NCBI GenBank assembly: GCA_965212005.1
Contig: OZ243038.1
Span: 1,857,440 to 1,921,439, forward strand
Reading direction: 5' to 3'
From: Candidatus Porifericomitaceae bacterium
Lineage (GTDB): Bacteria > Pseudomonadota > Gammaproteobacteria > Porifericomitales > Porifericomitaceae
Length of the DNA: 64,000 nucleotides
Below are positions 1-64,000 of the stretch, one piece after another. The notes under the pieces are model-generated. The model did not search any database. It was not told where the DNA came from and was given only the letters and a program-made list of their open reading frames with translations. Within the stretch, counting starts at the first letter, position 1. Every line of letters starts with the position of its first letter. Made by a program: the position numbers and the translations under genes.

Positions 1-142
1 CCAACTCTCCGCCCGCCGGCACTGCCTGGTGCTGCGCTCGCCGGTTGGGTCACGCGCCGGCGCTGCATTTGGCCTCCTGCCTGGCGCCTCTCATCCCGCC
101 GGCTCCCCGGTCCACCGCAGGGCCCTGCGGTGGCGGACATCA

Positions 143-736
143 TTAGAGTTCCCGCCGTCCGCGGAAAGCCTGGCTCAGCGTGTGGCTGTCCAGGTATTCC
201 AACTCTCCGCCCACCGGCACTCCCTGGGCGATGCGCGTAGTGCGGATTCCGGAATGGCTCAGCATACGTTGGATGTAGTGTGCCGTTGCCTCTCCTTCCA
301 CGGTCGGGTTGGTGGCCAGGATCACTTCCTGCACTTCATCGCTGCGGGCCCGTTCCGCCAGCTGTTCCAGCCCCAGGTCCGAGGGGCCGACGCCGTCCAG
401 CGGCGATAAGTGCCCCATGAGCACGAAGTACTGGCCCCGGTAGCCGGTTTCCTCAATGGCGGAGACATCAGCGGGGCTTTCTACCACGCACAGCAGCGTC
501 GCGTCCCGGCGGTCGTTGCGGCAGCATTCACAAATATCAGTCTCACTGAACGTGCGGCAGGATTTGCAGTGGCCGATATGCTTGATCGCTTTTTGCAGCG
601 TGCTCGCCAGGCGGTCGGCCCCGTCCCGGTCTCGCTCCAGCAGGTGGAGGGCGGCCCGCTGAGCTGATTTTTTGCCGATTCCCGGCAGACAGCGCAGGGC
701 GTCGATCAGTTGACTGAGTAGCGGGGAACCGTTCAT
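143..736 (-). CDS. recR: Recombination protein RecR
   Basis: 197-aa ORF. N-terminal HhH region ([24 protein letters not shown]). C4 zinc finger ([16 protein letters not shown]). Toprim and C-terminal [10 protein letters not shown] motifs typical of RecR. Confidence 0.95.
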
Positions 737-985
737 CCGGGCACCGCTACGCCGGCGGGTGGGGCGCGCCCTGGCGTGCCCGCGGCACTTCCTGCGCCGT
801 CAACGGGCCGCCGTTTCCACGCTGGCCCTGCTGCCTGCACGGTGGTGCCGGGAACGCCCTGGCGGGCCGGGTGGCAGACGGCGGGCAGGGGCGTGCCCGC
901 AAAGCGCCCCGCGGTAGCTTCCGTTGCAGTCACCCGTTGCGTACTAAATTCTGCGTGAGCACTGCGTTCCCGGTGCAGGGAAGGG

Positions 986-1300
986 CTATAAGGGCAGCTT
1001 CATTCCGGAAAACAGCGGGAAGTCGCCGGAGAGCTCGGAAAATTTGTCCTTTATGGCCACTTCCAGGCACCGGTGCGCATCGTTTACTGCGGCCGCGACC
1101 AGGTCTTCCAGCATCTCCCGGTCCGTGTCGGCGGTCAGCAGCCCGGGATCGATCACGACCTGCTGTACCTTGCGGTCTCCGTTTATGCTGATTTTGATCA
1201 TGCCGGCGCCTGATTCGCCGGTCACCGTGATCTGTGCCAGGTCTTTTTTTACGCGCTCGAACTGCTGCATCAGGTTCCAAGCCTCTTTCATCCGTTCCAT
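986..1300 (-). CDS. ybaB: Nucleoid-associated protein YbaB/EbfC
   Basis: 104-aa ORF with the NLMQQ...VTGESGAGMIKISINGDRKVQQVVIDPGLL...LEDLVAAAVNDA pattern of the YbaB family. Classic dnaX-ybaB-recR synteny. Confidence 0.9.
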   Translation of the reverse strand: MERMKEAWNLMQQFERVKKDLAQITVTGESGAGMIKISINGDRKVQQVVIDPGLLTADTDREMLEDLVAAAVNDAHRCLEVAIKDKFSELSGDFPLFSGMKLPL

Positions 1301-1315
1301 CTCTTGGTTTAGCCC

Positions 1316-3382
1316 TTACTTGGGCTGGATTGTATCCTGTTCTATGGTAGCGCCAAAGAGCTGCTGCATGCGCTGTACGTTGGAGTCCTGCCGGATTGCT
1401 TCTATGGCCTGTTGCCGGCGCCCTTGCTCATCTTTCTCGTTCTGTTGTGTCGGCGTCGGGGCCGGAGGCTGCTGTATGCTGAACTCGATTTGCAGCCGCT
1501 CCGCGTTCAGATGTCTGCTCAGTGTTTCCCGCAGGCTTTTTTTGCGTTCTTCGTTGAGCAGGGAGCGCCGCGCTGGATCCAGTGCCAGTACCAGCCGGTC
1601 CCCTTCGTACGAGCAGGGCGTGCAGTCCTGGACGATCTGTTTGACCAGTCCCTGCAGCGGCAGGGTGGGGACCATCTGTTGCCACCAGGAGGAGAGCTCC
1701 GTTTGTCCGCTCGATTCAACCGGCAGGGAGGGGGCCGGCTCCGTCTTTGCTGGTGCCGGGCCGGGCGAGGGAGTCCGATTTTCCGGCGCCGGCTCCAGGG
1801 AGGGGGCTGGATCCATCTTTGCTGGTGCCGGGCCGGGTGAGGGAGTCCGATTTTCCGGCGCAGGCTCCAGGGAGGGGGCCGGATCCGTCTTTGCTGGTGC
1901 CGGGGCGGGCGAGGGAGTCCGATTTTCCGGCGCCGGCTCCAGAGAGGGGGCTGGCTCCATCTTTGCTGGTGCTGGGCCGGGCGAGGGAGTCCGATTTTCC
2001 GGCGCAGGCTCCAGGGAGGGGGCCGGATCCGTCTTTGCTGGTGCCGGGGCGGGCGAGGGAGTCCGATTTTCCGGTGCAGGCTCCAGAGAGGGGGCTGGAT
2101 CCATCTTTGCTGGTGCCGGGGCGGGCGAGGGAGTCCGATTTTCTGGCGCAGGCTCCAGGGAGGGGGCCGGATCCGTCTTTGCTGGTGCCGGGGCGGGCGA
2201 GGGAGTCCGATTTTCCGGTGCCGGCTCCAGGGAGGGGGCCGGCTCCGTCTTTGCTGGTGCCGGGGCGTCCGGGCCGCCCCGGGTTTGCACAGGCTCCAGG
2301 TCAGCCGGTCGGAAAGCCAGCATGCGCACCAGGCACATCTGGAAACCGATCTCCGGATCAGGGGCGGCTTGCAGCTCTTGTCGCCCGGTCAGCGCAATCT
2401 GGTACAGCAGTTGGGTTTCCTCCGGGCCCAGTTGTGCGGCAAAATGCCGGACCCGCTCCCATTCCGCCTCGGTGGCCCCGCTGTCGGGAGCGATCTGGCA
2501 GATCGCGATCTGCTGCAGCAGGTTCAGCAACTCCGACAGCACCACGCCAAAGTCCGGTTGGAAATCGATGATTTGGCGCATTTCCCGCAGCAGTGCCGTG
2601 CCGTCCTTTGCAATGAGCGCCTCCAGCAGCGCGTTCAGGCGCTCGCGATCCACTGTGCCCAGCATGGCTTGTACCTGTTGCTCGCCCAGTTCTCCATTGC
2701 CGTCACTGATGGCCTGGTCCAGCAGGCTGAGCGCATCGCGCAGGCTGCCCGCCGCCGCCGCCGCCAGCAATTGCACCGCCTCGATGCTGTGAGGGATTTT
2801 CTCCGACTCCAGGATGTGGATCAGCCGCTCGCTGATCTGCTTGCGGCCCAGGCCGCGCAGGTTAAGCTGCAGGCAGCGCGACAGGATCGTCACCGGAATG
2901 CGCTTGGGCTCGGTGGTGGCTAACAGGAACTTGACGTGTTCGGGCGGTTCTTCGAGTATTTTCAGCAGTGCGTTGAAGCTGTGGTTGGAGAACATGTGTA
3001 TTTCATCGATTAGGTACACTTTGCAGCGGCCCATGGTCGGCGCGTAGGGCACGTTGTCCATCAACTCGCGGGTTTCATCCACCTTGGCCCGTGAAGCCGC
3101 GTCCACCTCGATCAGATCGACGAATCGGCCGGCGTCTATGGCGTTGCAGGCGGAGCATTTTCCGCATGGGTCGGCGCTCACGCCCTGCTCGCAATTCAGG
3201 CACTTTGCCAGGATCCGCGCCAGGGTAGTCTTGCCTACGCCCCGGGTTCCGGTGAACAGGCAGGCGTGGTGGAAGCGGTCGCTGTTCAACGCGTTGCGCA
3301 GCGCACGCAATACATGCTCCTGACCGATCATTTCATCGAAGTTTCTGGGTCGCCACTTGCGGGCTAGTACTTGGTAACTCAT
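1316..3382 (-). CDS. dnaX: DNA polymerase III subunit gamma/tau
   Basis: The N-terminus MSYQVLARKWRPRNFDEMIGQEHV, Walker A (GTRGVGKTT), zinc module (CGKCSACNAIDAG) and SRC motif match DnaX. The ATG at 3382 is chosen over the upstream ORF start. The linker holds a proline-rich tandem repeat. Confidence 0.95.
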   Translation of the reverse strand: MSYQVLARKWRPRNFDEMIGQEHVLRALRNALNSDRFHHACLFTGTRGVGKTTLARILAKCLNCEQGVSADPCGKCSACNAIDAGRFVDLIEVDAASRAKVDETRELMDNVPYAPTMGRCKVYLIDEIHMFSNHSFNALLKILEEPPEHVKFLLATTEPKRIPVTILSRCLQLNLRGLGRKQISERLIHILESEKIPHSIEAVQLLAAAAAGSLRDALSLLDQAISDGNGELGEQQVQAMLGTVDRERLNALLEALIAKDGTALLREMRQIIDFQPDFGVVLSELLNLLQQIAICQIAPDSGATEAEWERVRHFAAQLGPEETQLLYQIALTGRQELQAAPDPEIGFQMCLVRMLAFRPADLEPVQTRGGPDAPAPAKTEPAPSLEPAPENRTPSPAPAPAKTDPAPSLEPAPENRTPSPAPAPAKMDPAPSLEPAPENRTPSPAPAPAKTDPAPSLEPAPENRTPSPGPAPAKMEPAPSLEPAPENRTPSPAPAPAKTDPAPSLEPAPENRTPSPGPAPAKMDPAPSLEPAPENRTPSPGPAPAKTEPAPSLPVESSGQTELSSWWQQMVPTLPLQGLVKQIVQDCTPCSYEGDRLVLALDPARRSLLNEERKKSLRETLSRHLNAERLQIEFSIQQPPAPTPTQQNEKDEQGRRQQAIEAIRQDSNVQRMQQLFGATIEQDTIQPK
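1715..2262 (-). repeat. In-frame tandem repeat of a 72-bp unit (about 7.5-8 copies) inside dnaX. It encodes the 24-aa unit PAPAKT(D/E)PAPSLEPAPENRTPSPA.
   Basis: The motif tctttgctggtgcc recurs at 72-bp spacing at 1743, 1815, 1887, 1959, 2031, 2103, 2175 and 2247. The translated protein shows 8 near-identical 24-aa units between domain III and the C-terminal domains. Confidence 0.9.
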
Positions 3383-4068
3383 GGTATTTCCGCATCGGGC
3401 CGGTGGGATCATTGCCTGCCCGGAGTATTGTACGCCGCGGCCTTAATCCCCGGTTTTTGATATGGCTCCGCCGCCCATTCCATTGTTTTTGCCGCGCCCT
3501 TCCGGGGTGGGGCAGAACACGACTGAAACCCTGGGTAGAACCAGTTCAGCCTGCTCCCGCGCTATGGTATCATGGTCGGTTGGCGGCTGCGATTTGCATG
3601 CCGCATACTGTGCACGACGATACAGAGTTGGCTTGCGGGAGCGGGCCGGCAGTGTCCGACGTCCTCCCGCAGTCCCGTGAGAGCAGGAGAAGACGCGGTG
3701 GTGTTTTTAGAATGTGTACTTGGAAAAGGTGTATCTGTCAGAATTATAAGCGCTGTGGCGGTCCCGGGAGTGATCCTGCGGTGCAAAGGGCCGGTTTCTC
3801 CTGGGACCGGTAATGAATGGGAGAGTCCGGCAGACGGGTGTACGGGCTTGCACAGGTTCCGCGGTTCGGCGCCGTATACAGAGCGTTGTGGCGGGGAGCC
3901 GAACAGGCGTTATCTATTGGGTTATGTAGGGGTTATGTGGCTTTTTAAGATGGTTGAGACAGGCAGGCGCTCGCCGGGCGCTGCTGCGCGGAGCGCTCGG
4001 CCCGGAGGGGCCCGGGGGTCTGCGGGCGGGCGCCGGGCAGCTTATGCGGCAGGTACAGAGGGACGGGA

Positions 4069-5376
4069 ATGCAGGCTCCTCTAAGCAAGCCCAGCCAAAT
4101 GCTGATTGCAGCGGCAGCGGCCGGCAACCTGGTGGCGGTGCGGGCTGCCCTTTCCGCCGATGCCGACGTGCATGCCGATGACCTTTGGGGATCGGAAGCC
4201 GCGTTGCGTAAGGCGGCGTTTCGCGGCCATACCGCGATCGTATCCTGCCTGATCCAGGCGGGATCGGATGTAAACGTCGAGGATAAGGGAGGGCCGGGCG
4301 CTCCCTTGCGCCGCGCGGTGGAGGGAGGACACGTAGAGGTCGCGAAATTATTGGTCAATGCTGGCGCCGACGTAAATGCCGGTGAGGGAACGATTCTGCG
4401 CACTGCCGCCTGGAATGGACATACGGAGCTGGTTACTTTCCTGATAAAGGTGATGGGCCAGGTAGGCCTGGTCGGACAGGCCGCATTGAACGGAGCTGCC
4501 TGGCAGGGGCACTTGGGCGTGGTATGCATCCTGCTCGCTGCGGGGGTCACTCCCAAGGTGAAAAACACCAACAACATTAAATCTCCCCAGGTTCGCAAGC
4601 TGCTGCAGGAGGCAGTTAAGAAAGCACGGAAAGCCGCCGGTTCCGCCGCGGCTTCCGGGGCCAGGGCCTCCTCCGCGTCGCCCCGGAAAGCCAGGCCTGG
4701 CGGCAAAGCTGCAGTCTCCAGTACCGCCAAGCCTGGTCGGGCAGCGGCCGCCGCCGCCCGATCCAGTGTCCCCGTGGGCTCCGGTGCCCAGAACAATGCC
4801 GCCGTACAGGCATTGACGCGGGAGTCCTTGATCGATCGGTTGCTGAGTGCGGCCAAGGGCGGCTCTGCACAGGACGTGCGCCAGGCACTTGCCGCCGGTG
4901 CCGATATACAGGCGCGCGGCAATGCCGCCTTATTGATGAGTGCCTACCATGGCCACGCCAAGGTAGTGACCACCCTGTTGGGACGCGGGGCAAACGTGCA
5001 CGCCGAGGATCGGTGGGGGCCGGAGGCGGCCCTGCGCAATGCCGCCTATTTCAATCACGTGGAGACAGTGAAGGCGTTGCTTGCCGGCGGCGCCGATCCG
5101 AATGCCCGTGACGGCATGTTGCTGGAGGTCATCGAACTGGGCAACATTGTCATTTTCAAGCTGCTGCTGGAAGCGGGTGCCGACGTGCACGTACCGGACC
5201 TGCAGGGCAAGCCGGACGCCTGTCTTTGCTTTGCCGCCGAGGAAAGTCTCACTGCGCTAACGCGGCTGCTGCTTGTGCATGGAGCGGACCCCCATGCGGT
5301 GGATATCGTTCATGTTCCCAGCAACGAGATCAAAAAGATGCTGAGACAGGCCATACGCAAGCAGGAACAAGCCTGA
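4069..5376 (+). CDS. Ankyrin-repeat protein with a central Ala/Ser/Lys-rich low-complexity linker
   Basis: Repeated 33-aa ankyrin units (GHTAIVSCLIQAGSDVNVED, GGHVEVAKLLVNAGADVNA, GHAKVVTTLLGRGANVHAED and others) on both sides of a KKARKAAGSAAASGARASSASPRKARPGGKAA linker. GAGGGA Shine-Dalgarno before the ATG. Confidence 0.85.
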   Translation: MQAPLSKPSQMLIAAAAAGNLVAVRAALSADADVHADDLWGSEAALRKAAFRGHTAIVSCLIQAGSDVNVEDKGGPGAPLRRAVEGGHVEVAKLLVNAGADVNAGEGTILRTAAWNGHTELVTFLIKVMGQVGLVGQAALNGAAWQGHLGVVCILLAAGVTPKVKNTNNIKSPQVRKLLQEAVKKARKAAGSAAASGARASSASPRKARPGGKAAVSSTAKPGRAAAAAARSSVPVGSGAQNNAAVQALTRESLIDRLLSAAKGGSAQDVRQALAAGADIQARGNAALLMSAYHGHAKVVTTLLGRGANVHAEDRWGPEAALRNAAYFNHVETVKALLAGGADPNARDGMLLEVIELGNIVIFKLLLEAGADVHVPDLQGKPDACLCFAAEESLTALTRLLLVHGADPHAVDIVHVPSNEIKKMLRQAIRKQEQA

Positions 5377-5562
5377 TCCTTGCCGTGCGTCAGGCCGCCC
5401 GCCCGGTTACTGCCTAAGGCAAGGTTCCCCGGTCGGTCGTTCCGGCTGCCTGCTCAATCCGTGAAAAGGAGTACAATGACGTAAATTCCGAGCCCCCGGG
5501 GCAGGGAAGTTGTTCCTCTGCGCATACCGTAGACTTTCCCGCCAGGCGTCGCGTGTCCCATA

Positions 5563-6663
5563 ATGTCATCCTGCACCACTGCCGCCGATAAGGCCTACCA
5601 GCAGCGCAGCCTGTTGGGAGTTTCCCGCACCTTTGCCCTGACGATTCCGCAATTGCCGGATCCATTGGCCTGGGTAGTAGGCAATGCCTACCTGCTGTGC
5701 CGCATCGCCGATACGATCGAGGATGACAAGTTCCTGGAGCCTGCGCGTAAGCGGGAGATTTTCGAGCATTTCATGCGCGTGCTTGCGGCGCAAGGCGACG
5801 CCGACGCCTTCAGCCGGGAAATCTCTCCGTTGTTGGCCCGCGGGGCTTCGGCGGAAGAGTTGAACTTAATGACTCACGTTCCCGTGGTGTTGCGCGTCAC
5901 CGGCAGCATGAACGCGGTACAGCGTGCTTCGCTGCAGCGCTGCATCCGCATCATGGTGGACGGGATGGGGTTTTATCAGCAGCACGTCTCCTGCGCGGGC
6001 CTGCCGGACTTGTCTGCCATGGAAGACTACTGTTACTGCGTGGGCGGCGTCGTAGGTGAAATGCTGACGGAGATATTTTGCGATTATTCCGGGGAAATGA
6101 AACGTCACCAAGCAGAACTGCTGCGCCTGTCAGTCTCTTTTGGCAAGGGATTGCAGATGACCAACATTCTAAAAGACGCCTGGGAGGATCGGCGGCGCGG
6201 GATTTGCTGGTTGCCGCAGGAGATCTTTCAGGCTGCCGGTTGTGACCTGTCCGCGCTCCGCCCCGGACCGACCTGCGCCGGCTACCGCCAGGGAGTGCAG
6301 CGTCTGCTGGGAGTGGCCGGCGGCCACTTGCGCGATGCGCTGCGCTACACGTTGCTGATCCCGGCGCACGAGCGGGGGCTGCGCCGCTTTTGCGCCTGGG
6401 CCTTGGGCATGGCCGCGTTGACCTTGCGCCGCATCAGCCGCAATCCTGGTTTCCAGAGCGGCCAGGAAGTGAAGATCTCGCGCTACAGCGTGTATGCGAC
6501 CGCCGGGCTGAGCAGCCTGCTGATCGGCAATGATCGGGCGCTGCGTTTTCTGTTCGAGCAGGCAACGGCTGCGCTGCCGCCGCCGGTTGATCCTCCGGCT
6601 CTGCTCCCGGATGCCGCCGCCAGCCGCCGGCGCTTTGCCGCCGTCGGCACCGATCAAGCCTGA
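5563..6663 (+). CDS. Squalene/phytoene synthase family protein (trans-isoprenyl diphosphate synthase, head-to-head; HpnC/HpnD/CrtB-like)
   Basis: 366-aa ORF. It has the SRTFALTIPQLP and YLLCRIADTIEDD (first Asp-rich) motifs, and a second conserved region (YCYCVGGVVGEML...GKGLQMTNILKD). Confidence 0.8.
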   Translation: MSSCTTAADKAYQQRSLLGVSRTFALTIPQLPDPLAWVVGNAYLLCRIADTIEDDKFLEPARKREIFEHFMRVLAAQGDADAFSREISPLLARGASAEELNLMTHVPVVLRVTGSMNAVQRASLQRCIRIMVDGMGFYQQHVSCAGLPDLSAMEDYCYCVGGVVGEMLTEIFCDYSGEMKRHQAELLRLSVSFGKGLQMTNILKDAWEDRRRGICWLPQEIFQAAGCDLSALRPGPTCAGYRQGVQRLLGVAGGHLRDALRYTLLIPAHERGLRRFCAWALGMAALTLRRISRNPGFQSGQEVKISRYSVYATAGLSSLLIGNDRALRFLFEQATAALPPPVDPPALLPDAAASRRRFAAVGTDQA

Positions 6664-6842
6664 CCGTGCCGCTCGCACCCACGCGAGTGCCGTTACGCTC
6701 CATTGCGTGATCCGGCCTTGGCGACGGTCTGGCGCCTCAAAGAGTGCGCCGGTTGGCTCTGTGCGCCGTCCGTCCCGGATCGGTTGCGCCGGTCGCCCGG
6801 GTTGACTCACGCCCCGGGGAGCTCGCAGCGCAGGTGACGGCG

Positions 6843-7361
6843 ATGGAAGAAACGGTGAAACCGAAGCAACGGCGGACGCCGGTGCCGGCGCGCCTGCTGC
6901 GCGACCCAGGTCACCTGTTGGCTTTGGGCCTGGGCCTGGGAGCATCGCCGCTGCTGCCCGGCACCCTGGGCAGCCTGCTCGCCTTCCCCCTGTACCTGCT
7001 GCTGCAGCCGCTGGCCGTTTGGCAGAGCCTGCTGGTGGTGGCGGTCCTGGCCGCAGCGGGAATATACCTGTGTGGCCGGACGGCACGGGCTCTCGATCAC
7101 TCCGACCCGGGCGCGGTGGTATGGGACGAGGTAGTGGGTTGTTTGCTGGTCCTGGTCCTGGTCCCTTCCGGCTGGCATTGGCTGTTGCTGGGCTTCGTGC
7201 TGTTCCGTTGCTTTGACATGACCAAGCCCTGGCCGGTCAGCTGGGCGGATCGTCAGGTCCCGGGAGGAACGGGCATCATGCTGGATGACCTGTTGGCGAG
7301 TGTCTACGCGGTGGGCCTTACCTGGGGAGTGGCCTGGATGGGGGGGCATCTTTGGCATTAA
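6843..7361 (+). CDS. pgpA: Phosphatidylglycerophosphatase A
   Basis: From the ATG at 6843 the product is 172 aa (METVKPKQRR...), the same length as E. coli PgpA. It carries the LALGLGLGASPLLPGTLGSL, WDEVVG and FRCFDMTKPWPVSWAD motifs. The longer upstream ORF start is unlikely. Confidence 0.85.
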   Translation: MEETVKPKQRRTPVPARLLRDPGHLLALGLGLGASPLLPGTLGSLLAFPLYLLLQPLAVWQSLLVVAVLAAAGIYLCGRTARALDHSDPGAVVWDEVVGCLLVLVLVPSGWHWLLLGFVLFRCFDMTKPWPVSWADRQVPGGTGIMLDDLLASVYAVGLTWGVAWMGGHLWH

Positions 7362-7777
7362 GCGGCAGGAAGGAGAGGGAACCATAGCCCGCATTTCCCC
7401 GGTTGCCGAAAAACCGGGGATTACACCCGGAACCGGGTGGTGGGCGCATCCGGGGAGGAAGGACGCAGTCCTGTATCGAACCCATCCCTGCATGTGAGCG
7501 CCACCGCGACCCGTGTCGGCAACCATTCCCGGCAGTCCGCGCCCGATCAACGCAGGCGGTCGGCTGGAATACAGTCATCGAAGCTCGTGATAGCCACGGG
7601 CAAACGCCCCGCTCTCCGCTCCCTCGTCACCAGCGTCTCGTCACTCCATTCGTTGTGGGCGCAAGCATCAACCAGTGGGCGGATTGTGGGGGCGGGGTGC
7701 ATTGGAGTGGGGCAGCGGGGAATGGGCGGAGTGTACGCAGCAGGAGCAAAGGCCGCCGGTTCCGGGCAGGCCAATTC

Positions 7778-7807
7778 TTGACAAACCGAAAACGGCTACA
7801 CTATAAG
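7778..7807 (+). promoter_or_regulatory. Sigma70-like promoter (TTGACA-N17/18-TATAAG) reading towards mod
   Basis: Exact TTGACA at 7778-7783. After a 17/18-nt spacer comes cTATAAG at 7801-7807. Confidence 0.4.
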
Positions 7808-7828
7808 ATACCTATCAATACTAACCCA

Positions 7829-7867
7829 CCCCGGGACCATGCCGATTTCGGACCCCCGGGGTTTTTT
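7829..7867 (+). terminator. GC hairpin (CCCCGGG...CCCGGGG) followed by a T6 run. This is an intrinsic-terminator-like element between the promoter and the mod start codon.
   Basis: 7829-7835 ccccggg pairs with 7855-7861 cccgggg. The loop contains the nested hairpin ccgatttcgg. tttttt at 7862-7867. Confidence 0.45.
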
Positions 7868-7926
7868 GTCGTTTCGGCAGGGTTTTATTTTACTATTTCA
7901 TCCAAATGCGATGGCCCTCATAAACC

Positions 7927-9582
7927 ATGCCAACCCTCGATTTCAAAGGCAAACCAATCGTTTACGCCCACCACCTTACCGTACCGTCAAGGCCGCTGGA
8001 GGTGGACGCGAAAAAATCTCTGCCGCCAAAGAGCAAAAAGCCCTCCCTCGACGATAACCTGATCATCCACGGCGACAACCTGCACGCGCTCAAGGCGTTG
8101 ATGCCGCGTTATGCGGGCAAAGTGAACTGCATTTACATTGACCCGCCCTACAACACCGGCAACGAAAAATGGATTTATAACGACAACGTGAACAGCCCGA
8201 TGATGAAGGAATGGCTGAAGGGCAAAAGCCCGGTGGACGGCGAGGATTTGGAGCGCCACGACAAATGGCTGTGCATGATGTGGCCGAGGTTGCAGTTGTT
8301 GAGGGAGTTGCTGGCAGAGGACGGGGTAATTTTTGTTTCTATTGATGATAATGAGCAGCATCGCTTGCGGATGATGATGGATGAGATTTTTGGGGAGGAG
8401 AATTTTATTTCAACTGTTATCTGGCACAAAATGGACAGCCCTAAAAATACAGCAATTCACATAAGCGAAGATCATGAAAGCGTACAGATTTTTGCAAAAA
8501 ATGCTGATATTTGGAGACCTAACAGATTACCAAGAACTGCGGAAATGCTAGCTCGGTATAAAAATCCGGATAATGACACCAGAGGACCGTGGTTGCTCAG
8601 TGATCTAGCTGCCAGAAATCGGTACTCGCGTGGACGCTACCCTATAACGACTCCTTCTGGGAACAGAATTAAAGGACCACCTGCTGGAAGTTTTTGGCGA
8701 GTAAGCAAGGAAAAATTTGATGAACTGGACGCGGATAATCGAATTTGGTGGGGAGAAACTGGTAATAACCGACCCGGGATAAAGCGATTTCTTTCAGAGG
8801 TTCAAGAAGGCGTTGTGCCTCGGTCTCTTTGGGAGTGGAAGGAGGTAGGAAGTACTCGACACTCAAAACAAGAATTGAGTGGAGTTATGTCCGCGCAGGC
8901 CTCCTCGGATATTTTCGTGACACCGAAACCTACGGGACTAATCAAACGTATCCTACAGATCGCATCAGACAAAAGCTCGGTTATCCTGGATTCTTTCGCT
9001 GGCTCTGGCACAACCGCCCATGCCATCCTTGCCCTCAACAAAGAAGACAGCGGCAACCGCAAGTTCATCCTTGTCGAATGCGAAGATAAGATCGCCGACA
9101 AAATCACCGCCGAGCGCGTCCGCCGCGTGATAAAAGGCGTCAAGCAATCAAAAGACGAAAACCTGAAAGCCGGCCTCGGCGGAAGTTTCACCTACTGCAC
9201 CCTGGGCGAAGAAATGAGCATCGAAAAAATGCTCACCGGCAAGAGACTCCCCGACTATGAAACCCTGGCCCGCCACCTTTTCTGGACCGCAACCGGACAA
9301 TCAGTAGACAAAATCCGCAACACAAGAGGCAAAGACGGCTTCTTCCATGAAACGAAAGACAGACTGTTCTACCTGGTTTACGAACCAAAACTTCCTTTCC
9401 TGCGCAGCACCGAATCCGCCCTGAACAGCGACCGCGCCGAACGGGTCGCCAAACAGGCAAAGACAAAAAAGAAAACCGCAGTCGTGTTCGCCACCCACAA
9501 ATTTGTCGGGCAAAAGGAACTAACCCGGATGGGAATAGTATTTTGCGGACTGCCATACGGGACTGCAACCAATCAAGGTTAA
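7927..9582 (+). CDS. mod: Type III restriction-modification DNA methyltransferase (Mod subunit, N6-adenine, beta class)
   Basis: The GDNLHALKAL...VNCIYIDPPYNTGNE motif IV lies near the N-terminus, and the SAM-binding motif I (ILDSFAGSGTTAHA) lies near the C-terminus. This order is typical of Type III Mod proteins (compare EcoP15I Mod). Confidence 0.85.
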   Translation: MPTLDFKGKPIVYAHHLTVPSRPLEVDAKKSLPPKSKKPSLDDNLIIHGDNLHALKALMPRYAGKVNCIYIDPPYNTGNEKWIYNDNVNSPMMKEWLKGKSPVDGEDLERHDKWLCMMWPRLQLLRELLAEDGVIFVSIDDNEQHRLRMMMDEIFGEENFISTVIWHKMDSPKNTAIHISEDHESVQIFAKNADIWRPNRLPRTAEMLARYKNPDNDTRGPWLLSDLAARNRYSRGRYPITTPSGNRIKGPPAGSFWRVSKEKFDELDADNRIWWGETGNNRPGIKRFLSEVQEGVVPRSLWEWKEVGSTRHSKQELSGVMSAQASSDIFVTPKPTGLIKRILQIASDKSSVILDSFAGSGTTAHAILALNKEDSGNRKFILVECEDKIADKITAERVRRVIKGVKQSKDENLKAGLGGSFTYCTLGEEMSIEKMLTGKRLPDYETLARHLFWTATGQSVDKIRNTRGKDGFFHETKDRLFYLVYEPKLPFLRSTESALNSDRAERVAKQAKTKKKTAVVFATHKFVGQKELTRMGIVFCGLPYGTATNQG

Positions 9583-9622
9583 CTCAAATCAACGGCAGCC
9601 ATTCCAACCCCAAAGGTAACCA

Positions 9623-11719
9623 ATGAGCAAAGAAACAGGAAAGCTCGCACAAAGAGCAAAACAGCTTTACGAAGAAGAAAATTGGAACGAATTGATCCCA
9701 GTAGCCACTGAGTGGATTGATTTGGAACAAGAACCGGAAAGGCAAGCACAGGCATACAATGACCGTGGCTTTGCCTACGCCCGAAAAGGCGATTATGACC
9801 ATGCCATTGCAGATTTTGATAAGGCAATAGCATTGGCACCCCGCGATGCGATGGCATACAGCGGGCGTGGCCTTGTCTACGCCGAAAAAGGTGATTATGA
9901 CCGTGCCATTGCAGATTGTGATAAGGCAGTAAGATTGGCACCCCGCGATGCGATAGCATACCGCCGGCGTGGCATGATCTACGCCAAAAAAGGTGATTAT
10001 GACTGTGCCATTGCAGATTTTGATAAGGCAATAGCATTGGCACCCCGCGATGCGCTGGCATATAGCCGGCGTGGCGATGCCTACTACGAAAAAGGCGATT
10101 ACGCCCGTGCTATTGCAGATTTTGATAAGGCAGTAGAATTGGCACCCCGCGATGCGCTGGCATACAGTGGGCGTGGCATGTTCTATGTTCAAACAGGAGA
10201 TTATGCCCGTGCCATTGCAGATTTGGGTAAGGCAATAAAAAGGGATCCTCGCGATGCGATGGCATACCGCTGGCGTGGCATGGCCTACGCCGAAAAAGGC
10301 AATTATGCCCGTGCCATTGCAGATTGTGATAAGGCAATAGAATTGGTTCCCCGCGATGTGATGGCATACAGCTGGCGTGTCAGGTCCTACATCGAAAAAG
10401 GCGATTATGCCCGTGCCATTGCAGATTGTGATAAGGCAATAAAATGGGATCCCTGCGATGCGATGGCATACCGCTGGCGTGTCTTTGTCTACGCCCGAAA
10501 AGGCGATTATGACTGTGCCATTGCAGATCTTAATAAGATAATAAAATTTACTCCCCAGGATGCGATGGCATACCGCTGGCGTGGCATAGCCTACGCCCGA
10601 AAAGGCGATTATGACCAGTCATTTGATGACCTAAACAAAGCGGTAAAACTTGATCCAGCACTACCATTTCGCATTCCAGAAACTTATATCGCAGATCAGA
10701 TAAAAACCATCTTTAAAACTGAGGATAAAACAAAATATGAAGCCTTTAAATTCTATTTTAGATTATCACAAGCAATTAAGGTCTTACAGAAAAAATTGTT
10801 TTATGCGAAAAAAACTGGAGTTGCCCATTACACATCCTTTCATACGATCAAACATCTTGGCCAAAAGGGGCGTTTTCGGCTTTACAACGCAGCCTATATG
10901 AATGACCCGGAAGAAGGGCGTATATTTTCTGAAATAATGAAAGAAGATCATAAGGTAGACGTAAGGAAATTTTATCCAGATAACGAAAACCTGTCTCATC
11001 TCTCTCCGGCCTATATAGGCAGTTTCGTCCAATTGGATTCCAGTGAACGGGATAAACTATTTCTGTGGCGAACGTATGGAAAACATGAGGCGAAGGAAGC
11101 GGCCGGATGCTGCCTGATCTACAGGCAGATGTGCTTTGCAAAAAGCTATCAACCCCAAATCGGCGCCATGCAACAACAACAATTGCAATATGATTCCCTA
11201 TCAACAGCGCAAACAGTAAAGAGTAAAAAACCAGAATCCAGTCGGGACACCAAACCGTGTCTTTATAAAATCATCTATAGGAACACGAAAGACCACAAAA
11301 AGCTCTCCCAAGAATTAAAAAAGCTTGCAGAATGCCTGAATAACATAAAGGATTTTATAGAAGGAATAGAACACAAAGAGGACAACAAAAACATATTAGA
11401 ACTTGCCCGTGCACTGCTTGACAGTATCCGTTTCCTTTTCAAAGGAAGCCATTACAGTGAGGAAAAGGAAGCCCGGGTGTGCAGTATTCGTTATTACAAG
11501 GCAGGTGGGACACAGGAATCGGATGAAATAAAAGTGGACACGGAACAGATTCCGCCACGTTTCTATTTGGATACCCCGGAAGCCTTCCAATTCAGCAAAG
11601 TAATACTCGGCCCGGGAGCACAGAATATCCCGGAATGGGAGCGGTGGTTCAAGGAACAATTTAAGAAGGATGTGGAAGTGCGACACTCCCAAATACCCTA
11701 CGGAACGCGTTCTTCCTAA
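9623..11719 (+). CDS. TPR-repeat protein (about 9 TPR units) with a C-terminal DUF2971-like domain
   Basis: N-terminal 34-aa repeats (GDYDRAIADCDKAIELAPRDAMAYSWRG...). The C-terminal ~350 aa carry the VAHYTSFHTIKHL...RLYNAAYMNDPEEG signature, which I associate with the DUF2971 family. AT-rich codon usage unlike the flanking genome. Confidence 0.6.
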   Translation: MSKETGKLAQRAKQLYEEENWNELIPVATEWIDLEQEPERQAQAYNDRGFAYARKGDYDHAIADFDKAIALAPRDAMAYSGRGLVYAEKGDYDRAIADCDKAVRLAPRDAIAYRRRGMIYAKKGDYDCAIADFDKAIALAPRDALAYSRRGDAYYEKGDYARAIADFDKAVELAPRDALAYSGRGMFYVQTGDYARAIADLGKAIKRDPRDAMAYRWRGMAYAEKGNYARAIADCDKAIELVPRDVMAYSWRVRSYIEKGDYARAIADCDKAIKWDPCDAMAYRWRVFVYARKGDYDCAIADLNKIIKFTPQDAMAYRWRGIAYARKGDYDQSFDDLNKAVKLDPALPFRIPETYIADQIKTIFKTEDKTKYEAFKFYFRLSQAIKVLQKKLFYAKKTGVAHYTSFHTIKHLGQKGRFRLYNAAYMNDPEEGRIFSEIMKEDHKVDVRKFYPDNENLSHLSPAYIGSFVQLDSSERDKLFLWRTYGKHEAKEAAGCCLIYRQMCFAKSYQPQIGAMQQQQLQYDSLSTAQTVKSKKPESSRDTKPCLYKIIYRNTKDHKKLSQELKKLAECLNNIKDFIEGIEHKEDNKNILELARALLDSIRFLFKGSHYSEEKEARVCSIRYYKAGGTQESDEIKVDTEQIPPRFYLDTPEAFQFSKVILGPGAQNIPEWERWFKEQFKKDVEVRHSQIPYGTRSS

Positions 11720-11753
11720 TCCCACTCAAAGCCCGCCAACAAACCACAGCGAA

Positions 11754-11850
11754 CGGCGGTCGTGTCTACCACCCACAAGTTTAGGGGGCAGAAGGAACGG
11801 ACGGAGAGGGGAGTAGTATTTTGCGAATTGAGACCCTTTTCACTACAATG
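11754..11850 (+). repeat. Diverged duplicate of the mod 3' terminus (last ~30 codons), located after the TPR/DUF2971 gene
   Basis: 11757-11832 (cggtcgtgtctaccacccacaagtttagggggcagaaggaac...gtagtattttgcg) aligns at about 70-75% identity with mod 9476-9560 (cagtcgtgttcgccacccacaaatttgtcgggcaaaaggaac...atagtattttgcg). The translation AVVSTTHKFRGQKERTERGVVFCELRPF compares with Mod AVVFATHKFVGQKELTRMGIVFCGLPYG. Confidence 0.8.
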
Positions 11851-11855
11851 AAGTA

Positions 11856-12962
11856 GTGGCAATGACTCCCTTCTCTCCATCGCACTGGGCTGCTTCCTGT
11901 ACACACCAGGAATGCTCATTACACCAGCTATCGCCATATATAGGAAAGCTAAAGAGCACGATCGCTCAAGACTTGATTCTGAAATACAGTAAACCAGGTG
12001 AGTTAGTAGTTGATGCGTTCTGTGGCAGCGGGACCGTACCATTAGAAGCTGCCCGCCTGGGGCGCAGAGTATTTGCCTCTGATACGAGTAGATATGCCGT
12101 CACACTAACTAAAGGGAAACTTAAGGCGCCAAACACAGCTAATGCTGCGCTTGCCTCTCTTGATAGTGTTTTGAAACACAGAAAGTCCCTGCCTACACCG
12201 GATATCAGGTATGTTCCTCGTTGGGTTAGAGCCTTCTTTCACCCCCACACACTCAAAGAAACGTTGCAATTTACAAGGTATCTCAAGCAGGAGCGTCAAT
12301 ATTTTCTGCTGGCATCTTTACTTGGCATTTTACATCATGAGCGTCCTGGGTTTCTATCGTTTCCAAGTAGTCACCTTGTTCCTTATCTTCGATCAAAAAA
12401 ATATCCCAGGGCAAGCTATCCTGCTCTTTATAACTATCGTCCACTGATTCCGCGCTTGACGGCAAAAATAAACCGAGCATTAAAACGACCGCCAAAAGAA
12501 GAATTGACCAAGTGGGTTGAAGGCATACGCCAGTCCTCTGTTGGATCTGTCAATTTGCCTAACTCTATTGACTGTGTTATTACAAGTCCACCCTATATGA
12601 ATGCGCTTGACTACGGGCGTGATAACCGTCTTAGGCTCTGGTTTTTGGGAGAATATGATATAGAATCATTAGATCGTCCCCTTGGGACTATTCAAGGTTT
12701 TACGCATGCAATAACGTCACTTGCCAAACAATTACAGCAAAAAGTGCGAGTGGGTGGCTATTGTATTTTTGTTATCGGCGAAAAATTGATAAGAAAGAAA
12801 GACAGGCTCCCTTCTGAAGAGTTAATGGAAATTTTTACAGTTCATGCGCCGGCAATTAGACTATGTAATATTATTAGTGACGTGATTCCTGATATTCGTC
12901 GCTCCCGCAGATATATTGCTGGAGTGAAGCAGGAAAATATTCTTGTATTTAGAAAATACTAA
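11856..12962 (+). CDS. DNA methyltransferase (N4-cytosine or N6-adenine, SPPY type)
   Basis: Motif I (ELVVDAFCGSGTVPLEAARLGRRVFASD) near the N-terminus and motif IV (ITSPPYMNALDYG) near the C-terminus. An SPPY motif is more typical of N4C methyltransferases. Start is GTG at 11856 or ATG at 11862. Confidence 0.75.
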   Translation: MAMTPFSPSHWAASCTHQECSLHQLSPYIGKLKSTIAQDLILKYSKPGELVVDAFCGSGTVPLEAARLGRRVFASDTSRYAVTLTKGKLKAPNTANAALASLDSVLKHRKSLPTPDIRYVPRWVRAFFHPHTLKETLQFTRYLKQERQYFLLASLLGILHHERPGFLSFPSSHLVPYLRSKKYPRASYPALYNYRPLIPRLTAKINRALKRPPKEELTKWVEGIRQSSVGSVNLPNSIDCVITSPPYMNALDYGRDNRLRLWFLGEYDIESLDRPLGTIQGFTHAITSLAKQLQQKVRVGGYCIFVIGEKLIRKKDRLPSEELMEIFTVHAPAIRLCNIISDVIPDIRRSRRYIAGVKQENILVFRKY

Positions 12963-12964
12963 TC

Positions 12965-15400
12965 ATGCGTAGAAATATTCCAGAGAAAACACAGTTTCTT
13001 GGAAAGAAGATAGATCGATTCCCTGACCATGAAATCAAAACGCATATTGCTACAGGGAACAATGGACATCTATTTCTTGCGTTTAATGAATCAACAAAAA
13101 GCAAACTTGCATTCAAAATTATTCCTGTCGATAATCTACTCAATGGATATTTAAATGAGGCAAAAAAACCTAACTCTTTAGAAAATCCATCCGTTGTTAA
13201 ATGCCATGATGTTGTTAAATATCCTGATTCAAAATTAAATTGCATAGTGTTCATATATGACTACGTTGAAGGTGAAAATCTTAGGGATTATATGAAGGAA
13301 AAACGATCAAATATAGATATACCATTCATTGAGAATTTTTTGAAAACCATGTTTGGATTATTATATGAACTTGATAGACGTGAATCTCAGCATGGTGATT
13401 TGCATCCTGGCAATATACTTGTTGCACACTCTGCATATGATTTATCAAGAAAAAAAACCTTCCGTGTGACAGATTTTGGTGTCGGAGAGTTAATTGGACA
13501 GGATGCTCATGCGAATGACTACCTGAATGTTGCAAACACGCTCAGGAAATTACTGGGTTGTGTAAAATATGGTGAGTGCGAGGGGCGGGACAGATATATT
13601 TACAATATTCTTAAGAATGATTTTTTGGGTAGGCACCTATTTGAAACAGACACTAGCGCAGACCCCTTGGCTTGCAACCCTTGGGGGCTGAACAACAAAC
13701 TAGAAAAATTGGATGCAGAGTGGAGAGACCAAAAACAGCCGGATCAAGATAAGCTTGAAACACCTTTTGATTATCCCAATTGTGAGCAAATTGGAAACTC
13801 TCATTTATTGCTTAAAAGTCTTTACTCAGACCGACTCCTTGGCTTATCTGAAATTCAGGAAAAAGCCAACCTCATGCTAACTGGACCTCGCGGATGCGGA
13901 AAGACAACGGTCTTTCGCGCTCTGAGTCTGGAATATTTGATTTCAACTCATGAGAGCAGTCCATCTGACTTGAAGTATATTGGCATCTATTACAGATGTG
14001 ACTACCTATACTTCTCCTTTCCTAGATATAAGCATCCCGAACGTACCGAGGCATTGGATATCCCCATGCATTTTCTTATTGTTACGCTGTTAGCGGCTAC
14101 ACTGGAGCAAATAGGTGCATGGGCAAAAGAATATTTCTCAGATCAATTAGCAAAGGAAGAGGAAGCTCTTGTTTCGGAACTGTGGAACATTTTTGAATGG
14201 GATGCCCCAGATGCTCCGAGCGGCAATCAATTGACTACTTTGGTCAATAGACTAAGAAAAGAAAGCAAGCGTGCCGTAAATAAACAACAGGTTGCTCATG
14301 TCGCAGCCGAACCTATCCAAGGCTATTTTGGCCCGGGAATTATGTTGCAAGCCTGTGCTTTTATTAGAAAAAAATTTACTTGTTTAGAAAATCGTCCTTT
14401 TTACTTCTTTATAGACGATTATTCTGCCCCAAAGATTACCAAAGAGTTGCAGGCAAATCTTAATCGATTAGTGATGCATCGCAGTCCAGATGTTTTTTTT
14501 AAACTCTCGACGGAAAGTCCTGTCTCTTTTGTGCGATATGATATTGATGGTAAGCAATTTGTTGAAAAGCGCGAATACGTTTTGTTAAATCTTGGATTAA
14601 GATATATTAAAGATGATTCAAATGATACTTTGGCTTTTCTTGAAGATCTTTTTAAGCGCCGATTTGCAGAGGTCTCAGGCTATCCTGTCGAAACACTTGA
14701 AGAGCTTTTAGGATCAAGACCACGCAATGAGAATGATACGGCTCGTGCCTTCCTAGATAAAGAAAAAAGGAATTATTATGCTGGACAAGATACAGTCGCT
14801 GCTATGTGTAGCGGTGATATTCACTATATGATTCGTCTTGTTGCCAGAATGGTAGAAGAAAATGGGGGTAAAGAAAGTCTCACGGATTGCGACACAATAC
14901 CTAAAATTTCAATGGAAAAGCAAAATGAATCAATTCGTGCTGCAGCAGGCGACTTCATGGAATCAATACGCACATTGCCTAAGACAGGCCCAATACTAAC
15001 AGAGGTTATAACTGCATTTGGAAATGTAGCACATTCTTATCTTATGCATGCAGTATCAAGAAATGAAGGAAAGGAAAATCCTCACCAGGCATCAAGGATA
15101 GAACCGTACGAAGGGTTGAATCTTTCTACTGAAGCGGAAGATATTCTTGAAGAGCTACTGCGTTACTCGGTACTCATTGAAGATCCTCGTGGAAAGAGCC
15201 GCAGAGGTGAGGTTGTCTCGAGATTTTACCTGCGACGTTACATAATCCCACATTTCCGCTTAACATTTAGTAAACGAGATTCCATTCAATTGGAAAATAG
15301 CCAGATTGAAATGCTCTTGCGTGACCCTAAAAAATTCAAAAACAGGATGATGTTGAAATTGAAAAGACATTTCAGTCAAAAGGATCTGTTTGAGTTATGA
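12965..15400 (+). CDS. Eukaryotic-like Ser/Thr protein kinase domain fused to a C-terminal P-loop NTPase (811 aa)
   Basis: Kinase subdomains in order: Gly-rich loop (IATGNNGHLFLAF), the lysine (LAFKII), the HGDLHPGNILV catalytic loop and the DFG motif (VTDFGVGE). These are followed by Walker A (LTGPRGCGKTT) and Walker B (FYFFIDDYS). AT-rich. Confidence 0.7.
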   Translation: MRRNIPEKTQFLGKKIDRFPDHEIKTHIATGNNGHLFLAFNESTKSKLAFKIIPVDNLLNGYLNEAKKPNSLENPSVVKCHDVVKYPDSKLNCIVFIYDYVEGENLRDYMKEKRSNIDIPFIENFLKTMFGLLYELDRRESQHGDLHPGNILVAHSAYDLSRKKTFRVTDFGVGELIGQDAHANDYLNVANTLRKLLGCVKYGECEGRDRYIYNILKNDFLGRHLFETDTSADPLACNPWGLNNKLEKLDAEWRDQKQPDQDKLETPFDYPNCEQIGNSHLLLKSLYSDRLLGLSEIQEKANLMLTGPRGCGKTTVFRALSLEYLISTHESSPSDLKYIGIYYRCDYLYFSFPRYKHPERTEALDIPMHFLIVTLLAATLEQIGAWAKEYFSDQLAKEEEALVSELWNIFEWDAPDAPSGNQLTTLVNRLRKESKRAVNKQQVAHVAAEPIQGYFGPGIMLQACAFIRKKFTCLENRPFYFFIDDYSAPKITKELQANLNRLVMHRSPDVFFKLSTESPVSFVRYDIDGKQFVEKREYVLLNLGLRYIKDDSNDTLAFLEDLFKRRFAEVSGYPVETLEELLGSRPRNENDTARAFLDKEKRNYYAGQDTVAAMCSGDIHYMIRLVARMVEENGGKESLTDCDTIPKISMEKQNESIRAAAGDFMESIRTLPKTGPILTEVITAFGNVAHSYLMHAVSRNEGKENPHQASRIEPYEGLNLSTEAEDILEELLRYSVLIEDPRGKSRRGEVVSRFYLRRYIIPHFRLTFSKRDSIQLENSQIEMLLRDPKKFKNRMMLKLKRHFSQKDLFEL

Positions 15401-16437
15401 ATGATACCTTATTGAAGGCAGATGAACAGTTACTTGTTATGGACTGGCCCAGTCTGCAAAAGATTGATGTACCTTCACTCAAGGCCAGTGACTTATATTT
15501 AGTATGTGTGGGCTTTGAAGATCGGGCTATAGAAACACTTCATCGAATCTGTGAGGCTGGAAGCAGGGAATTTTCGCTTGTTCTAGTGAACTATCGTCCA
15601 GAATATAAAGAGAATAGAAGAGAAGAGATTCTTGAAATCGCACGGCGGGCGGATTTGACAGTGCACGAGATTGTTTATGACCGAGAGAACCCGGCAGGTA
15701 TTGGAAAAGAGCTAGACTTCTCAGCAGATCGGATATTTGTGGATATTTCTGGCATGTCGCGTCTTCTCATAGTCCAAGTCTTGGTAGCACTAATCGGCAT
15801 TCAGGAACGGGCAATAAATATAATTTATGGTGAAGCAGCAGAATATTTCCCTTCTAAAGAACAATTCGAACGAGATCAGGCAAATGATGACAACAATTTG
15901 GAACATAGCTATCTATCTTCCGGGATTTTTGAAATAGCAATAGCGCCCGAATTAAGTTCTGTATCTATGTTAGGTGAAGCAATTAGATTGATAGCATTTC
16001 CATCACTTGATCATGTGCAACTCACCAATGTAATGCAAGAATTGCAACCTACTTATGCAGAATTTATTGATGGCATACCACCTGATGAAGGTAATGAATG
16101 GCGAACGGAAGCAATTCGAATAATTAATCATAGGACTATTAGTGCAGTTAAAAACCCTGTAACTCATCAAGCATCTACACTTGATTATAGAAAGACGTTA
16201 AAAATTTTGCTAGATATATACGAAGAGCGCAGCATGTTTGACCGACTTGTAATTGCGCCAACTGGCAGCAAAATGCAGGCTGTTGCCGTTGGTTTATTGA
16301 GATCTTTTCTTGACGATGTGCAAATTGTTTATCCAACGCCACATATTTTTACACACCCCAAGAGATATACATCTGGACTAAGTCAAATATATGAAGTCCA
16401 TATTCCATCTAAAGAAATACTTGCAAAATTAAAGTGA
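15397..16437 (+). CDS. Hypothetical protein with a Rossmann-like fold and possible CARF/SLOG-like sensor motifs. Translationally coupled to the kinase gene.
   Basis: ATGA overlap with the upstream stop. Beta-strand/Gly patterns (LYLVCVGFEDR, FVDISGMSRLLIV, LVIAPTGSKMQAV) are reminiscent of CARF D-I-T-G-G-x-K signatures. The assignment is speculative. Confidence 0.35.
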   Translation: MNDTLLKADEQLLVMDWPSLQKIDVPSLKASDLYLVCVGFEDRAIETLHRICEAGSREFSLVLVNYRPEYKENRREEILEIARRADLTVHEIVYDRENPAGIGKELDFSADRIFVDISGMSRLLIVQVLVALIGIQERAINIIYGEAAEYFPSKEQFERDQANDDNNLEHSYLSSGIFEIAIAPELSSVSMLGEAIRLIAFPSLDHVQLTNVMQELQPTYAEFIDGIPPDEGNEWRTEAIRIINHRTISAVKNPVTHQASTLDYRKTLKILLDIYEERSMFDRLVIAPTGSKMQAVAVGLLRSFLDDVQIVYPTPHIFTHPKRYTSGLSQIYEVHIPSKEILAKLK

Positions 16438-16502
16438 CTGCAGCAACCGGTAATAATGACAGTCATTTTTAAGGGAAGGAAATTGAGGTGGAAACAAAAT
16501 AA

Positions 16503-19049
16503 ATGCAACTCAAAACCTACCAACAAAAGGCCCTTGAACAATTAGACCGCTATCTTGAGGCGCTCAAAGAAGAGCGTCTGAAAAGTGAAAAAGCGGCGAC
16601 ATTTTTTGCGGAGCAGAACAGTGACGCTCCTGAAGACCTGAAAAATTATCCGCGCGCCGCATGGCAAACTCTGACGAAACAGGGCGTTCTCCCCAGCGTT
16701 GCAACGGGTCGAAATACCGAAATCCCCGACCCTATCCCCCGCACTGCAACCTCCGGCGACCCCATCCCCCACGTCTGCCTGAAAGTGCCCACCGGTGGCG
16801 GCAAGACGCTGCTGGGCGTCGCCGCCCTGGAACGTATCCAGCGGGACCCGGGCTTTGTGCTGTGGATTGTGCCGACCAGGGCGATTTACGAGCAGACTAT
16901 CATGGCTTTCCGAACCCGTGAACATCTCTACCGGCAGATGCTGGAGCAGATTTCCGGCGGCAAGGTGAAGCTGCTGCAGAAAACCGACCGCTTCACCCGG
17001 CAGGATACTGAAAACTACCTGTGCGTGATGATGCTGATGCTGCCGTCCGCCAACCGGCAGAGAGGAAAGGATTTCCTCAAGATATTCCGCGACAGCGGCA
17101 ATTACCCTTCTTTCTTTCCTGAACAGGACGACTTCGCCGCCAACCGGAAATTTGCCGAGAGGCATCCCGACCTTGAGCAAAACGAAACCGACGATTGGGC
17201 CAAACAAAGCCTTATCAATGTACTCAAACAGGTCCGCCTCACCGTGATTCTGGATGAGGCGCACAAGGCGTATGGACAAAATGACGCGAACAACAAGGAG
17301 TTTGTAAAGTCCGTCAACCGCCTGAATCCCCACTTTGTACTCGAACTTTCCGCCACGCCGAAAATCGGCATCAGTAATATCCTGGTTAACATATCGGGGA
17401 CCGAACTGTATGACGAGGAGATGATCAAACTGCCCATTGAGATTCACAGTTTCAGTAATTCCGACTGGCAGTATGCGCTTGCCCAAACCCAGGCGAAGTT
17501 AAGCCAACTGGAAAAAGAGGCGCGGCAACTAAAACAAAGAGAAAATCGCTATATTCGCCCTATCGCCCTGGTGCGGGTGCAGCGAACCGGCAAAGGGCAA
17601 AGAGAGCGGGGATACATTCATGCCGAGGATGCGCGGGAACATTTGATACAAAACCTTGCCGTGCCGGAAAATCAGATCCGGATTCAATCATCGGAACAAA
17701 AGGAACTCGAGGGTGAGGATTTGTTGAGTGAGGCCAGTCCCGTCCGCTGGATTATTACCAAAGACGCCCTGAAGGAGGGCTGGGACTGCTCGTTTGCCTA
17801 CGTGCTGGCGTTGCTGGACAACACCACGGCCACAACCGCCATGACGCAGATGGTCGGGCGGGTGATGCGGCAGCCCCATGCGCGCCGGATCGGGAACAGC
17901 AAGCCGCTGAACCAATGCTATATCTACTGCTATAACCAGGACGTGGGCAACGCGATTAAAAGTGTGAAAGCCGGCCTGGACAGAGGGGGACTGACGGGGC
18001 TTGGGGATGCCATTCTCGGCTACGGCGACGGTGAGGACGATGCGCCGAAGCCGATAACCGTGAAACGCCGGGGAAGATATAAGCGGTTGAACATCTTTCT
18101 TCCGCAGGTCTTGCACATACAGGGGAAAAAGTGGCGTCCCATTGATTACGACCGCGATATTCTGGGCGCGGTGGACTGGGGCAAGATTAACGGCGGTGGA
18201 GCGACCAATCTGGACGACAAAGACGTCATTCAGGAAATCAAGGCCACGGTTGATATTCAGGGGGAAAGTGATGTTTCCCAGAAAACGCTTGATACCGGGG
18301 AAAGTGTGACCCTGGATTATTTTGTCCGGCGGCTTACCGACATGCTTCCGAATCCGTGGCAGGCGGCGCGCGTGGCGGAGCGCTTTCTGAAACGGCACAA
18401 GGACAAAAAGCACGATGATGCGCAATTGCTGATCAACCGGATTTATCTTTCGGAAGTGCTAAGGCGCAGGGTGAAAACGGCCATTGACGGCAAGGCCGAG
18501 TCGGTGTTCCGGGGCAAGGTGCAGCAGAACCAAATCCGGTTTCATCTGGAAACCGATGAGCGGCTGGATTACGAACTGAACAGGTCGTTTGAGGTTTTTG
18601 TTTCCAGCAGAGAAAGGCGACTTCATGGTCCGCACAAGCCGATACAGCAGAGCCTTTTTTCTCCGGTTTACGAAAGCAGCTTTAACGATCTGGAAAAGGA
18701 CTTTGCGCTTTATCTGGACACGGATCAGGCAATCTATTGGTGGCACAGAATCGCTGCACGGCAGGCGTATTCCCTTCAGGGTTGGCGGCGGCATCGAGTG
18801 TATCCCGATTTTGTAGCCTGCCGGAAAAACGATGGAAAGCTGTTGATCCTGGAAACAAAAGGCATTCACCTGAAAGGCAACGAGGACACCGATTACAAGC
18901 AAAAATTACTGGAGATGCTGGAGAAAACGTATGAAACCGCCCTTGAAAGAGGCCAGTTCAAAGTACGGGAGCCGCCCGCCCAATTCAGGATGATGTTTGA
19001 GGATACATGGCCGGAGGACATGAACGAACTCCTCCAGGAAGGCAATTAG
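16503..19049 (+). CDS. res: Type III restriction endonuclease (Res subunit, SF2 helicase-like)
   Basis: Helicase motif I (LKVPTGGGKT), motif II DEAH-like (VILDEAHKAYG), and a QxxGRxxR-like motif (MTQMVGRVMRQP). The size (848 aa) and the position next to mod fit Res. Confidence 0.8.
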   Translation: MQLKTYQQKALEQLDRYLEALKEERLKSEKAATFFAEQNSDAPEDLKNYPRAAWQTLTKQGVLPSVATGRNTEIPDPIPRTATSGDPIPHVCLKVPTGGGKTLLGVAALERIQRDPGFVLWIVPTRAIYEQTIMAFRTREHLYRQMLEQISGGKVKLLQKTDRFTRQDTENYLCVMMLMLPSANRQRGKDFLKIFRDSGNYPSFFPEQDDFAANRKFAERHPDLEQNETDDWAKQSLINVLKQVRLTVILDEAHKAYGQNDANNKEFVKSVNRLNPHFVLELSATPKIGISNILVNISGTELYDEEMIKLPIEIHSFSNSDWQYALAQTQAKLSQLEKEARQLKQRENRYIRPIALVRVQRTGKGQRERGYIHAEDAREHLIQNLAVPENQIRIQSSEQKELEGEDLLSEASPVRWIITKDALKEGWDCSFAYVLALLDNTTATTAMTQMVGRVMRQPHARRIGNSKPLNQCYIYCYNQDVGNAIKSVKAGLDRGGLTGLGDAILGYGDGEDDAPKPITVKRRGRYKRLNIFLPQVLHIQGKKWRPIDYDRDILGAVDWGKINGGGATNLDDKDVIQEIKATVDIQGESDVSQKTLDTGESVTLDYFVRRLTDMLPNPWQAARVAERFLKRHKDKKHDDAQLLINRIYLSEVLRRRVKTAIDGKAESVFRGKVQQNQIRFHLETDERLDYELNRSFEVFVSSRERRLHGPHKPIQQSLFSPVYESSFNDLEKDFALYLDTDQAIYWWHRIAARQAYSLQGWRRHRVYPDFVACRKNDGKLLILETKGIHLKGNEDTDYKQKLLEMLEKTYETALERGQFKVREPPAQFRMMFEDTWPEDMNELLQEGN

Positions 19050-19189
19050 CGTATTTTTTAGGAGGCACGTATCAGGGATCATCTGCGCAGTCCAGCCTGC
19101 TGCTCCTGCCCCAGCGGGGCTTTTTGAGCATTGCCGGGGCGCACAGGTTGAGATTTCAAAAGCCATCGCCTATATTTCAGGGACCACCA

Positions 19190-21463
19190 ATGTCAACCCC
19201 TCCGAAAAAATCAACTAAGTCTATAAAAACCATTGGCGAATTCCTTGACTGGACAGGGAAACAGGAAGGCTCTTTGTTTCTCTATCGCGGAGTGTCTGCT
19301 CCCTACATGGAAATGGAAGCATCGGCATATCGCAGAATAAAGGAGAACCAGGAGGAAGATACGGTTCCTTCAAAAATATTTATCAATTATCACGAGCGAC
19401 TTCTGGATAGAGCCAGATTGGAGGGATTTGACGATCAACAGGGCAAGGATCCTTCCGACCTGGAATTACTTGCCAGGTTACAGCACTATGGCGCGGCAAC
19501 ATGCCTGATTGATTTTACCGCAGACCCTTTGATCGCATTGTGGTTTGCTTGCCAGGGAAGCGGGCAGACAAATGGAAAAGTCGTTGCCATGGCAACGGGT
19601 GATGTCCAAGACTTCGCCGCAGTGAAACACGAAGACTTGAAGAAGCCTGTCAAGGAATTCCTCAAGGAGGAAACACTGTGGAAATGGTCTCCTCGGCGCC
19701 AAAACAATCGCATTATTGCCCAGAAGTCAACGTTTATATTCGGAAAAAGTACGATCCAGGAGAGTTGCTACAAGACTGTCAAGATAGACAAAGAAAGCAA
19801 AGGAAACATTATTAATGAATTGTGGAATAGATTTGAAGTTACTGAGCAGTCCCTTTTTGGCGATTTTGTCGGTTTCTCTCTTGCCAATGCCCACGACAAA
19901 CCTTACAGCGACTATAACTCAGAAGACTATTTTATTTTTGGACTAACCTGCAGTCAGAGAAAAGAGTATCAGAAAGCGATAGATTATTACGACAAGGCGA
20001 TAGCGATTAACCCTGAATATACCGAGGCATATCACAATCGTGGTCATGCAAAGGATGCCTTGAGAAAGTATAAAGGAGCGATATCGGATTATGACAAGGC
20101 GATAGCCATTAATCCTAAATTGGCCGAGGCATATAACAATCGCGGCAATGCAAAGGATGCCATGGGCGAGCATAAAGGAGCGATAGCGGATTATGACAAA
20201 GCGATAGCCATTAATCCTAAATTGGCCGAGGCATATCACAATCGTGGCCATGCAAAGGATGCCATGGGCGAGCATAAAGGAGCGATAGCGTATTATGATA
20301 AGGCGATAGCCATTAACTCTCAATATGTCGAGGCATATACCAATCGCGGAGCTGCAAAGGATGCCTTGGGTGATCATCAAGGAGCGATAGCGGATTACGA
20401 CAAGGCGATAGCCATTAACCCTGAATATGCCGATGCATATAACAATCGCGGCAATGCAAAGAATGTCTTGGGCGAGCATAAAGGAGCGATGGTGGATTAT
20501 GGCAAGGCGATAGACATTAATCCTAAATATGCCGATGCATATTATAATCGCGGCAATGTAATGTATGCCTTGAGCGATCATCAAGGAGCGATAGCGGATT
20601 ATGACGAGGCGATAGCCATTAACTCTCAATATGCCGAGGCATATACCAATCGCGGCCATGCAAAGTATTCTCTGGGTGATCCTCAAGGAGCGATAGCGGA
20701 TTATGACAAGGCGATAGTCATTAATCCTAAATCGGCCGAGGCATATAACAATCGCGGAAATGCAAAGAATGTCTTGGGCGACCATGAAGGAGCGATAGCG
20801 GATTATGGCAATGCGATAGCCATTAATCCTCAATATGCCGAGGCATATAACAATCGCGGCAATACAAAGGGTGCCATGGGTGACCCTCAAGGGGCGATAG
20901 CGGATTATGACAAGGCGATAGTCATTAATCCTAAATTGGCCGAGGTATATAACAATCGCGGAAATGCAAAGAATGTCTTGGGCGACCATGAAGGAGCGAT
21001 AGTGGATTATGACAATGCGATAGCCATTAATCCTCAATATGCCGAGGTATATACCAATCGCGGCAATGCAAAGGGTGCCTTGGGCGACCCTCAAGGGGCG
21101 ATGGCGGATCATGATAAGGCGATAGCCATTAATTCTGAATTGGCCATGGCATATAACAATCGCGGCAATGTAAAGAATGTCTTGGGCGACCATGAAGGAG
21201 CGATGGCGGATTATGACAAGGCGATAGCCATTAATCCCCAATTGGCCATGGCATATAACAATCGCGGCAATGCAAAGAATGTCCTGGGCGACCGTGAAGG
21301 AGCGATAGCGGATTATGACAAGGCGATAGCCATTAATCCTGAATTTGCCATGGCATATAAAAATCGCGGCGATGCAAAGAAAGCCCTGGGCGACCGTGAA
21401 GGAGCGATGGCGGATTATGACCAGGCAATCGCCATTGACCCATCAATACGCCGAGGCATATAA
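19190..21463 (+). CDS. FRG-domain protein fused to a long TPR array (about 16 units)
   Basis: Start at the ATG 19190 (MSTPPKK...). The N-terminal 250 aa carry FLYRGVSAPY and LARLQHYGAATCLIDFTADPLIALWFAC, resembling the FRG-domain signature (FRGQ / QHYGLPTRLLDWT). The rest is 34-aa TPRs (AIADYDKAIAINPKLAEAYNNRGNAKDAMGEHKG). The C-terminus AIAIDPSIRRGI is shared with the downstream family. Confidence 0.7.
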   Translation: MSTPPKKSTKSIKTIGEFLDWTGKQEGSLFLYRGVSAPYMEMEASAYRRIKENQEEDTVPSKIFINYHERLLDRARLEGFDDQQGKDPSDLELLARLQHYGAATCLIDFTADPLIALWFACQGSGQTNGKVVAMATGDVQDFAAVKHEDLKKPVKEFLKEETLWKWSPRRQNNRIIAQKSTFIFGKSTIQESCYKTVKIDKESKGNIINELWNRFEVTEQSLFGDFVGFSLANAHDKPYSDYNSEDYFIFGLTCSQRKEYQKAIDYYDKAIAINPEYTEAYHNRGHAKDALRKYKGAISDYDKAIAINPKLAEAYNNRGNAKDAMGEHKGAIADYDKAIAINPKLAEAYHNRGHAKDAMGEHKGAIAYYDKAIAINSQYVEAYTNRGAAKDALGDHQGAIADYDKAIAINPEYADAYNNRGNAKNVLGEHKGAMVDYGKAIDINPKYADAYYNRGNVMYALSDHQGAIADYDEAIAINSQYAEAYTNRGHAKYSLGDPQGAIADYDKAIVINPKSAEAYNNRGNAKNVLGDHEGAIADYGNAIAINPQYAEAYNNRGNTKGAMGDPQGAIADYDKAIVINPKLAEVYNNRGNAKNVLGDHEGAIVDYDNAIAINPQYAEVYTNRGNAKGALGDPQGAMADHDKAIAINSELAMAYNNRGNVKNVLGDHEGAMADYDKAIAINPQLAMAYNNRGNAKNVLGDREGAIADYDKAIAINPEFAMAYKNRGDAKKALGDREGAMADYDQAIAIDPSIRRGI

Positions 21464-21940
21464 CAATCGCGGCGATGCAAAGAATGCCCTGGGCTACATA
21501 CAGACGGTATCCGCAGGGGAAACAGCAGGTGATGGCTGAAACGAGGGTTCCGTAGGGTAGGCCGGGACGGGTGCACTCCTATCGGACGGGCCCGGGGAGC
21601 CCCGGCGGAAAAGCGGGCAGGTGGTCATGGCCCTCAAAGAGCCAGTGCGACCTGTGCTGGCAGAACGAAACCACTGCTCTGTAACGAAGCTGAGCTGTCG
21701 ACAGCTGCGGGACTGCGCCAGGGCCCGTGCCGGCACCAGCTTACGCACTATACTTTGCTTGTTTTTGGGGGTATCTTTAAGGTTAAGCAGCGGGAAGAGG
21801 AGGCCGTCCGTAGTGGCAGCCATCTTGTTGACTGCATGGTAAAAAAAGCTTTGCGTAACGCCAGGAACGGGGTTTGCAGGCACGTCAGGCAAGAAGGCAA
21901 AGCAGGGGAGGAGCATACCCCTGCCCAAAGGAGTATCGCG
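21464..21940 (+). repeat. Conserved intergenic leader, copy 1 of 5
   Basis: About 470 bp, near-identical to 24305-24778, 27572-28045, 29327-29865 and 31198-31678. It ends with AAAGGAG-N7-GTG. Confidence 0.9.
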
Positions 21941-24304
21941 GTGTCAAAATCGACGAAAAAGCCAGCAGGGGCGAGACCCGCCGTCCGCCCGGCCGGAGGC
22001 TGGCATCCGTTGACGGGGCGCGCCCGTCGCGCCGTGTGCTGCCTGCTGTCCTGCCTGGTGTCGGGCCTGCCCGCGTTGATGCCCATCCCCTCGCTGGCTA
22101 CCGACGTCTACAAGTATCGGGACGACCATCAAGGAGCGATATCGGATTACGACAAAGCGATAGCCATTAATCCTCAAGATGCGAAGGCATATTATAATCG
22201 CGGCAATGCAAAGGATGACCTGGGCGAGCGCCAAGGAGCGATATCGGATTACGATCAGGCGATAGCCATTCACCCTCAAGATGCGAAGGCATATAGCAAT
22301 CGCGGCAATGCAAAGTATGACTTGGGCGACCATCCAGGAGCGATAGCGGATTACGACAAGGCGATAGCCATCAACCCTCAATTTTCCGAGGCATATACCA
22401 CTCGCGGAATTACAAAGAGTGACCTGGGCGACCGTCAAGGAGCGATGGCGGATTATGACAAGGCGATAGCAGAGTACGACAAGGCGATAGCCATTCACCC
22501 TCAATATGCCGAGGCATATAACTATCGCGGAGCTACAAAGCATGTCCTGGGCGACCGTCAAGGAGCGATAACGGATTACGACCAGGCGATAGCCATTCAC
22601 CCTCAATTTGCCGAGGCATATGCCACTCGCGGAGTTACAAAGACTTTCCTGGGCGACCATAAAGGAGCGATAGCGGATTACGACAAGGCGATAGCCATTA
22701 ATCCTCAAGATGTCGTGGTATATAACTTTCGCGGACACACAAAGACTTTCCTGGGCGACGATCAAGGAGCGATAACGGATTACGACCAGGCGATAGCCAT
22801 TAATCCTCAATATGCCGAGGCATATAACTATCGCGGAGCTACAAAGCATGTCCTGGGCGACCCTCAAGGAGCGATAACGGATTACGACCAGGCGATAGCT
22901 ATTAATCCTCAATATGCCGAGGCATATAACAATCGCGGAGCTACAAAGGATGCCTTGGGCGACCATCCAGGAGCGATAGCGGATTATGACAAGGCGATAG
23001 CCATTAACCCTCAATATGCCGAAGCATATAACAATCGCGGAGCTACAAAGGATGCCTTGGGCGACCGTCCAGGAGCGATGGCGGATTATGACCAGGCGAT
23101 AGCCATTAACCCTCAAGATGCTGAGGCATATAACAATCGCGGAGCTACAAAGGGTGACCTGGGCGATCCTCAAGGAGCGATATCGGTTTACGACAAGGCG
23201 ATAGCCATGGCATATTATATTCGCGGATTGATAAAGAATTTCCTGGGTGACGACCCTCAAGGAGCGATAACGGACTACGACAAGGCGATAGCCATTAACC
23301 CTCAATATGCGAAGGCATATAAAAAGCGCGGCGATGCAAAGTATTTTTGGGAAGACGACACTAAAGGAGCGATAACAGATTACGACAAGGCGATAGCCAT
23401 TAACCCTCAATATGTCGAGGCATATAAAAAGCGCAGCCTTGCAAAGCGTTTCCTGGGCGACCGTGAAGGAGCGATATCGGATTACGGCAAGGTGATAGCC
23501 ATTAACCCTCAAGATGAGAATGCATATATTATGCGCGGCTATGTAAAGCGTGACCTGGGCGACCGTGAAGGAGCGATATCGGATTACGACCAGGTGATAG
23601 CCATTAGACCTCAATATGACATTGCATATCGCTGGCGTGGCCTTGTAAAGAATGACCTGGGCGACCGTGAAGGAGCGATATCGGATTACGACCAGGCGAT
23701 AGCCATTAACCCTCAGTATGCGAATGCATATTTTAATCGCGGCTATGCAAAGAATGCCTTGGGCGACCGTGAAGGAGGGATATCAGATTACGACCAGGCG
23801 ATAGCCATTAACCCTAAATTTAACGAGGCATATCGCTTTCGTGGCCTTGTAAAGAATGACCTGGGCGACCGTGAAGGAGCGATAGCGGATTACGACCAGG
23901 CGATAGCCATTAACCCTCGATATGCGAAGGCATATAAAAATCGCGGCAATGCCAAGGATGCTCTGGGCGACCGTGAAGGAGCGATGGCGGATTATGACCA
24001 GGTGATAGCCATTTACGACAAGGAGATCGCCATTGACCCTCAATATGCCGAAGCATATTATGGTCGCGGAGTTGCAAAGGATGCCTTGGGCGATCGTGAA
24101 GGAGCGATGGCGGATTATGACCAGGCGATAGCCATTTACGACAAGGAGATCGCCATCAACCCTCAAGATGCCAAAGCATATTATAATCGCGGCGATGCAA
24201 AGTCTGCCCTGGGCGACCGTGAAGGAGCGATGGCGGATTACGACCAGGCAATCGCCATTGACCCCTCAATCGCCATTAACCCCTTAATACGCCGAGGCAT
24301 ATAA
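21941..24304 (+). CDS. Secreted TPR-array protein (family member 1, about 21 TPR units)
   Basis: GTG start 7 nt after AAGGAG. Signal peptide MSKSTKKPAG...TGRARRAVCCLLSCLVSGLPALMPIPSLA/TD, then 34-aa TPR units with the consensus AI(A/S)DYDQAIAINPQYAEAYNNRGNAKDALGDREG. Confidence 0.85.
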   Translation: MSKSTKKPAGARPAVRPAGGWHPLTGRARRAVCCLLSCLVSGLPALMPIPSLATDVYKYRDDHQGAISDYDKAIAINPQDAKAYYNRGNAKDDLGERQGAISDYDQAIAIHPQDAKAYSNRGNAKYDLGDHPGAIADYDKAIAINPQFSEAYTTRGITKSDLGDRQGAMADYDKAIAEYDKAIAIHPQYAEAYNYRGATKHVLGDRQGAITDYDQAIAIHPQFAEAYATRGVTKTFLGDHKGAIADYDKAIAINPQDVVVYNFRGHTKTFLGDDQGAITDYDQAIAINPQYAEAYNYRGATKHVLGDPQGAITDYDQAIAINPQYAEAYNNRGATKDALGDHPGAIADYDKAIAINPQYAEAYNNRGATKDALGDRPGAMADYDQAIAINPQDAEAYNNRGATKGDLGDPQGAISVYDKAIAMAYYIRGLIKNFLGDDPQGAITDYDKAIAINPQYAKAYKKRGDAKYFWEDDTKGAITDYDKAIAINPQYVEAYKKRSLAKRFLGDREGAISDYGKVIAINPQDENAYIMRGYVKRDLGDREGAISDYDQVIAIRPQYDIAYRWRGLVKNDLGDREGAISDYDQAIAINPQYANAYFNRGYAKNALGDREGGISDYDQAIAINPKFNEAYRFRGLVKNDLGDREGAIADYDQAIAINPRYAKAYKNRGNAKDALGDREGAMADYDQVIAIYDKEIAIDPQYAEAYYGRGVAKDALGDREGAMADYDQAIAIYDKEIAINPQDAKAYYNRGDAKSALGDREGAMADYDQAIAIDPSIAINPLIRRGI

Positions 24305-24778
24305 CCATCGCGACTATGCAGCCCCCTGGTCTACGATAAGACAGTATCCGCAGGGGAAACAGCAGGTGATGCCTGAAACGAGGGTTCCGTAGGGTAGGCC
24401 GGGACGGGCACACTCCTATCGGACGGCCCCGGGGAGGCCCGGCGGAAAAGCGGGCAGATGCCAGGGTCCTCAAAGAGCCAGTGCAATCTGTGTCGGCAGA
24501 ACGAAACCACTGCTCTGCAACGAAGCTGAGCCGCCGACAGCTGCGGGACTGGCACCAGGGCCCGTGCAGGCGCTGCTTACGCACTATACCTTGCTTGTTT
24601 TTTGGGGTATCTTTCAAGGTCAACGCAGCGGGAAGAGGAGGCCGTCCGTAGTGGTCGCCATCTTGTTGACTGCATGGTAAAAAAGCTTTGCGTAACGCCA
24701 GGAACGGGGTTTGCAGGCACGTCAGGCAAGAAGGACAAGCAGGGGAGGGAGCATACCCCTGCCCAAAGGAGTGCCGCA
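24305..24778 (+). repeat. Conserved intergenic leader, copy 2 of 5
   Basis: Near-identical to the other four copies. Confidence 0.9.
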
Positions 24779-27571
24779 GTGGCAAAATTGACGAACAAGC
24801 CAGCAGAGGCGGTATCCGCCGTCAGCCTGGCCCGGCGCCGGGATCCGTTGACGGGGCGCGCCCGTCGCGCCGTGTGCTGCCTGCTGTGCTGCCTGGTGTC
24901 GGGCCTGCCCGCGTTGATACCCATCCCCTCGCTGGCTACCGACGTCTACAAGTATCGGAACGACCTTCAAGGAGCGCTATCGGATTACGACAAAGCGATA
25001 GCCATTAATCCTCAAGATGCCAAGGCATATTACAAACGCGGCAATGCAAAGGCTGCCCTGGGCGACCGTGAAGGAGCGATACCGGATTACGACCAGGCGA
25101 TAGCCATTAACCCTCAATATGCCGGGGCATATTACAATCGCGGACTTACAAAGGATTCTCTGGGCGACCGTGAAGGAGCGATAGCGGATTACGACCAGGC
25201 GATAGCCATTAACCCTCAATATGCCAAGGCATATAACAATCGCGGCTATGTAAAGTCTGCCCTGGGCGACCGTGAAGGAGCGATACCGGATTATGACCAG
25301 GCGATAGCCATTAACCCTCAATATGCCGGGGCATATTACAATCGCGGCAATGCAAAGGCTGCCCTGGGCGACCGTGAAGGAGCGATAGCGGATTACGATC
25401 AGGCGATAGCCATTAACCCTCAATATGCCGAGGCATATTACAATCGCGGACTTACAAAGGATTCTCTGGGCGACCGGGAAGGAGCGATACCGGATTACGA
25501 CCAGGCGATAGCCATTAACCCTCAAGATGCCAAGGCATATAACAATCGCGGCTATGTAAAGGATGCCTTGGGCGACCGGGAAGGAGCGATAGCGGATTAC
25601 GACCAGGCGATAGCCATTAACCCTCAATATGCCGGGGCATATTACAATCGCGGCAATGCAAAGTCTGCCCTGGGCGACCGGGAAGGAGCGATACCGGATT
25701 ACGATCAGGCGATAGCCATTAACCCTCAATATGCCGAGGCATATTACAATCGCGGACTTACAAAGGATTCTCTGGGCGACCGGGAAGGAGCGATAACGGA
25801 TTACGACCAGGCGATAGCCATTAACCCTCAAGATGCCAAGGCATATAACAATCGCGGCTATGTAAAGGATGCCTTGGGCGACCGGGAAGGAGCGATAGCG
25901 GATTACGACCAGGCGATAGCCATTAACCCTCAATATGCCGGGGCATATTACAATCGCGGCAATGCAAAGGATGCTCTGGGCGACCGGGAAGGAGCGATAA
26001 CGGATTACGATCAGGCGATAGCCATTAACCCTCAAGATGCCAAGGCATATAACAATCGCGGCTATGCAAAGAAAGCCTTGGGCGACCGGGAAGGAGCGAT
26101 AACGGATTACGATCAGGCGATAGCCATTAACCCTCAAGATGCCAAGGCATATAACAATCGCGGTAATGCAAAGAAAGCCTTGGGCGACCGGGAAGGAGCG
26201 ATAACGGATTACGACCAGGCGATAGCCATTAACCCTCAATATGCCAAGGCATATAACAATCGCGGCAATGCAAAGAAAGCTCTGGGCGACCGTGAAGGAG
26301 CGATGGCGGATTATGACAAGGCGATAGCCATTAACCCTCAAGGAGCGATATCGGTTTACGACAAGGCGATAGCCATGGCATATTATATTCGCGGATTTAT
26401 AAAGGATATCCTGGGCGGCCGTGAAGGAGCGATAGCGGATTACGACAAGGCGATAGCCATTAACCCTCAATATACGAAGGCATATAAAAATCGCGGCGAT
26501 GCAAAGTTTTTCCTGGGTGACGACCCTCAAGGAGCGATAACGGATTACGATAAGGCGATAGCCATTAACCCTCAAGATGCCGAGGCATATAAAAAGCGCG
26601 GCCAAGCAAAGCGTTTCCTGGGCGACCGTGAAGGAGCGATAGCGGATTACGATAAGGCGATAGCCATTAACCCTCAAGATGCCGAGGCATATAACAATCG
26701 CAGCTCCGTGAAGCGTTCCCTGGGCGACCGTGAAGGAGCGATATCGGATTACGGCAAGGTGATAGCCATTAACCCTCAAGATGAGCATGCATATATTATG
26801 CGCGGCTATGTAAAGCGTGACCTGGGCGACCGTGAAGGAGCGATATCGGATTACGACCAGGTGATAGCCATTAGACCTCAATATGACATTGCATATCGCT
26901 GGCGTGGCCTTGTAAAGAATGACCTGGGCGACCGTGAAGGAGCGATATCGGATTACGACCAGGCGATAGCCATTAACCCTCAGTATGCGAATGCATATTT
27001 TAATCGCGGCTATGCAAAGAATGCCTTGGGCGACCGTGAAGGAGGGATATCAGATTACGACCAGGCGATAGCCATTAACCCTAAATTTAACGAGGCATAT
27101 CGCTTTCGTGGCCTTGTAAAGAATGACCTGGGCGACCGTGAAGGAGCGATAGCGGATTACGACCAGGCGATAGCCATTAACCCTCGATATGCGAAGGCAT
27201 ATAAAAATCGCGGCAATGCCAAGGATGCTCTGGGCGACCGTGAAGGAGCGATGGCGGATTATGACCAGGTGATAGCCATTTACGACAAGGAGGTCGCCAT
27301 TGACCCTCAATATGCCGAAGCATATTATGGTCGCGGAGTTGCAAAGGATGCCTTGGGCGATCGTGAAGGAGCGATGGCGGATTATGACCAGGCGATAGCC
27401 ATTTACGACAAGGAGATCGCCATCAACCCTCAAGATGCCAAAGCATATTATAATCGCGGCGATGCCAAGGATGCCCTGGGCGACCGTGAAGGAGCGATGG
27501 CGGATTACGACAAGGCAATCGCCATTGACCCCTCAATTGCCATTAACCCCTTAATACGCCGAGGCATATAA
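24779..27571 (+). CDS. Secreted TPR-array protein (family member 2, about 25 TPR units)
   Basis: Same Shine-Dalgarno/GTG start and signal peptide (MAKLTNKPAEAVSAVSLARRRDPLTGRARRAVCCLLCCLVSGLPALIPIPSLATD). It contains 306-bp higher-order repeats. The C-terminal ~300 aa are nearly identical to member 1. Confidence 0.85.
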   Translation: MAKLTNKPAEAVSAVSLARRRDPLTGRARRAVCCLLCCLVSGLPALIPIPSLATDVYKYRNDLQGALSDYDKAIAINPQDAKAYYKRGNAKAALGDREGAIPDYDQAIAINPQYAGAYYNRGLTKDSLGDREGAIADYDQAIAINPQYAKAYNNRGYVKSALGDREGAIPDYDQAIAINPQYAGAYYNRGNAKAALGDREGAIADYDQAIAINPQYAEAYYNRGLTKDSLGDREGAIPDYDQAIAINPQDAKAYNNRGYVKDALGDREGAIADYDQAIAINPQYAGAYYNRGNAKSALGDREGAIPDYDQAIAINPQYAEAYYNRGLTKDSLGDREGAITDYDQAIAINPQDAKAYNNRGYVKDALGDREGAIADYDQAIAINPQYAGAYYNRGNAKDALGDREGAITDYDQAIAINPQDAKAYNNRGYAKKALGDREGAITDYDQAIAINPQDAKAYNNRGNAKKALGDREGAITDYDQAIAINPQYAKAYNNRGNAKKALGDREGAMADYDKAIAINPQGAISVYDKAIAMAYYIRGFIKDILGGREGAIADYDKAIAINPQYTKAYKNRGDAKFFLGDDPQGAITDYDKAIAINPQDAEAYKKRGQAKRFLGDREGAIADYDKAIAINPQDAEAYNNRSSVKRSLGDREGAISDYGKVIAINPQDEHAYIMRGYVKRDLGDREGAISDYDQVIAIRPQYDIAYRWRGLVKNDLGDREGAISDYDQAIAINPQYANAYFNRGYAKNALGDREGGISDYDQAIAINPKFNEAYRFRGLVKNDLGDREGAIADYDQAIAINPRYAKAYKNRGNAKDALGDREGAMADYDQVIAIYDKEVAIDPQYAEAYYGRGVAKDALGDREGAMADYDQAIAIYDKEIAINPQDAKAYYNRGDAKDALGDREGAMADYDKAIAIDPSIAINPLIRRGI
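25090..26010 (+). repeat. Higher-order tandem repeat of 306 bp (3 TPR units: LTKDSL / YVKDAL / NAK(S/A)AL), about 3 copies, inside TPR member 2
   Basis: Near-perfect nucleotide identity between successive 306-bp blocks (for example 25130-25435 versus 25436-25741 versus 25742-26047). Confidence 0.8.
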
Positions 27572-28045
27572 CCATCGCGGTTATGCAGCCCCCTGATCTA
27601 CGATAAGACAGTATCCACAGGGGAAACGGCAGGGGATGCCTGAAACGAGGGTTCCGTAGGGTAGGCTGAGCCGGGCGCACTCCTATCGGACGGCCTCGGG
27701 GAGGCCCGGCGGAAAAGCGGGCAGATGCCGGGGTCCTCAAAGAGCCAGTGCAATCTGTGTCGGCAGAACGAAACCACTGCTCTGCAACGAAGCTGAGCCG
27801 CCGACAGCTGCGGGACTGGCACCAGGGCCCGTGCAGGCGCTGCTTACGCACTATACCTTGCTTGTTTTTTGGGGTATCTTTCAAGGTCAACGCAGCGGGA
27901 AGAGGAGGCCGCCCGTAGTGGCCGCCATCTTGTTGACTGCATGGTAAAAAAGCTTTGCGTAATGCCAGGAACGGGGTTTGCAGGCAGGTCAGGCAAGAAG
28001 GCAAAGCAGGGAAGGGAGCATACCCCTGCCCAAAGGAGTGTCGCG
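27572..28045 (+). repeat. Conserved intergenic leader, copy 3 of 5
   Basis: Near-identical to the other four copies. Confidence 0.9.
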
Positions 28046-29326
28046 GTGGCAAAATCGACGAACAAGCCAGCAGGGGCGGTATCCGCCGTCAGCCCGGCTC
28101 GGTGCCGGGATCCGTTGACGGGGCGCGCCCGTCGCGCCGTGTGCTGTCTGCTGTCCTGCCTGGTGTCGGGCCTGTCCGCGTTGATGCCCATCCCCTCGCT
28201 GGCTACCGACGTCTACAAGTATCGGGACGACCCTCAAGGAGCGCTATCGGATTACGACCAGGCGATAGCCATCAATCCTCAAGATGCCGAGGCATATTAC
28301 AATCGCGGAGTTAAAAAGCATGCCCAGGGCGACCCTCAAGGAGCGCTATCGGATTACGACCAGGCGATAGCCATCAACCCTCAAGATGCCGAGGCATATT
28401 ACAAACGCGGCAATGCAAAGAAAGCCCTGGGCGACCGTGAAGGAGCGATAACGGATTACGGCCAGGCGATAGCCATTAACCCTCAGGATTTCAAGGCATA
28501 TAACAATCGCGGCAATGCAAAGGATGATCTGGGCGACCGTGAAGGAGCGATAACGGATTATGACCAGGCGATAGCCATCAACCCTCAAGGTGTCGTGGCA
28601 TATTTCAATCGCGGCAATGCAAAGCATGACCTGGGCGACCATCAGGGAGCGATATCGGATTACGACCAGGCGATAGCCATTAACCCTCAATTGGCCGATG
28701 CATATTATGGTCGCGGAGATACAAAGCATGTCCTGGACGATTATCAAGGAGCGATAGCGGATTATGATAAGGCGATAGCTATCAACCCTCAATATGCCGA
28801 GGCATATTGGAGGCGCGGCAATTCAAAGTATATCCTAGGCGATCATCAAGGAGCGCTATCGGATTACGACCAGGCGATAGCCATTAACCCTCAAGATGCG
28901 AAGGCATATTATAATCGCGGCAATGCAAAGGATGCTCTGGGCGACCGTCAAGGAGCGATAGCGGATTACGACCAGGCGATAGCCATTAACCCTCAAGATG
29001 CGAAGGCATATAACAATCGCGGCAATGCAAAGAATGCCCTAGGCGACCCTCAAGGAGCGATGGCAGATTACGACAAGGCGATAGCCATTAATTTTCGAGA
29101 TGCCTATGCATATCACAATCGCGGACGTACAAAGCATGACCTGGGCGACCCTCAAGGAGCGATGGCAGATTACGACAAGGCGATAGCCATTAACCCTCAA
29201 TATGCCGATGCATATTACAATCGCGGAGCTACAAAGTATGCCCTGGGCGACCGTGAAGGAGCGATGGCGGATTATGACAAGGCAATCGCCATTGACCCAT
29301 CAATACGCCGAGATATATCACAATAG
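28046..29326 (+). CDS. Secreted TPR-array protein (family member 3, about 11 TPR units)
   Basis: Same Shine-Dalgarno/GTG start and signal peptide, followed by the TPR array. Confidence 0.85.
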   Translation: MAKSTNKPAGAVSAVSPARCRDPLTGRARRAVCCLLSCLVSGLSALMPIPSLATDVYKYRDDPQGALSDYDQAIAINPQDAEAYYNRGVKKHAQGDPQGALSDYDQAIAINPQDAEAYYKRGNAKKALGDREGAITDYGQAIAINPQDFKAYNNRGNAKDDLGDREGAITDYDQAIAINPQGVVAYFNRGNAKHDLGDHQGAISDYDQAIAINPQLADAYYGRGDTKHVLDDYQGAIADYDKAIAINPQYAEAYWRRGNSKYILGDHQGALSDYDQAIAINPQDAKAYYNRGNAKDALGDRQGAIADYDQAIAINPQDAKAYNNRGNAKNALGDPQGAMADYDKAIAINFRDAYAYHNRGRTKHDLGDPQGAMADYDKAIAINPQYADAYYNRGATKYALGDREGAMADYDKAIAIDPSIRRDISQ

Positions 29327-29865
29327 CGGCAATGCAAAGAAAGCCCCCTGGTCTACGATAAGACAGTATCCGCGGGGGAAACGGCGGGGATGCCTGCAAC
29401 GAGGGTTCCGTAGGGTAGGCTGAGCCGGGCGCACTCCTATCGGACGGACCTCGGGGATGCCCTGCGGAAAAGCGGGCAGATGCCAGAGCCTCAAAAGAGC
29501 CGGTGCGATCGGTGCCGGCAGAACGAAACCACTGCTCTGCAACGAAGCTAAGCCGTCGGCAGCTGCGGGACTGGCACAAGGGCTCGCGCCGGTGCCAGTT
29601 TGCGTACTATACTTTTCTTGTTTTTTTGAGGTATCTTTAAGGTAAGTGACTGTTATATTGGAGGAAGATATTACTATACTTTGCTTGTTTTTGAGGGTAT
29701 CTTTAAGTTTAAGCAGTGGGAAGAGGAGGCCGCCCGTAGTGGCCGCCATCTTGTTGACTGCATGGTAAAAAAGCTTTGCGTAATGCCAGGAACGGGGTTT
29801 GCAGGCACGTCAGGCCAGAAGGCAAAGCAGGGGAGGAGCATACCCCTGCCCAAAGGAGTGCCGCG
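29327..29865 (+). repeat. Conserved intergenic leader, copy 4 of 5 (contains an internal ~65-bp duplication)
   Basis: The module ctatacttt(g/t)cttgttttt...gtatctttaag occurs twice (29608-29650 and 29677-29720), separated by an AT-rich spacer. Confidence 0.9.
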
Positions 29866-31197
29866 GTGGCAAAATTGACGAACAAGCCAGCAGGGGCGAT
29901 ATCCGCCGTCAGCCTGGCCCGGCGCCGGCATCCGTTGACGGGGCGCGCCCGTTGCGCCGTGTGTTGCCTGCTGTCCTGCCTGGTGTCGGGCCTACCCGCG
30001 TTGACGCCCATCCCCTCGCTGGCCACCGACGTCTACAAGTATCGAGGCGACCATCAAGGATCGATAGCGGATTACGACCAGGCGATAGCCATTAACCCTC
30101 AAGATGCCGAGGCATATAACAATCGCGGAGTTAAAAAGCATGCCCAGGGCGACCTTCAGGGAGCGATAGTGGATTATGACAAGGCGATAGCCATTAACCC
30201 TCAATATGCCGAAGCATATTACAATCGCGGAGCTACAAAGGATGCCCTGGGCGACCGTCAAGGAGCGATAGTGGATTATGACAAGGCGATAGCCATTAAC
30301 CCTCAATATGCCGAAGCATATTACAATCGCGGAGCTACAAAGGTTGCCCTGCTAGACCCTCAAGGAGCGCTATCGGATTACGACCAGGCGATAGCCATTA
30401 ACCCTCAATTTAGCCCGGTATATATCTACCGCAGCGATGCAAAGGGTGCCTTGGGCGACCATGAAGGAGTGATATCAGATTACGACCAGATGATAGCCAT
30501 TAACCCTCAAGATGCTGGGGCATATGTCTCACGCGGCAGGGCAAAGTATGACCAGGGCGACCGTGAAGGAGCGCTATCGGATTACGACCAGGCGATAGCC
30601 ATTGACCCTCAATATGACATTGCATATAGCTGGCGTGGCGATGCAAAGTCTGCCCTGGGCGACCATGAAGGAGCGCTATCGGATTACGACCAGGCGATAG
30701 CCATTAGCCCTCAATATGCGAAGGCATCTAAGGCAAAGGCATATAAAAGTCGCGGCGATGCAAAGTCTGCCCTGGGCGACCATGAAGGAGCGCTATCGGA
30801 TTACGACCAGGCGATAGCCATTAGCCCTCAATATGCGAAGGCATCTAAAGCGAAGGCATATAAAAATCGCGGCGATGCAAAGAATGCCCTGAGCGACCAT
30901 GAAGGAGCGCTATCGGATTACGACGAGGCGATAGCCATTAACCCTCAATATGCGAAGGCATATATCAATCGCGGCGATGCAAAGGATGACTTGGGCGACC
31001 GTGAAGGAGCAATGGCGGATTATGACCAAGCGAGAGCCATTTACGACAAGGAGATAGCCATTGACCCTCAAGATGCCGAAGCATATAAAAATCGCGGCGA
31101 TGCCAAGGATGCCCTGGGCGACCGTGAAGGAGCGATGGCGGATTACGACCAGGCAATCGCCATTGACCCCTCAATACGCCAGGGCATATCACAATAG
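29866..31197 (+). CDS. Secreted TPR-array protein (family member 4, about 12 TPR units)
   Basis: Same Shine-Dalgarno/GTG start and signal peptide, followed by the TPR array. Confidence 0.85.
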   Translation: MAKLTNKPAGAISAVSLARRRHPLTGRARCAVCCLLSCLVSGLPALTPIPSLATDVYKYRGDHQGSIADYDQAIAINPQDAEAYNNRGVKKHAQGDLQGAIVDYDKAIAINPQYAEAYYNRGATKDALGDRQGAIVDYDKAIAINPQYAEAYYNRGATKVALLDPQGALSDYDQAIAINPQFSPVYIYRSDAKGALGDHEGVISDYDQMIAINPQDAGAYVSRGRAKYDQGDREGALSDYDQAIAIDPQYDIAYSWRGDAKSALGDHEGALSDYDQAIAISPQYAKASKAKAYKSRGDAKSALGDHEGALSDYDQAIAISPQYAKASKAKAYKNRGDAKNALSDHEGALSDYDEAIAINPQYAKAYINRGDAKDDLGDREGAMADYDQARAIYDKEIAIDPQDAEAYKNRGDAKDALGDREGAMADYDQAIAIDPSIRQGISQ

Positions 31198-31678
31198 CGG
31201 CAATGCAAAGAAAGTCTCCTGGGCTACATAAGACAGTATCCGCAGAGGAAACGGCAGGGGCGGCCTGAAACGAGGGTTCCGTAGGGTAGGCCGGGACGGG
31301 CGCACTCCTATCGGACGGGCCCCAGGCCCGGGGCCGCCCGGCTCAAAAGCGGGCAGATGCCGGGGCCCTCAAAGAGCCAGTGCGACCGGTGTCGGCAGAA
31401 CGAACCCACTGCTATGCAACGAAGCTAAGCCGCCGGCAAGGCGCGGGACTGGCACCAAGGCTCATGCAGGCACCAGCTTACGCACTATACTTTGCGTGTT
31501 TTTTGAGGTATCTTTAAGGGCAAGCAGCGGGAAGAGGAGGCCGTCCGTAGTGGCCGCCATCTTGTTGACTGCATGGTAAAAAAAGCTTTGCGTAACGCCA
31601 GGAACGGGGTTTGCAAGCACGTCAGGCAAGAAGGACAAGCAGGGGAGGGAGCATACCCCTGCCCAAAGGAGTGTCGCG
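31198..31678 (+). repeat. Conserved intergenic leader, copy 5 of 5
   Basis: Near-identical to the other four copies. It precedes the lytic transglycosylase gene. Confidence 0.9.
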
Positions 31679-32416
31679 GTGGCAAAATCGACGAACAAGC
31701 CAGCAGGGGCGGTATCCGCCGTCAGCCCGGCCCGGTGCCGGGACCCGTTGACGGGGCGCGCCCGTCGCGCCGTGTGCTGCCTGCTGTCTTGCCTGCTGTC
31801 GGGCCTGCCCGCGTTGATGCCCATCCCCTCGCTGGCTACCGACGTCTACAAGTATCGGGACGACCGGGGACGCACGCTCTTCACCGACCGTAAGAGTAGT
31901 GGGCGCTCCCTGCAATACATAGGCAAATGGAGTTGGAAGTCGTGGATGCAGCGGCGTTTCAATCCCTACTTGTGCCTGGCGAACCGCGATCGTTTCAACG
32001 CGCTGATCGAAGATGCGGCATACCGCCATCATCTGTCCGTGGCGCTCGTGCACTCGGTGATCAGCGCTGAATCCTGTTATGACCCCAAGGCCATTTCCAG
32101 GGCGGGCGCCGTCGGCTTGATGCAGCTGATGCCTGGGACCGCGCGGCGCTATGGAGTGGATGATCGGTACGATCCTGCGCAGAACTTGAACGGGGGCACC
32201 CGCTACTTGCGCGATCTTTTGAATATGTTCCGGGGCGATCTGAAGCTGGCTTTGGCGGCGTACAACGCCGGGGAGAACGTGGTCATCCGCTACGGGTTCG
32301 CGATCCCTCCTTACCCGGAGACGCAGCAGTACGTGGGGAAGGTGCTGCAAAACTACAATCAAAATCTATCCCGCTTTCCAGAGCGGCGCGCTCAGCCTGC
32401 TTCTTCCCGCAGTTAG
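31679..32416 (+). CDS. Lytic transglycosylase (SLT domain) carrying the same signal peptide as the TPR family
   Basis: GTG start after AAGGAG. Signal peptide MAKSTNKPAG...RRAVCCLLSCLLSGLPALMPIPSLATDVYKYRDD. SLT catalytic motifs (ESCYDPKAIS with the catalytic Glu, GLMQLMPGTA, AAYNAGENVV). Confidence 0.85.
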   Translation: MAKSTNKPAGAVSAVSPARCRDPLTGRARRAVCCLLSCLLSGLPALMPIPSLATDVYKYRDDRGRTLFTDRKSSGRSLQYIGKWSWKSWMQRRFNPYLCLANRDRFNALIEDAAYRHHLSVALVHSVISAESCYDPKAISRAGAVGLMQLMPGTARRYGVDDRYDPAQNLNGGTRYLRDLLNMFRGDLKLALAAYNAGENVVIRYGFAIPPYPETQQYVGKVLQNYNQNLSRFPERRAQPASSRS

Positions 32417-32459
32417 CTTGCGGGCGGCAACGGATGCACGAATTGCGAAGCAAACGCAG

Positions 32460-34391
32460 GTGACACAAGCAGCAAAGGGGAAGAAACAACTTTCCACCCG
32501 CAAGTTTAAGGCGGAAGTTCAAAAAGTCCTGGCCCTTGTTGTCCGCTCTCTCTACAGCAATAAGGAAATCTTTCTGCGCGAGTTGATTTCCAACGCCTCG
32601 GACGCGCTGGAAAAACTGCGTTTCGAGGCGTTGCGTGATGCCGACCTGTACGAGAACGACTCTGATCTGCGGATTGACGTGGAATATAACCGCGAGCGGC
32701 GCACTATTTCCGTCAGCGATAACGGCATCGGCATGAGCCTGCAGGAGGCGTCGGATAATTTGGGCACCATTGCCGGTTCTGGAACGCAAAGGCTGTTGGA
32801 ATCGTTGCAGGCCGGGGCCGATGAAGGGGCGCAGTTGATTGGCAAGTTCGGCGTGGGGTTTTATTCATCGTTTATCGTGGCTTCGAAGGTCGAGGTCTTA
32901 AGCCGACACGCGGGCGCACTGCGCAGTGAAGGGGTGCACTGGTCTTCCGGCGGCGAGTCCAGTTACTCGGTCGAGCAGGTGGAACGTCCCAGGCGCGGTA
33001 CTCGCGTCATCCTGCATTTGCGACCGGAGGAGGACTCGTTCCTGGACGGCAGGTATCTGCGTGAGATCATCCGAAGATACTCGGATCACATTTCTTTCCC
33101 CATTTCCATGGATGCGGAGCCGGACCGGGATGCCGGGGGCACCGAGGGCGACCAGGGCACCCAGGGCAGCGCCAGTGGAGGCAAGGAAGTCATCAACCAG
33201 GCCACCGCGATTTGGACCCGGCGCAGAAAAGACGTCGGCGAGCAGGAATACAACGAGTTCTATCGGCACATTTCACATGACCCGGAACCGCCGCTGGCCC
33301 ATATACACAGCAGGGTGGAAGGAGCATCCGAGTACACTTGCCTGTTGTATATTCCGTCCAAGGCGCCTTGGCTGCCGTGGGAGCGGCAGCGCCATAGCGG
33401 CATCCATCTGTACGTGCGCCGGGTATTTGTCATGGACGGCGCCGAGCAGTTCCTGCCGCCCTGGCTGCGCTTTGTGCGCGGGGTGGTGGACGCGGATGAT
33501 CTGCCACTAAACGTCTCCCGCGAGATTTTGCAGGAAAACAGGATCGTCTCGTCGATTCGCAATGGTTGTACCCGCAAGGTGCTGGATCGGCTCAGCGACC
33601 TGGCTCAAAAGGAGCCGCAGGACTACCTGCGTTTTTGGAAGGAGTTCGGTTATATGCTGCGCGAGGGTGTGGCAGACCCGTCTGGATTCCGGGACGACCT
33701 AATCAAATTGCTGCGGTTTCACTCCACTCATTCCAAGCAGGAGGATGAATTGGTTTCCCTGGTCGATTACGTAAATCGCATGGGCGCCGATCAGCACGAG
33801 ATCTATTGTATGGTCGCCGGCAACCTGGGCAGTGCGCGCAACAGCCCGCACCTGGAGATTTTCCGGGAACGCGGGATCGAGGTGTTGCTGTTTGGGGATG
33901 CGGTGGATGAATGGCTGCTCGACCAGGTTGCGGAATACGACGGCAAAAAGCTGCGCATCATTACCAGGGGCGAACTGCAGCTTCCCGGCGTGGAACCAGA
34001 GGCCGTGCCGGACTCCGCGGAGGAGCAGGAGTGGGTGAAACAGGTTGCCTCGCACTTGGGGGACCGGGTCGCCTCGGTGCGTTTCTCCCGTCGCCTGCGC
34101 GATTCCGCCTCCTGTACCGCCTATGGGGAGCAGCAACTCAGCGGCACCTTGCAGCGCGTGTTGCGCGCCGGCGGCCACCAGGTTCCGCACAGCCAGCCCA
34201 TCCTGGAGTTGAATCCGGAGCACCACCTGGTGAGTCGCCTGCGCGAGTTAAAGGACTCCGAGCAGTTGCGGGACTGGTCCCATGTGCTGCTGGACCAGGC
34301 ACTGCTGACGGAGGGCTCCATGCCGCCGGACGCGGCTGCGTTCGTGCAGCGCTTAAACCGTTTGCTGGCAGAGCCTCCGGTCAAGTCTTGA
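32460..34391 (+). CDS. htpG: Chaperone HtpG (Hsp90)
   Basis: Conserved N-terminus ([40 protein letters not shown]) and full-length Hsp90 architecture. The start is ambiguous: the ORF opens with TTG at 32418, and the GTG at 32460 aligns best with E. coli HtpG. Confidence 0.92.
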
Positions 34392-34449
34392 ACGTCCGAT
34401 GCCGGTACCGGCGGGCGCGCTGGTGTCCCTGCCGCCGCGCCGCTTGTCG

Positions 34450-35646
34450 ATGAGCGATCCGGATCTGCGTGAACTGCGCCGCGGCGCCGCTGAGATCATC
34501 CCCGAGCCGGAGCTGGCTGAGCGCCTGGAGCGAGGGGAACGTCTGCGGGTGAAAGTCGGCTTTGACCCGACCGCGCCCGATCTACACCTGGGGCACACGG
34601 TGCTGCTGAACAAGATGCGCCAATTTCAGCAGTTGGGGCACGAAGTCATTTTTCTCATCGGTGATTTTACCGGGATGATCGGGGATCCGAGCGGTAAAGA
34701 CAGCGTGCGGCGCGTTTTGTCCCGCGAGCAGGTGCAGGCCAATGCCCGCACCTACCAGGAGCAGGTCTTTAAGATCCTGGACGCCGAGACGACCCGAATC
34801 GAATTCAACTCCCGCTGGACGGAAGAGCTCGGCGCCGCCGGGCTGGTCGAGCTGGCATCTCGCTATACCGTCGCCCGAATGCTGGAACGGGACGATTTTC
34901 ATCTCCGCCACCGCGCCGGCAAAGCCATCTCGGTGCATGAATTTCTCTATCCCCTGGTGCAAGGCTACGATTCGGTTGCGTTGCAAGCCGACGTGGAACT
35001 GGGCGGCACGGATCAGAAGTTCAATCTCCTGGTGGGCCGGCACTTGCAGCAGACTTTTGGCCAGCGGCCGCAGATCGTTCTGACCATGCCGCTGCTGGAA
35101 GGGCTGGACGGCGTGCGTAAAATGTCCAAGACGTCGGATAACTTCATCGGTCTCACCGAGTCCCCGGACCAGATGTACGGCAAGCTGATGTCGATCTCTG
35201 ATGAGTTGATGTGGCGTTATTATCAGTTGCTCAGCTTTCGCACGTTGGATGCGATCGAAAAACTGCAGGCGCAAGTGGCGGAGGGGCTCAATCCGCGTGA
35301 CATAAAGCATGAACTGGCCGGGGAATTGGTGTCCCGGTACCACGACCGCCAGGCGGCAGAGCAGGCCCGGGCCGCCTTCGTCGCCCGTTTCCAGCAAGGG
35401 GAACTGCCCGAAAACATTCCCGAGCACAGGATCAAGGATCGCAAGGAGGGTTGGACGGTGGCGGGCCTGTTGCGCCAATCCAGGCTGACCGGCAGCGCCG
35501 CCGAGGCGGAGCGCATGGTACGGCAGGGTGCGGTGCGCCTGGACGGTGAGCGCCTGGCAGACAGCCGGCGGGTGCTGGCGGCCGGCGCGACCTACCTGTT
35601 CCAGGTCGGCAAGCGGCGTTTTGCCCGCATCGCCATTGAACCCTGA
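34450..35646 (+). CDS. tyrS: Tyrosine--tRNA ligase
   Basis: HIGH motif ([11 protein letters not shown]), KMSKS motif (KMSKTSDN) and a C-terminal S4-like domain. The ATG at 34450 ([18 protein letters not shown]) is preferred over 34399. Confidence 0.95.
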
Positions 35647-35853
35647 ACCCTGAACCCCGGGCTCTGAACTCTTACCGCCAGTGCCGGGAAGCGCTGCACC
35701 GCTGCCTCGAAAGCGCCGTGTTTTGTGTTTGCGGCGAGCACTCTGCAGTTATGCGATATTTCATTGATGGAAAAGGATTTTTAACGGGGCCCGGCAATGC
35801 CGGGCAAGCCTTGTGGGGTAAACGGAGGGCGGGCGGACAGGACCCCCGGGTCA

Positions 35854-35876
35854 TGCTATAATTTCCTATATATAGG
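35854..35876 (+). promoter_or_regulatory. Extended -10 promoter (TGcTATAAT) for ftsH, overlapping a perfect 12-bp palindrome CCTATATATAGG
   Basis: tgctataat at 35854-35862. cctatatatagg at 35865-35876. ftsH starts at 35914 behind a GGAG Shine-Dalgarno. Confidence 0.45.
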
Positions 35877-35913
35877 CCGCCCAGTTACGCGGCTTGGAAT
35901 TACGGAGCGTGGG

Positions 35914-37863
35914 ATGGCGAAAAATCTGCTGCTTTGGATCGTAATCGCGATAGTGTTGATGGCGGTCTTTCATAATTTTGGTTCCCGGGTGCCCTACGTG
36001 GAGATCCCGTACTCGCAGTTGATTGCGGACGTAAGGAGCGAACGCATCCGTAGCGTGACCTTTGAAGGCAACGTCCTGCGCGGCGAGCGCATGGACGGAA
36101 CGCGGTTCACGACTTTTAGCCCCGAGACCAGCAACAATGCCGTCATTGGCACCTTAATGGAGCACAGCGTCGAGATTCGCGGGCAGGAGCCGCAGCGTAA
36201 TTCCCTGTGGGCGCACATGTTGATTTCCTGGTCGCCGATTTTGCTGCTGCTGGCCCTGTTCATCTATTTCATGCGCCAGATGCAAAACAGCCTGGGCGGT
36301 CGGGGAGGCGCATTCTCCTTCGGCAAGAGCCGCGCCCGCCTGATGGGCGAAGATCAAGTGCAAATCACTTTCAAAGACGTGGCCGGAGTTGAGGAAGCCA
36401 AGGAGGAAGTGATGGAGTTGGTCGAGTTTCTGCGCGACCCGGGCAAATTCCGCAAGCTGGGCGGCAAGCTCCCGTCCGGCGTGCTGATGGTTGGTTCGCC
36501 CGGCACCGGCAAAACCCTGCTGGCAAAGGCGATTGCGGGAGAGGCCAAGGTGCCGTTCTTCAGCATTTCCGGTTCGGACTTCGTCGAGATGTTTGTCGGG
36601 GTAGGCGCCTCGCGAGTGCGCGACATGTTTGAACAAGCGAAAAAGCATGCTCCCTGTATCATCTTCATCGACGAGATAGACGCGGTGGGCCGTCACCGTG
36701 GAGCCGGCCTGGGTGGCGGGCATGATGAGCGTGAGCAGACGCTCAATCAGCTGCTGGTGGAGATGGATGGATTCGAGGGGAACGAAGGCGTGATCGTCAT
36801 TGCCGCCACCAATCGTCCGGACGTGCTGGACCCGGCCCTGCTGCGTCCGGGCCGTTTCGACCGGCAGGTGACCGTGCCTCTGCCGGACATTCGCGGTCGG
36901 GAGCAAATCATCAAGGTGCATATGCGCAAGGTGTCCCTGGCGGACAACGTGCAACCGTCGATTATTGCCCGTGGCACGCCGGGCTTCTCCGGCGCAGATC
37001 TTTCCAACCTGGTGAACGAAGCGGCACTGCTGGCGGCCCGGGCGGATAAAACCCGGGTGGACATGGAAGACTTCGAGAACGCCAAGGACAAGATTATGAT
37101 GGGCACTGAGCGCCGCTCGATGGTCATGAGCGAAGAGGAAAAGCGTCTGACTGCCTATCACGAGTCCGGGCACGCCATCGTAGGGCTGAAAATGCCCGTG
37201 CATGATCCGGTGTACAAGGTGACCATTATTCCGCGGGGCCGCGCCCTGGGCGTAACCACGTTTTTGCCGGAGACTGACCGCTTGAGTTACAGCAGGGAGT
37301 ACCTGGAAAGCAGAATATGCAGCTTGTTTGGGGGGCGTATTGCCGAGGAGTTGATCTTTGGCAAGAAAGCGGTTACCACCGGTGCCAACAACGACATCTA
37401 CCAGGCCACTAAGCTGGCCCGCGATATGGTGACCAAGTGGGGACTTTCCGATAAGCTGGGCCCGCTCACTTACAGCGAGGAGGAGGGCGAGGTGTTTCTC
37501 GGCCATTCCGTCACCCAGCATAAGCTGATTTCCGACGAGACCGCGCACCTTGTTGACTTGGAAGTGCGCTCTTTGATTGATCGGAATTACCAGGGCGCTG
37601 AACAGATCCTGCGCGAGCAGTTGGACAAGCTGCACAAGATGGCCGATGCGCTGATGAAGTATGAGACCATCGACAAGGAGCAGATCAAGCGGATCATGGC
37701 GGGTAAAGAGCCCGGCGATCCGGCCGACTGGAGTTCCGACAGCGGCGACCTGGACGCGCCCGCCGGGCCTTCCACGACTGCGGATACGGATGACGAATCG
37801 TCCGGGATAGACAGCGGCACCGCGACGCCGCCATCGGTAAAGGGGCAGGTCGGAACCGCCTGA
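35914..37863 (+). CDS. ftsH: ATP-dependent zinc metalloprotease FtsH
   Basis: N-terminal TM helix ([19 protein letters not shown]), AAA Walker A (GSPGTGKT), the SRH region, the zinc motif HESGHAIVG, and a C-terminal acidic tail. Confidence 0.95.
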
Positions 37864-37985
37864 GGGGTGCGTTGTCACCCTTGCGGATGAGCATTAAGCA
37901 GGGAACCCGCCGGGTGATCATCGTACCTCGTTGCCGCCGTTGGCGCGGCGCCGGTTTGGCCGCGAAATAGCACGGGAAGTCTGTC

Positions 37986-39353
37986 ATGCCGGCGCGACGC
38001 TATTTCGGCACGGACGGGATCCGTGGCTGCCTCGGCGAGTCGCCGATTACCCCCGAGTTTGTGTTGCGTTTGGGCTGGGCCGCGGGCCGGGTGTTATCCC
38101 GCACTCCCCAGGGTAGCGAGGTCTCCGGCAACGCGCCAATCCTGATCGGCAAAGACACCCGGATCTCCGGTTACATGTTGGAATCAGCGCTGGAGAGCGG
38201 TCTTTCCGCCGCCGGCGTGGATATACGGTTGCTCGGACCGATGCCGACCCCGGCCATCGCTTATCTCGCCCGCAGTATCCGTGCCCGCGCCGGGATCGTC
38301 ATCAGTGCCTCGCATAACCCTTATTCCGACAACGGGATCAAGTTTTTCTATGGTGACGGCAGCAAGCTGTCGGAAGAAACGGAAGCGGCCATTGAGGCTG
38401 AGTTGGATAAGCCGTGCCGCGTGGTGGCGCCGGAGCAGTTGGGCAAGGCCAGCCGCATCATAGACGCACCACGCCGTTACATGGAGTTCTGCAAGGATCT
38501 GTTTCACCGCTCGCTGTACCTGGACGGGATCCACCTGGTTGTGGATTGTGCCCACGGCGCCACCTACCAGATCGCTCCCCTGTTGTTCGAAGAGTTGGGG
38601 GCCAAGGTGGACCCAATCGGCGTTTCGCCCGATGGCTTTAATATCAATCGGCAGTGCGGCGCAGCAATGCCGGACGCCCTGCGCGGGGAAATGAAAAGGA
38701 CCGGCGCCGATCTCGGGATCGCTTTTGACGGTGACGGCGACCGCGTCACGATGGTGGATGGAAAAGGCGCCGTAGTGGATGGGGACGCGCTGCTGTATAT
38801 TCTCGCCCGTGCCCGGCGTGAGCGCCTGAATGGAGCCGTGGTCGGCACCTCAATGAGCAGCCTGAGCCTGGAGCAGGCCCTGAAAAAACTGGACCTGGCG
38901 TTGCTGCGGGCCCGCGTCGGCGACCGCTACATTGCCCAGTTGATGTCGCGCGAGGCACTGCGTCTGGGAGGCGAATCCTCGGGGCATATCATCGATCTGG
39001 ATTACACGACCACCAGTGACGGCATCGTAACCGCCCTGCAGATACTGAACATAATGGGTAGAACGGGACGTGCCCTGGGAGAACTGCAGGACGGATTGAG
39101 CATTTTGCCGCTGCAGGTAGTGAATCTGCCGCTGCGTCGTCGGATCGACGTAACCGGACTGCCGGAAGTGAAAGAGGCAGTGCGCGCCGTGGAGAACGAG
39201 CTGGGCCCGAACGGCCGGGTACTGCTGCGCGTTTCCGGCACCGAGGCTGTGCTGCGGATCCTGGTGGAGGGTCCGGAAGCCGGCCAGGTGCAGCGTTTAA
39301 GTGCGCAGATCTCCAGTGCCGTGAATAGCGCCCTGGAGCACCACTCCTGCTAA
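37986..39353 (+). CDS. glmM: Phosphoglucosamine mutase
   Basis: N-terminal YFGTDGIRG, the active-site serine loop (SASHNPYSDNGIKFF), and the GDGDR metal-binding motif. Confidence 0.95.
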   Translation: MPARRYFGTDGIRGCLGESPITPEFVLRLGWAAGRVLSRTPQGSEVSGNAPILIGKDTRISGYMLESALESGLSAAGVDIRLLGPMPTPAIAYLARSIRARAGIVISASHNPYSDNGIKFFYGDGSKLSEETEAAIEAELDKPCRVVAPEQLGKASRIIDAPRRYMEFCKDLFHRSLYLDGIHLVVDCAHGATYQIAPLLFEELGAKVDPIGVSPDGFNINRQCGAAMPDALRGEMKRTGADLGIAFDGDGDRVTMVDGKGAVVDGDALLYILARARRERLNGAVVGTSMSSLSLEQALKKLDLALLRARVGDRYIAQLMSREALRLGGESSGHIIDLDYTTTSDGIVTALQILNIMGRTGRALGELQDGLSILPLQVVNLPLRRRIDVTGLPEVKEAVRAVENELGPNGRVLLRVSGTEAVLRILVEGPEAGQVQRLSAQISSAVNSALEHHSC

Positions 39354-39354
39354 A

Positions 39355-40719
39355 TCAGCGCACGGATTTGAGTATTTGCCATATCCGATCGATCCATTCC
39401 CAGTGCTCAGGCTTCATTAGGCAGGAACGCAGGCAGCTCACCGTGGCTTGATCATATTGGACGTCGGGCCAGCGCCGTCTTAGCAGATCGGCGGGCAAAC
39501 GGATCAGTGCCAGGTGCAGTTGCCTGGCCGCGGCGTCGGTGAACACTTGCTGGGACCGGGCCGATATTTCCGAGGCGAGCGGTGCCGCGGTGCCGCCTGT
39601 GGCGATCTCTTGCGGTGCCCAGATGACAATGTCCAATTCGGGTGCCAGCAGGGTCCGCTCGCTCGGGTCTGCGTCCAGTTTGTTGTAAAGCTGCAACGCG
39701 GCGCGGCGGGATTTCTCCAGGCCGGCGGCGAATTCGCCTCCTTTTTCCATGGGCAGCAATTGCTGGGTGGCCCACAACGCCACGGCGCTGGCCCCGGCGC
39801 GCGAACATTCCAGGCTGATCTCTCCCAGGTGCAGTTCATCTGAGCTGAAATAGGTATAAGGAGAATCATGTTTGTAGATGGAACCCACGGATGGATCCTG
39901 AAACAGGACGCAGCCGCATCCGTAGGGCTGCAATCCGTGTTTGTGCGGATCGATGACGATGGAGTCCGCCTGGTGCATGCACTCGTAGCTTGCGCGCGTG
40001 TCCGCTTCCAGTAATTCCGTCAGCTTGAAGTATCCTCCGTAGGCGGCGTCTACGTGCACCCTGAAACCGTATTTTTCCCGCAGCGAGAGGATCAACGGCA
40101 ACGGGTCAACGGAGCCCGTGCCCGTGGTGCCCAGGGTAACGACTACCGTGCCTATGGTTCCATTTTTGAGTTTGTCTTCCAGCGCGTTCAGGTCCATCCT
40201 GAATTTCGCGTCGGAGGCAATGGAGTGGAAAGGCAGCCCCAGGACTTCGGTCACGCGGGCGTGCGTGTAGTGAGCCTGGGAGGACGCCACTATCGTTTTG
40301 CCGGGGTGCAGTTTCCCGGCGATCCACAGGGCTTCGAGATTTGCCATGGTGCCGCCACCGGTAAGGTGCCCTAAATGTGCATCGCTCCAGCCGCACATGC
40401 GGGCAATGTTGGCCACGGCCTCTTTCTCCATGGCTGAACTGGCGCGACCGCCGTCCAGCGCGTGGTTGTTCGGGTTAATCCAGATCGACAGCATGTAGGC
40501 CAGGCGCGCGATCGGATGGGGAGGTTTCAGCATTTGTCCCGCGTAGAGCGGGTGCGGGTAAGGGTAGTTGTCCTGCATGCGCTCGGCGGTTCGCAGCAAG
40601 ACCTCGCGCATCTGCTCCAGGTTCGTTTTGACTTCAAAGCCGGGCATGCCGTCGAAGGTTTCTTCCAGCTTCAGCAAGCCGTCGCTCAGCAGGCTTAAAC
40701 TGTCTTTTTCCAGGACCAC
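39355..40719 (-). CDS. PLP-dependent group II amino-acid decarboxylase (454 aa)
   Basis: The HLTGGGTMANLEALWIAGKL and HVDAAYGGY motifs are typical of group II decarboxylases (Glu/Asp/Tyr/CSA decarboxylase family). Confidence 0.8.
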   Translation of the reverse strand: MVLEKDSLSLLSDGLLKLEETFDGMPGFEVKTNLEQMREVLLRTAERMQDNYPYPHPLYAGQMLKPPHPIARLAYMLSIWINPNNHALDGGRASSAMEKEAVANIARMCGWSDAHLGHLTGGGTMANLEALWIAGKLHPGKTIVASSQAHYTHARVTEVLGLPFHSIASDAKFRMDLNALEDKLKNGTIGTVVVTLGTTGTGSVDPLPLILSLREKYGFRVHVDAAYGGYFKLTELLEADTRASYECMHQADSIVIDPHKHGLQPYGCGCVLFQDPSVGSIYKHDSPYTYFSSDELHLGEISLECSRAGASAVALWATQQLLPMEKGGEFAAGLEKSRRAALQLYNKLDADPSERTLLAPELDIVIWAPQEIATGGTAAPLASEISARSQQVFTDAAARQLHLALIRLPADLLRRRWPDVQYDQATVSCLRSCLMKPEHWEWIDRIWQILKSVR

Positions 40720-40720
40720 G

Positions 40721-42058
40721 TCAGTTTACGAAGGAACGGTAAAACGCGATGATAATCATGAGCGGGCAGAAAATTCGTATGTAGCCCGGCCATATTTTCC
40801 AGAACAGGCTGTTTGCGGCTTCCGGAAATCCTTCCCGTATCTCCTCCAGCATCCGGTCGCGGCGCCAGAGCCATCCGGCAAAGATGCAGATGGCAAGCCC
40901 CAATAATGGCTGGCTGTACCGGGTGGTGGCAGTAATGGTGGCCGCAAACAGCAGTTCAAAATTCAAAACGATACACGTGCTGAACAGAAATATGGCAGTG
41001 CTGATGACCCAGGTCGCGCGCCGGCGGCGCATGGCGTATTTTTCAACCGCGTAAGCTACCGGCACTTCCAGCATCGATATGGATGAAGTCAAGGCGGCCA
41101 CGATCATCAATAGAAAAAAGGCAATCGGCACCAGCTCCCCCAGGCCGCTCATGGTGTTAAACAATGCCGGCAGCACGGTAAAAATGAGACCGTCTCCTCC
41201 GATCAACTTTCCCGCCTCGGTGTATATTGGTATGCCGTTGGCCTGGGCCACGTACATGGCAGGAATGATCAGCAAACCCGCCAGTATGGCAATGCCGATG
41301 TCCACGATGGCCACGGAAGCGCCGATGAACACTAAATTTTCCCTGCGGCTGATGTAGGAACCGTATACCAGCATGGTTCCAACGGCCAGGGAGAGCGAGA
41401 AAAACGACTGCCCCATTGCGCCGACGATCAGATCGGGCTCCAGCACCTTGGAAAAATCCGGGAATATATAGGCTCTCCAACCGGCGAGCGCGCCCTCCAA
41501 CGTGGCCACGTAGAGGATGAGACCGGTGATAATGAAGAATAACAGCGGCATCAGTCTTTTGGCCCAGCGCTCTATGCCGGCGTTGACGCCGCTGCTGATG
41601 ATCATTGCCGTTACGGCGGAGAAGAGGGCGCAGAAAATGATGTTTCGAGGTACGGAGAAAGAGATCAACCAGTCAGCCGCCGGGTTTACGTTTACCAGTC
41701 TGAGCAGGTATTGCAAAGAGTACGCGATCATCCAGCCGCCGACGATTGCGTAAAAACTCAAGATCAGGCTGACCGTCAGTATGCCCCAATACCCGGTCAA
41801 GGGGCCGATGAAGTTCCTGGTGATTTTGGCGTAAGCATCAACGGGGTTGGCCTTGGCGTATCGGCCAATCAGCAGTTCCGCCATCAGGACGGGATAGGCC
41901 ATCGAGAATGCCAGTACCAGGTAGACGAGCACGAACGCGGCGCCCCCGTTCTCTGCCACCTGGATCGGAAAGCTCCACACGTTGCCCAGTCCCACTGCCG
42001 CCCCGGCGGCGGCCATGATAAATCCCAGCCGGGAAGAAAATTCACCGCGCGCCGCCAT
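40721..42058 (-). CDS. Sodium-dependent transporter, NSS (SNF) family
   Basis: N-terminal LGFIMAAAGAAVGLGNVWSFP motif and 11-12 predicted TM helices. The ATG at 42058 (MAARGEF...) is preferred. Confidence 0.85.
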   Translation of the reverse strand: MAARGEFSSRLGFIMAAAGAAVGLGNVWSFPIQVAENGGAAFVLVYLVLAFSMAYPVLMAELLIGRYAKANPVDAYAKITRNFIGPLTGYWGILTVSLILSFYAIVGGWMIAYSLQYLLRLVNVNPAADWLISFSVPRNIIFCALFSAVTAMIISSGVNAGIERWAKRLMPLLFFIITGLILYVATLEGALAGWRAYIFPDFSKVLEPDLIVGAMGQSFFSLSLAVGTMLVYGSYISRRENLVFIGASVAIVDIGIAILAGLLIIPAMYVAQANGIPIYTEAGKLIGGDGLIFTVLPALFNTMSGLGELVPIAFFLLMIVAALTSSISMLEVPVAYAVEKYAMRRRRATWVISTAIFLFSTCIVLNFELLFAATITATTRYSQPLLGLAICIFAGWLWRRDRMLEEIREGFPEAANSLFWKIWPGYIRIFCPLMIIIAFYRSFVN

Positions 42059-42417
42059 CAGGACTGATCGACCGTGCGTTGTGTGGGGTGGTGCGGGAAC
42101 GTTGCCTGGTGTTGGTGACCGAAAGCGTGAACACCGGCAGCGCCGGGGAAGCAGACGTCTTGCGAGCGTGGGCGAAATGAGAACACCAATGGCATGCTTC
42201 GGCAGTATTTCCCGAAGCATTGGCACCGGACGACGGTAACCAGGACGGAAACCAGGCCGGTCATGAACAGGCTGAACCCTCGTCCAAGGCAGTCATTCTT
42301 CAAGCTAAAGATTTCGCTGACAGTTGCACTGACAAGTTGAATCGGCGTGTTCCTGTGTTTGACTGAGCGTAAGGTTTTGCAGCTTGCCGCGCCATCGGAT
42401 CCATTCGGCGGGCCGGG

Positions 42418-43893
42418 TCAGGTCCCGCTTTCCATGATTTGGTTTGCCTTGTCAATCAACACCTCGATAAATCGGTCGATCGTTTCCTTGTGGGTGCGGA
42501 TGGATAATATCGCCAGTCTAAGGGTAATCTGATTGTCAATGCGCGTGGTGGAAACAAAAAAGCCGCTCTCCCTGAAGATCCGCTGGATCAAGTCGTGATT
42601 TACTTGGTCTCGTTCTTCCGGAGTGCGGGCACCGTTGTGGCGAAAGACTACGATCGATAGTTCCGGTTCCGGCCCCACCCAGAAATCCGGTAATTGGGAC
42701 AAGCGCCGGTGCGCGTAACGGGCCAGCAGCATTTTTTCCTCCAGGGCGGCGCAGAAAGTCTGTTCCCCATGCACCAGCAGCGGCATCCACAGGTGTAATG
42801 CGCGAAAGGGCCGCGTCAGTTCAGCGGATACGTTGGTCGGAGATGGGGCGTGCCGTTCTGATACATCCTGCATGTAGCTACCGCTGAAATGATGTGCTTT
42901 TTCGATCAGGTCCGCATCCTTGACCAGCACGGCCCCGCAGCCCCATGGGACAAACAGGCTTTTATGCGGGTCCAGGGTTACCGAATCTGCCAGGTGCAGT
43001 CCCTTTAATGCCTTCCGGCCTTCCTGGCAGAGTGCGAAGCAGGCACCGTAGGCGCCGTCCACGTGCAGCCAGCAGTGGTACCGTTCGGCTATATCCGCCA
43101 GGGTCTCCAAGTCGTCGATGGAGCCGGTGTCGGTGGTGCCCGCGTTCCCAACGATCAGCCAGGGTTTGAATCCTTTCCGTGCGTCGCGCTCGATGCATCG
43201 CCGCAGTTCATCCGTGTCGATCCGAAACCGGTCGTCGGTGGGCAGCATTTGTGCGGAACAACTGTCCAGGCCGGCGATGTGTAGCGCCTTGCGCACGGAA
43301 TGGTGTGCCTGGTCGGAGAAATAGGCGGCGCATTTTTCGATTTTGCGAGCCCGGATGCCGTGCGTTTCGCGCGCCGTCACCACGGCATTCAGGTTAGCGA
43401 TGCTGCCGCCCGAAGTAATGTCTCCGCCGCATGGGTTGCGATAGCCAATGATCTTTTTTCCCATCCACTGGATCAGCACGTCCTGCATGACGCCCCCTCC
43501 CGGACACATTTCGGTGATGCCGGAAAAGGCGTTGCTGATCGAGCTGATATAGTCCGCCAGCGCAGACAAGTAGTTGTCGTTCCCCGGGATGTAGGAGAAA
43601 TTGCCGGCGTTGCCCTGGCGAACGCCGTGCGGGTCCACGTTACGGCGCAGCAGGTCCAGGACTTGCGACAGCTCCATGCCTTGTCGCGGGATGCCGACGT
43701 GGCGTAATTCGTCGCAAGCTGCTTCTTCCGTTACCGAAAAGGCGGGCGCCGCCGTTTTCTTTTTCAGCATCTCCTCTGCGTATTGAGCGGTTTCGCCCAG
43801 CCATTGCTTTCTTTGTGCAGCGGAAGGTTGCAGGGCGCGCATGCCTCGGTAAAGATCGTCCAGGCCGGGATCGTCAGGTGGCCGCTTACTCAT
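42418..43893 (-). CDS. PLP-dependent group II amino-acid decarboxylase (aromatic/DABA decarboxylase-like, about 490 aa)
   Basis: GGDITSGGSIANLNAVVTARE and HVDGAYGACFALC motifs. The ATG at 43893 (MSKRPPDDPG) is preferred. It gives an 8-bp overlap with the upstream sulfatase stop, rather than the 68-bp overlap of the longer ORF. Confidence 0.8.
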   Translation of the reverse strand: MSKRPPDDPGLDDLYRGMRALQPSAAQRKQWLGETAQYAEEMLKKKTAAPAFSVTEEAACDELRHVGIPRQGMELSQVLDLLRRNVDPHGVRQGNAGNFSYIPGNDNYLSALADYISSISNAFSGITEMCPGGGVMQDVLIQWMGKKIIGYRNPCGGDITSGGSIANLNAVVTARETHGIRARKIEKCAAYFSDQAHHSVRKALHIAGLDSCSAQMLPTDDRFRIDTDELRRCIERDARKGFKPWLIVGNAGTTDTGSIDDLETLADIAERYHCWLHVDGAYGACFALCQEGRKALKGLHLADSVTLDPHKSLFVPWGCGAVLVKDADLIEKAHHFSGSYMQDVSERHAPSPTNVSAELTRPFRALHLWMPLLVHGEQTFCAALEEKMLLARYAHRRLSQLPDFWVGPEPELSIVVFRHNGARTPEERDQVNHDLIQRIFRESGFFVSTTRIDNQITLRLAILSIRTHKETIDRFIEVLIDKANQIMESGT

Positions 43894-45691
43894 CAATGAT
43901 ATGCCGCATATATTCGGGTTTTGCGGGATACGCCGTGACGCCGTCAGGCTCATCGATCACTCCATTTTTCAATGCATAGGCTGAGAACGCGTCGATCATC
44001 CGTTCGAGTTGAGAGGCCTGCTGCCCGCCCAAGTCCACGCTTTCCGCCGGGTCTGCGTCGAGATCGTACAATTTCCACTGATTCTGATCCCAGGGTGGGC
44101 GTATGCGGACCGCTTTCCATTTCCCCATAAATACCGAAGCGTGTCCAAATAACTCAAATGCAACCGCTTCGTCCGGCGCGTATACTTGTGCACGTTCTTC
44201 CCTGAGGTAGGGGAGCATTGAGCGTCCCTGGGGCGTGTGGACCTCGCGCCCCCGGTACCTGTTGCCGGGATGCTCGAGCCCCGCCATGTCAAGCAGGGTT
44301 GGCGTTATGTCCAGAACGGAAGCAAACGCCGAAAGCGTCTCTGGCCTTTGCTTCATTTTCGGATAATGAATGATAAAAGGTACCCTGGTTCCTCCCTCAT
44401 AGGGCAAAAATTTGTAATAGCGCAGATGCACGGATCCAGTTTGAGCCCATCCCGGTCCCTGGAAAATATACGAATCCGCATTGCCCATGTTTTCCAGGCT
44501 GTTATCGTAGCCCTGCTCTGATACGTAATCCTTGTAGATGGCGCGCCTGCTGCGGTCGTAGGGATCGGTTCCATTGTCAGACATAAAAATGATAACCGTG
44601 TTGTCGTACTGCCCGATCGATTCCAGGTATTGCAGCAGGCGGCCCACGTTGGCGTCGATATTGTCCACCATGGCGGCGTAAACCGCCATTTTCTTCGCTT
44701 CGATCTGCCGCTCGGCGGCAGACAGTTCGGTCCACGCGGGCACTTCGTCCAATCGATCCGGCTGCGTCAGCTCAGCGGAGATAAGTCCCCTTTCGCGCAA
44801 TCGCTGAAAGCGTTCCGCTCGCAGGAGGTCCCAGCCTTTGGCGTAAGAGTGCCGGTATTTTTCTATGTACTCGGCGGGAGCCTGCAAAGGAAAGTGCGGG
44901 GCGCTAAATGCCAGGTAGGCGAAAAAGGGGCGCCGGTCCCCCTCATGCGCGGCTATTTGCTGAATTAATTGATCCGTAAACAGGTCGCTGGAAAATCCCT
45001 CCGGTCTCTGGATGCTTTCTCCGTCGCGGGTATAGGAGGCCCTGGGGACCATGGCATTTGGGCCATCGTCATTAAAATGATTGCCCAATCCGTCCAGCAT
45101 GACGAAGCTGCTTTCAAATCCTCTTTGGGCCGGATTCTGCTGTTTTCCGTACCCCAGGTGCCATTTGCCGGCCACGTAGGTGTGGTAGCCTGCGTCCCGT
45201 AACAAGCTTGCCACCGTCACCACGCGGTTATTCAGGTAACCCGAGTAGCCGGGCACGTTCCGGTGATGCGGCAGCAGGTCTTCGGCCATCGTACCCAGGC
45301 CGTTCAGGTGATTGTCAACGCCGGTCAGCATCATGGCGCGGGTGGGCGAGCACGTCGCCTGCGTATGAAAACCGGTAAAGAGCAGCCCTTTCCTGGCCAA
45401 CTCGTTGATGTGAGGAGTCTGGATCTCGCCGCCGTAGGCACCGACGTCTCCGTAGCCCAGATCGTCAGCGACCATGAGCACAAAATTGGGGCGCCCGGCG
45501 GGCTCTGTATTTTGACGGCTTTCGCCTGCATGGCCATCGCCGGTCACCAGCGCGCCGCAGAGCAGCAGGATAAAGCAGGTCCTGGTGCAGGGCGGAGCAC
45601 GCCGGCCGGGGCAAAGGCGGAGTGCACAAGCGTCCGGAGGAAGCTCGGCTAGCGTCAACTGTTGCCGCTTTTCCTGCTGCGAAGAAAACAA
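43886..45691 (-). CDS. Arylsulfatase-family sulfatase (Cys-type)
   Basis: VLMVADDLGYGDVGAYGG followed by the CSPTRAMMLTG formylglycine motif. N-terminal hydrophobic signal. The exact start is uncertain. Confidence 0.85.
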   Translation of the reverse strand: MFSSQQEKRQQLTLAELPPDACALRLCPGRRAPPCTRTCFILLLCGALVTGDGHAGESRQNTEPAGRPNFVLMVADDLGYGDVGAYGGEIQTPHINELARKGLLFTGFHTQATCSPTRAMMLTGVDNHLNGLGTMAEDLLPHHRNVPGYSGYLNNRVVTVASLLRDAGYHTYVAGKWHLGYGKQQNPAQRGFESSFVMLDGLGNHFNDDGPNAMVPRASYTRDGESIQRPEGFSSDLFTDQLIQQIAAHEGDRRPFFAYLAFSAPHFPLQAPAEYIEKYRHSYAKGWDLLRAERFQRLRERGLISAELTQPDRLDEVPAWTELSAAERQIEAKKMAVYAAMVDNIDANVGRLLQYLESIGQYDNTVIIFMSDNGTDPYDRSRRAIYKDYVSEQGYDNSLENMGNADSYIFQGPGWAQTGSVHLRYYKFLPYEGGTRVPFIIHYPKMKQRPETLSAFASVLDITPTLLDMAGLEHPGNRYRGREVHTPQGRSMLPYLREERAQVYAPDEAVAFELFGHASVFMGKWKAVRIRPPWDQNQWKLYDLDADPAESVDLGGQQASQLERMIDAFSAYALKNGVIDEPDGVTAYPAKPEYMRHIIDE

Positions 45692-45698
45692 AGGCCGG

Positions 45699-48221
45699 TT
45701 AGAAGTTGAATTTAACCTTCAGGTAGGGGAAAGCGCCGTTATAACCATAAGGCACCGCCCGGATTGGGTATCGGAAGCCGCCATTGCTGATCACGTGCAG
45801 CACTTCATCCGTTCCCAGTCGGTCCGGCCTGTCGTTGAAGACGTTGTCTACGCCGGCGACAACGGTAAAGTTTTCCGTCACGTCGCAGGCAACGCTGAAG
45901 TCAACCGGGATAGCCCGTTCCACCACGCTGGTGGGCCGAGTCCCCGGGATGCCGATGTGGTTTGCACCGAAGAAGTCAATTTCCGTTGACCCGTAATAGC
46001 TGATGCGCAATACGCTTTTGAAAGCGGCCCTGCTCCAGTCAAAGGACAGTGTTGCGCGCTCTTGCGGTTGCCCGCCGGTTAGAAATGAACGGGTTTCGTT
46101 TGGATATATCTGATCAATCGACGTTCCGGCCGGCACGTTGAAGCCGTCGATGTTGGTGTCGTTGAGGTTGCCGGCAAACGTTACGTCCAAATCACCGTCA
46201 AACAGGCTGATGGCGCCGTAAGTGAGGATTACGTCCAAGCCTTCGGTAGAGGTGTTGACGGCATTGGAGAAAAAGCTGATGCCGTTCACGCCCCTGGCAT
46301 CCAGTTCGGCCAGTGCGGCGGGGTTGTCGGCCACGCTCTCGCGGTTTATCAAGCCTCCTAAAACGATGCGGTCGTCAATGGAAATCCGGTAAAAATCAAC
46401 GGTCAGCAACAAGGTGTCGGTTGGAGACCAGACAAATCCAATGCTTACGCTGTCGGAAGTCTCGATGTCCAGGCCATCCACGCCCAGTGCCCTGGGAAAG
46501 GCACTGCCGGCGGCAGCTGTAAATGAGCGCTCCAGCACCCCGGCATCGTTGATATTGGTTTGAAAGGCACTGTATGCCGCCTGCTGCAGGGAAGGGGCGC
46601 GAAAGCCCGTTGCCGCTGCCCCGCGCAGGGCAAAGCTGTCGGTGAAGTCAAATCGCGTGGAAATTTTCCCGGTCAGTTCGCTGCCTACCCCCGCGCTGTA
46701 TTTTTCGAAGCGAGAGGCAACGCCCAACAGCCAAATATCGGTCAGATTGCTTTCCAGATCGATGTATGCCGCATAACTGCTCCGGTCTGCCTCGCCGGCT
46801 TCTGCCGGTGAAATGCCACTAAAAGCCTGAAATCCGCAGCCGGCAAACGCGCGGGGCACGTTGGGATCGGAAGGTATCACCACGGAAGGAATGCCTCCGC
46901 TGGCGTCTTCCGGGCTTTGGCTGCCGCATGAATACGATGCAAGAATGCCGGGACGGACCTGGTAGTTTTCGTCGCGGGCCTCGGCACCCAATGCCACGTT
47001 CAACGTTGTCTCTGCCATCTCAATGCTGCCGACAAGGTCCAGGTTAAAGGTCACTTGCTCGAAAGAGCGCCCCCCGGCATGGCCGGCAGTAGGTCCGGCG
47101 TTGGCGGCAATGTCTTCGTCAGTGGCCCCCGGGTTATCTCGAAGATACTCAGCGGCGATCGATGCATTGATCGTATTGCTGCTGCCGAAGTCGTATTCGT
47201 TCTCTCCGTACGTCACTGAAAAATCCATGTTCCAGTCGGAAGTCAGGTCCACCAGGTAGCCCAGGGAGAATGAGACGTCAGTCGCCTCGTTATCGATGTT
47301 GGGCAAAAATCCGTCCGGGTGGACTTGGGGCACGACTTGCGCCGCGCTGCCGGCTTGCCGGCGAAAGCCGGAGCCTGTGGCGGTCCGGTCGGAGACGCCG
47401 CCAAAGGAATAGAGCGCCCCGTTGTAGAGCGGCAGCCTGGCATTGTAGAAGCCCGAGGCGAATTCTCCTTCCGCACTGCCCTGGAACCAGCCGGGGCTGG
47501 CGCGATTGGTTGAGTCAAAGTCGCGGTATTCCGCGGAAATATTGATAAAGCCGCCGCTGTTGCCCAGTTCAAAGCCTGTATTAAATCCCAGGGGGAGCGT
47601 TTCGCCGTCTCCCGATCCGGTTTGCCCATACTGGATGAACCCGCTGGTCTGGCCCGTGCTTTCTTTCAGATTGATGTTGATCACGCCGGCGATTGCGTCC
47701 GATCCATATTGTGCGGCGGCACCGTCACGCAAAATCTCCACGCTACGCAGCGCGGTTATCGGAATCGAGTTCAGGTCGGTGCCTGCCGCGCCGCCGCCGA
47801 TGCTGTTGGACAACTGGAATACCGCTTGGGTATGACGTCGCTTGCCGTTGATCAGCACCAGTACCTGGTCGGGTTGCAGTCCCCGCAAGGTGGCAGGCAG
47901 AAACAGGTCATTCCCGTCCGAGATTTGCGTGCGCGAAAAGTTGAAGGAGGGGGCAACCGTCTGCAAAGCCTGCCCGAGTTCGGAAAAGCCTCCGTCGCTT
48001 AACGTATCGCTTTTGATGATGTCGACCGGGACGGCTGATTCCGCCGCCGTGCGCCCCTTCACGCGGCTTCCGATGGTGATCACTTCTTCCACTACTTTTT
48101 CATCCGATCGTGACTGTGAATGGGCGCCGGCTGAATAGGCAAACAATACGCTGCCGGCGACGCACACCAGGCATAAGACTCTCTGCGCCTGGACTGAGCT
48201 TTCGCATGAGTTGGTTATCAT
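45699..48221 (-). CDS. TonB-dependent outer-membrane receptor
   Basis: Signal peptide, TonB-box/plug region (DEKVVEEVITIGSR), and a beta-barrel ending in the C-terminal ...YLKVKFNF. The ATG at 48221 follows a GAGGAG Shine-Dalgarno. Confidence 0.85.
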   Translation of the reverse strand: MITNSCESSVQAQRVLCLVCVAGSVLFAYSAGAHSQSRSDEKVVEEVITIGSRVKGRTAAESAVPVDIIKSDTLSDGGFSELGQALQTVAPSFNFSRTQISDGNDLFLPATLRGLQPDQVLVLINGKRRHTQAVFQLSNSIGGGAAGTDLNSIPITALRSVEILRDGAAAQYGSDAIAGVININLKESTGQTSGFIQYGQTGSGDGETLPLGFNTGFELGNSGGFINISAEYRDFDSTNRASPGWFQGSAEGEFASGFYNARLPLYNGALYSFGGVSDRTATGSGFRRQAGSAAQVVPQVHPDGFLPNIDNEATDVSFSLGYLVDLTSDWNMDFSVTYGENEYDFGSSNTINASIAAEYLRDNPGATDEDIAANAGPTAGHAGGRSFEQVTFNLDLVGSIEMAETTLNVALGAEARDENYQVRPGILASYSCGSQSPEDASGGIPSVVIPSDPNVPRAFAGCGFQAFSGISPAEAGEADRSSYAAYIDLESNLTDIWLLGVASRFEKYSAGVGSELTGKISTRFDFTDSFALRGAAATGFRAPSLQQAAYSAFQTNINDAGVLERSFTAAAGSAFPRALGVDGLDIETSDSVSIGFVWSPTDTLLLTVDFYRISIDDRIVLGGLINRESVADNPAALAELDARGVNGISFFSNAVNTSTEGLDVILTYGAISLFDGDLDVTFAGNLNDTNIDGFNVPAGTSIDQIYPNETRSFLTGGQPQERATLSFDWSRAAFKSVLRISYYGSTEIDFFGANHIGIPGTRPTSVVERAIPVDFSVACDVTENFTVVAGVDNVFNDRPDRLGTDEVLHVISNGGFRYPIRAVPYGYNGAFPYLKVKFNF

Positions 48222-48389
48222 TATTAAACTCCTCTTGAGTTTCAGGTACCCCAGGTACTTTTGGATACCTATAGGGATAGGTTTCCAAGATACCAAATCC
48301 GGGACGGCATTTCAAAAATTACACAGGCACTTTCGACCTCGGCGGAGCCTGCGCAATGGCAGCAATCCGGGCATCCCGAGGTGCCGATG

Positions 48390-51300
48390 CTAGCGCTCGA
48401 GTTTGCCGCAGGCACCGCCGCCCGGTGTCTCAATGCGCAGACGGTCCCCTGCCGCCACCTGTGCCTGGCAGCTGCCGGGCAGCTTTTCCACTGTGCCGTC
48501 CGCCCGGAGCAGCGTGTTGCGGCCCGCGGCACCGGGAGCACCGCCTTGCAGGCCGAAAGTCCCCCTTTTCCGGTGTCCGCTGAGCAGAGAAATCTCCATC
48601 GCTTCCAGAAAACGCAGCTCCCGTGTCACCCCGTTACCGCCGCGGTAACGGCCCTGTCCACCGCTGCCGTAACGTATGGCAAATCGTTCCAGCAATACCG
48701 GGAAGCGCCACTCCAATATCTCTGGATCGGTGATCCGGGAGTTTGTCATATGCGTATGCACCGCATCGGCGCCATCAAAACCAGGACCCGCCCCGGCTCC
48801 GCCGCAGATGGTCTCGTAATACTGGCAGCGATCGTTGCCAAAGCTGACGTTGTTCATGGTGCCCTGGGAGGCTGCCAGCGCCTCGAACGCCAGAAACAGC
48901 GCGTTGCTGATCGCTTGCGAAGTCTCGACGTTGCCCGCCGCCACGGCATCCGGAAAGCGCGGGCTCAGCAGGCTGTCCGCAGGCAGTATGATGCGGACCG
49001 GCTTCAGACAACCGTCGTTTAACGGAATGGGTTCATCCACCAGGGTGCGAAACACGTACAATACTGCGGCGCGTGTGACCGCGGGAGGCGTGTTGAAATT
49101 GTCTGCGGCGCGCGCCGACGTGCCGCTGAAATCCACCACTGCGGAGCCGGCTGCCGGATCGATCTGCACCTGCACCTGAATATGCGCGCCGTTGTCCATC
49201 GGATAACGCACGTGCCGCCCGCCGTGCAGTTTGCGTAGCATATTACGCACCGCCTGTTCGGCGTTGTCCTGCACGTGGCGTGCGTAAGCGCACACGGTGC
49301 TTTCGCCAAAGCGTTCCGCCAGGCGGCGCAGCTCCAGGACTCCGGTTTGATTGGCTGCCGTCTGTGCTTTCAGGTCGGCGACGTTGCGCTCGATATTGCG
49401 CGCCGGATGAGGCCCCGTGCCTAGCAGACCGTGCAGCTCCCGCTGGCGCAGGCGTCCGTCTTGCACCAGCAGGAAACAGTCGATGAGCACTCCCTCTTGT
49501 TCCAGGTGGGTACTGTAGGCCGGCATGGAGCCAGGGGTGATGCCGCCGACGTCGGCGTGGTGGCCGCGGGAGGCAACGTAAAACAGGGGAGTTTGGGCGC
49601 CGTTTCCAAGAAACACCGGGGTGACGGTGGTAATGTCCGGCAAATGAGTACCGCCGTTGTATGGATTGTTCAGCGCGTATACTTCCCCCGGGCGCAGCGG
49701 GCTGCGGCGGATCACGCTGCGCACAGTCTCGCCCATGGAACCTAAATGCACCGGCACATGCGGAGCATTGGCGATCAGGCTGCCACCGGCGTCAAACAGC
49801 GCGCAGGAAAAATCCAGCCGTTCCTTGATGTTGACTGAATAAGCGGTGTTTTGCAGTGTGGCGCCCATTTGTTCTGCGATCGACAGGAACAAGTTGTTGA
49901 ATATTTCCAGGCGCACCGGGTCGGCCTGGTCGCTGTCCCGCGGGCGCGAGCGCGGCCTTGCCGTGCGCGACAACAGCAGGTTGCGGTGCTCATCGAGCCG
50001 GGCGCTCCATGCAGGATCCACGACGGTAGTGGAATTATGTTCGGCGATGATGGCGGGCCCCGCCACCGATTGGCCGGGAGCAAGCAGCGTTCGCCAGTGC
50101 AGCGGGACGCGGCGCAGGCGTCCGTCCACGTACATCGGGACTTGGGCCGATCCGTTCTCCGGTCGCGTTTCCGCCAGTTCCTGCGTCAGCTCGCCATCCG
50201 GATTCAATGTGCCCACGGCCTCCGCCAGGACCGCGTCCACGACCAGCGAGGTCTCTTTCATGGTAAATCCAAAGCGTTCCTGGTGGCGTTCCTCGAAACG
50301 CCGCCGCATGTCCGCGGCACTGGCCGCTTCGACCTGCAGGATCGAGTCGGAATCGGCGTAGTGCAGGTGGGCGCGCCGCAGGCAGCGGATGGCCGCCGCG
50401 GGAATGCTCTGTTGACGCACGTCCTGGCACGCCAGCTCCTGCAACTCCTGCCAGGTGGCGGCCAATTGGGGCTCCAGGGACTGATCCAGCCTGGCAGTGA
50501 TCGCCCGCTGCCTGGTTTTGCGCACTTGAGCCAATCCCATGCCGTAGGCGGACAGCACGCCGGCCAGCGGATGAATCAAAACCTGGCGCAATCCCAGTTC
50601 ATCGGCTACCCGGCAGGCGTGTTGGCCGCCGGCTCCGCCAAAGCAGCACAGCACGTAATCGCTGACGTCGTGGCCGCGTTGTACGGAGATGCGCTTGATG
50701 GCAGTGGCCATGTTGGCGACGGCTATGCGTAGAAACCCTTCCGCCGCCTGGTACAGGTCCGGGTCTGCACGGGCAGGGTCGATCTCCCGCGCCAATCGCT
50801 TGAAAGCTGTCCTGACCCCCTGCTGGTCCAACTCCTGGTTGCCGTCGGGACCAAAGATCCTGGGGAAATACCCGGATTGCAGCCGCCCGAGCAGCAAGTT
50901 GCAATCCGTCACCGTGAGCGGCCCTCCCCGCCGGTAGCAGAGTGGCCCGGGATCGGCTCCCGCGGAATGCGGTCCCACCTGGCACCGGCCATCGCGGAAT
51001 TTGAGTATGGAGCCGCCACCGGCGGCGATGGTATGGATGCGCAGCGCAGGCACGCGCAGGCGAATCCCCGCGTGCACCGATTCAAAATCGCGCTCCAGTT
51101 CGCCCGCATAGTGCGCCACGTCGGTGGAAGTGCCGCCCATGTCAAAGCTGATCACATGCTCAAAGCCCACCCTGCGGCAGCTTTCCACCGCGCCGACGAT
51201 CCCTCCTGCCGGCCCGGACAGAATGCTGTCGCGGCCCCGAAAGTGTGCGGCTTCGCTGAGGCCACCGTTTGACTGCATGAAAAACAGGCGCGTGCCACTC

Positions 51301-51995
51301 AGTGCCTGCGATACCTGCTCCACGTAGCGGCGCAGCACCGGTGACAGGTAAGCGTCTGCCACGGTGGTGTCTGCGCGCCCGACGATCTTCATCAGCGGGC
51401 TGACCTGATGAGAAACGGATACCTGGCTGAAGCGAAGCTCGCGGGCCCAGGCAGCGAGCTTTTGTTCGTGTTGAGGGTAACGGTAGCCGTGCATCAGGCA
51501 GATCGCACAGGCGTGAATCCCGTCCCGTCGTGCCTCCTCCAGCCCCTGCCGTGCCTGCTCCTCGTCCAGGGGCAGCAATACCTCTCCGCGGGCGTTGATC
51601 CGTTCATTGATTTCCAGTACGCGCGCATAGAGCGGTTCCGGCAACACGATCCGGCGCGCAAACAGGTCCGGTCGATTCTGGTAGGCAATGCGCAGGATAT
51701 CGGCGAAGCCGCTCGTGGTCACCAGCAGCGTCCGCGCCCCTTGCCGCTCCAGCAACGCGTTGGTGGCCGCCGTAGTCCCCATGCGCACCGATTCAATGCG
51801 CTCGGTCGCCGGGATCGGTGCTCCGTCCTCAAGGCCCAGCAAGATCCGGATCCCGCGCAGCGCTGCGTCCTCGCGGTACAGCGGACTCTCCGATAGCAGC
51901 TTGCAGGAGATCAGCCTGCCGTCAGGACGCCGCCCCACCACGTCGGTAAAGGTTCCGCCCCGATCGATCCAGAATTGCCATCTTTCGCTGTCCAT
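48390..51995 (-). CDS. 5-oxoprolinase / N-methylhydantoinase (fused HyuA-HyuB, ATP-hydrolysing)
   Basis: About 1200 aa. N-terminal MDSERWQFWIDRGGTFTDVV (hydantoinase A N-terminus), then the hydantoinase B region. The ATG at 51995 is preferred over the longer ORF. Confidence 0.85.
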   Translation of the reverse strand: MDSERWQFWIDRGGTFTDVVGRRPDGRLISCKLLSESPLYREDAALRGIRILLGLEDGAPIPATERIESVRMGTTAATNALLERQGARTLLVTTSGFADILRIAYQNRPDLFARRIVLPEPLYARVLEINERINARGEVLLPLDEEQARQGLEEARRDGIHACAICLMHGYRYPQHEQKLAAWARELRFSQVSVSHQVSPLMKIVGRADTTVADAYLSPVLRRYVEQVSQALSGTRLFFMQSNGGLSEAAHFRGRDSILSGPAGGIVGAVESCRRVGFEHVISFDMGGTSTDVAHYAGELERDFESVHAGIRLRVPALRIHTIAAGGGSILKFRDGRCQVGPHSAGADPGPLCYRRGGPLTVTDCNLLLGRLQSGYFPRIFGPDGNQELDQQGVRTAFKRLAREIDPARADPDLYQAAEGFLRIAVANMATAIKRISVQRGHDVSDYVLCCFGGAGGQHACRVADELGLRQVLIHPLAGVLSAYGMGLAQVRKTRQRAITARLDQSLEPQLAATWQELQELACQDVRQQSIPAAAIRCLRRAHLHYADSDSILQVEAASAADMRRRFEERHQERFGFTMKETSLVVDAVLAEAVGTLNPDGELTQELAETRPENGSAQVPMYVDGRLRRVPLHWRTLLAPGQSVAGPAIIAEHNSTTVVDPAWSARLDEHRNLLLSRTARPRSRPRDSDQADPVRLEIFNNLFLSIAEQMGATLQNTAYSVNIKERLDFSCALFDAGGSLIANAPHVPVHLGSMGETVRSVIRRSPLRPGEVYALNNPYNGGTHLPDITTVTPVFLGNGAQTPLFYVASRGHHADVGGITPGSMPAYSTHLEQEGVLIDCFLLVQDGRLRQRELHGLLGTGPHPARNIERNVADLKAQTAANQTGVLELRRLAERFGESTVCAYARHVQDNAEQAVRNMLRKLHGGRHVRYPMDNGAHIQVQVQIDPAAGSAVVDFSGTSARAADNFNTPPAVTRAAVLYVFRTLVDEPIPLNDGCLKPVRIILPADSLLSPRFPDAVAAGNVETSQAISNALFLAFEALAASQGTMNNVSFGNDRCQYYETICGGAGAGPGFDGADAVHTHMTNSRITDPEILEWRFPVLLERFAIRYGSGGQGRYRGGNGVTRELRFLEAMEISLLSGHRKRGTFGLQGGAPGAAGRNTLLRADGTVEKLPGSCQAQVAAGDRLRIETPGGGACGKLER

Positions 51996-52203
51996 CTCTC
52001 TATGATAATGCAGTCTGGTCCGCCCCCCCTCTGTTGGTGTATCCCAGGGCGCTGGGAATGGTCTTGCTGACCGGGGTATCGTTAAAGGTAACGGAAGCCG
52101 GATTTTCCTGGCTGGCCCAACTCCGCTCCGCTCTGCCGGGCAGGCGGGGTGATACAATGAGCTCTGCCGTCCGGCCGGCGGCGGCAGTGCAAGTGGAGCA
52201 TGA

Positions 52204-52671
52204 ATGAAGACCAAGCGCCCCGAGGACGCCGATAAAGCGGACGTGATTGACGCGTTGTTGCCGCAGACACAGTGCGGACAATGCGGCTTTCCCGGTTGCC
52301 GGCCTTACGCCCAGGCCATTGCGGCGGGACGGGCCGGGATCAATCGTTGCCCGCCCGGCGGCACAGTGACCATTACCGCCCTGGCCGAGTTGTTGGGCCG
52401 GGAGCCGGAAGCGCCGAACTTTCTCCCGACGCCGCCGCGGCGGGTCCGGATCGAGGAGCCGGACTGCATCGGTTGCACCAAGTGCATCCAAGTGTGCCCG
52501 GTGGACGCTATTGTCGGCGCGCAGGGGAAGATGCACACCGTGATCGAGTCAGATTGCACCGGCTGCGGCCTGTGTCTGCCTCCTTGTCCGGTGGACTGCA
52601 TTCATTGGCTGCTCGTCCCGGTGCCGGCGCGGCATTGGCTGCATCCGGCGAGCGTTGCGGAGGATCGTTGA
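52204..52671 (+). CDS. rnfB: RnfB-type ferredoxin (Rnf complex subunit B-like, lacking the N-terminal membrane anchor)
   Basis: [22 protein letters not shown]...INRCPPGG and two 4Fe-4S motifs ([24 protein letters not shown]), closely matching RsxB/RnfB. Confidence 0.8.
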
Positions 52672-54161
52672 AGTCCTACCGCAACGCCTTTCCCGGCGGG
52701 CTGGACCTGCCGACGCACAAGGAGCTGTCCAACAATTCGCCTGCTATCCTGGTTCCGTTGCCGGAGCGGATCATTTTACCTTTACAGCAGCATATCGGTT
52801 TGCCGGCACTGCCGCAGGTGCGGGTGGGGGATCGGGTGCTCAAGGGTCAGCCGGTGGCGCGCTCCGAGCGTTTCGTCAGCGTGCCTTTGCACGCCAGCAC
52901 TTCGGGCAAGGTGATCGACATAGGAGATTACCCGGTGCCGCATCCTCCCGGTCAGAAAGCGCCCTGCATTGTGATCGAACCGGATGGGGAAGACAGCTGG
53001 TTTGATATTCAGCCCACGTTGTCCTATGAGCAGAAGGATCCGGCACAGCTGCATCGTTTGATCCAGGAATGCGGAATCGTCGGCCTGGGCGGCGCAGGGT
53101 TTCCGGCGCACGTCAAGATCCAGGAAGGAGTTGAGAACGAAGTCGATACGCTGATTATCAACGGCGTCGAATGTGAGCCCTACATTACCTGTGATGATCG
53201 CCTGATCCGGGAAAAGGCCCAGTACGTGGTAGCCGGAACCAACATCATTGCCCACGCGGTGCAGACCAGCCGCAGCATCATCGCGGTGGAAGAGGACATG
53301 CCCGAGGCCGCGCAGGCCTTGCAGGAACAGTTGCAGGGAGACATTGAACTGGTCACGGTACCCAGCCGTTTTCCGGCCGGCGGAGAGAAACAGTTGGTGC
53401 AAACGCTGACCGGTCGCGAGGTGCCCAGCGGCGGCCTGGCGATCCATATAGGCGTGGTAGTGCACAACGTGGCGACCGCGGCGGCAGTTTTTCGGGCCGT
53501 CACCCGGGGAGAGCCTATCGTTTCCCGCTACCTGACCGTGACCGGGGAGGTGGAGCAGCCGCGCAACGTGCAGGTGCTGCTTGGTACTCCGGTGGCCGAT
53601 TGCGTGCGCCTATGCGATCAAAGGCCGCTCGATGATCGGGAGATCATCGTTGGTGGACCCATGATGGGCAGCCGGCTGCAAAGCATGGATGTGCCTATCA
53701 CAAAGATGACGAACTGTGTGATGGTCGTCATGGAGAAGCATCGCGAGGCGGCCCAGCCTTGTATCCGTTGTGATCGCTGCGCGGACGTGTGTCCGGTACG
53801 GCTGCAGCCGCAGGAGCTTTATCGCCTGATCGATGCCGATGCCCTGGAGAATGCCCGCGACTATCATCTGTTTGACTGCATTGAGTGCGGCTGCTGCGCT
53901 TACGTTTGCCCCAGTCAGATCCCGCTGGTGCATTACTATCGTTACGCCAAGTCAGGCCTGGCCATGCGCGAGCGCAACCGCGAGGGCGCCGACCGCGCCA
54001 GGGCGCGTTTCCTGGCCAGGGAAGAACGGTTGCAGCGCGAACGGGAGCAGCAGCTGGGTGCTCCGGTGCCGCGCTCGCCGGAGCAGCGCCGTGCTTACGT
54101 GGAAGAGGCGGTGGACCGAGCCCGAAAGCGCCGCACGGAAGACGACTCCGCGGATCCCTGA
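52668..54161 (+). CDS. rnfC: RnfC-like NADH-binding / 4Fe-4S subunit
   Basis: TTG start at 52668 after GGAGG, giving a 4-bp overlap with rnfB. The RnfC N-terminal pattern ([14 protein letters not shown]...[15 protein letters not shown]), ferredoxin Cys clusters ([24 protein letters not shown]), and a basic/acidic C-terminal tail. Confidence 0.8.
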
Positions 54162-54470
54162 GCGCTTGCCTGCCGCCTCGCGACCGTTTTACCTGGTGCG
54201 GAGGCGTTTGCCTGAAAAAGAGCCGCCGCCGTGCCCACCCGCCGGCCATTCGCTATTGGATGCGGTCGATCATCGGTGCACGGACCAGGGTGGCCGGCTT
54301 CTTTGCAATCTCCATGCCGAGGCGAAGCAGCGCAAATCTCCCCGCTGTCCCGGTGCGCTCCGGGCGCCGATGAACGCAGTTTGAATAGATGCTGCGGCTT
54401 ATATTGAATGAACACCGGGCGCGCTGACAGGTGCCTGGAACCTTGCACCACGTTGCCGCCGGAAGACAGT

Positions 54471-55292
54471 TCAGCGGTGTCGCAGCCAATGGACACTGCA
54501 ACTGGCCAGCAGGTACACGCTGACGGTCAATAGCGTGATGGTGGCTCCGGCAGGCAGGTTGGGCGAATAGGAAATGGCAATGCCCAGGGTGGAAGTGGCG
54601 ATGCCGATCAGAATAGCCGAAATCATCGCGCTCGCGAGTGTGCTGGCGAACAGCAGGGCGGTTGCCGCCGGCAGGGCGAGCAGGGCAACCATCAGGGTGA
54701 TGCCGACCAGGCGCATCATCAATACCACGGTAAAAGAGACCAGGAACATCAGCAGCAGGTAGAAACTGTTGACCGGCACCCCGCGTGAGCGGGCAAAGTC
54801 CTCGTCCAGCACGCAGGCGTTGAGTTGGCGATAGAACAGCAAAACCAGGATCACGATCGCCACGTCCAGGATGATCATCATGACCAGGTCTGTTTGACTC
54901 ACCAGCAGAATATTGCCGAACAGGTAATTTTCCAGTTCCATCCCGAGTTCAGGCCGATCAGAGATCAGCAGTACGCCGATCGCCATGCCGGCAGGCCAGA
55001 GTGCGGCCAACATCACGTCCTGCTCCTGTTGCAGGCGCAAGTGGATCAGCCACGCCAGCGAGGCGGCCACCAGGCCTGCCGCAAGCGCGCCCCACAGCGG
55101 GGGCCAATCAAACAGCAGGGACACCCCCACGCCTGCCAGCAAGCTGTGTGCAATGCCGCCGGAAAGCAGGCTGGCGCGTTTGATCACGACCAGCGGGCCG
55201 ATCAATCCGCAGCCGATACCGGCCAACAGGCCGGCCAGAAGCGCACGTTGCAGGAAATTGTATTGAGGCAGCGCCTGTAGAAACTCAGGCAT
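54471..55292 (-). CDS. znuB: Zinc ABC transporter permease
   Basis: MPEFLQALPQYNFLQRALLAGLLAGIGCGLIGPLVV matches ZnuB. 8 TM helices. Confidence 0.85.
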   Translation of the reverse strand: MPEFLQALPQYNFLQRALLAGLLAGIGCGLIGPLVVIKRASLLSGGIAHSLLAGVGVSLLFDWPPLWGALAAGLVAASLAWLIHLRLQQEQDVMLAALWPAGMAIGVLLISDRPELGMELENYLFGNILLVSQTDLVMMIILDVAIVILVLLFYRQLNACVLDEDFARSRGVPVNSFYLLLMFLVSFTVVLMMRLVGITLMVALLALPAATALLFASTLASAMISAILIGIATSTLGIAISYSPNLPAGATITLLTVSVYLLASCSVHWLRHR

Positions 55293-56037
55293 CGTCCAGC
55301 GAAAGGCGCCGCTCGTGCTTGACCGCGCGCAGCTCCCGTCCATAAAGCTCTTTAATGTGTTTACCTTCCAGGCTGTCAGTATAGTGGCAGATCAAGGTGT
55401 TGTTCAGGCAGGCCACGCGACGAATCGAGGAGATGATAAAGCTGATATCGTGCGAGACCAGCAGCACCGTCAGGTGCTGCAAGTGATCCTGCAGCAGTGC
55501 CAAAAAATCTTCCTCGCTTCTCGCGTCAATATTGGCAGTGGGTTCATCCAGCAGGACCAGGTCCGGACGCCCGGCCAGGGCGCGTGCGATCAGCACTCGC
55601 TGCAATTCGCCGCCCGAGAGCAGGCGCAGGGCCTTGGCGGCATGATCCTGCAGGCCCACGAGTTGCAGCATCTCCAGCGCATAGTCCCGCATTTGCCGCG
55701 TTTGGAACCAGGAATACCAGCGGTGCGGCATGTTGCCCAGCAGCACGGCCTCAATCACACTGATAGACAGATCGCGGCGAAAGCCCGGATGCTGGGGCAC
55801 GTAGCCGACGCGGTGCCGGACTTTCTCGGGCGGCTGGCCGAAAATTTCCACCTGCCCCTGCCTGGGGGTCAGCAGGCCCAGCAGTATCCGCAGCAAGGTG
55901 GTCTTGCCGCCGCCGTTAGGGCCGATGATGCCGATGTGCTCCCCCGGATCAACGCGCAGATCCACGCTTTTCAGTATCGATGCAGTGCCGGGATAAGAGA
56001 AGCTGATCTGCCGCAGGTGGACGGCGGGAGTGCTCAA
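55285..56037 (-). CDS. znuC: Zinc ABC transporter ATP-binding protein
   Basis: Walker A (GPNGGGKTT), ABC signature (LSGGELQRV), Walker B (LVLLDEP). Confidence 0.85.
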   Translation of the reverse strand: MSTPAVHLRQISFSYPGTASILKSVDLRVDPGEHIGIIGPNGGGKTTLLRILLGLLTPRQGQVEIFGQPPEKVRHRVGYVPQHPGFRRDLSISVIEAVLLGNMPHRWYSWFQTRQMRDYALEMLQLVGLQDHAAKALRLLSGGELQRVLIARALAGRPDLVLLDEPTANIDARSEEDFLALLQDHLQHLTVLLVSHDISFIISSIRRVACLNNTLICHYTDSLEGKHIKELYGRELRAVKHERRLSLDDA

Positions 56038-56891
56038 GGCAGGTATTCTGCGAACAAGTCTGCGGCCCGCAGCAGGTTTTTGGGATAGTCCGCTGCCAGC
56101 GGGTCAAGCTGTATGATGGGCACTTGCAGAGTCTCGCTGAAAATCTGGCTGGATTTGTAACTGAATTGGGGCGAGACAAAGACAGCTCTGGCGTCCAGCG
56201 TTCGGGCCTGTTCGATGACTTCCACCAGCCGCCGCGCCATTGGTTCGTGACCGTGGTATTCCAGGCTGATTTGCACCAGTCCGTAGCGCTTGGCGAAGTG
56301 TCCCCATGCGGGGTGTGCGGTAAAAAAAGACGCTCCCTCCGCAACTCCGGCCAATCGCTGCTGAATATCCCGGTGGATCCGGTCCAGCTTTTCTTTCAGG
56401 GCCTCGTAGTTGTTTCGGTAGGCGGCGGCGTGCTCCGGATCGATTTCCTGAAGGGCGTTCGTGATGTGCTCGGCCGCCTGCAGCGCGAGCAGGGGATCGG
56501 TCCAGAAATGCAGGTCCTGGTCGGTGTTGTGGTGTGCGTGCCCGGCATGCGGCTGGTCCGTGCCGGCCCGCGGCAGGCAGCAATCGATCACCCGCAGAGT
56601 GGATTGTTCAGTGTGCAGCCGGGGCAGCCAGGCGTTCTCGAAAGGCATGCCGCTGCGCGCATAGAGCCTGGCTTCACTCAGTGAGGCGAGTTGACTGGAT
56701 TTGATCTCATAATTCTCAGGGCTGGCCTGGGCAGGCACCAGGATTTCGACCTGTACCCGTTTTCCACCGATTTGTTGGGCCAGGTACTGCTGTGGCTGAA
56801 TGCCAACGTAGATGAGCAGGGGAGGCTGCGCCTGGGCAATACGGGCACCGGCTTGCAGGGCCAGCAACAAAGCCGCGGCGCATACCTTCAT
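56034..56891 (-). CDS. znuA: Zinc ABC transporter periplasmic substrate-binding protein (TroA/ZnuA family)
   Basis: Signal peptide MKVCAAALLLALQAGARIAQA, then cluster-9 SBP features including His-rich metal ligands (HAGHAHHNTDQDLHFW). The start is 56891 or 56915. Confidence 0.8.
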   Translation of the reverse strand: MKVCAAALLLALQAGARIAQAQPPLLIYVGIQPQQYLAQQIGGKRVQVEILVPAQASPENYEIKSSQLASLSEARLYARSGMPFENAWLPRLHTEQSTLRVIDCCLPRAGTDQPHAGHAHHNTDQDLHFWTDPLLALQAAEHITNALQEIDPEHAAAYRNNYEALKEKLDRIHRDIQQRLAGVAEGASFFTAHPAWGHFAKRYGLVQISLEYHGHEPMARRLVEVIEQARTLDARAVFVSPQFSYKSSQIFSETLQVPIIQLDPLAADYPKNLLRAADLFAEYLP

Positions 56892-56999
56892 TTGGGCATT
56901 GGTAGGGCACGTCATTTACATGTATCTCTGGCAGCGGGCGCCCGGCGGAACCTGTGGCAGTTGGTCATTGAGTATATAGGTCCACAGAGGAACCTCGGA

Positions 57000-57014
57000 T
57001 TGTAATATTATCAA
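57000..57014. promoter_or_regulatory. Near-palindromic AT-rich site TTGTAATATTATCAA upstream of znuA. Possible Zur-type operator.
   Basis: The central TAATATTA is a perfect palindrome. It lies about 85-110 bp upstream of the znuA start. Confidence 0.3.
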
Positions 57015-57441
57015 CGGCTTTTCTTCAAGCGGGTGCATCTTTGGCACGGGTGGCGGTGCGCTCCTGGCAATACGCTGTGTAGCGTTCTTTCTGGATCGGT
57101 ACATTTTGTCACGCCCGCGGTCGCCCCGCGATCGAGTGGGAAAGGCAGGTACCCGTGCCACGGTGCGGGAGGCGATGGGATACGAACACCGCCCGCCCCC
57201 CGCGTGCCAGTGCGGATCGCGCCATCAATAATAGGGTTTCAGCACCGCTGAACGCGATTGAGCCTTGGTGCTTGACAAGCTCGGGGAGTAACGGGCATTG
57301 TTCTGAGTCAGAACTATCAAGCCAGCGCCTGATTGTCAGGCCTTGGAAGAACCGTGATGCCGGAGGCGCGGAACACGTCCGCAAAAGTGGAGTTTGTCTA
57401 AGTCGGGCCGCATCGGAGATTCCGGCGCACCACGCGCCGAT

Positions 57442-57672
57442 ATGTATTTGGACGCCAGGGGACTGGATTGCCCCTTGCCTGTGTTGAAAGCCAAAGTAGT
57501 GTTGAACCGCTTGGAGCCGGGACAGGTTTTGTGTGTTGAAGCTACCGATCCGCATGCTTCAGTTGACTTCGCGGCGTATTGCGCCCGCTCCGGACATGAG
57601 CTCCTGGCTGTCAATCAGCAGGAATCGGCGGTTCTTGCGCTGTATATCCGGCGCGCAGCCGCTCCTGAGTAG
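57442..57672 (+). CDS. TusA-family sulfurtransferase (SirA/YedF/YeeD-like)
   Basis: LDARGLDCPLPVLKAK with the CPxP active-site motif. About 76 aa from the ATG at 57442. Confidence 0.7.
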   Translation: MYLDARGLDCPLPVLKAKVVLNRLEPGQVLCVEATDPHASVDFAAYCARSGHELLAVNQQESAVLALYIRRAAAPE

Positions 57673-58088
57673 ATTGCCTTTCGGCATGTGCCGGGACTGC
57701 CCGACTTTTACATGCTTCCCTTTTTCCTGACGTGGTAATTTCTGAATGCGTCCAGAGATAGTCAGGGCAGTCATTGGGATACGATTTTATTTGTCTCACG
57801 CGTGTAGCGGCTTATTAACTATTGAACGCAGTGCAGCACGTTCCTGTGCCGCGGAATCCACCCGAATGAATCGGGGTTCCTTGAGTTGGTGTGCGTCCAT
57901 GCCGTTATGGCGTGCGCCGTAGTCTGGTGCCGGGAGCTGTCCGGCAGGGATATCAACGCATAAGGTTTATCGCCTCGATCCATGCCTGACGCGATCTTTG
58001 CGCCAGCAAGTGGGATTGCACAAACCGGTTTTGGCATCCTACTTTTTTAACCTTAGTTCCAGCAAAGTAAAATCAAGGAGGCACGCAC

Positions 58089-59162
58089 ATGGAGAAATTA
58101 AGCTGTTTGATTATCAGCGAAGACTTTAAGTTGTCACAGTGGCTACGCCACCAGTTGGAAGAAATGGGCCACTCGGTTGCCGATTTGGCACCGACGTCGG
58201 AAGAGGGCATATTCAGAGAAACTCGTCTGCAATTGGACTTGGCTCTGATTGATATGCAATGGGATACCTGGCAGGGCAGCATTGACGTTGCCCGGAAGAT
58301 CCGCAAGCGATGTCGGCTGCCCGTGATCTACACGGTATCCAAGGCTACCCGGGAACTATTGCGCCATGCTCGCTCTACTTGTCCCCTGGGATACCTGAAC
58401 AAGCCGGTGCGCAGTGCCGATCTGCTGACTGTGATGGAGATCGCACTCAACCATTCTGCCAGGACGAGAGAGCGGTATCACGAATCCGATCAACCGCTGG
58501 TTCGGGAGGCCAATCCGGATTGGTTCCCGAAGGAGGAGCCAGGGGGAGATTTAGCCGTAGCGCGGGCACAGAAGGAGAAACTTCTGAGCCAGGCGCTGGA
58601 TTATCTGTCCATAGGCGTGCTCGCAGTGGATGCCGACTTGTCTGTCCAGTTTTCCAATTTCACCGGAAAGCGCATTTTGCGCGATGGCAGTCTGCTGCAG
58701 CAGCGCCAAGGCAAGTTGTGTTGTTCCAACGCGGAATGGTTCTCCCGGATGCCGGCAATGATCAGGCAAGGAGGCAATCTGATCCTGGAGCGTGACAACT
58801 GTGCGCCCATGCAGCTGCGGGTCTGTCCGGCTTCGTCCGCCACGGAGCACTCATCCGCGATCCTTTACTTGTTCGATCGGGCATTGTGTTCGGTCGAAGC
58901 AGAGCCGTTGTTAAGGGAAATCTACGGCCTCTCTCCGGCGGAAGCCAGGGTGGCTGCCGGCCTGCTTGAGAATCCGGACCTGTGCGGCGTGGCGGAGCGC
59001 TTGTTCATCAGCCGCGCAACAGTGCGCACGCACCTGAAGCGGATTTTCCTGAAGACGGGCACCCACAGCCAGTCCAGTCTACTGCACTCGATCCTCACCG
59101 GGCCTGCCGGGGGAGTGTTGCGCTCGCACGTCATCGGTGGATCAGGAAAACATCCGCTTTGA
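58089..59162 (+). CDS. LuxR-family transcriptional regulator with an N-terminal receiver (REC) domain
   Basis: REC features (acidic SED, phospho-Asp in LALIDMQWD, YTVS, NKP). C-terminal LuxR HTH (LSPAEARVAAGLLENPDLCGVAERLFISRATVRTHLKRIFLKTG). Confidence 0.7.
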   Translation: MEKLSCLIISEDFKLSQWLRHQLEEMGHSVADLAPTSEEGIFRETRLQLDLALIDMQWDTWQGSIDVARKIRKRCRLPVIYTVSKATRELLRHARSTCPLGYLNKPVRSADLLTVMEIALNHSARTRERYHESDQPLVREANPDWFPKEEPGGDLAVARAQKEKLLSQALDYLSIGVLAVDADLSVQFSNFTGKRILRDGSLLQQRQGKLCCSNAEWFSRMPAMIRQGGNLILERDNCAPMQLRVCPASSATEHSSAILYLFDRALCSVEAEPLLREIYGLSPAEARVAAGLLENPDLCGVAERLFISRATVRTHLKRIFLKTGTHSQSSLLHSILTGPAGGVLRSHVIGGSGKHPL

Positions 59163-59413
59163 AGCGGCGGGGGTTCCGTAACAGGTAAAGTCAGCCCGCA
59201 AGGGGCGGACTGCGTCGGGAATGCACAGGATTTTCCGTGCCGGCGCCGGCAGCATGGCGGCCGCCTGCGTCAAGGCCATGTGCCCGTTGCGGGTGGCAAA
59301 GACCCGCACGGGCAGGAAGGCGCCCTCTGCGCAGAGGGCGCCTGGTGCTTACTGGAGACTGGGTGAGCGGACCGGCTGCCCCGGCCCCTGTGCGGGGTGA
59401 CGGTGCTGACGGA

Positions 59414-59839
59414 TTATGCCGCCGACGCGGCGATGATCTCGTAGTCGTGCGTGATATTGGCTGTTTTGCCCAGCATGATCGAAGCGGAGCAGTATTTTTC
59501 CGCGGACAGGGAGATGGCTCTTTGCACTTGCGCCTCTCCCAGTTTGGCCCCCGAGAGAATGAAATGGGCGTGGATGGAGGTGAAGACCTGCGGGGGCTCG
59601 GCAGCGCGTTGGCTATTCAGCTGTACTTCGCAGCGGCTGATTTCCTGCCGGGACTTTTTGAGAATGTAGACTACGTCGTATGCGGCGCAGGCAGCCATTC
59701 CCAGCAACAGCAATTCCATCGGGCGGGCGCCCAGGTTGCGCCCTCCGCCCTCCGCCGGGCCGTCGATAATCATGCGGTGCCCCGAACCGGACTCGCCAGC
59801 AAAAGCCGCCTCGGCGATCCAGTTTACGCTCACTTGCAC
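59414..59839 (-). CDS. OsmC/Ohr-family peroxiredoxin-like protein
   Basis: 141 aa with the GARPMELLLLGMAACAAYDV pattern (catalytic Cys region) of OsmC-like proteins. Confidence 0.8.
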   Translation of the reverse strand: MQVSVNWIAEAAFAGESGSGHRMIIDGPAEGGGRNLGARPMELLLLGMAACAAYDVVYILKKSRQEISRCEVQLNSQRAAEPPQVFTSIHAHFILSGAKLGEAQVQRAISLSAEKYCSASIMLGKTANITHDYEIIAASAA

Positions 59840-60218
59840 GCCGCTGACCCTGGTCCATTCATGCCGATGATCCTAAGCGATTACAGCCGCGTGCTCAACG
59901 AACGGTATCCGGCCGGGGCGGCACCGTGAAGTCTGCGGGACCGGGGGAGGATGGGCCGGCCGGCATACAGGCCGGCCAGGGATTTATCGGGTACAATACA
60001 CGGCCTGTATGAATTAGTAGAGTGGCTTGTAGTGCGTAAAATCCTGAACCGGTTGCGGTCATTCAAATGCGTGATGTATGGCTTCCCGCGTTTTACCGGC
60101 CGGACTTGCGAGCCACCGGCAAGCGGTAGGCCCGGCTTGCGCGTTGTCTGTGTGCCGCCCTGTGTGCGGCGTGCGGCCCGGCGGCGCGGGGAACAGGCTG
60201 CCGGCAGTCGGACCATGA

Positions 60219-60653
60219 GTGCCTCCCGTGCTTTGGCTTAAGGCGTTCCACCTGATCTTTTCTTTCACCTGGTTTGCGGGTTTACTGTACCTGCCGCGCC
60301 TGTTTGTTTATCACGCCCTGTGTACCGACCTGCCGGGCCAGGAACGTTTCAAGGTCATGGAGCGCAAGCTGTATTTCGGCATCCTCATGCCCGGGGGCAT
60401 TCTAACCATCGTCTTCGGTTTATGGATGCTGGTATCTTATGCTTGGGAGCTTTATGCCGGCAGCTTGTGGCTGCACGTAAAGCTGGGGTTGATCCTGCTG
60501 CTGATTGCCTATCACGTTTATTGCGGCAAGCTGGTGATGACTTTCCGCCGGGATCGCAACACAAAGTCTCACGTTTTTTACCGCTGGTTCAATGAAATTC
60601 CAGCTTTGTTGTTGGTTGCGATCGTGATATTGGCGGTAGTGAGGCCTTTCTGA
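60219..60653 (+). CDS. hemJ: Protoporphyrinogen IX oxidase HemJ (UPF0093 membrane protein)
   Basis: The WLKAFHLIFSFTWFAGLLYLPRLFVYHA signature. About 144 aa with 4 TM helices. Confidence 0.75.
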   Translation: MPPVLWLKAFHLIFSFTWFAGLLYLPRLFVYHALCTDLPGQERFKVMERKLYFGILMPGGILTIVFGLWMLVSYAWELYAGSLWLHVKLGLILLLIAYHVYCGKLVMTFRRDRNTKSHVFYRWFNEIPALLLVAIVILAVVRPF

Positions 60654-60888
60654 GCCCGCCTCCGTTGCTACAGCGCTCATGATTCTGCTGCCACCCGTTG
60701 CCGGCAGTGTCCTGTCGGACCAATGTTGATTGCGGCGCCGGCGCAAAGCGCCCCCGGCGTCCAGGCCGGCTTGTGTTGCCTGTAGCGGGCGCATGGTTTC
60801 CATAAGGCGTAATTTTCGTTGTGTCGTCGGCGGCAAACCTTGCGGCTTGATAAAGATGCTGCGCATTTGTCGCACCATTCAGTGAGCT

Positions 60889-61671
60889 ATGCAGGCCGGG
60901 CGCGTCACCTCCAAGGCTGCGCCACGGTCGCAGGTGCGGTCTACGCCGTTGGTACTGGCGATCTCTGCTCACGATCCCACTGGTGGCGCCGGCATTCAGG
61001 CGGATATACAGACGATTGCCGCCTTGGGCTGCCGTCCAGTCAGCCTGATCACTTCCCTGAGCGCCCAGAACAGGCGGCATTTTTCTTTTTTACGCCCCCA
61101 GAGGCCGGAGGATCTGTTGGAGCAGGCGCGATGCCTGTTCGCGGAGGCGCAGGTCACGGCCCTCAAGATCGGTGCCATTGGAGACATACGGCTGGTGGAG
61201 ACGATCCGGCGCATCATCGCCCTGTCCGGAACGGAGCGAGTGGTGCTGGATCCGGTACTTTGCAGTACGACCGGCGGAGTATTCGCCGATGCGACCTGCC
61301 GCCGCGCCCTGTTGGAACGGCTGTTCGATCAATGCATGCTGGTGACCCCGAATCGGGAAGAGGCGCTGTTGCTGGGCGGCGTTTCGGAGCCGGACGCCGC
61401 CGCCGCTGCTTTGTGCGCCGCGGGTGCCGGCAACGTCCTCATCACTGACGTGCGCCCGCGGGACAAACAGTGGTTGACGCATTGCTGCTACCCGGCGCAA
61501 GGACCGGTACGACGCTATCAGCACCGGCGCCTGCCGGGCTGTTATCATGGATCGGGGTGCCGGCTGGCGGCCGCGATTGCCGCTTTCCTGGCGCGGGGCG
61601 AGACCTTGTTACGTGCCGTGAAAAAAGGGCTGGACCATACGCGGCAGGCACTGGAGAGCAGCCGGACCTGA
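60889..61671 (+). CDS. thiD: Hydroxymethylpyrimidine/phosphomethylpyrimidine kinase
   Basis: VLAISAHDPTGGAGIQADIQT N-terminal motif and the ribokinase-like fold. The start may be a few codons downstream. Confidence 0.9.
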   Translation: MQAGRVTSKAAPRSQVRSTPLVLAISAHDPTGGAGIQADIQTIAALGCRPVSLITSLSAQNRRHFSFLRPQRPEDLLEQARCLFAEAQVTALKIGAIGDIRLVETIRRIIALSGTERVVLDPVLCSTTGGVFADATCRRALLERLFDQCMLVTPNREEALLLGGVSEPDAAAAALCAAGAGNVLITDVRPRDKQWLTHCCYPAQGPVRRYQHRRLPGCYHGSGCRLAAAIAAFLARGETLLRAVKKGLDHTRQALESSRT

Positions 61672-61708
61672 GTCCCGGCTGGAGGATTGAGGCAATGCCG
61701 GGAATAGG

Positions 61709-62413
61709 ATGCGCGGCGCGCAAGTAACGGCGGCAGGCCTGGGGCGATCTGCCGGACGTGCGCGGCGGCTGCGCAGAGGACTGTACGCGATTGCTGACGC
61801 CGGCATCGTGGCGGCACGGCTTCTGCCGGCGCTGGTAGCCGAGATTCTGGCTGGTGGGGCCAGTGCGGTGCAATACCGGGATAAAAACAGCCCCCTCTGC
61901 GAGCGGCACGCGTGCGCCGTTGCCTTGCGCAACCTGTGCCGCCGCCGCCAGGTGCCGTTTTTGATCAATGATGACGTCGCGCTGGCTTTGCGGGTGAGCG
62001 CGGACGGCGTGCATTTGGGGCACGGTGACCTGAGCTGCACGCGGGCGCGCGCCCGGCTTGGTGCCACGGCGCTGATCGGGATCTCCTGTTACGCCCGCCT
62101 GGAACGGGCAGTGCAGGCGCAGGAGGCGGGAGCGGACTATGTTGCTTTCGGCAGTTTCTACGCTTCGCCGGGTAAGCCAGGTGCGGCGCGCGCCCGGCCG
62201 GAACTGCTTTCCATCGCGCGGCAGCGCTTGTCGATTCCTTTGGTTGCCATCGGCGGGATCACCTTGAAGCGTGCTCCTGGGCTGCTGCGGCATGGCGCGG
62301 ACCTGGTGGCGGTGATCCGCGATCTGTCTTTGGCGCCTGCCGTCCGGCGGCGGGCACGGGCCTACCAGGCCTTGTTCGAGGCGGACGAGGGATTAGCGGA
62401 GGGAATATCGTGA
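61709..62413 (+). CDS. thiE: Thiamine-phosphate synthase
   Basis: GLYAIAD...AVQYRDK...INDDVALA...DGVHLGHGD...VAIGGI pattern of ThiE. Adjacent to thiD. Confidence 0.9.
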
Positions 62414-63702
62414 ATACCATGGAGGCACGCCTGCAACAGGCGCAGCGTTACCTTGCCGGCGGGGTCAATTCGCCGGTGCGAGCTTTTCGTTACGTAGGCG
62501 GCAAGCCCCGCTTCATGGAGCGGGGTGAGGGAGCACGCCTTTATGACGCCGATGGCCGTTCCTATATCGACTACGTTTGCTCCTGGGGAGCCATGATCGT
62601 CGGTCATGCCCATCCCGCGGTAGTCGATCAGGTTCGGGAATACAGCGGACGCGGCCTGAGCTTCGGCACTCCCACGGAACTGGAGACTGCCCTGGCTGAG
62701 TGCATCTGCAACCGGGTCCGCTCTATCGACAAACTGCGCCTGGTCAATTCCGGCACCGAGGCGGTCATGAGCGCGGTACGCCTGGCAAGGGGCTGGACCG
62801 GGCGCGAACATATCATCAAGTTCGAGGGCTGCTATCATGGGCATGCCGATTCCATGCTGGTCAAAGCCGGGTCTGGCGCACTGACACTGGGCATCCCTGA
62901 CTCGCCCGGTGTTCCCGCTTCCCTGGCGCAGCTTACGTTGAACTTGCCGTATAACGACAGTGACGTTTTGGAACGGGGGTTTGCGCGCCACGGCGAGCAC
63001 GTCGCCGCCGTCATCGTGGAGCCGATAGCGGGCAACATGGGCTGTGTGCCGCCGCTGCCGGGGTTTTTGCAGCGGATCCGTGCGCTTTGCAGTCAATACG
63101 GCAGCCTGTTGATCTTTGATGAGGTCATGACGGGCTTTCGCGTTGCCGCCGGAGGTGCCCAGGCACTCTACCAGGTGCAGCCGGACCTGACGACCCTGGG
63201 CAAGGTCATCGGCGGCGGCTTGCCGGTGGGAGCATTTGGCGGGCGGGCAGAGTTAATGGATCACGTCGCTCCGGACGGTCCGGTCTATCAGGCGGGCACG
63301 CTCGCCGGCAACCCCGTTGCCATGGCGGCTGGACTCGCTACCCTGGAATTGTGTGACGCGGACGGTTTCTATGCGCGCCTGTCGGAAACGACCGCCGGCC
63401 TGGTGGCCGGATTCAAGGAGCAGGCCAACGCCGCCGGCATTCCGCTGGCAGTGCACCAGGCAGGCGGCATGTTCGGCTTTTTCTTCAGCGAGGAGGAATC
63501 CATTGCCCGCCTGGACCAGGTCGCCGCCTGTGACCAGGACGCCTTTCGCGCTTTCTTTCACGGTATGTTGGAGCGCGGCGTCTACCTGGCCCCCTCGCCG
63601 TACGAAGCAGGCTTTGTCAGCAGCGCGCACCAGGCAGTTGATCGGTCGCAAACGCTGGAGGCGGCTCGGGACGCTTTCGCCTGCTGCCGCCCGACGCCGT
63701 GA
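62410..63702 (+). CDS. hemL: Glutamate-1-semialdehyde 2,1-aminomutase
   Basis: [12 protein letters not shown]-terminal motif and the class-III aminotransferase fold with the PLP lysine region ([15 protein letters not shown]). GTG at 62410 or ATG at 62419. Confidence 0.95.
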
Positions 63703-63765
63703 TTGATCCGCGCCCGCCACTAAGCGGTGCGGCGGCCTGAAAGCTGATGCCTGGGCGGGCGGGCG

Positions 63766-63975
63766 TTATTCTGACCGGTACAGCGCAGACTTGGCTCCAA
63801 CGGACACTGCCGCGAAGGCGATCCGGGTAATCAGCAGCAACAGCAGAATGGCGATGATCCAGGCGAGAAAATAGGAAATGCGGAACACTTCCGGCTCGTT
63901 CCCGTCTTGTACCAGTGGGGGTATAGCTAACTCTTCTTGCGTTGCCAGTCCCTTGCGGACTGCGTTGGCGAGCAA
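63766..63975 (-). CDS. Hypothetical small membrane protein (possibly the 3' part of a gene starting beyond the window)
   Basis: The ORF reaches the window edge. It has one strongly hydrophobic helix (ISYFLAWIIAILLLLLITRIAFAAV). No family recognised. Confidence 0.2.
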   Translation of the reverse strand: MLANAVRKGLATQEELAIPPLVQDGNEPEVFRISYFLAWIIAILLLLLITRIAFAAVSVGAKSALYRSE

Positions 63976-64000
63976 CTGATCGATGTGCGAGGAATGTTCT

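Follow-up and report, generated by a model that had tools for sequence, protein, structure and literature searches.

The RES-Xre and ParT-ParS toxins are ADP-ribosyltransferase (ART)-fold proteins that either degrade NAD+ or ADP-ribosylate. PrrC-EcoprrI pairs a restriction-modification (R-M) locus with an embedded abortive-infection gene, whose product is an anticodon nuclease with an ABC ATPase. Variable TPR solenoids fused to effectors are found in defence contexts in the Avs/STAND NTPases and on the TPR-S scaffold, the latter reportedly described by Burroughs and Aravind in 2020. Prokaryotic immune systems have been described as using ART clades that include RES and Frg (PMC9503650), and Frg, placed within the ART superfamily, has been proposed as a candidate NADase effector (PMC9503650; bioRxiv 10.1101/2024.07.30.605764). 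The principle of defence genes embedded in R-M loci has been described (bioRxiv 10.1101/2024.01.29.577857), and the PADLOC source paper took as PDCs those genes that lie inside BREX, DISARM or type I R-M loci. PDC-S15 is one of 145 such candidates, which that paper calls untested. Exported "eukaryotic-like" TPR proteins, for their part, are enriched in sponge symbionts (PMC10947273, PMC11706023).

We analyzed a 64,000-nucleotide stretch of DNA (the window) that carries a gene, here termed FRG-TPR, encoding an N-terminal FRG module followed by 15 TPR units. FRG-TPR sits at the edge of a low-GC R-M island, 140 nt past the restriction gene res, and the features of this region are as follows.

7927-16437, + strand: rest of the low-GC island, five genes upstream of res
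7927-9582, + strand: N6_N4 methyltransferase (MTase)
9623-11719, + strand: TPR plus DUF2971-like protein
11856-12962, + strand: second methyltransferase (MTase2)
12965-15400, + strand: Ser/Thr kinase plus ORC/CDC6-like AAA
15397-16437, + strand: CARF-like protein
16503-19049, + strand: res, Type III-like restriction subunit (PADLOC REase_III, E 1.4e-208; Pfam ResIII)
19100-19176, + strand: gap between res and FRG-TPR, with a terminator-like hairpin and a promoter-like site (consensus matches only)
19190-21463, + strand: FRG-TPR, 757 aa, intact, ATG at 19190 and stop at 21463
19190-19930, + strand: FRG module, about aa 1-247, with YRG motif, QHYGAATCLIDFT motif and conserved C-terminal subdomain; predicted ART-like fold
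19931-21463, + strand: TPR array, 15 units of 34 aa plus the capping end …AIAIDPSIRRGI

An ankyrin protein is encoded at 4069-5376 of the window.

An earlier note on this DNA had placed the gene directly downstream of res and had seen no signal peptide, and both observations hold. The ORF at 16503-19049 is the REase_III match, and the 140-nt gap contains a terminator-like hairpin (GCCCCAGCGGGGC, 19108-19120) followed by TTTTT and ending at 19125, together with a promoter-like TTGAGA-17-TATATT at 19148-19176, each of which is a consensus match only. Homologue starts fall within about 10 aa of the Met at 19190; a longer ORF start at 19007 was rejected because it overlaps res and the 61 aa it adds have no counterpart in homologues. 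The N-terminus of FRG-TPR, MSTPPKKSTKSIKTIGEF, is hydrophilic and forms part of a folded domain in the AlphaFold (AF2) model. FRG-TPR lacks a signal peptide and is therefore predicted to be cytoplasmic.

The FRG hallmarks reported by the same note for the N-terminal part of the protein were confirmed by profile searches. LYRGVS occupies aa 31-36, QHYGAATCLIDFT lies at aa 98-110, and Pfam FRG (PF08867) matched with 57.3 bits against a gathering threshold of 25 (E 3e-15), with aa 30-126 aligned to profile positions 3-91 of 94. The PADLOC PDC-S15 model PDLC04938 matched aa 9-230 over positions 42-263 of 276 (E 1.9e-27); with twelve other PDC-S15 models that matched the protein, this makes 13 in all. 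Across 121 sequences the positions of Y32-R33-G34 and of Q98-H99 through T110 are invariant or nearly invariant, and all of the family-invariant residues (R33, G34, R49, Q98, H99, G101, T104, D108, F109, Q178, S180 and K204) are present in FRG-TPR. R33, H99, D108, Q178 and S180 are conserved candidate NAD+-binding or catalytic residues. FRG-TPR resembles FRG/PDC-S15 proteins in that the HMMs align along the entire module, it has the YRG and QHxGxxTxLxDxT motifs, and the single gene, a predicted anti-phage effector, lies beside or embedded in R-M loci. It differs in its additional 15-unit TPR array, as the PDC-S15 models align to the FRG part only.

The AF2 model of FRG-TPR, which is of high confidence (pLDDT 87.8, pTM 0.84), was compared with the PDB using Foldseek. 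About 47 of the 50 matches listed are ART-fold proteins, including RES toxin 6gw6 (probability 0.77, not significant), TreTu 8s2n, ParT 6d0h, exotoxin A, cholix toxin, PARPs and Arr. None of these matches was significant (none at E <= 1e-3); the best was weak (E 0.022, TM 0.28/0.44), and TM ranged from 0.28 to 0.53. The matches agree with the published placing of Frg in the ART superfamily. RES-Xre and ParT-ParS are thus the best structural neighbours of the model (6gw6 and 6d0h), at matches that are not significant, but they share no sequence similarity with FRG-TPR, and no antitoxin gene adjoins it here; regulation of FRG-TPR would instead come from the fused TPR array. In sequence searches for a solved FRG structure, the FRG module alone matched nothing better than E 0.34 and another profile retrieved TPR proteins only, and no significant match to the model was found in a viral structure library. 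The DUF2971-like C-terminal module of the 9623-11719 protein was rejected as a homologue of FRG (hhalign probability 0.3%).

The remainder of the protein consists of TPR units spaced exactly 34 aa apart, and Pfam TPR_1 matches 15 stretches (E 2.6e-122). This array has expanded by internal duplication: unit-to-unit DNA identity averages 84%, and the closest pairs reach 96-97% (u2/u3, u8/u10) and 93% (u9/u11). Variability is highest at positions 5, 12, 17, 18, 33 and 34, moderate at 2, 9 and 13, and concentrated on helix-A positions; the variable positions are those usually in ligand contact in TPRs. In fusing a variable TPR solenoid to an effector in a defence context, FRG-TPR is similar to the Avs/STAND NTPases and TPR-S proteins. 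It differs from them in having no NTPase switch domain, and Pfam TPR-S (PF20308) is absent among the families matching it at E <= 0.01.

The FRG-TPR architecture is old and widespread. Of 1050 relatives identified, the best 120 include about 80 (about two thirds) that carry TPRs, which come after the same linker, …GF(A/S)LxNAHDKPYxxYxAEDYF…. These relatives are mostly from sponge-associated lineages; within the subfamily, Poribacteria, Caldilineaceae, Dehalococcoidia and other MAG lineages predominate. FRG domains had also been said to occur in conflict-system contexts, and the neighbourhoods of the relatives fit that description: R-M genes adjoin the FRG gene in about 21 of 41 related loci (a raw count with no matched background), and the loci of P0021 and P0022 are situated in toxin-antitoxin/Abi-type islands. 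The commonest Pfam families in the 117 nearest ORFs of the 41 loci are N6_Mtase, N6_N4_Mtase, Eco57I, ResIII, Helicase_C and Methylase_S. The R-M neighbours are distributed over the loci as follows.

Type I: L001, L002, L004, L027, L040
Type IIG: L006, L008, L009, L010, L020, L032
Type ISP: L012, L007
N6_N4 or type III mod: L019, L022, L025, L029, L031, L034, L039
DUF1156 plus DUF499: L018

At L001, L004, L010, L012 and L020 the R-M gene is directly upstream on the same strand, with a gap of -8 to +66 nt, and tandem FRG paralogues are found at L006-L008. A conserved linkage of FRG genes to the res/MTase2/kinase/CARF operon of the window was rejected (0 of 48 loci), since tblastn with Res, MTase2, STK-AAA and the CARF-like protein gave no match within ±10 kb of the FRG genes at these 48 loci. 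Secreted TPR paralogues beside FRG-TPR in other genomes were likewise rejected, because most TPR-only ORFs look like frameshifted FRG-TPR tails.

About half of the related loci have no R-M neighbour, and some neighbours are housekeeping genes (Mfd, cobalamin synthesis). These loci speak for a role outside defence: FRG-TPR could be one of the "eukaryotic-like" TPR repeat proteins of a symbiont, or an enzyme with a housekeeping function, NAD-linked or regulatory, and would lie near R-M genes simply because accessory genes share integration hot spots. The concentration of relatives in lineages rich in TPR and ankyrin proteins, the nearby ankyrin protein at 4069-5376 and the fact that no experiments on FRG proteins were found in the literature searched also fit this explanation. 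We nevertheless consider it quite unlikely, because FRG-TPR has no signal peptide and would be cytoplasmic, the R-M gene is often directly upstream on the same strand with an overlap or a very short gap, and at least four unrelated R-M types occur among the neighbours. Conflict genes typically show tandem paralogues and rapid turnover of repeats, and the match to PDC-S15 is to an independent PADLOC set derived from genes embedded in defence systems. The proposal that FRG-TPR is part of the defence island is therefore supported by genomic context, by the PDC-S15 match and by the literature.

Within a defence role, FRG-TPR could act alone or under the control of its neighbours. Like PrrC in EcoprrI, it is an effector gene within or beside an R-M operon, an arrangement that suggests a back-up upon restriction failure; unlike PrrC, it has an ART-like predicted fold, its partner R-M types vary, and any interaction is only hypothetical here. 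Taking the PrrC-EcoprrI paradigm further, FRG-TPR would be a toxin-like stabiliser, or a guard linked specifically to DNA methyltransferases, rather than an autonomous sensor, kept inactive by its cognate methylase or R-M complex and released upon loss of the complex or its inhibition by a phage anti-restriction protein. An N6_N4 MTase adjoins FRG in seven loci with no restriction gene among the neighbours scanned, the window MTase at 7927-9582 belongs to the same family as the MTases at these seven loci, and placement at an operon edge is recurrent. Against these points, many loci have no MTase, the related MTase of the window is 9.6 kb away, and a specific protein-protein lock is hard to reconcile with partner R-M types that have no relationship to each other. 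Such guarding by a methylase is improbable in our view, and we favour FRG-TPR as a sensor-effector in its own right.

Downstream of FRG-TPR, the window carries four genes that encode TPR proteins with predicted signal peptides (T1-T4), followed by a lytic transglycosylase gene (SLT).

21464-21940, + strand: spacer, first copy, about 475 bp, 60% GC; one such spacer follows every TPR gene
21941-24304, + strand: T1, 787 aa, SLT leader joined to TPR array; GTG start 7 nt after AAAGGAG
24779-27571, + strand: T2, 930 aa, SLT leader joined to TPR array
28046-29326, + strand: T3, 426 aa, SLT leader joined to TPR array
29866-31197, + strand: T4, 443 aa, SLT leader joined to TPR array
31679-32416, + strand: SLT, signal peptide plus DUF4124 plus SLT (Pfam SLT, E 2e-28)
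24305-24778, 27572-28045, 29327-29865 and 31198-31678: further spacer copies

The earlier note had described the TPR array type and C-terminal ending of FRG-TPR as those of the secreted TPR family, and the likeness extends to the DNA. The FRG-TPR array is 78-84% identical to the T arrays over 1-1.9 kb, and its ending, ALGDREGAMADYDQAIAIDPSIRRGI, matches the endings of T1-T4, with …AIAIDPSI in common. The similarity runs past the stop codon for about 340 bp to the end of the query and was extended to about 600 bp; the ~600 bp 3' of the FRG-TPR, T1, T2, T3 and T4 stops are 88-96% identical. The spacer copies show 88-96% pairwise identity, the one 3' of FRG-TPR being 88-90% identical to the others, and no Rfam family matched within them. 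AAAGGAG lies 7 nt upstream of each T-gene GTG, and the sequence before the GTG is taken to be non-coding because the spacer copies differ by one-nucleotide indels. The TTG starts listed for T1-T4 were rejected on both grounds.

T1-T4 are chimeras in which the 5' end of SLT is fused mid-repeat to TPR arrays. What was copied from SLT is the spacer upstream of it, its signal peptide and the eight residues that begin the mature protein (…SLATDVYKYRDD), and the T leaders follow the SLT 5' end through …ATDVYKYRDD and diverge beyond it. The SLT-derived copy ends in the middle of the DUF4124 motif and joins a TPR unit part-way, such that every T gene enters the TPR profile at about position 10 of 34. 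DUF4124 (aa 46-72 of the SLT protein) spans the junction point, and SLT orthologues in other genomes have a contiguous VYKYxDxxGRxxxTD across it. The founder model would have failed had SLT orthologues lacked this continuity; DUF4124 is intact in them, and the model is not contradicted. Base composition is also mosaic, with GC3 of 0.46-0.51 in the arrays, 0.74 in SLT and 0.78 in a host gene, and the 60% GC of the spacers is host-like. FRG-TPR has no SLT-derived leader; the FRG module takes its place, and there is no hydrophobic N-terminus. The T-gene junction sequence had no match in metagenome contigs. On this evidence, the SLT gene at 31679 is the right-end parent and leader donor of the T genes, FRG-TPR marks the left end of the tandem-duplication series and SLT its right end, and the entire layout is explained by tandem duplication of a stretch that begins in the FRG-TPR array and ends in the SLT leader.

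The direction of descent is more difficult to establish. FRG-TPR and T1-T4 units are 70-80% identical on average, with best unit matches of 80-91%, and at this level descent from FRG-TPR is a matter of parsimony rather than proof. Conversely, a short FRG gene standing alone at the island's end could have fused here to a resident TPR gene that was already present, or had its tail replaced by gene conversion, in which case the long array and C-terminus of FRG-TPR would derive from the T family. FRG-only relatives of 250-275 aa do exist, the C-terminal 26 aa of FRG-TPR are T-type (…GDREGAMADYDQAIAIDPSIRRGI) and unlike the usual family ending …G(D/N)xxGAxxD(F/W)xxAxEIDPxxxPP, and identity to T units climbs toward the 3' end, reaching 89-91% in u13-u14. 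However, the linker between FRG and the first TPR is the conserved family linker, and at least the first TPRs are therefore ancestral. Long arrays are present in FRG-TPR genes elsewhere (proteins of 515-1098 aa), the T genes are themselves secondary chimeras with an SLT leader and mid-repeat start, and periodicity is perfect in the FRG-TPR array but irregular in the T arrays. We find this reverse order of events doubtful, and on parsimony we take the donor to be the FRG-TPR array and not a resident TPR gene that has since been lost. The "cytoplasmic founder of the family" proposed in the earlier note is thus upheld, with its direction of descent by parsimony only. Founder and member of the defence island had been offered there as alternatives; given the island membership and the chimera structure, both hold.

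Our main reading, to which we give a probability of roughly 55%, is that FRG-TPR is a cytoplasmic FRG/PDC-S15 sensor-effector that entered with an acquired R-M island and whose array was raw material for T1-T4. FRG-TPR would have arrived within the horizontally acquired island. Its N-terminal ~245-aa FRG module would be the effector, with an ART-superfamily-like fold and a predicted activity of NAD+ hydrolysis or ADP-ribosylation of a target. The C-terminal solenoid may bind, sense or autoinhibit; the number of its units changes fast, and its variation falls on positions typical of ligand contact. We infer the enzymatic activity, the trigger and the defence phenotype; the most likely role would be that of a second-line, abortive-infection-type module that responds to a phage cue or restriction failure. 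A tandem duplication would then have begun within the array, crossed the stop codon and the intergenic spacer and ended at codon 62 of the lytic transglycosylase gene. The SLT ribosome-binding site, start codon and signal peptide would in this way have been placed in front of a TPR unit entered mid-way. The product may subsequently have been amplified into the four exported TPR genes by unequal crossing-over.

T1-T4 resemble the exported TPR proteins of sponge symbionts in consisting of a predicted signal peptide and TPRs only, in a genome that also encodes an ankyrin-repeat protein. They differ in appearing traceable to a bacterial defence-island gene and a bacterial signal peptide rather than to a eukaryote, and FRG-TPR itself would be cytoplasmic. 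A broader version of the hypothesis, which is tentative and on the unlikely side, holds that the array of a cytoplasmic immune sensor-effector is a direct evolutionary source of exported "eukaryotic-like" TPR proteins, and that FRG-TPR proteins are cross-phylum, NAD+-consuming, TPR-triggered guards of R-M systems. If so, the sensor domain of a defence gene would have been exported by signal-peptide capture and then amplified, and anti-restriction proteins, for instance, would trigger FRG-TPR guards by way of the TPR arrays.

FRG proteins form a large class of putative effectors against phage, to which the FRG-TPR subfamily adds a fused, fast-evolving TPR array. Across several phyla of uncultured bacteria, most of them associated with sponges, its genes also lie repeatedly at the margins of R-M systems, of which at least four kinds are represented. 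The subfamily yields concrete constructs and mutants to test. The chimeric structure of the four downstream TPR genes is the new result. With both putative parents and four chimeric offspring side by side, and the T-gene junction resolved to the nucleotide, the locus is an unusually readable record of gene birth, and it shows one route by which bacterial genes, and not the host, can give rise to exported repeat proteins of symbionts.

FRG-TPR, which joins an N-terminal FRG module to a C-terminal TPR array, lies in a low-GC island (~7.8 to 31.4 kb, 40-55% GC) of a window that is otherwise ~62% GC.

Genes of the island and its downstream border
7927-9582, +, N6_N4 DNA methylase
9623-11719, +, TPR protein with a DUF2971-like C-terminal module
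11856-12962, +, second methylase
12965-15400, +, Ser/Thr kinase fused to an ORC/CDC6-like AAA domain
15397-16437, +, CARF-like protein (PADLOC CARF6 models only)
16503-19049, +, res, Type III-like restriction subunit (full-length match to the PADLOC Type III restriction enzyme model, E 1.4e-208)
19190-21463, +, FRG-TPR
21755-31197, +, four TPR genes (T1-T4)
31679-32416, +, lytic transglycosylase (SLT) gene, then the housekeeping genes htpG, tyrS and ftsH

As the earlier note had stated, FRG-TPR is directly downstream of res. Two sites in the 140-nt gap between them are consensus matches only, a hairpin with a T run that resembles a terminator and a promoter-like stretch scoring 10/12. The gene at 9623-11719 (+), flanked by two DNA methylase genes, is the second TPR fusion of the island. 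Its ~9 N-terminal TPRs have a consensus unlike that of FRG-TPR and precede a ~365-aa module that matches DUF2971 weakly (E 0.014) and carries the invariant motifs HYTS, YMNDPEEG, LWRTYG and IRFLFK. Most of its 213 relatives, some named as Nitrospira MAGs, share the TPR-plus-module layout, and profile-profile comparison found no relation between this module and FRG. The kinase-AAA/CARF-like pair (12965-16437, +), inserted between a methylase gene and the Type III-like res, has weak PADLOC matches to the MADS genes mad2, mad6 and mad8 and may form a defence module of its own within the island. Just beyond the island, an ankyrin-repeat protein (4069-5376, +; Ank_2 E 7e-33) is another 'eukaryotic-like' repeat protein of this genome.

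The FRG-TPR reading frame runs from an ATG at 19190 to a stop at 21463 (757 aa). An alternative start at 19007 was rejected; it overlaps the 3' end of the upstream gene and adds 61 residues without counterpart in any homologue, which places the start at 19190. Pfam detected FRG (PF08867) at aa 30-126 (E 3e-15; 57.3 bits against a cut-off of 25) and 15 TPR_1 stretches, and the motifs on which the FRG domain had originally been proposed map to aa 31-36 (LYRGVS) and 98-110 (QHYGAATCLIDFT). In PADLOC, the phage defence candidate model PDLC04938 (PDC-S15) covers aa 9-230 (model positions 42-263 of 276, E 1.9e-27), and 12 more PDC-S15 models match. Thus, the entire ~245-aa N-terminal module belongs to the family, beyond the Pfam core. 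The predicted absence of a signal peptide also held, as the N-terminus is hydrophilic and lies inside the folded domain of the AlphaFold2 model. All sequence criteria tested place FRG-TPR in the FRG/PDC-S15 family, and we consider the observation in the earlier note confirmed and its interpretation supported. A TPR-S or STAND-type identity was rejected. Long opposite-strand (-) ORFs facing the TPR arrays (19943-21241, 21944-23614 and 24977-26881; 432-634 aa) are most likely artefacts of repeat composition rather than genes.

The first 255 aa of FRG-TPR matched 1050 proteins, the best of them 58% identical. Among the best 120, about 80 continue from the FRG module into TPRs and about 39 have FRG alone. 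The linker into the first TPR, …GF(A/S)LxNAHDKPYxxYxAEDYFxLG…, is conserved in relatives and present in the window protein, indicating that the architecture is old and not a local accident. Arrays of relatives range from 2 to more than 20 units, the proteins from 430 to 1098 aa in genome loci, and the same locus encodes versions of 446 aa and 406 aa in two related genomes. Relatives in species-representative genomes are almost all from MAGs (Poribacteria, Caldilineaceae, Dehalococcoidia, Latescibacterota, Acidimicrobiia, Gammaproteobacteria and others), a mix typical of sponge microbiomes. Invariant or near-invariant residues across 121 sequences include R33, G34, R49, Q98, H99, G101, T104, D108, F109, Q178, S180 and K204, all present in FRG-TPR. 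Poribacterial FRG-TPR proteins (L008:9995-11953, L010:9995-12052, L012:10840-12339, L020:9995-13291) end in ~45 further conserved residues, …F(H/R)NxYxS(I/V)xDFEQKxGxxLPEDIAxxLT, which the window protein lacks. Three loci hold three or four tandem FRG(-TPR) paralogues each (L006:6600-13523, L007:7776-13683, L008:8888-14937), several of which appear frameshifted, with their FRG and TPR parts in separate ORFs.

A sequence search of the PDB returned no FRG structure. The AlphaFold2 model of the FRG module, built from the 121-sequence alignment, reached pLDDT 87.8 and pTM 0.84. Foldseek matched it to nothing in the PDB at E ≤ 1e-3, and about 47 of the 50 matches listed above that value were ADP-ribosyltransferase (ART)-fold proteins: the RES toxin 6gw6 (E 0.022, probability 0.77), the Rhs toxin TreTu 8s2n (probability 0.87), ParT 6d0h, exotoxin A, cholix and cholera toxins, PARPs and Arr. 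These matches agree with published work assigning Frg to the ART superfamily as a possible NADase effector (PMC9503650) and with a Legionella survey that lists FRG among ART-like domains (bioRxiv 10.1101/2024.07.30.605764). We regard the predicted ART fold of the FRG module as likely.

We then considered the neighbours of FRG relatives at 48 genome loci (L001-L048). None of these loci contains a relative of the window's Res, second methylase, kinase-AAA or CARF-like protein, so this specific res operon is not a conserved FRG partner. R-M genes in general, typed by clustering followed by Pfam and PADLOC scans, are frequent neighbours, adjoining FRG in about 21 of 41 loci by our own count; this bears out the expectation that homologues would be associated with R-M loci.

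R-M genes beside FRG relatives
Type I (HsdR + HsdM-S): L001, L002, L004, L027, L040
Type IIG (Eco57I-like), at times with an HKD-SNF2 helicase: L006, L008, L009, L010, L020, L032
Type ISP: L012, L007
N6_N4 methylases related to window 7927-9582: L019, L022, L025, L029 (Type III mod next), L031, L034, L039
DUF1156 methylase + DUF499: L018

In L001, L004, L010, L012 and L020, the R-M gene is on the same strand as FRG, and its 3' end falls anywhere from 8 nt past the FRG start to 66 nt short of it. The commonest Pfam families in the 117 nearest ORFs are N6_Mtase, N6_N4_Mtase, Eco57I, ResIII, Helicase_C and Methylase_S. Judged against the general rarity of DNA methylase genes, R-M genes appear to be enriched. 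That FRG-TPR itself is a methylase-locked toxin or guard seems improbable to us. Two further FRG loci lie amid toxin-antitoxin, Fic, HNH, NYN and AAA_21/DUF3226 genes; others have housekeeping neighbours. A non-defence role for FRG-TPR is similarly improbable. PADLOC PDC families, which are candidates only, were drawn up from genes lying inside BREX, DISARM and type I R-M loci. The R-M link therefore fits the way in which PDC-S15 was found.

The FRG-TPR array has 15 units at exact 34-aa spacing. Variability is highest at TPR positions 5 and 12 and moderate at 2, 9 and 13, which form the concave, ligand-contacting face; the loops at positions 17-18 and 33-34 vary too, and helix B is nearly invariant. 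Units average 84% DNA identity to one another, and near-identical pairs (u2/u3 96%, u8/u10 97%, u9/u11 93%) indicate recent internal duplication. Compared with T1-T4 units, identities average 70-80%, with best matches of 80-91% that peak at the 3' end. T3 is also perfectly periodic; in T1, T2 and T4 some units are irregularly spaced (15, 28, 29, 35, 39, 41 and 75 aa), and motifs like AIAIYDKEIAI occur.

The ~600 bp 3' of the stops of FRG-TPR and T1-T4 align at 88-96% identity, and the copy after T4 leads directly into SLT. SLT starts at GTG 31679, 7 nt after AAAGGAG, and opens with VAKSTNKPAGAVSAVSPARCRDPLTGRARRAVCCLLSCLLSGLPALMPIPSLATDVYKYRDD, then RGRTLFTDRKS…. T1-T4 share its ribosome-binding site, GTG start and leader (91-96% DNA identity) through …YKYR(D/N/G)D, after which they continue as TPR, (H/L/P)QGA(I/L)SDYDKAIAINP…. 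At the junction, SLT …CGGGACGAC/CGGGG meets TPR …GGTGAT/CATCAAGG, with microhomology of only 1-4 nt. DUF4124 (Pfam, SLT aa 46-72) spans this junction at aa 62; the T1 leader has no Pfam DUF4124 match, and the T1 TPR match begins at profile position 10 of 34. SLT relatives elsewhere, mostly 200-220-aa DUF4124 + SLT proteins named as gammaproteobacterial, carry (I/V)YKYxDxxGRxxxTD unbroken directly after the signal peptide. The leader is therefore native to SLT, and T1-T4 are chimeras (probability about 0.9); the reverse chimerism, in which the FRG-TPR array would derive from the T family, is unlikely. GC3 is mosaic (T arrays 0.49-0.51, FRG-TPR array 0.46, SLT 0.74, tyrS 0.78). One-nucleotide indels distinguish the spacer copies, indicating that sequence 5' of the T1-T4 GTG is non-coding.

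The five copies of a ~475-bp non-coding spacer (21464-21940, 24305-24778, 27572-28045, 29327-29865, 31198-31678) are 88-96% identical, ~60% GC and better kept than the arrays between them; the one after T3 has a ~65-bp internal duplication, and an Rfam search assigned them to no family. An in-frame TTG in T1-T4 (…LTGRARRAV…) would yield a canonical 30-aa signal peptide, compared with 53 aa from the GTG, and RRAV could be a twin-arginine motif.

The simplest history would start from FRG-TPR, spacer and SLT in that order. A tandem duplication from inside the array to SLT codon 62 would have made one leader::TPR gene, which would have become four through unequal crossing-over and through gain and loss of units inside the arrays. 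Copies in the series diverge by 4-12%, so the series is not an assembly artefact. The repeats probably came from the FRG-TPR array; a resident TPR gene that has since disappeared, or back-conversion at a later stage, is less likely.

That FRG proteins form a family with a predicted role in defence was already known. In the literature covered, which did not extend to Burroughs & Aravind 2020, we found no account of an FRG subfamily with fused TPRs, of its distribution over uncultured phyla, of its position next to four R-M types, or of exported TPR genes born from FRG-TPR. The best-supported reading is that FRG-TPR is a cytoplasmic sensor-effector, each biochemical step of which we infer. The TPR solenoid would bind a cue and control the ART-like FRG domain, which would hydrolyse NAD+ or transfer ADP-ribose, and the protein would serve R-M systems as an additional layer of abortive type at their side.

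What the first reader, a model, noticed from the sequence alone, without database searches (positions are those of the whole stretch)
21464..32416. Tandem family: four secreted TPR-array proteins plus one SLT lytic transglycosylase, each behind the same ~470-nt leader, Shine-Dalgarno/GTG start and signal peptide
Five consecutive genes share a near-identical upstream region, an AAGGAG-N7-GTG start and the signal peptide M(A/S)KSTNKPAG...GRARRAVCCLLSCLVSGLPALMPIPSLA-TDVYKYRDD. Four of them continue as TPR arrays of different length (about 11-25 units) and the fifth as an SLT-domain murein transglycosylase. This looks like repeated duplication of the promoter, leader and signal-peptide module of the slt gene, each copy fused to a variable TPR cargo. 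Functionally this recalls Legionella EnhC, a periplasmic Sel1/TPR-like repeat protein that binds and inhibits Slt. The TPR paralogues could modulate the co-encoded transglycosylase or cell-wall fragment release. Array length differences and near-identical repeats suggest a contingency, variable-surface locus. The 3' end of every gene is a TPR unit truncated by a 1-nt insertion, leaving a frameshifted TPR remnant after the stop.
Basis: partly seen in the sequence, partly recalled or inferred. Interest (0 to 1): 0.75.

Follow-up and report, generated by a model that had tools for sequence, protein, structure and literature searches.

The report
Secreted TPR genes born by duplication
One accidental tandem duplication fused the export signal of a cell-wall enzyme gene (slt) to the repeat array of a neighbouring candidate phage-defence gene, and the resulting chimeric gene was then copied to four diverged copies that all still read as intact, probably periplasmic, repeat proteins.

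Summary
Five copies of a 474-539-nt leader, an AAGGAG-N7-GTG start and a 53-residue signal peptide precede four TPR-array genes and one DUF4124-SLT transglycosylase gene.

The gene just upstream (19190-21463) is an FRG-domain + TPR protein, a candidate phage-defence family (PADLOC PDC-S15). It has the same frameshifted 3' end and is followed by the first leader copy.

All four chimeras share one junction: slt ...GACGACC | ATCAAGGAGCG... TPR, with 5 nt of microhomology. That points to a single illegitimate recombination that made a tandem duplication, followed by amplification, not to repeated independent fusions.

In relatives, pgpA and slt are adjacent. Here about 24 kb lie between them: a type III restriction-modification island, the FRG-TPR gene and the amplified units.

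The arrays look constrained as proteins. About 8 kb stays open although the flanking leaders differ by 4-16% and carry 12 frame-breaking indels. Scaffold pN/pS is about 0.2. Variation is concentrated in TPR helix A.

The EnhC-like Slt-inhibitor idea has no support. The contingency-locus idea cannot be tested, because no second genome carries the locus. The leader shows no RNA-family match, no unusual fold and no homologue elsewhere. The function of the proteins is inferred only.

The parts
6744..7361 (+). pgpA, the ancestral upstream neighbour of slt
   Evidence: Pfam PgpA 6.7e-40. In 12 of 80 related loci and in L082/L083, pgpA lies directly upstream of slt.
7927..19049 (+). Low-GC defence island: type III mod and res genes with four genes inserted between them
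   Evidence: PADLOC MTase_III 2.3e-179 and REase_III 1.4e-208; a kinase-AAA gene and a CARF-like gene. GC is 0.39-0.54 against about 0.60 for the backbone.
19190..21463 (+). FRG-domain + TPR-array gene (F), the donor of the TPR arrays; 14 anchor motifs and no signal peptide
   Evidence: Pfam FRG 3.5e-15 plus TPR_1 1e-121. PADLOC PDC-S15 1.6e-28. 1382 homologues, most with the FRG+TPR architecture. Same frameshifted 3' end as T1-T4.
21464..21940 (+). Leader copy 1; its first ~100 nt are a frameshifted TPR remnant
21941..24304 (+). T1: signal peptide + 9-residue Slt stub + TPR array (787 aa); fusion joint at 22127|22128
24305..24778 (+). Leader copy 2
24779..27571 (+). T2: chimera, 930 aa; joint at 24965|24966; N-terminal half has a 306-nt (3-unit) higher-order repeat; last ~800 nt are 99-100% identical to T1
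27572..28045 (+). Leader copy 3
28046..29326 (+). T3: chimera, 426 aa; joint at 28232|28233
   Evidence: AlphaFold2 model: residues 1-60 have pLDDT below 50; residues 63-426 are paired helices with pLDDT above 90.
29327..29865 (+). Leader copy 4, with a 67-nt internal duplication of the T-run segment
29866..31197 (+). T4: chimera, 443 aa; joint at 30052|30053; RARR changed to RARC in the n-region
31198..31678 (+). Leader copy 5, directly upstream of slt
31679..32416 (+). slt: signal peptide + DUF4124-like start + SLT domain (245 aa); the point equivalent to the fusion joint is 31865|31866
   Evidence: Pfam SLT 2.4e-28; DUF4124 at 20.5 bits, below its cut-off of 22. Family alignment with invariant E131-S132. 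The exact protein is P0001, found on one 2.54-Mb contig only.

Best explanation
Origin (well supported).
- Ancestrally, slt sat directly behind pgpA.
- A foreign low-GC defence island inserted between them. It ends in an FRG-domain + TPR-array gene (F). FRG is an ADP-ribosyltransferase-superfamily domain proposed as an antiviral NADase effector (PMC9503650).
- One microhomology-mediated illegitimate recombination joined slt codon 63 (...TAT CGG GAC GAC C|) to a TPR unit inside F (...GGC GAC C|AT CAA GGA GCG).
- That produced a tandem duplication of [rest of the array + spacer + slt 5' end]. Its single novel joint is an in-frame chimera: the slt upstream region, Shine-Dalgarno/GTG start, signal peptide and nine mature residues, fused to an effector-less TPR array.
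- Unequal homologous recombination then amplified the unit to four copies. Unit-level recombination and gene conversion changed array lengths (11 to 26 units) and left mosaic identity between copies.

What the genes do (inferred).
- Each copy makes a Sec-type pre-protein that signal peptidase I cleaves after PSLA, releasing a TPR superhelix into the periplasm.
- The arrays have been kept as folded proteins while residues in helix A vary, so they most likely act as periplasmic binding proteins with diversified specificities.
- They were inherited from an immune sensor, so a role in conflict is the most plausible (binding phage or competitor proteins in the envelope). This last step is a guess.
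- Export, expression and the ligand are all untested.
For: Direction of the fusion.
- The signal peptide followed by ADIYKY.D..GR..TDR is the family-wide N-terminus of DUF4124-SLT proteins.
- FRG+TPR is a widespread architecture: 1382 homologues, typically 320-485 aa.
- The signal peptide-stub-TPR combination was found nowhere else.

Single event.
- The junction is identical in T1-T4, with 5 nt of shared CGACC and 7 of 8 matching.
- The 1-nt frameshift at the 3' end is shared by F and all four chimeras, so it predates the duplication.

Insertion.
- The order SQS_PSY-pgpA-slt is contiguous in L082/L083, with a 141-nt spacer, and pgpA abuts slt in 12 of 80 loci.
- Here 24 kb intervene. GC is 0.39-0.54 in the island, 0.47 in the F array and 0.59-0.61 in the leaders.

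Ongoing recombination.
- The last ~800 nt of T1 and T2 are 99-100% identical, while the adjoining leaders are 94-97% identical.
- There are 306-nt and 117-nt higher-order repeats.

Constraint on the proteins.
- The leaders differ by 4-16% and have 14 gap runs, 12 of them not multiples of 3. The ~7.2 kb of array sequence simulated (about 8 kb of chimeric coding sequence in all) has no stop and only in-frame indels.
- With only 2% random substitution per site, all four arrays stayed open in 0.25% of simulations.
- Between positionally matched segments of paralogous arrays, scaffold pN/pS is 0.21 and hypervariable-site pN/pS is 2.57. Among all 65 units the values are 0.23 and 2.2.
- The variable sites are canonical TPR positions 2, 5, 6, 9, 10, 12, 13 and 34. 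All but position 34, which lies in the loop just before it, lie in helix A of the model.
- In the signal peptide, the h/c-region has pN/pS 0.52 and the n-region 2.1. The Shine-Dalgarno sequence and the GTG are invariant.

Signal peptide features, read directly from the sequence: a basic n-region, about 20 uncharged residues (AVCCLLSCLVSGLPALMPIP), and S-L-A before the aligned cleavage point of the homologues.
Against: - There is no expression, export or binding evidence of any kind.
- No signal-peptide predictor was available. The very stable consensus-like TPR fold may be a poor Sec substrate. The RARR motif could mean Tat export, and T4 has lost the second Arg.
- The hypervariable sites were chosen after looking at the data. 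Positional homology between arrays is uncertain because units shuffle. Part of the scaffold/hypervariable contrast may therefore date from before the fusion.
- Gene conversion from the functional F array could help keep the chimeras open without selection on them.
- No sigma-70-like promoter was found in any leader.
- The locus is known from a single genome, so neither its age nor its persistence in a population can be judged.
Confidence: 0.6

Rival explanations
1. By-product without function. The chimeras are neutral leftovers of a segmental amplification, for example one once selected for dosage of slt or of the FRG-TPR gene. They look intact only because they are young or are repeatedly overwritten by gene conversion.
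For: One junction gave rise to all copies. The locus is unique to one genome. The 3' ends of T1 and T2 are 99-100% identical, which shows recent conversion or duplication. No promoter was recognised in the leaders.
Against: The flanking non-coding leaders have diverged 4-16% and carry 12 frame-breaking indels, while about 8 kb of array coding sequence has none and no stop. The simulated probability that all four stay open is 0.0025 or less. Scaffold pN/pS is 0.21 between paralogous arrays. The T arrays have drifted to GC 0.52-0.54, against 0.47 in F, so they are not fresh copies of F.
Confidence: 0.2
2. One reading: the TPR paralogues are EnhC-like periplasmic regulators or inhibitors of the co-encoded Slt, controlling release of cell-wall fragments.
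For: The genes are adjacent to slt and share its upstream region. If that region holds the promoter, this would give co-regulation and the same compartment. There is a precedent that a repeat protein can inhibit Slt (EnhC; PMC9867486).
Against: Adjacency and the shared leader are by-products of the duplication. EnhC has Sel1 repeats, and no Sel1 hit appears for T3. The arrays derive from a cytoplasmic defence-type protein. Among the 80 related slt loci, TPR-array matches occur in only two and at no consistent position. Hypervariability at the binding face fits many or changing ligands, not one conserved housekeeping enzyme.
Confidence: 0.07
3. Contingency (phase- or antigen-variable) surface locus. 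Rapid gain and loss of repeats and recombination between copies generate population-level variation of an exposed protein.
For: The 102-nt units match at 81-89% and some blocks at 96-100%. Array lengths differ more than two-fold. Identity between copies is mosaic.
Against: Repeat-number changes are in frame, so they do not switch the genes on or off. No simple-sequence tract lies in the coding region or start region; the A6/A7 run lies in the leader. There is no anchor or outer-membrane targeting feature, and the lipobox-like LLSC is not conserved (T2 has LLCC). No strain data exist.
Confidence: 0.08
4. The conserved leader is itself the functional element, such as a structured RNA, a riboswitch-like regulator or a mobile cassette end. 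The genes would then be carried along with it.
For: The last ~115 nt before the GTG are the best-conserved segment (94-97%), better than the signal-peptide coding region. A conserved 7-bp hairpin precedes the Shine-Dalgarno sequence.
Against: There is no Rfam match at gathering or relaxed thresholds. Folding energy is not different from shuffles (z = +0.78 and -0.07). At most 3 of 88 and 0 of 53 predicted pairs show compensatory change. There is no copy elsewhere in the window and no match in genome, metagenome or viral collections, and no similarity to 80 slt loci. The first ~100 nt are ex-coding TPR sequence.
Confidence: 0.05

Closest known systems
FRG-domain + TPR proteins (Pfam PF08867 with TPR; PADLOC candidate defence system PDC-S15)
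   Same: The upstream gene F is a member. The units of T1-T4 are of the same type (GAIADYDKAI.(I/L)NPQYAEAYNNRG.AK) as in FRG-TPR homologues.
   Different: T1-T4 lack the FRG domain and carry a signal peptide instead. Homologues have about 2-6 TPR units and a C-terminal cap. F has 14 units and the chimeras 11-26, and all end in a frameshift.
DUF4124-SLT small lytic transglycosylases of Gammaproteobacteria
   Same: The fifth gene is a member at 45-60% identity, with the catalytic E-S motif and an N-terminal signal peptide + (A/T)D(V/I)YKY start. T1-T4 share its first 62 codons.
   Different: T1-T4 keep only nine residues of the mature protein and have no SLT domain. This slt copy is separated from pgpA by 24 kb.
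Highly internally conserved TPR/ANK/WD repeat arrays of NLR-type immune receptors (fungal NLRs, PMC4986451; bacterial conflict systems, PMC7159879)
   Same: Near-consensus repeats, differences in repeat number, signs of concerted evolution, and variation focused on helix-A positions (for the fungal arrays, PMC4986451 maps such sites to the concave face).
   Different: There is no NTPase or effector domain. The product is predicted to be exported rather than cytoplasmic. Internal identity (81-89% at the DNA level) is lower than in the most extreme cases. No diversity-generating retroelement is involved.
Legionella EnhC (Sel1-repeat inhibitor of Slt)
   Same: A periplasmic alpha-solenoid repeat protein in a genome that also encodes a soluble lytic transglycosylase.
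   Different: It belongs to a different repeat family (Sel1-like; no Sel1 hit here). There is no evolutionary link and no evidence of binding. The linkage to slt here is an accident of the duplication.
Engineered consensus TPR proteins (CTPR) and the OGT TPR superhelix
   Same: These are the best sequence matches among solved structures (9qhb, 2.6e-95; 8bu0; 1w3b). The predicted structure is a continuous helix-turn-helix solenoid.
   Different: The proteins here are natural, carry a signal peptide, and vary at the positions that are fixed in the designed proteins.

Membership tests
SLT-domain lytic transglycosylase (gene 31679-32416) | SLT domain with the catalytic Glu-Ser motif | tested here: met
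   PF01464 2.4e-28. E131 and S132 are invariant in the 13-sequence alignment.
SLT-domain lytic transglycosylase (gene 31679-32416) | N-terminal DUF4124 module after the signal peptide, as in the closest homologues | tested here: inconclusive
   PF13511 scores 20.5 bits, below its cut-off of 22. However, the TDVYKYRDDRGRTLFTDR segment aligns with the family motif.
SLT-domain lytic transglycosylase (T1-T4) | SLT domain present | tested here: not met
   Similarity between T4 and slt stops at the joint (30052 / 31865), and all four chimeras share that joint; after it they are TPR units only.
Classic 34-residue TPR proteins (T1-T4, F) | Tandem 34-aa helix-turn-helix units matching TPR profiles | tested here: met
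   TPR_1 7.9e-86 (T3) and 1e-121 (F). 102-nt period. Model shows paired helices with pLDDT above 90.
FRG-TPR / PADLOC PDC-S15 candidate defence proteins | N-terminal FRG domain | tested here: met
   Met for F only: PF08867 3.5e-15 and PDC-S15 1.6e-28. T1-T4 begin with the slt signal peptide instead, so they are derivatives, not members.
FRG-TPR / PADLOC PDC-S15 candidate defence proteins | Demonstrated anti-phage activity | not testable with these tools
   PDC-S15 is a candidate system only. The NADase role of FRG is a prediction (PMC9503650).
EnhC-type Sel1-repeat Slt inhibitors | Sel1-like repeats (PF08238) | tested here: not met
   No Sel1 family among the 24 Pfam hits of T3 at E <= 0.01.
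EnhC-type Sel1-repeat Slt inhibitors | Physical binding to and inhibition of Slt | not testable with these tools
   This needs biochemistry.
Sec/SPase I secreted proteins (T1-T4, Slt) | Basic n-region, hydrophobic h-region, small residues at -3 and -1 | tested here: inconclusive
   The features are visible in the sequence, and the cleavage point aligns with that of homologues. h/c-region pN/pS is 0.52. No predictor or experiment was available. The RARR motif leaves Tat export open.
Diversity-generating retroelement targets | Nearby reverse transcriptase and template repeat; adenine-specific variation | tested here: not met
   None of the 23 window proteins scanned against Pfam, all the long ORFs from 1316 to 54161, is a reverse transcriptase. 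Variation per consensus base is A 0.108, C 0.159, G 0.121 and T 0.066.
Contingency (phase-variable) loci | Frame- or promoter-switching simple repeats and variation between strains | not testable with these tools
   Only one genome carries the locus. The repeats are 102 nt and in frame.
Known structured RNA families (leader) | Match to an Rfam covariance model, or a stable covarying fold | tested here: not met
   no credible hit; z about 0; almost no compensatory pairs.

The most novel reading that the evidence does not exclude
A cytoplasmic immune-sensor array has been re-targeted to the periplasm. On this reading the four diverged, effector-less hypervariable TPR superhelices act as exported binders that neutralise phage or competitor proteins in the cell envelope. 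That would be an extracytoplasmic, antibody-like arm derived from an FRG-TPR defence gene, created in one step by capture of a promoter and signal peptide.
Probability: 0.12. Interest if true: 0.8.

Novelty: new variant of a known kind. Interest (0 to 1): 0.45.

Why it matters
This is an unusually legible natural example of gene birth by a duplication junction in a bacterium. Both parent genes, the microhomology joint and four diverged descendants lie side by side, so every step of the origin can be read from the sequence.

It shows how a repeat array from a defence-island protein can acquire a new cellular address in one event and then expand.

If the products are really exported and bind foreign proteins, the idea of hypervariable repeat sensors would extend from the cytoplasm to the cell envelope. 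If they are not, the locus is still a useful warning that shared leaders and adjacency can arise by mechanism rather than by function.

Tried and rejected
Leader as a structured RNA:
- Rfam at gathering and relaxed thresholds gave only sub-threshold noise.
- Single-sequence folds of both strands had z-scores near 0.
- Alignment folds showed hardly any compensatory pairs.

Leader as a decayed gene or conserved slt upstream region:
- tblastx and blastn against 80 slt loci gave only low-complexity noise.
- Comparison with the pgpA-slt spacers of L081 and L082 and with the window's own pgpA-mod spacer gave nothing.

Sigma-70 promoter or intrinsic terminator in the leaders: none is conserved.

Other genomes or strains:
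- Leader 23-mer in genome contigs: 0 hits.
- Leader 22-mer in metagenome contigs: 0 hits.
- Leader 20-mer in viral contigs: 0 hits.
- Signal-peptide/stub 20-mer in metagenome contigs: one hit (L084). It lies in an unrelated protein (...GRTDVYKYRNGAV...) and is a chance match.

Protein look-ups:
- A signal-peptide-only protein query returned nothing, probably because of the word index, since even P0001 was not retrieved.
- Exact look-ups of T3 and T4 were not in the collection.
- Contig look-ups of P0001 and TyrS were not on record, so the organism could not be named. The nearest Slt relatives are uncultured Gammaproteobacteria, Chromatiales and Methylococcales MAGs at 60% identity or less.

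Diversity-generating retroelement: rejected.

Upstream ATG as the true start: rejected. Leader indels put it in frame only in T1-T3 and it has no Shine-Dalgarno sequence. The GTG start matches the public protein record for Slt (P0001, 245 aa).

Lipoprotein signal (LLSC): not conserved in T2 or in homologues.

Assembly artefact: unlikely, because the copies differ by 4-16%.

Full report
**1. What is in the sequence**

All genes from 7927 to 35646 lie on the + strand. The region 21464-32416 contains five copies of one module:
- a non-coding leader of 477, 474, 474, 539 and 481 nt;
- the motif AAAGGAG-N7-GTG;
- 62 codons coding for M/V-AKSTNKPAG...GRARRAVCCLLSCLVSGLPALMPIPSLA-TDVYKYRDD.

The copies are 84-97% identical, depending on the segment. 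The first ~260 nt after the remnant are 84-96% identical, the last ~115 nt before the GTG 94-97%, and the signal-peptide region 90-96%. No further copy exists in the 64-kb window.

After codon 62, four genes continue as 34-residue TPR arrays:
- T1, 21941-24304, 787 aa;
- T2, 24779-27571, 930 aa;
- T3, 28046-29326, 426 aa;
- T4, 29866-31197, 443 aa.

They have 21, 26, 11 and 11 anchor motifs, and Pfam TPR_1 reaches 7.9e-86 for T3. The fifth gene (31679-32416, 245 aa) carries an SLT domain (2.4e-28).

All arrays end ...AIAIDPS-IRRGI* (or ...ISQ*). The cause is one extra base relative to a normal unit, and a frameshifted TPR remnant follows the stop.

**2.

The gene ending at 21463, one base before the stated start, is an FRG-domain protein with a 14-unit TPR array of the same type (F, 19190-21463):
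- Pfam FRG 3.5e-15 and TPR_1 1e-121;
- PADLOC candidate defence family PDC-S15, 1.6e-28.

F has no signal peptide. It ends in the same frameshifted ...AIAIDPSIRRGI* and is followed by leader copy 1. In F the +1 frame still reads QYAEAYNNRGDAKNALGYIQTVSAGETAGDG*, so the first ~100 nt of the 'leader' are former coding sequence.

FRG+TPR is a common architecture, with 1382 homologues, the best at 58% identity. They usually have 320-485 aa, which corresponds to about 2-6 units plus a C-terminal cap. FRG belongs to the ADP-ribosyltransferase superfamily and has been proposed as an antiviral NADase effector (PMC9503650).

**3. Surroundings**

F is the last gene of a low-GC island (GC 0.39-0.54 against about 0.60 for the backbone). 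The island holds:
- a type III restriction-modification pair, mod 7927-9582 and res 16503-19049;
- between them, a second TPR protein, a methyltransferase, a Ser/Thr-kinase + ORC/Cdc6-like ATPase and a CARF-like protein.

In relatives slt directly follows pgpA. pgpA abuts slt in 12 of 80 related loci. In L082/L083 the order dnaX-ybaB-recR...SQS_PSY-pgpA-slt matches this window exactly up to pgpA, with a 141-nt spacer. Here pgpA ends at 7361 and slt starts at 31679, so about 24 kb have been inserted.

The leaders have backbone-like GC (0.59-0.61) and the F array 0.47. The origin of the roughly 370 nt of leader beyond the remnant stays unresolved.

**4. How the family arose**

The signal peptide followed by A|(T/A)D(V/I)YKY.D..GR..(F/L)TDR is the standard N-terminus of DUF4124-SLT proteins. 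The shared module therefore belongs to slt, and the TPR genes carry only a nine-residue stub of the mature enzyme.

At the DNA level:
- slt reads ...TATCGGGACGACC|GGGGACGC...;
- TPR units read ...CTGGGCGACC|ATCAAGGAGCG...;
- T1 reads ...TATCGGGACGACC|ATCAAGGAGCG..., and T2-T4 read the same apart from one to three substitutions.

The joint is at the same nucleotide in all four genes: 22127|22128, 24965|24966, 28232|28233 and 30052|30053. It lies in 5 nt of microhomology (CGACC; 7 of 8 matching).

A tandem duplication reaching from inside the F array to slt codon 63 creates exactly one novel joint and exactly this gene order: F - leader - chimera - leader - slt. One illegitimate recombination followed by amplification through unequal homologous exchange explains four things at once:
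- the shared junction;
- the shared 3' frameshift;
- the leader after F;
- the position of slt at the end.

Repeated independent fusions would not give identical joints.

Later exchanges are visible:
- The last ~800 nt of T1 and T2 are 99-100% identical, while the adjoining leaders are 94-97% and the following arrays 70-89% identical.
- T2 contains a 306-nt three-unit higher-order repeat, and T4 a 117-nt variant unit in 2.8 copies at 96%.
- T1/T2 and T3/T4 form pairs by their first units.

**5. Are the chimeras more than debris?**

Several results say they have been kept as proteins.
- The leaders that flank them differ by 4-16% and show 14 gap runs, 12 of them not multiples of three. The ~7.2 kb of array sequence tested (about 8 kb of chimeric coding sequence in all) has no stop, and the arrays contain only in-frame length changes.
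- With as little as 2% random substitution per site, all four arrays stayed open in only 0.25% of simulations; at 4% none did.
- Between positionally matched segments of different arrays, scaffold codons have pN/pS 0.21 and the eight most variable codons 2.57. Among all 65 complete units the values are 0.23 and 2.2.
- The variable positions are canonical TPR positions 2, 5, 6, 9, 10, 12, 13 and 34. In the AlphaFold2 model of T3, all but position 34 (D80, in the loop just before the helix) fall in helix A (residues 63-426 have pLDDT above 90, residues 1-60 below 50). From general knowledge of TPR structure, and as reported for fungal NLR TPR arrays (PMC4986451), these helix-A residues line the concave, ligand-binding face.
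- Within the signal peptide, the hydrophobic and cleavage regions are conserved (pN/pS 0.52) while the n-region is free to vary (2.1). The Shine-Dalgarno sequence and the GTG are invariant.

Caveats:
- The variable sites were picked after seeing the data.
- Unit shuffling blurs positional homology.
- Gene conversion from F could help to keep the frames open.
- T-array GC (0.52-0.54) has moved away from that of F (0.47), which argues against very recent copying.

**6. Most likely working**

The organisation and the origin are shown. The rest is inferred. Each gene is translated from the GTG behind the strong Shine-Dalgarno sequence. The pre-protein is exported, most likely by Sec with cleavage after PSLA; Tat export is not excluded because of the RARR motif. 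A TPR superhelix of 11-26 units is released into the periplasm.

The scaffold is conserved and helix A is diversified, within arrays and between them. The products are therefore best seen as periplasmic binding proteins with differing specificities. Given their descent from an immune-type sensor array, a role in conflict is my preferred guess, at modest probability. That role would be binding phage or competitor proteins in the envelope.

**7. Rivals**

- A pure by-product of amplification is the main rival, but it fits poorly with the maintenance of open frames.
- The EnhC-like Slt-regulator idea rests only on adjacency, which the duplication explains. EnhC is a Sel1-repeat protein (PMC9867486), no Sel1 family matches T3, and among the 80 related slt loci TPR-array matches occur in only two, at no consistent position.
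- A classical contingency locus is not indicated, because repeat changes are in frame. Strain variation cannot be assessed.
- A functional RNA in the leader is not supported.
- A diversity-generating retroelement is excluded within the window.

**8. Novelty and limits**

Each ingredient is known: TPR arrays, FRG-TPR defence candidates, DUF4124-SLT enzymes, internally conserved hypervariable repeat arrays in immune receptors, and gene fusion at duplication joints.

The combination is new. An effector-less immune-type array has been placed behind a captured upstream region and export signal, then amplified and diversified, with both parent genes still in place.

The locus is known from one genome only. 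The Slt protein is a singleton cluster on a single 2.54-Mb contig, and the next relative is 60% identical. All DNA-pattern scans were negative or chance matches. Population-level claims and function therefore remain open.

Noticed in passing
window 7927-19049: The type III restriction-modification genes mod (7927-9582) and res (16503-19049) are split by four inserted genes: a protein with 9 TPR units plus a ~350-aa C-terminal domain with no Pfam match (9623-11719), a DNA methyltransferase (11856-12962), a Ser/Thr kinase fused to an ORC/Cdc6-like ATPase (12965-15400; PADLOC CARF_STK_AAA) and a CARF-like protein (15397-16437). This is possibly a composite defence system.
   Followed up: partly
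window 7362-7926 (motif at 7778-7807; hairpins at 7844-7882): The 565-nt non-coding stretch between pgpA and mod has backbone-like GC (0.60). It contains TTGACA-N18-TATAAG, followed about 40 nt later by GC-rich hairpins with T-runs. This could be a very short transcript or the control region of the island. The promoter scan did not call it because the last base of the -10 hexamer is G.
   Followed up: partly
window 29327-29865 (leader copy 4): A 67-nt insertion duplicates the 'CACTATACTTTGCTTGTTTTTTGGGGTATCTTTAAGG' segment of the leader, so this copy has the T-run region twice.
   Followed up: no
leaders, about 105 nt (A-run) and about 35 nt (G-run) upstream of each GTG (e.g. 21838-21844 and 21907-21912): An A6/A7 run and a G-run indel vary between copies. 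In leader 1 the two changes compensate. As a result an upstream ATG (MVKK...) is in frame with the gene in T1, T2 and T3 but not in T4 or slt. This is probably chance, but the homopolymer tracts are potential slippage sites.
   Followed up: partly
window 23498-24298 vs 26768-27568: The C-terminal ~800 nt of T1 and T2 are 99-100% identical, although the flanking leaders are only 94-97% identical. This indicates recent gene conversion, or a possible collapse point for assemblers.
   Followed up: partly
T1, T2 and T4 C-terminal units (e.g. 23879-24320, 27146-27526, 30918-31151) and T4 30637-30961: There are non-canonical unit lengths: 41-residue units with an inserted 'YDKEIAI' (a partial duplication of helix B), and 39-residue units with an inserted 'KASKA'. 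All are in frame.
   Followed up: no
window 32418-37863 vs loci L081, L082: Downstream synteny of slt differs from relatives. Here htpG, tyrS and ftsH follow; in the closest metagenomic relatives ruvB-tolQRAB follow. slt has therefore been rearranged on both sides in this lineage.
   Followed up: no
L084 1460-1479: The only database match to the signal-peptide/stub 20-mer lies in an unrelated large secreted protein (...GRTDVYKYRNGAV...). It is a chance match, not a relative.
   Followed up: yes
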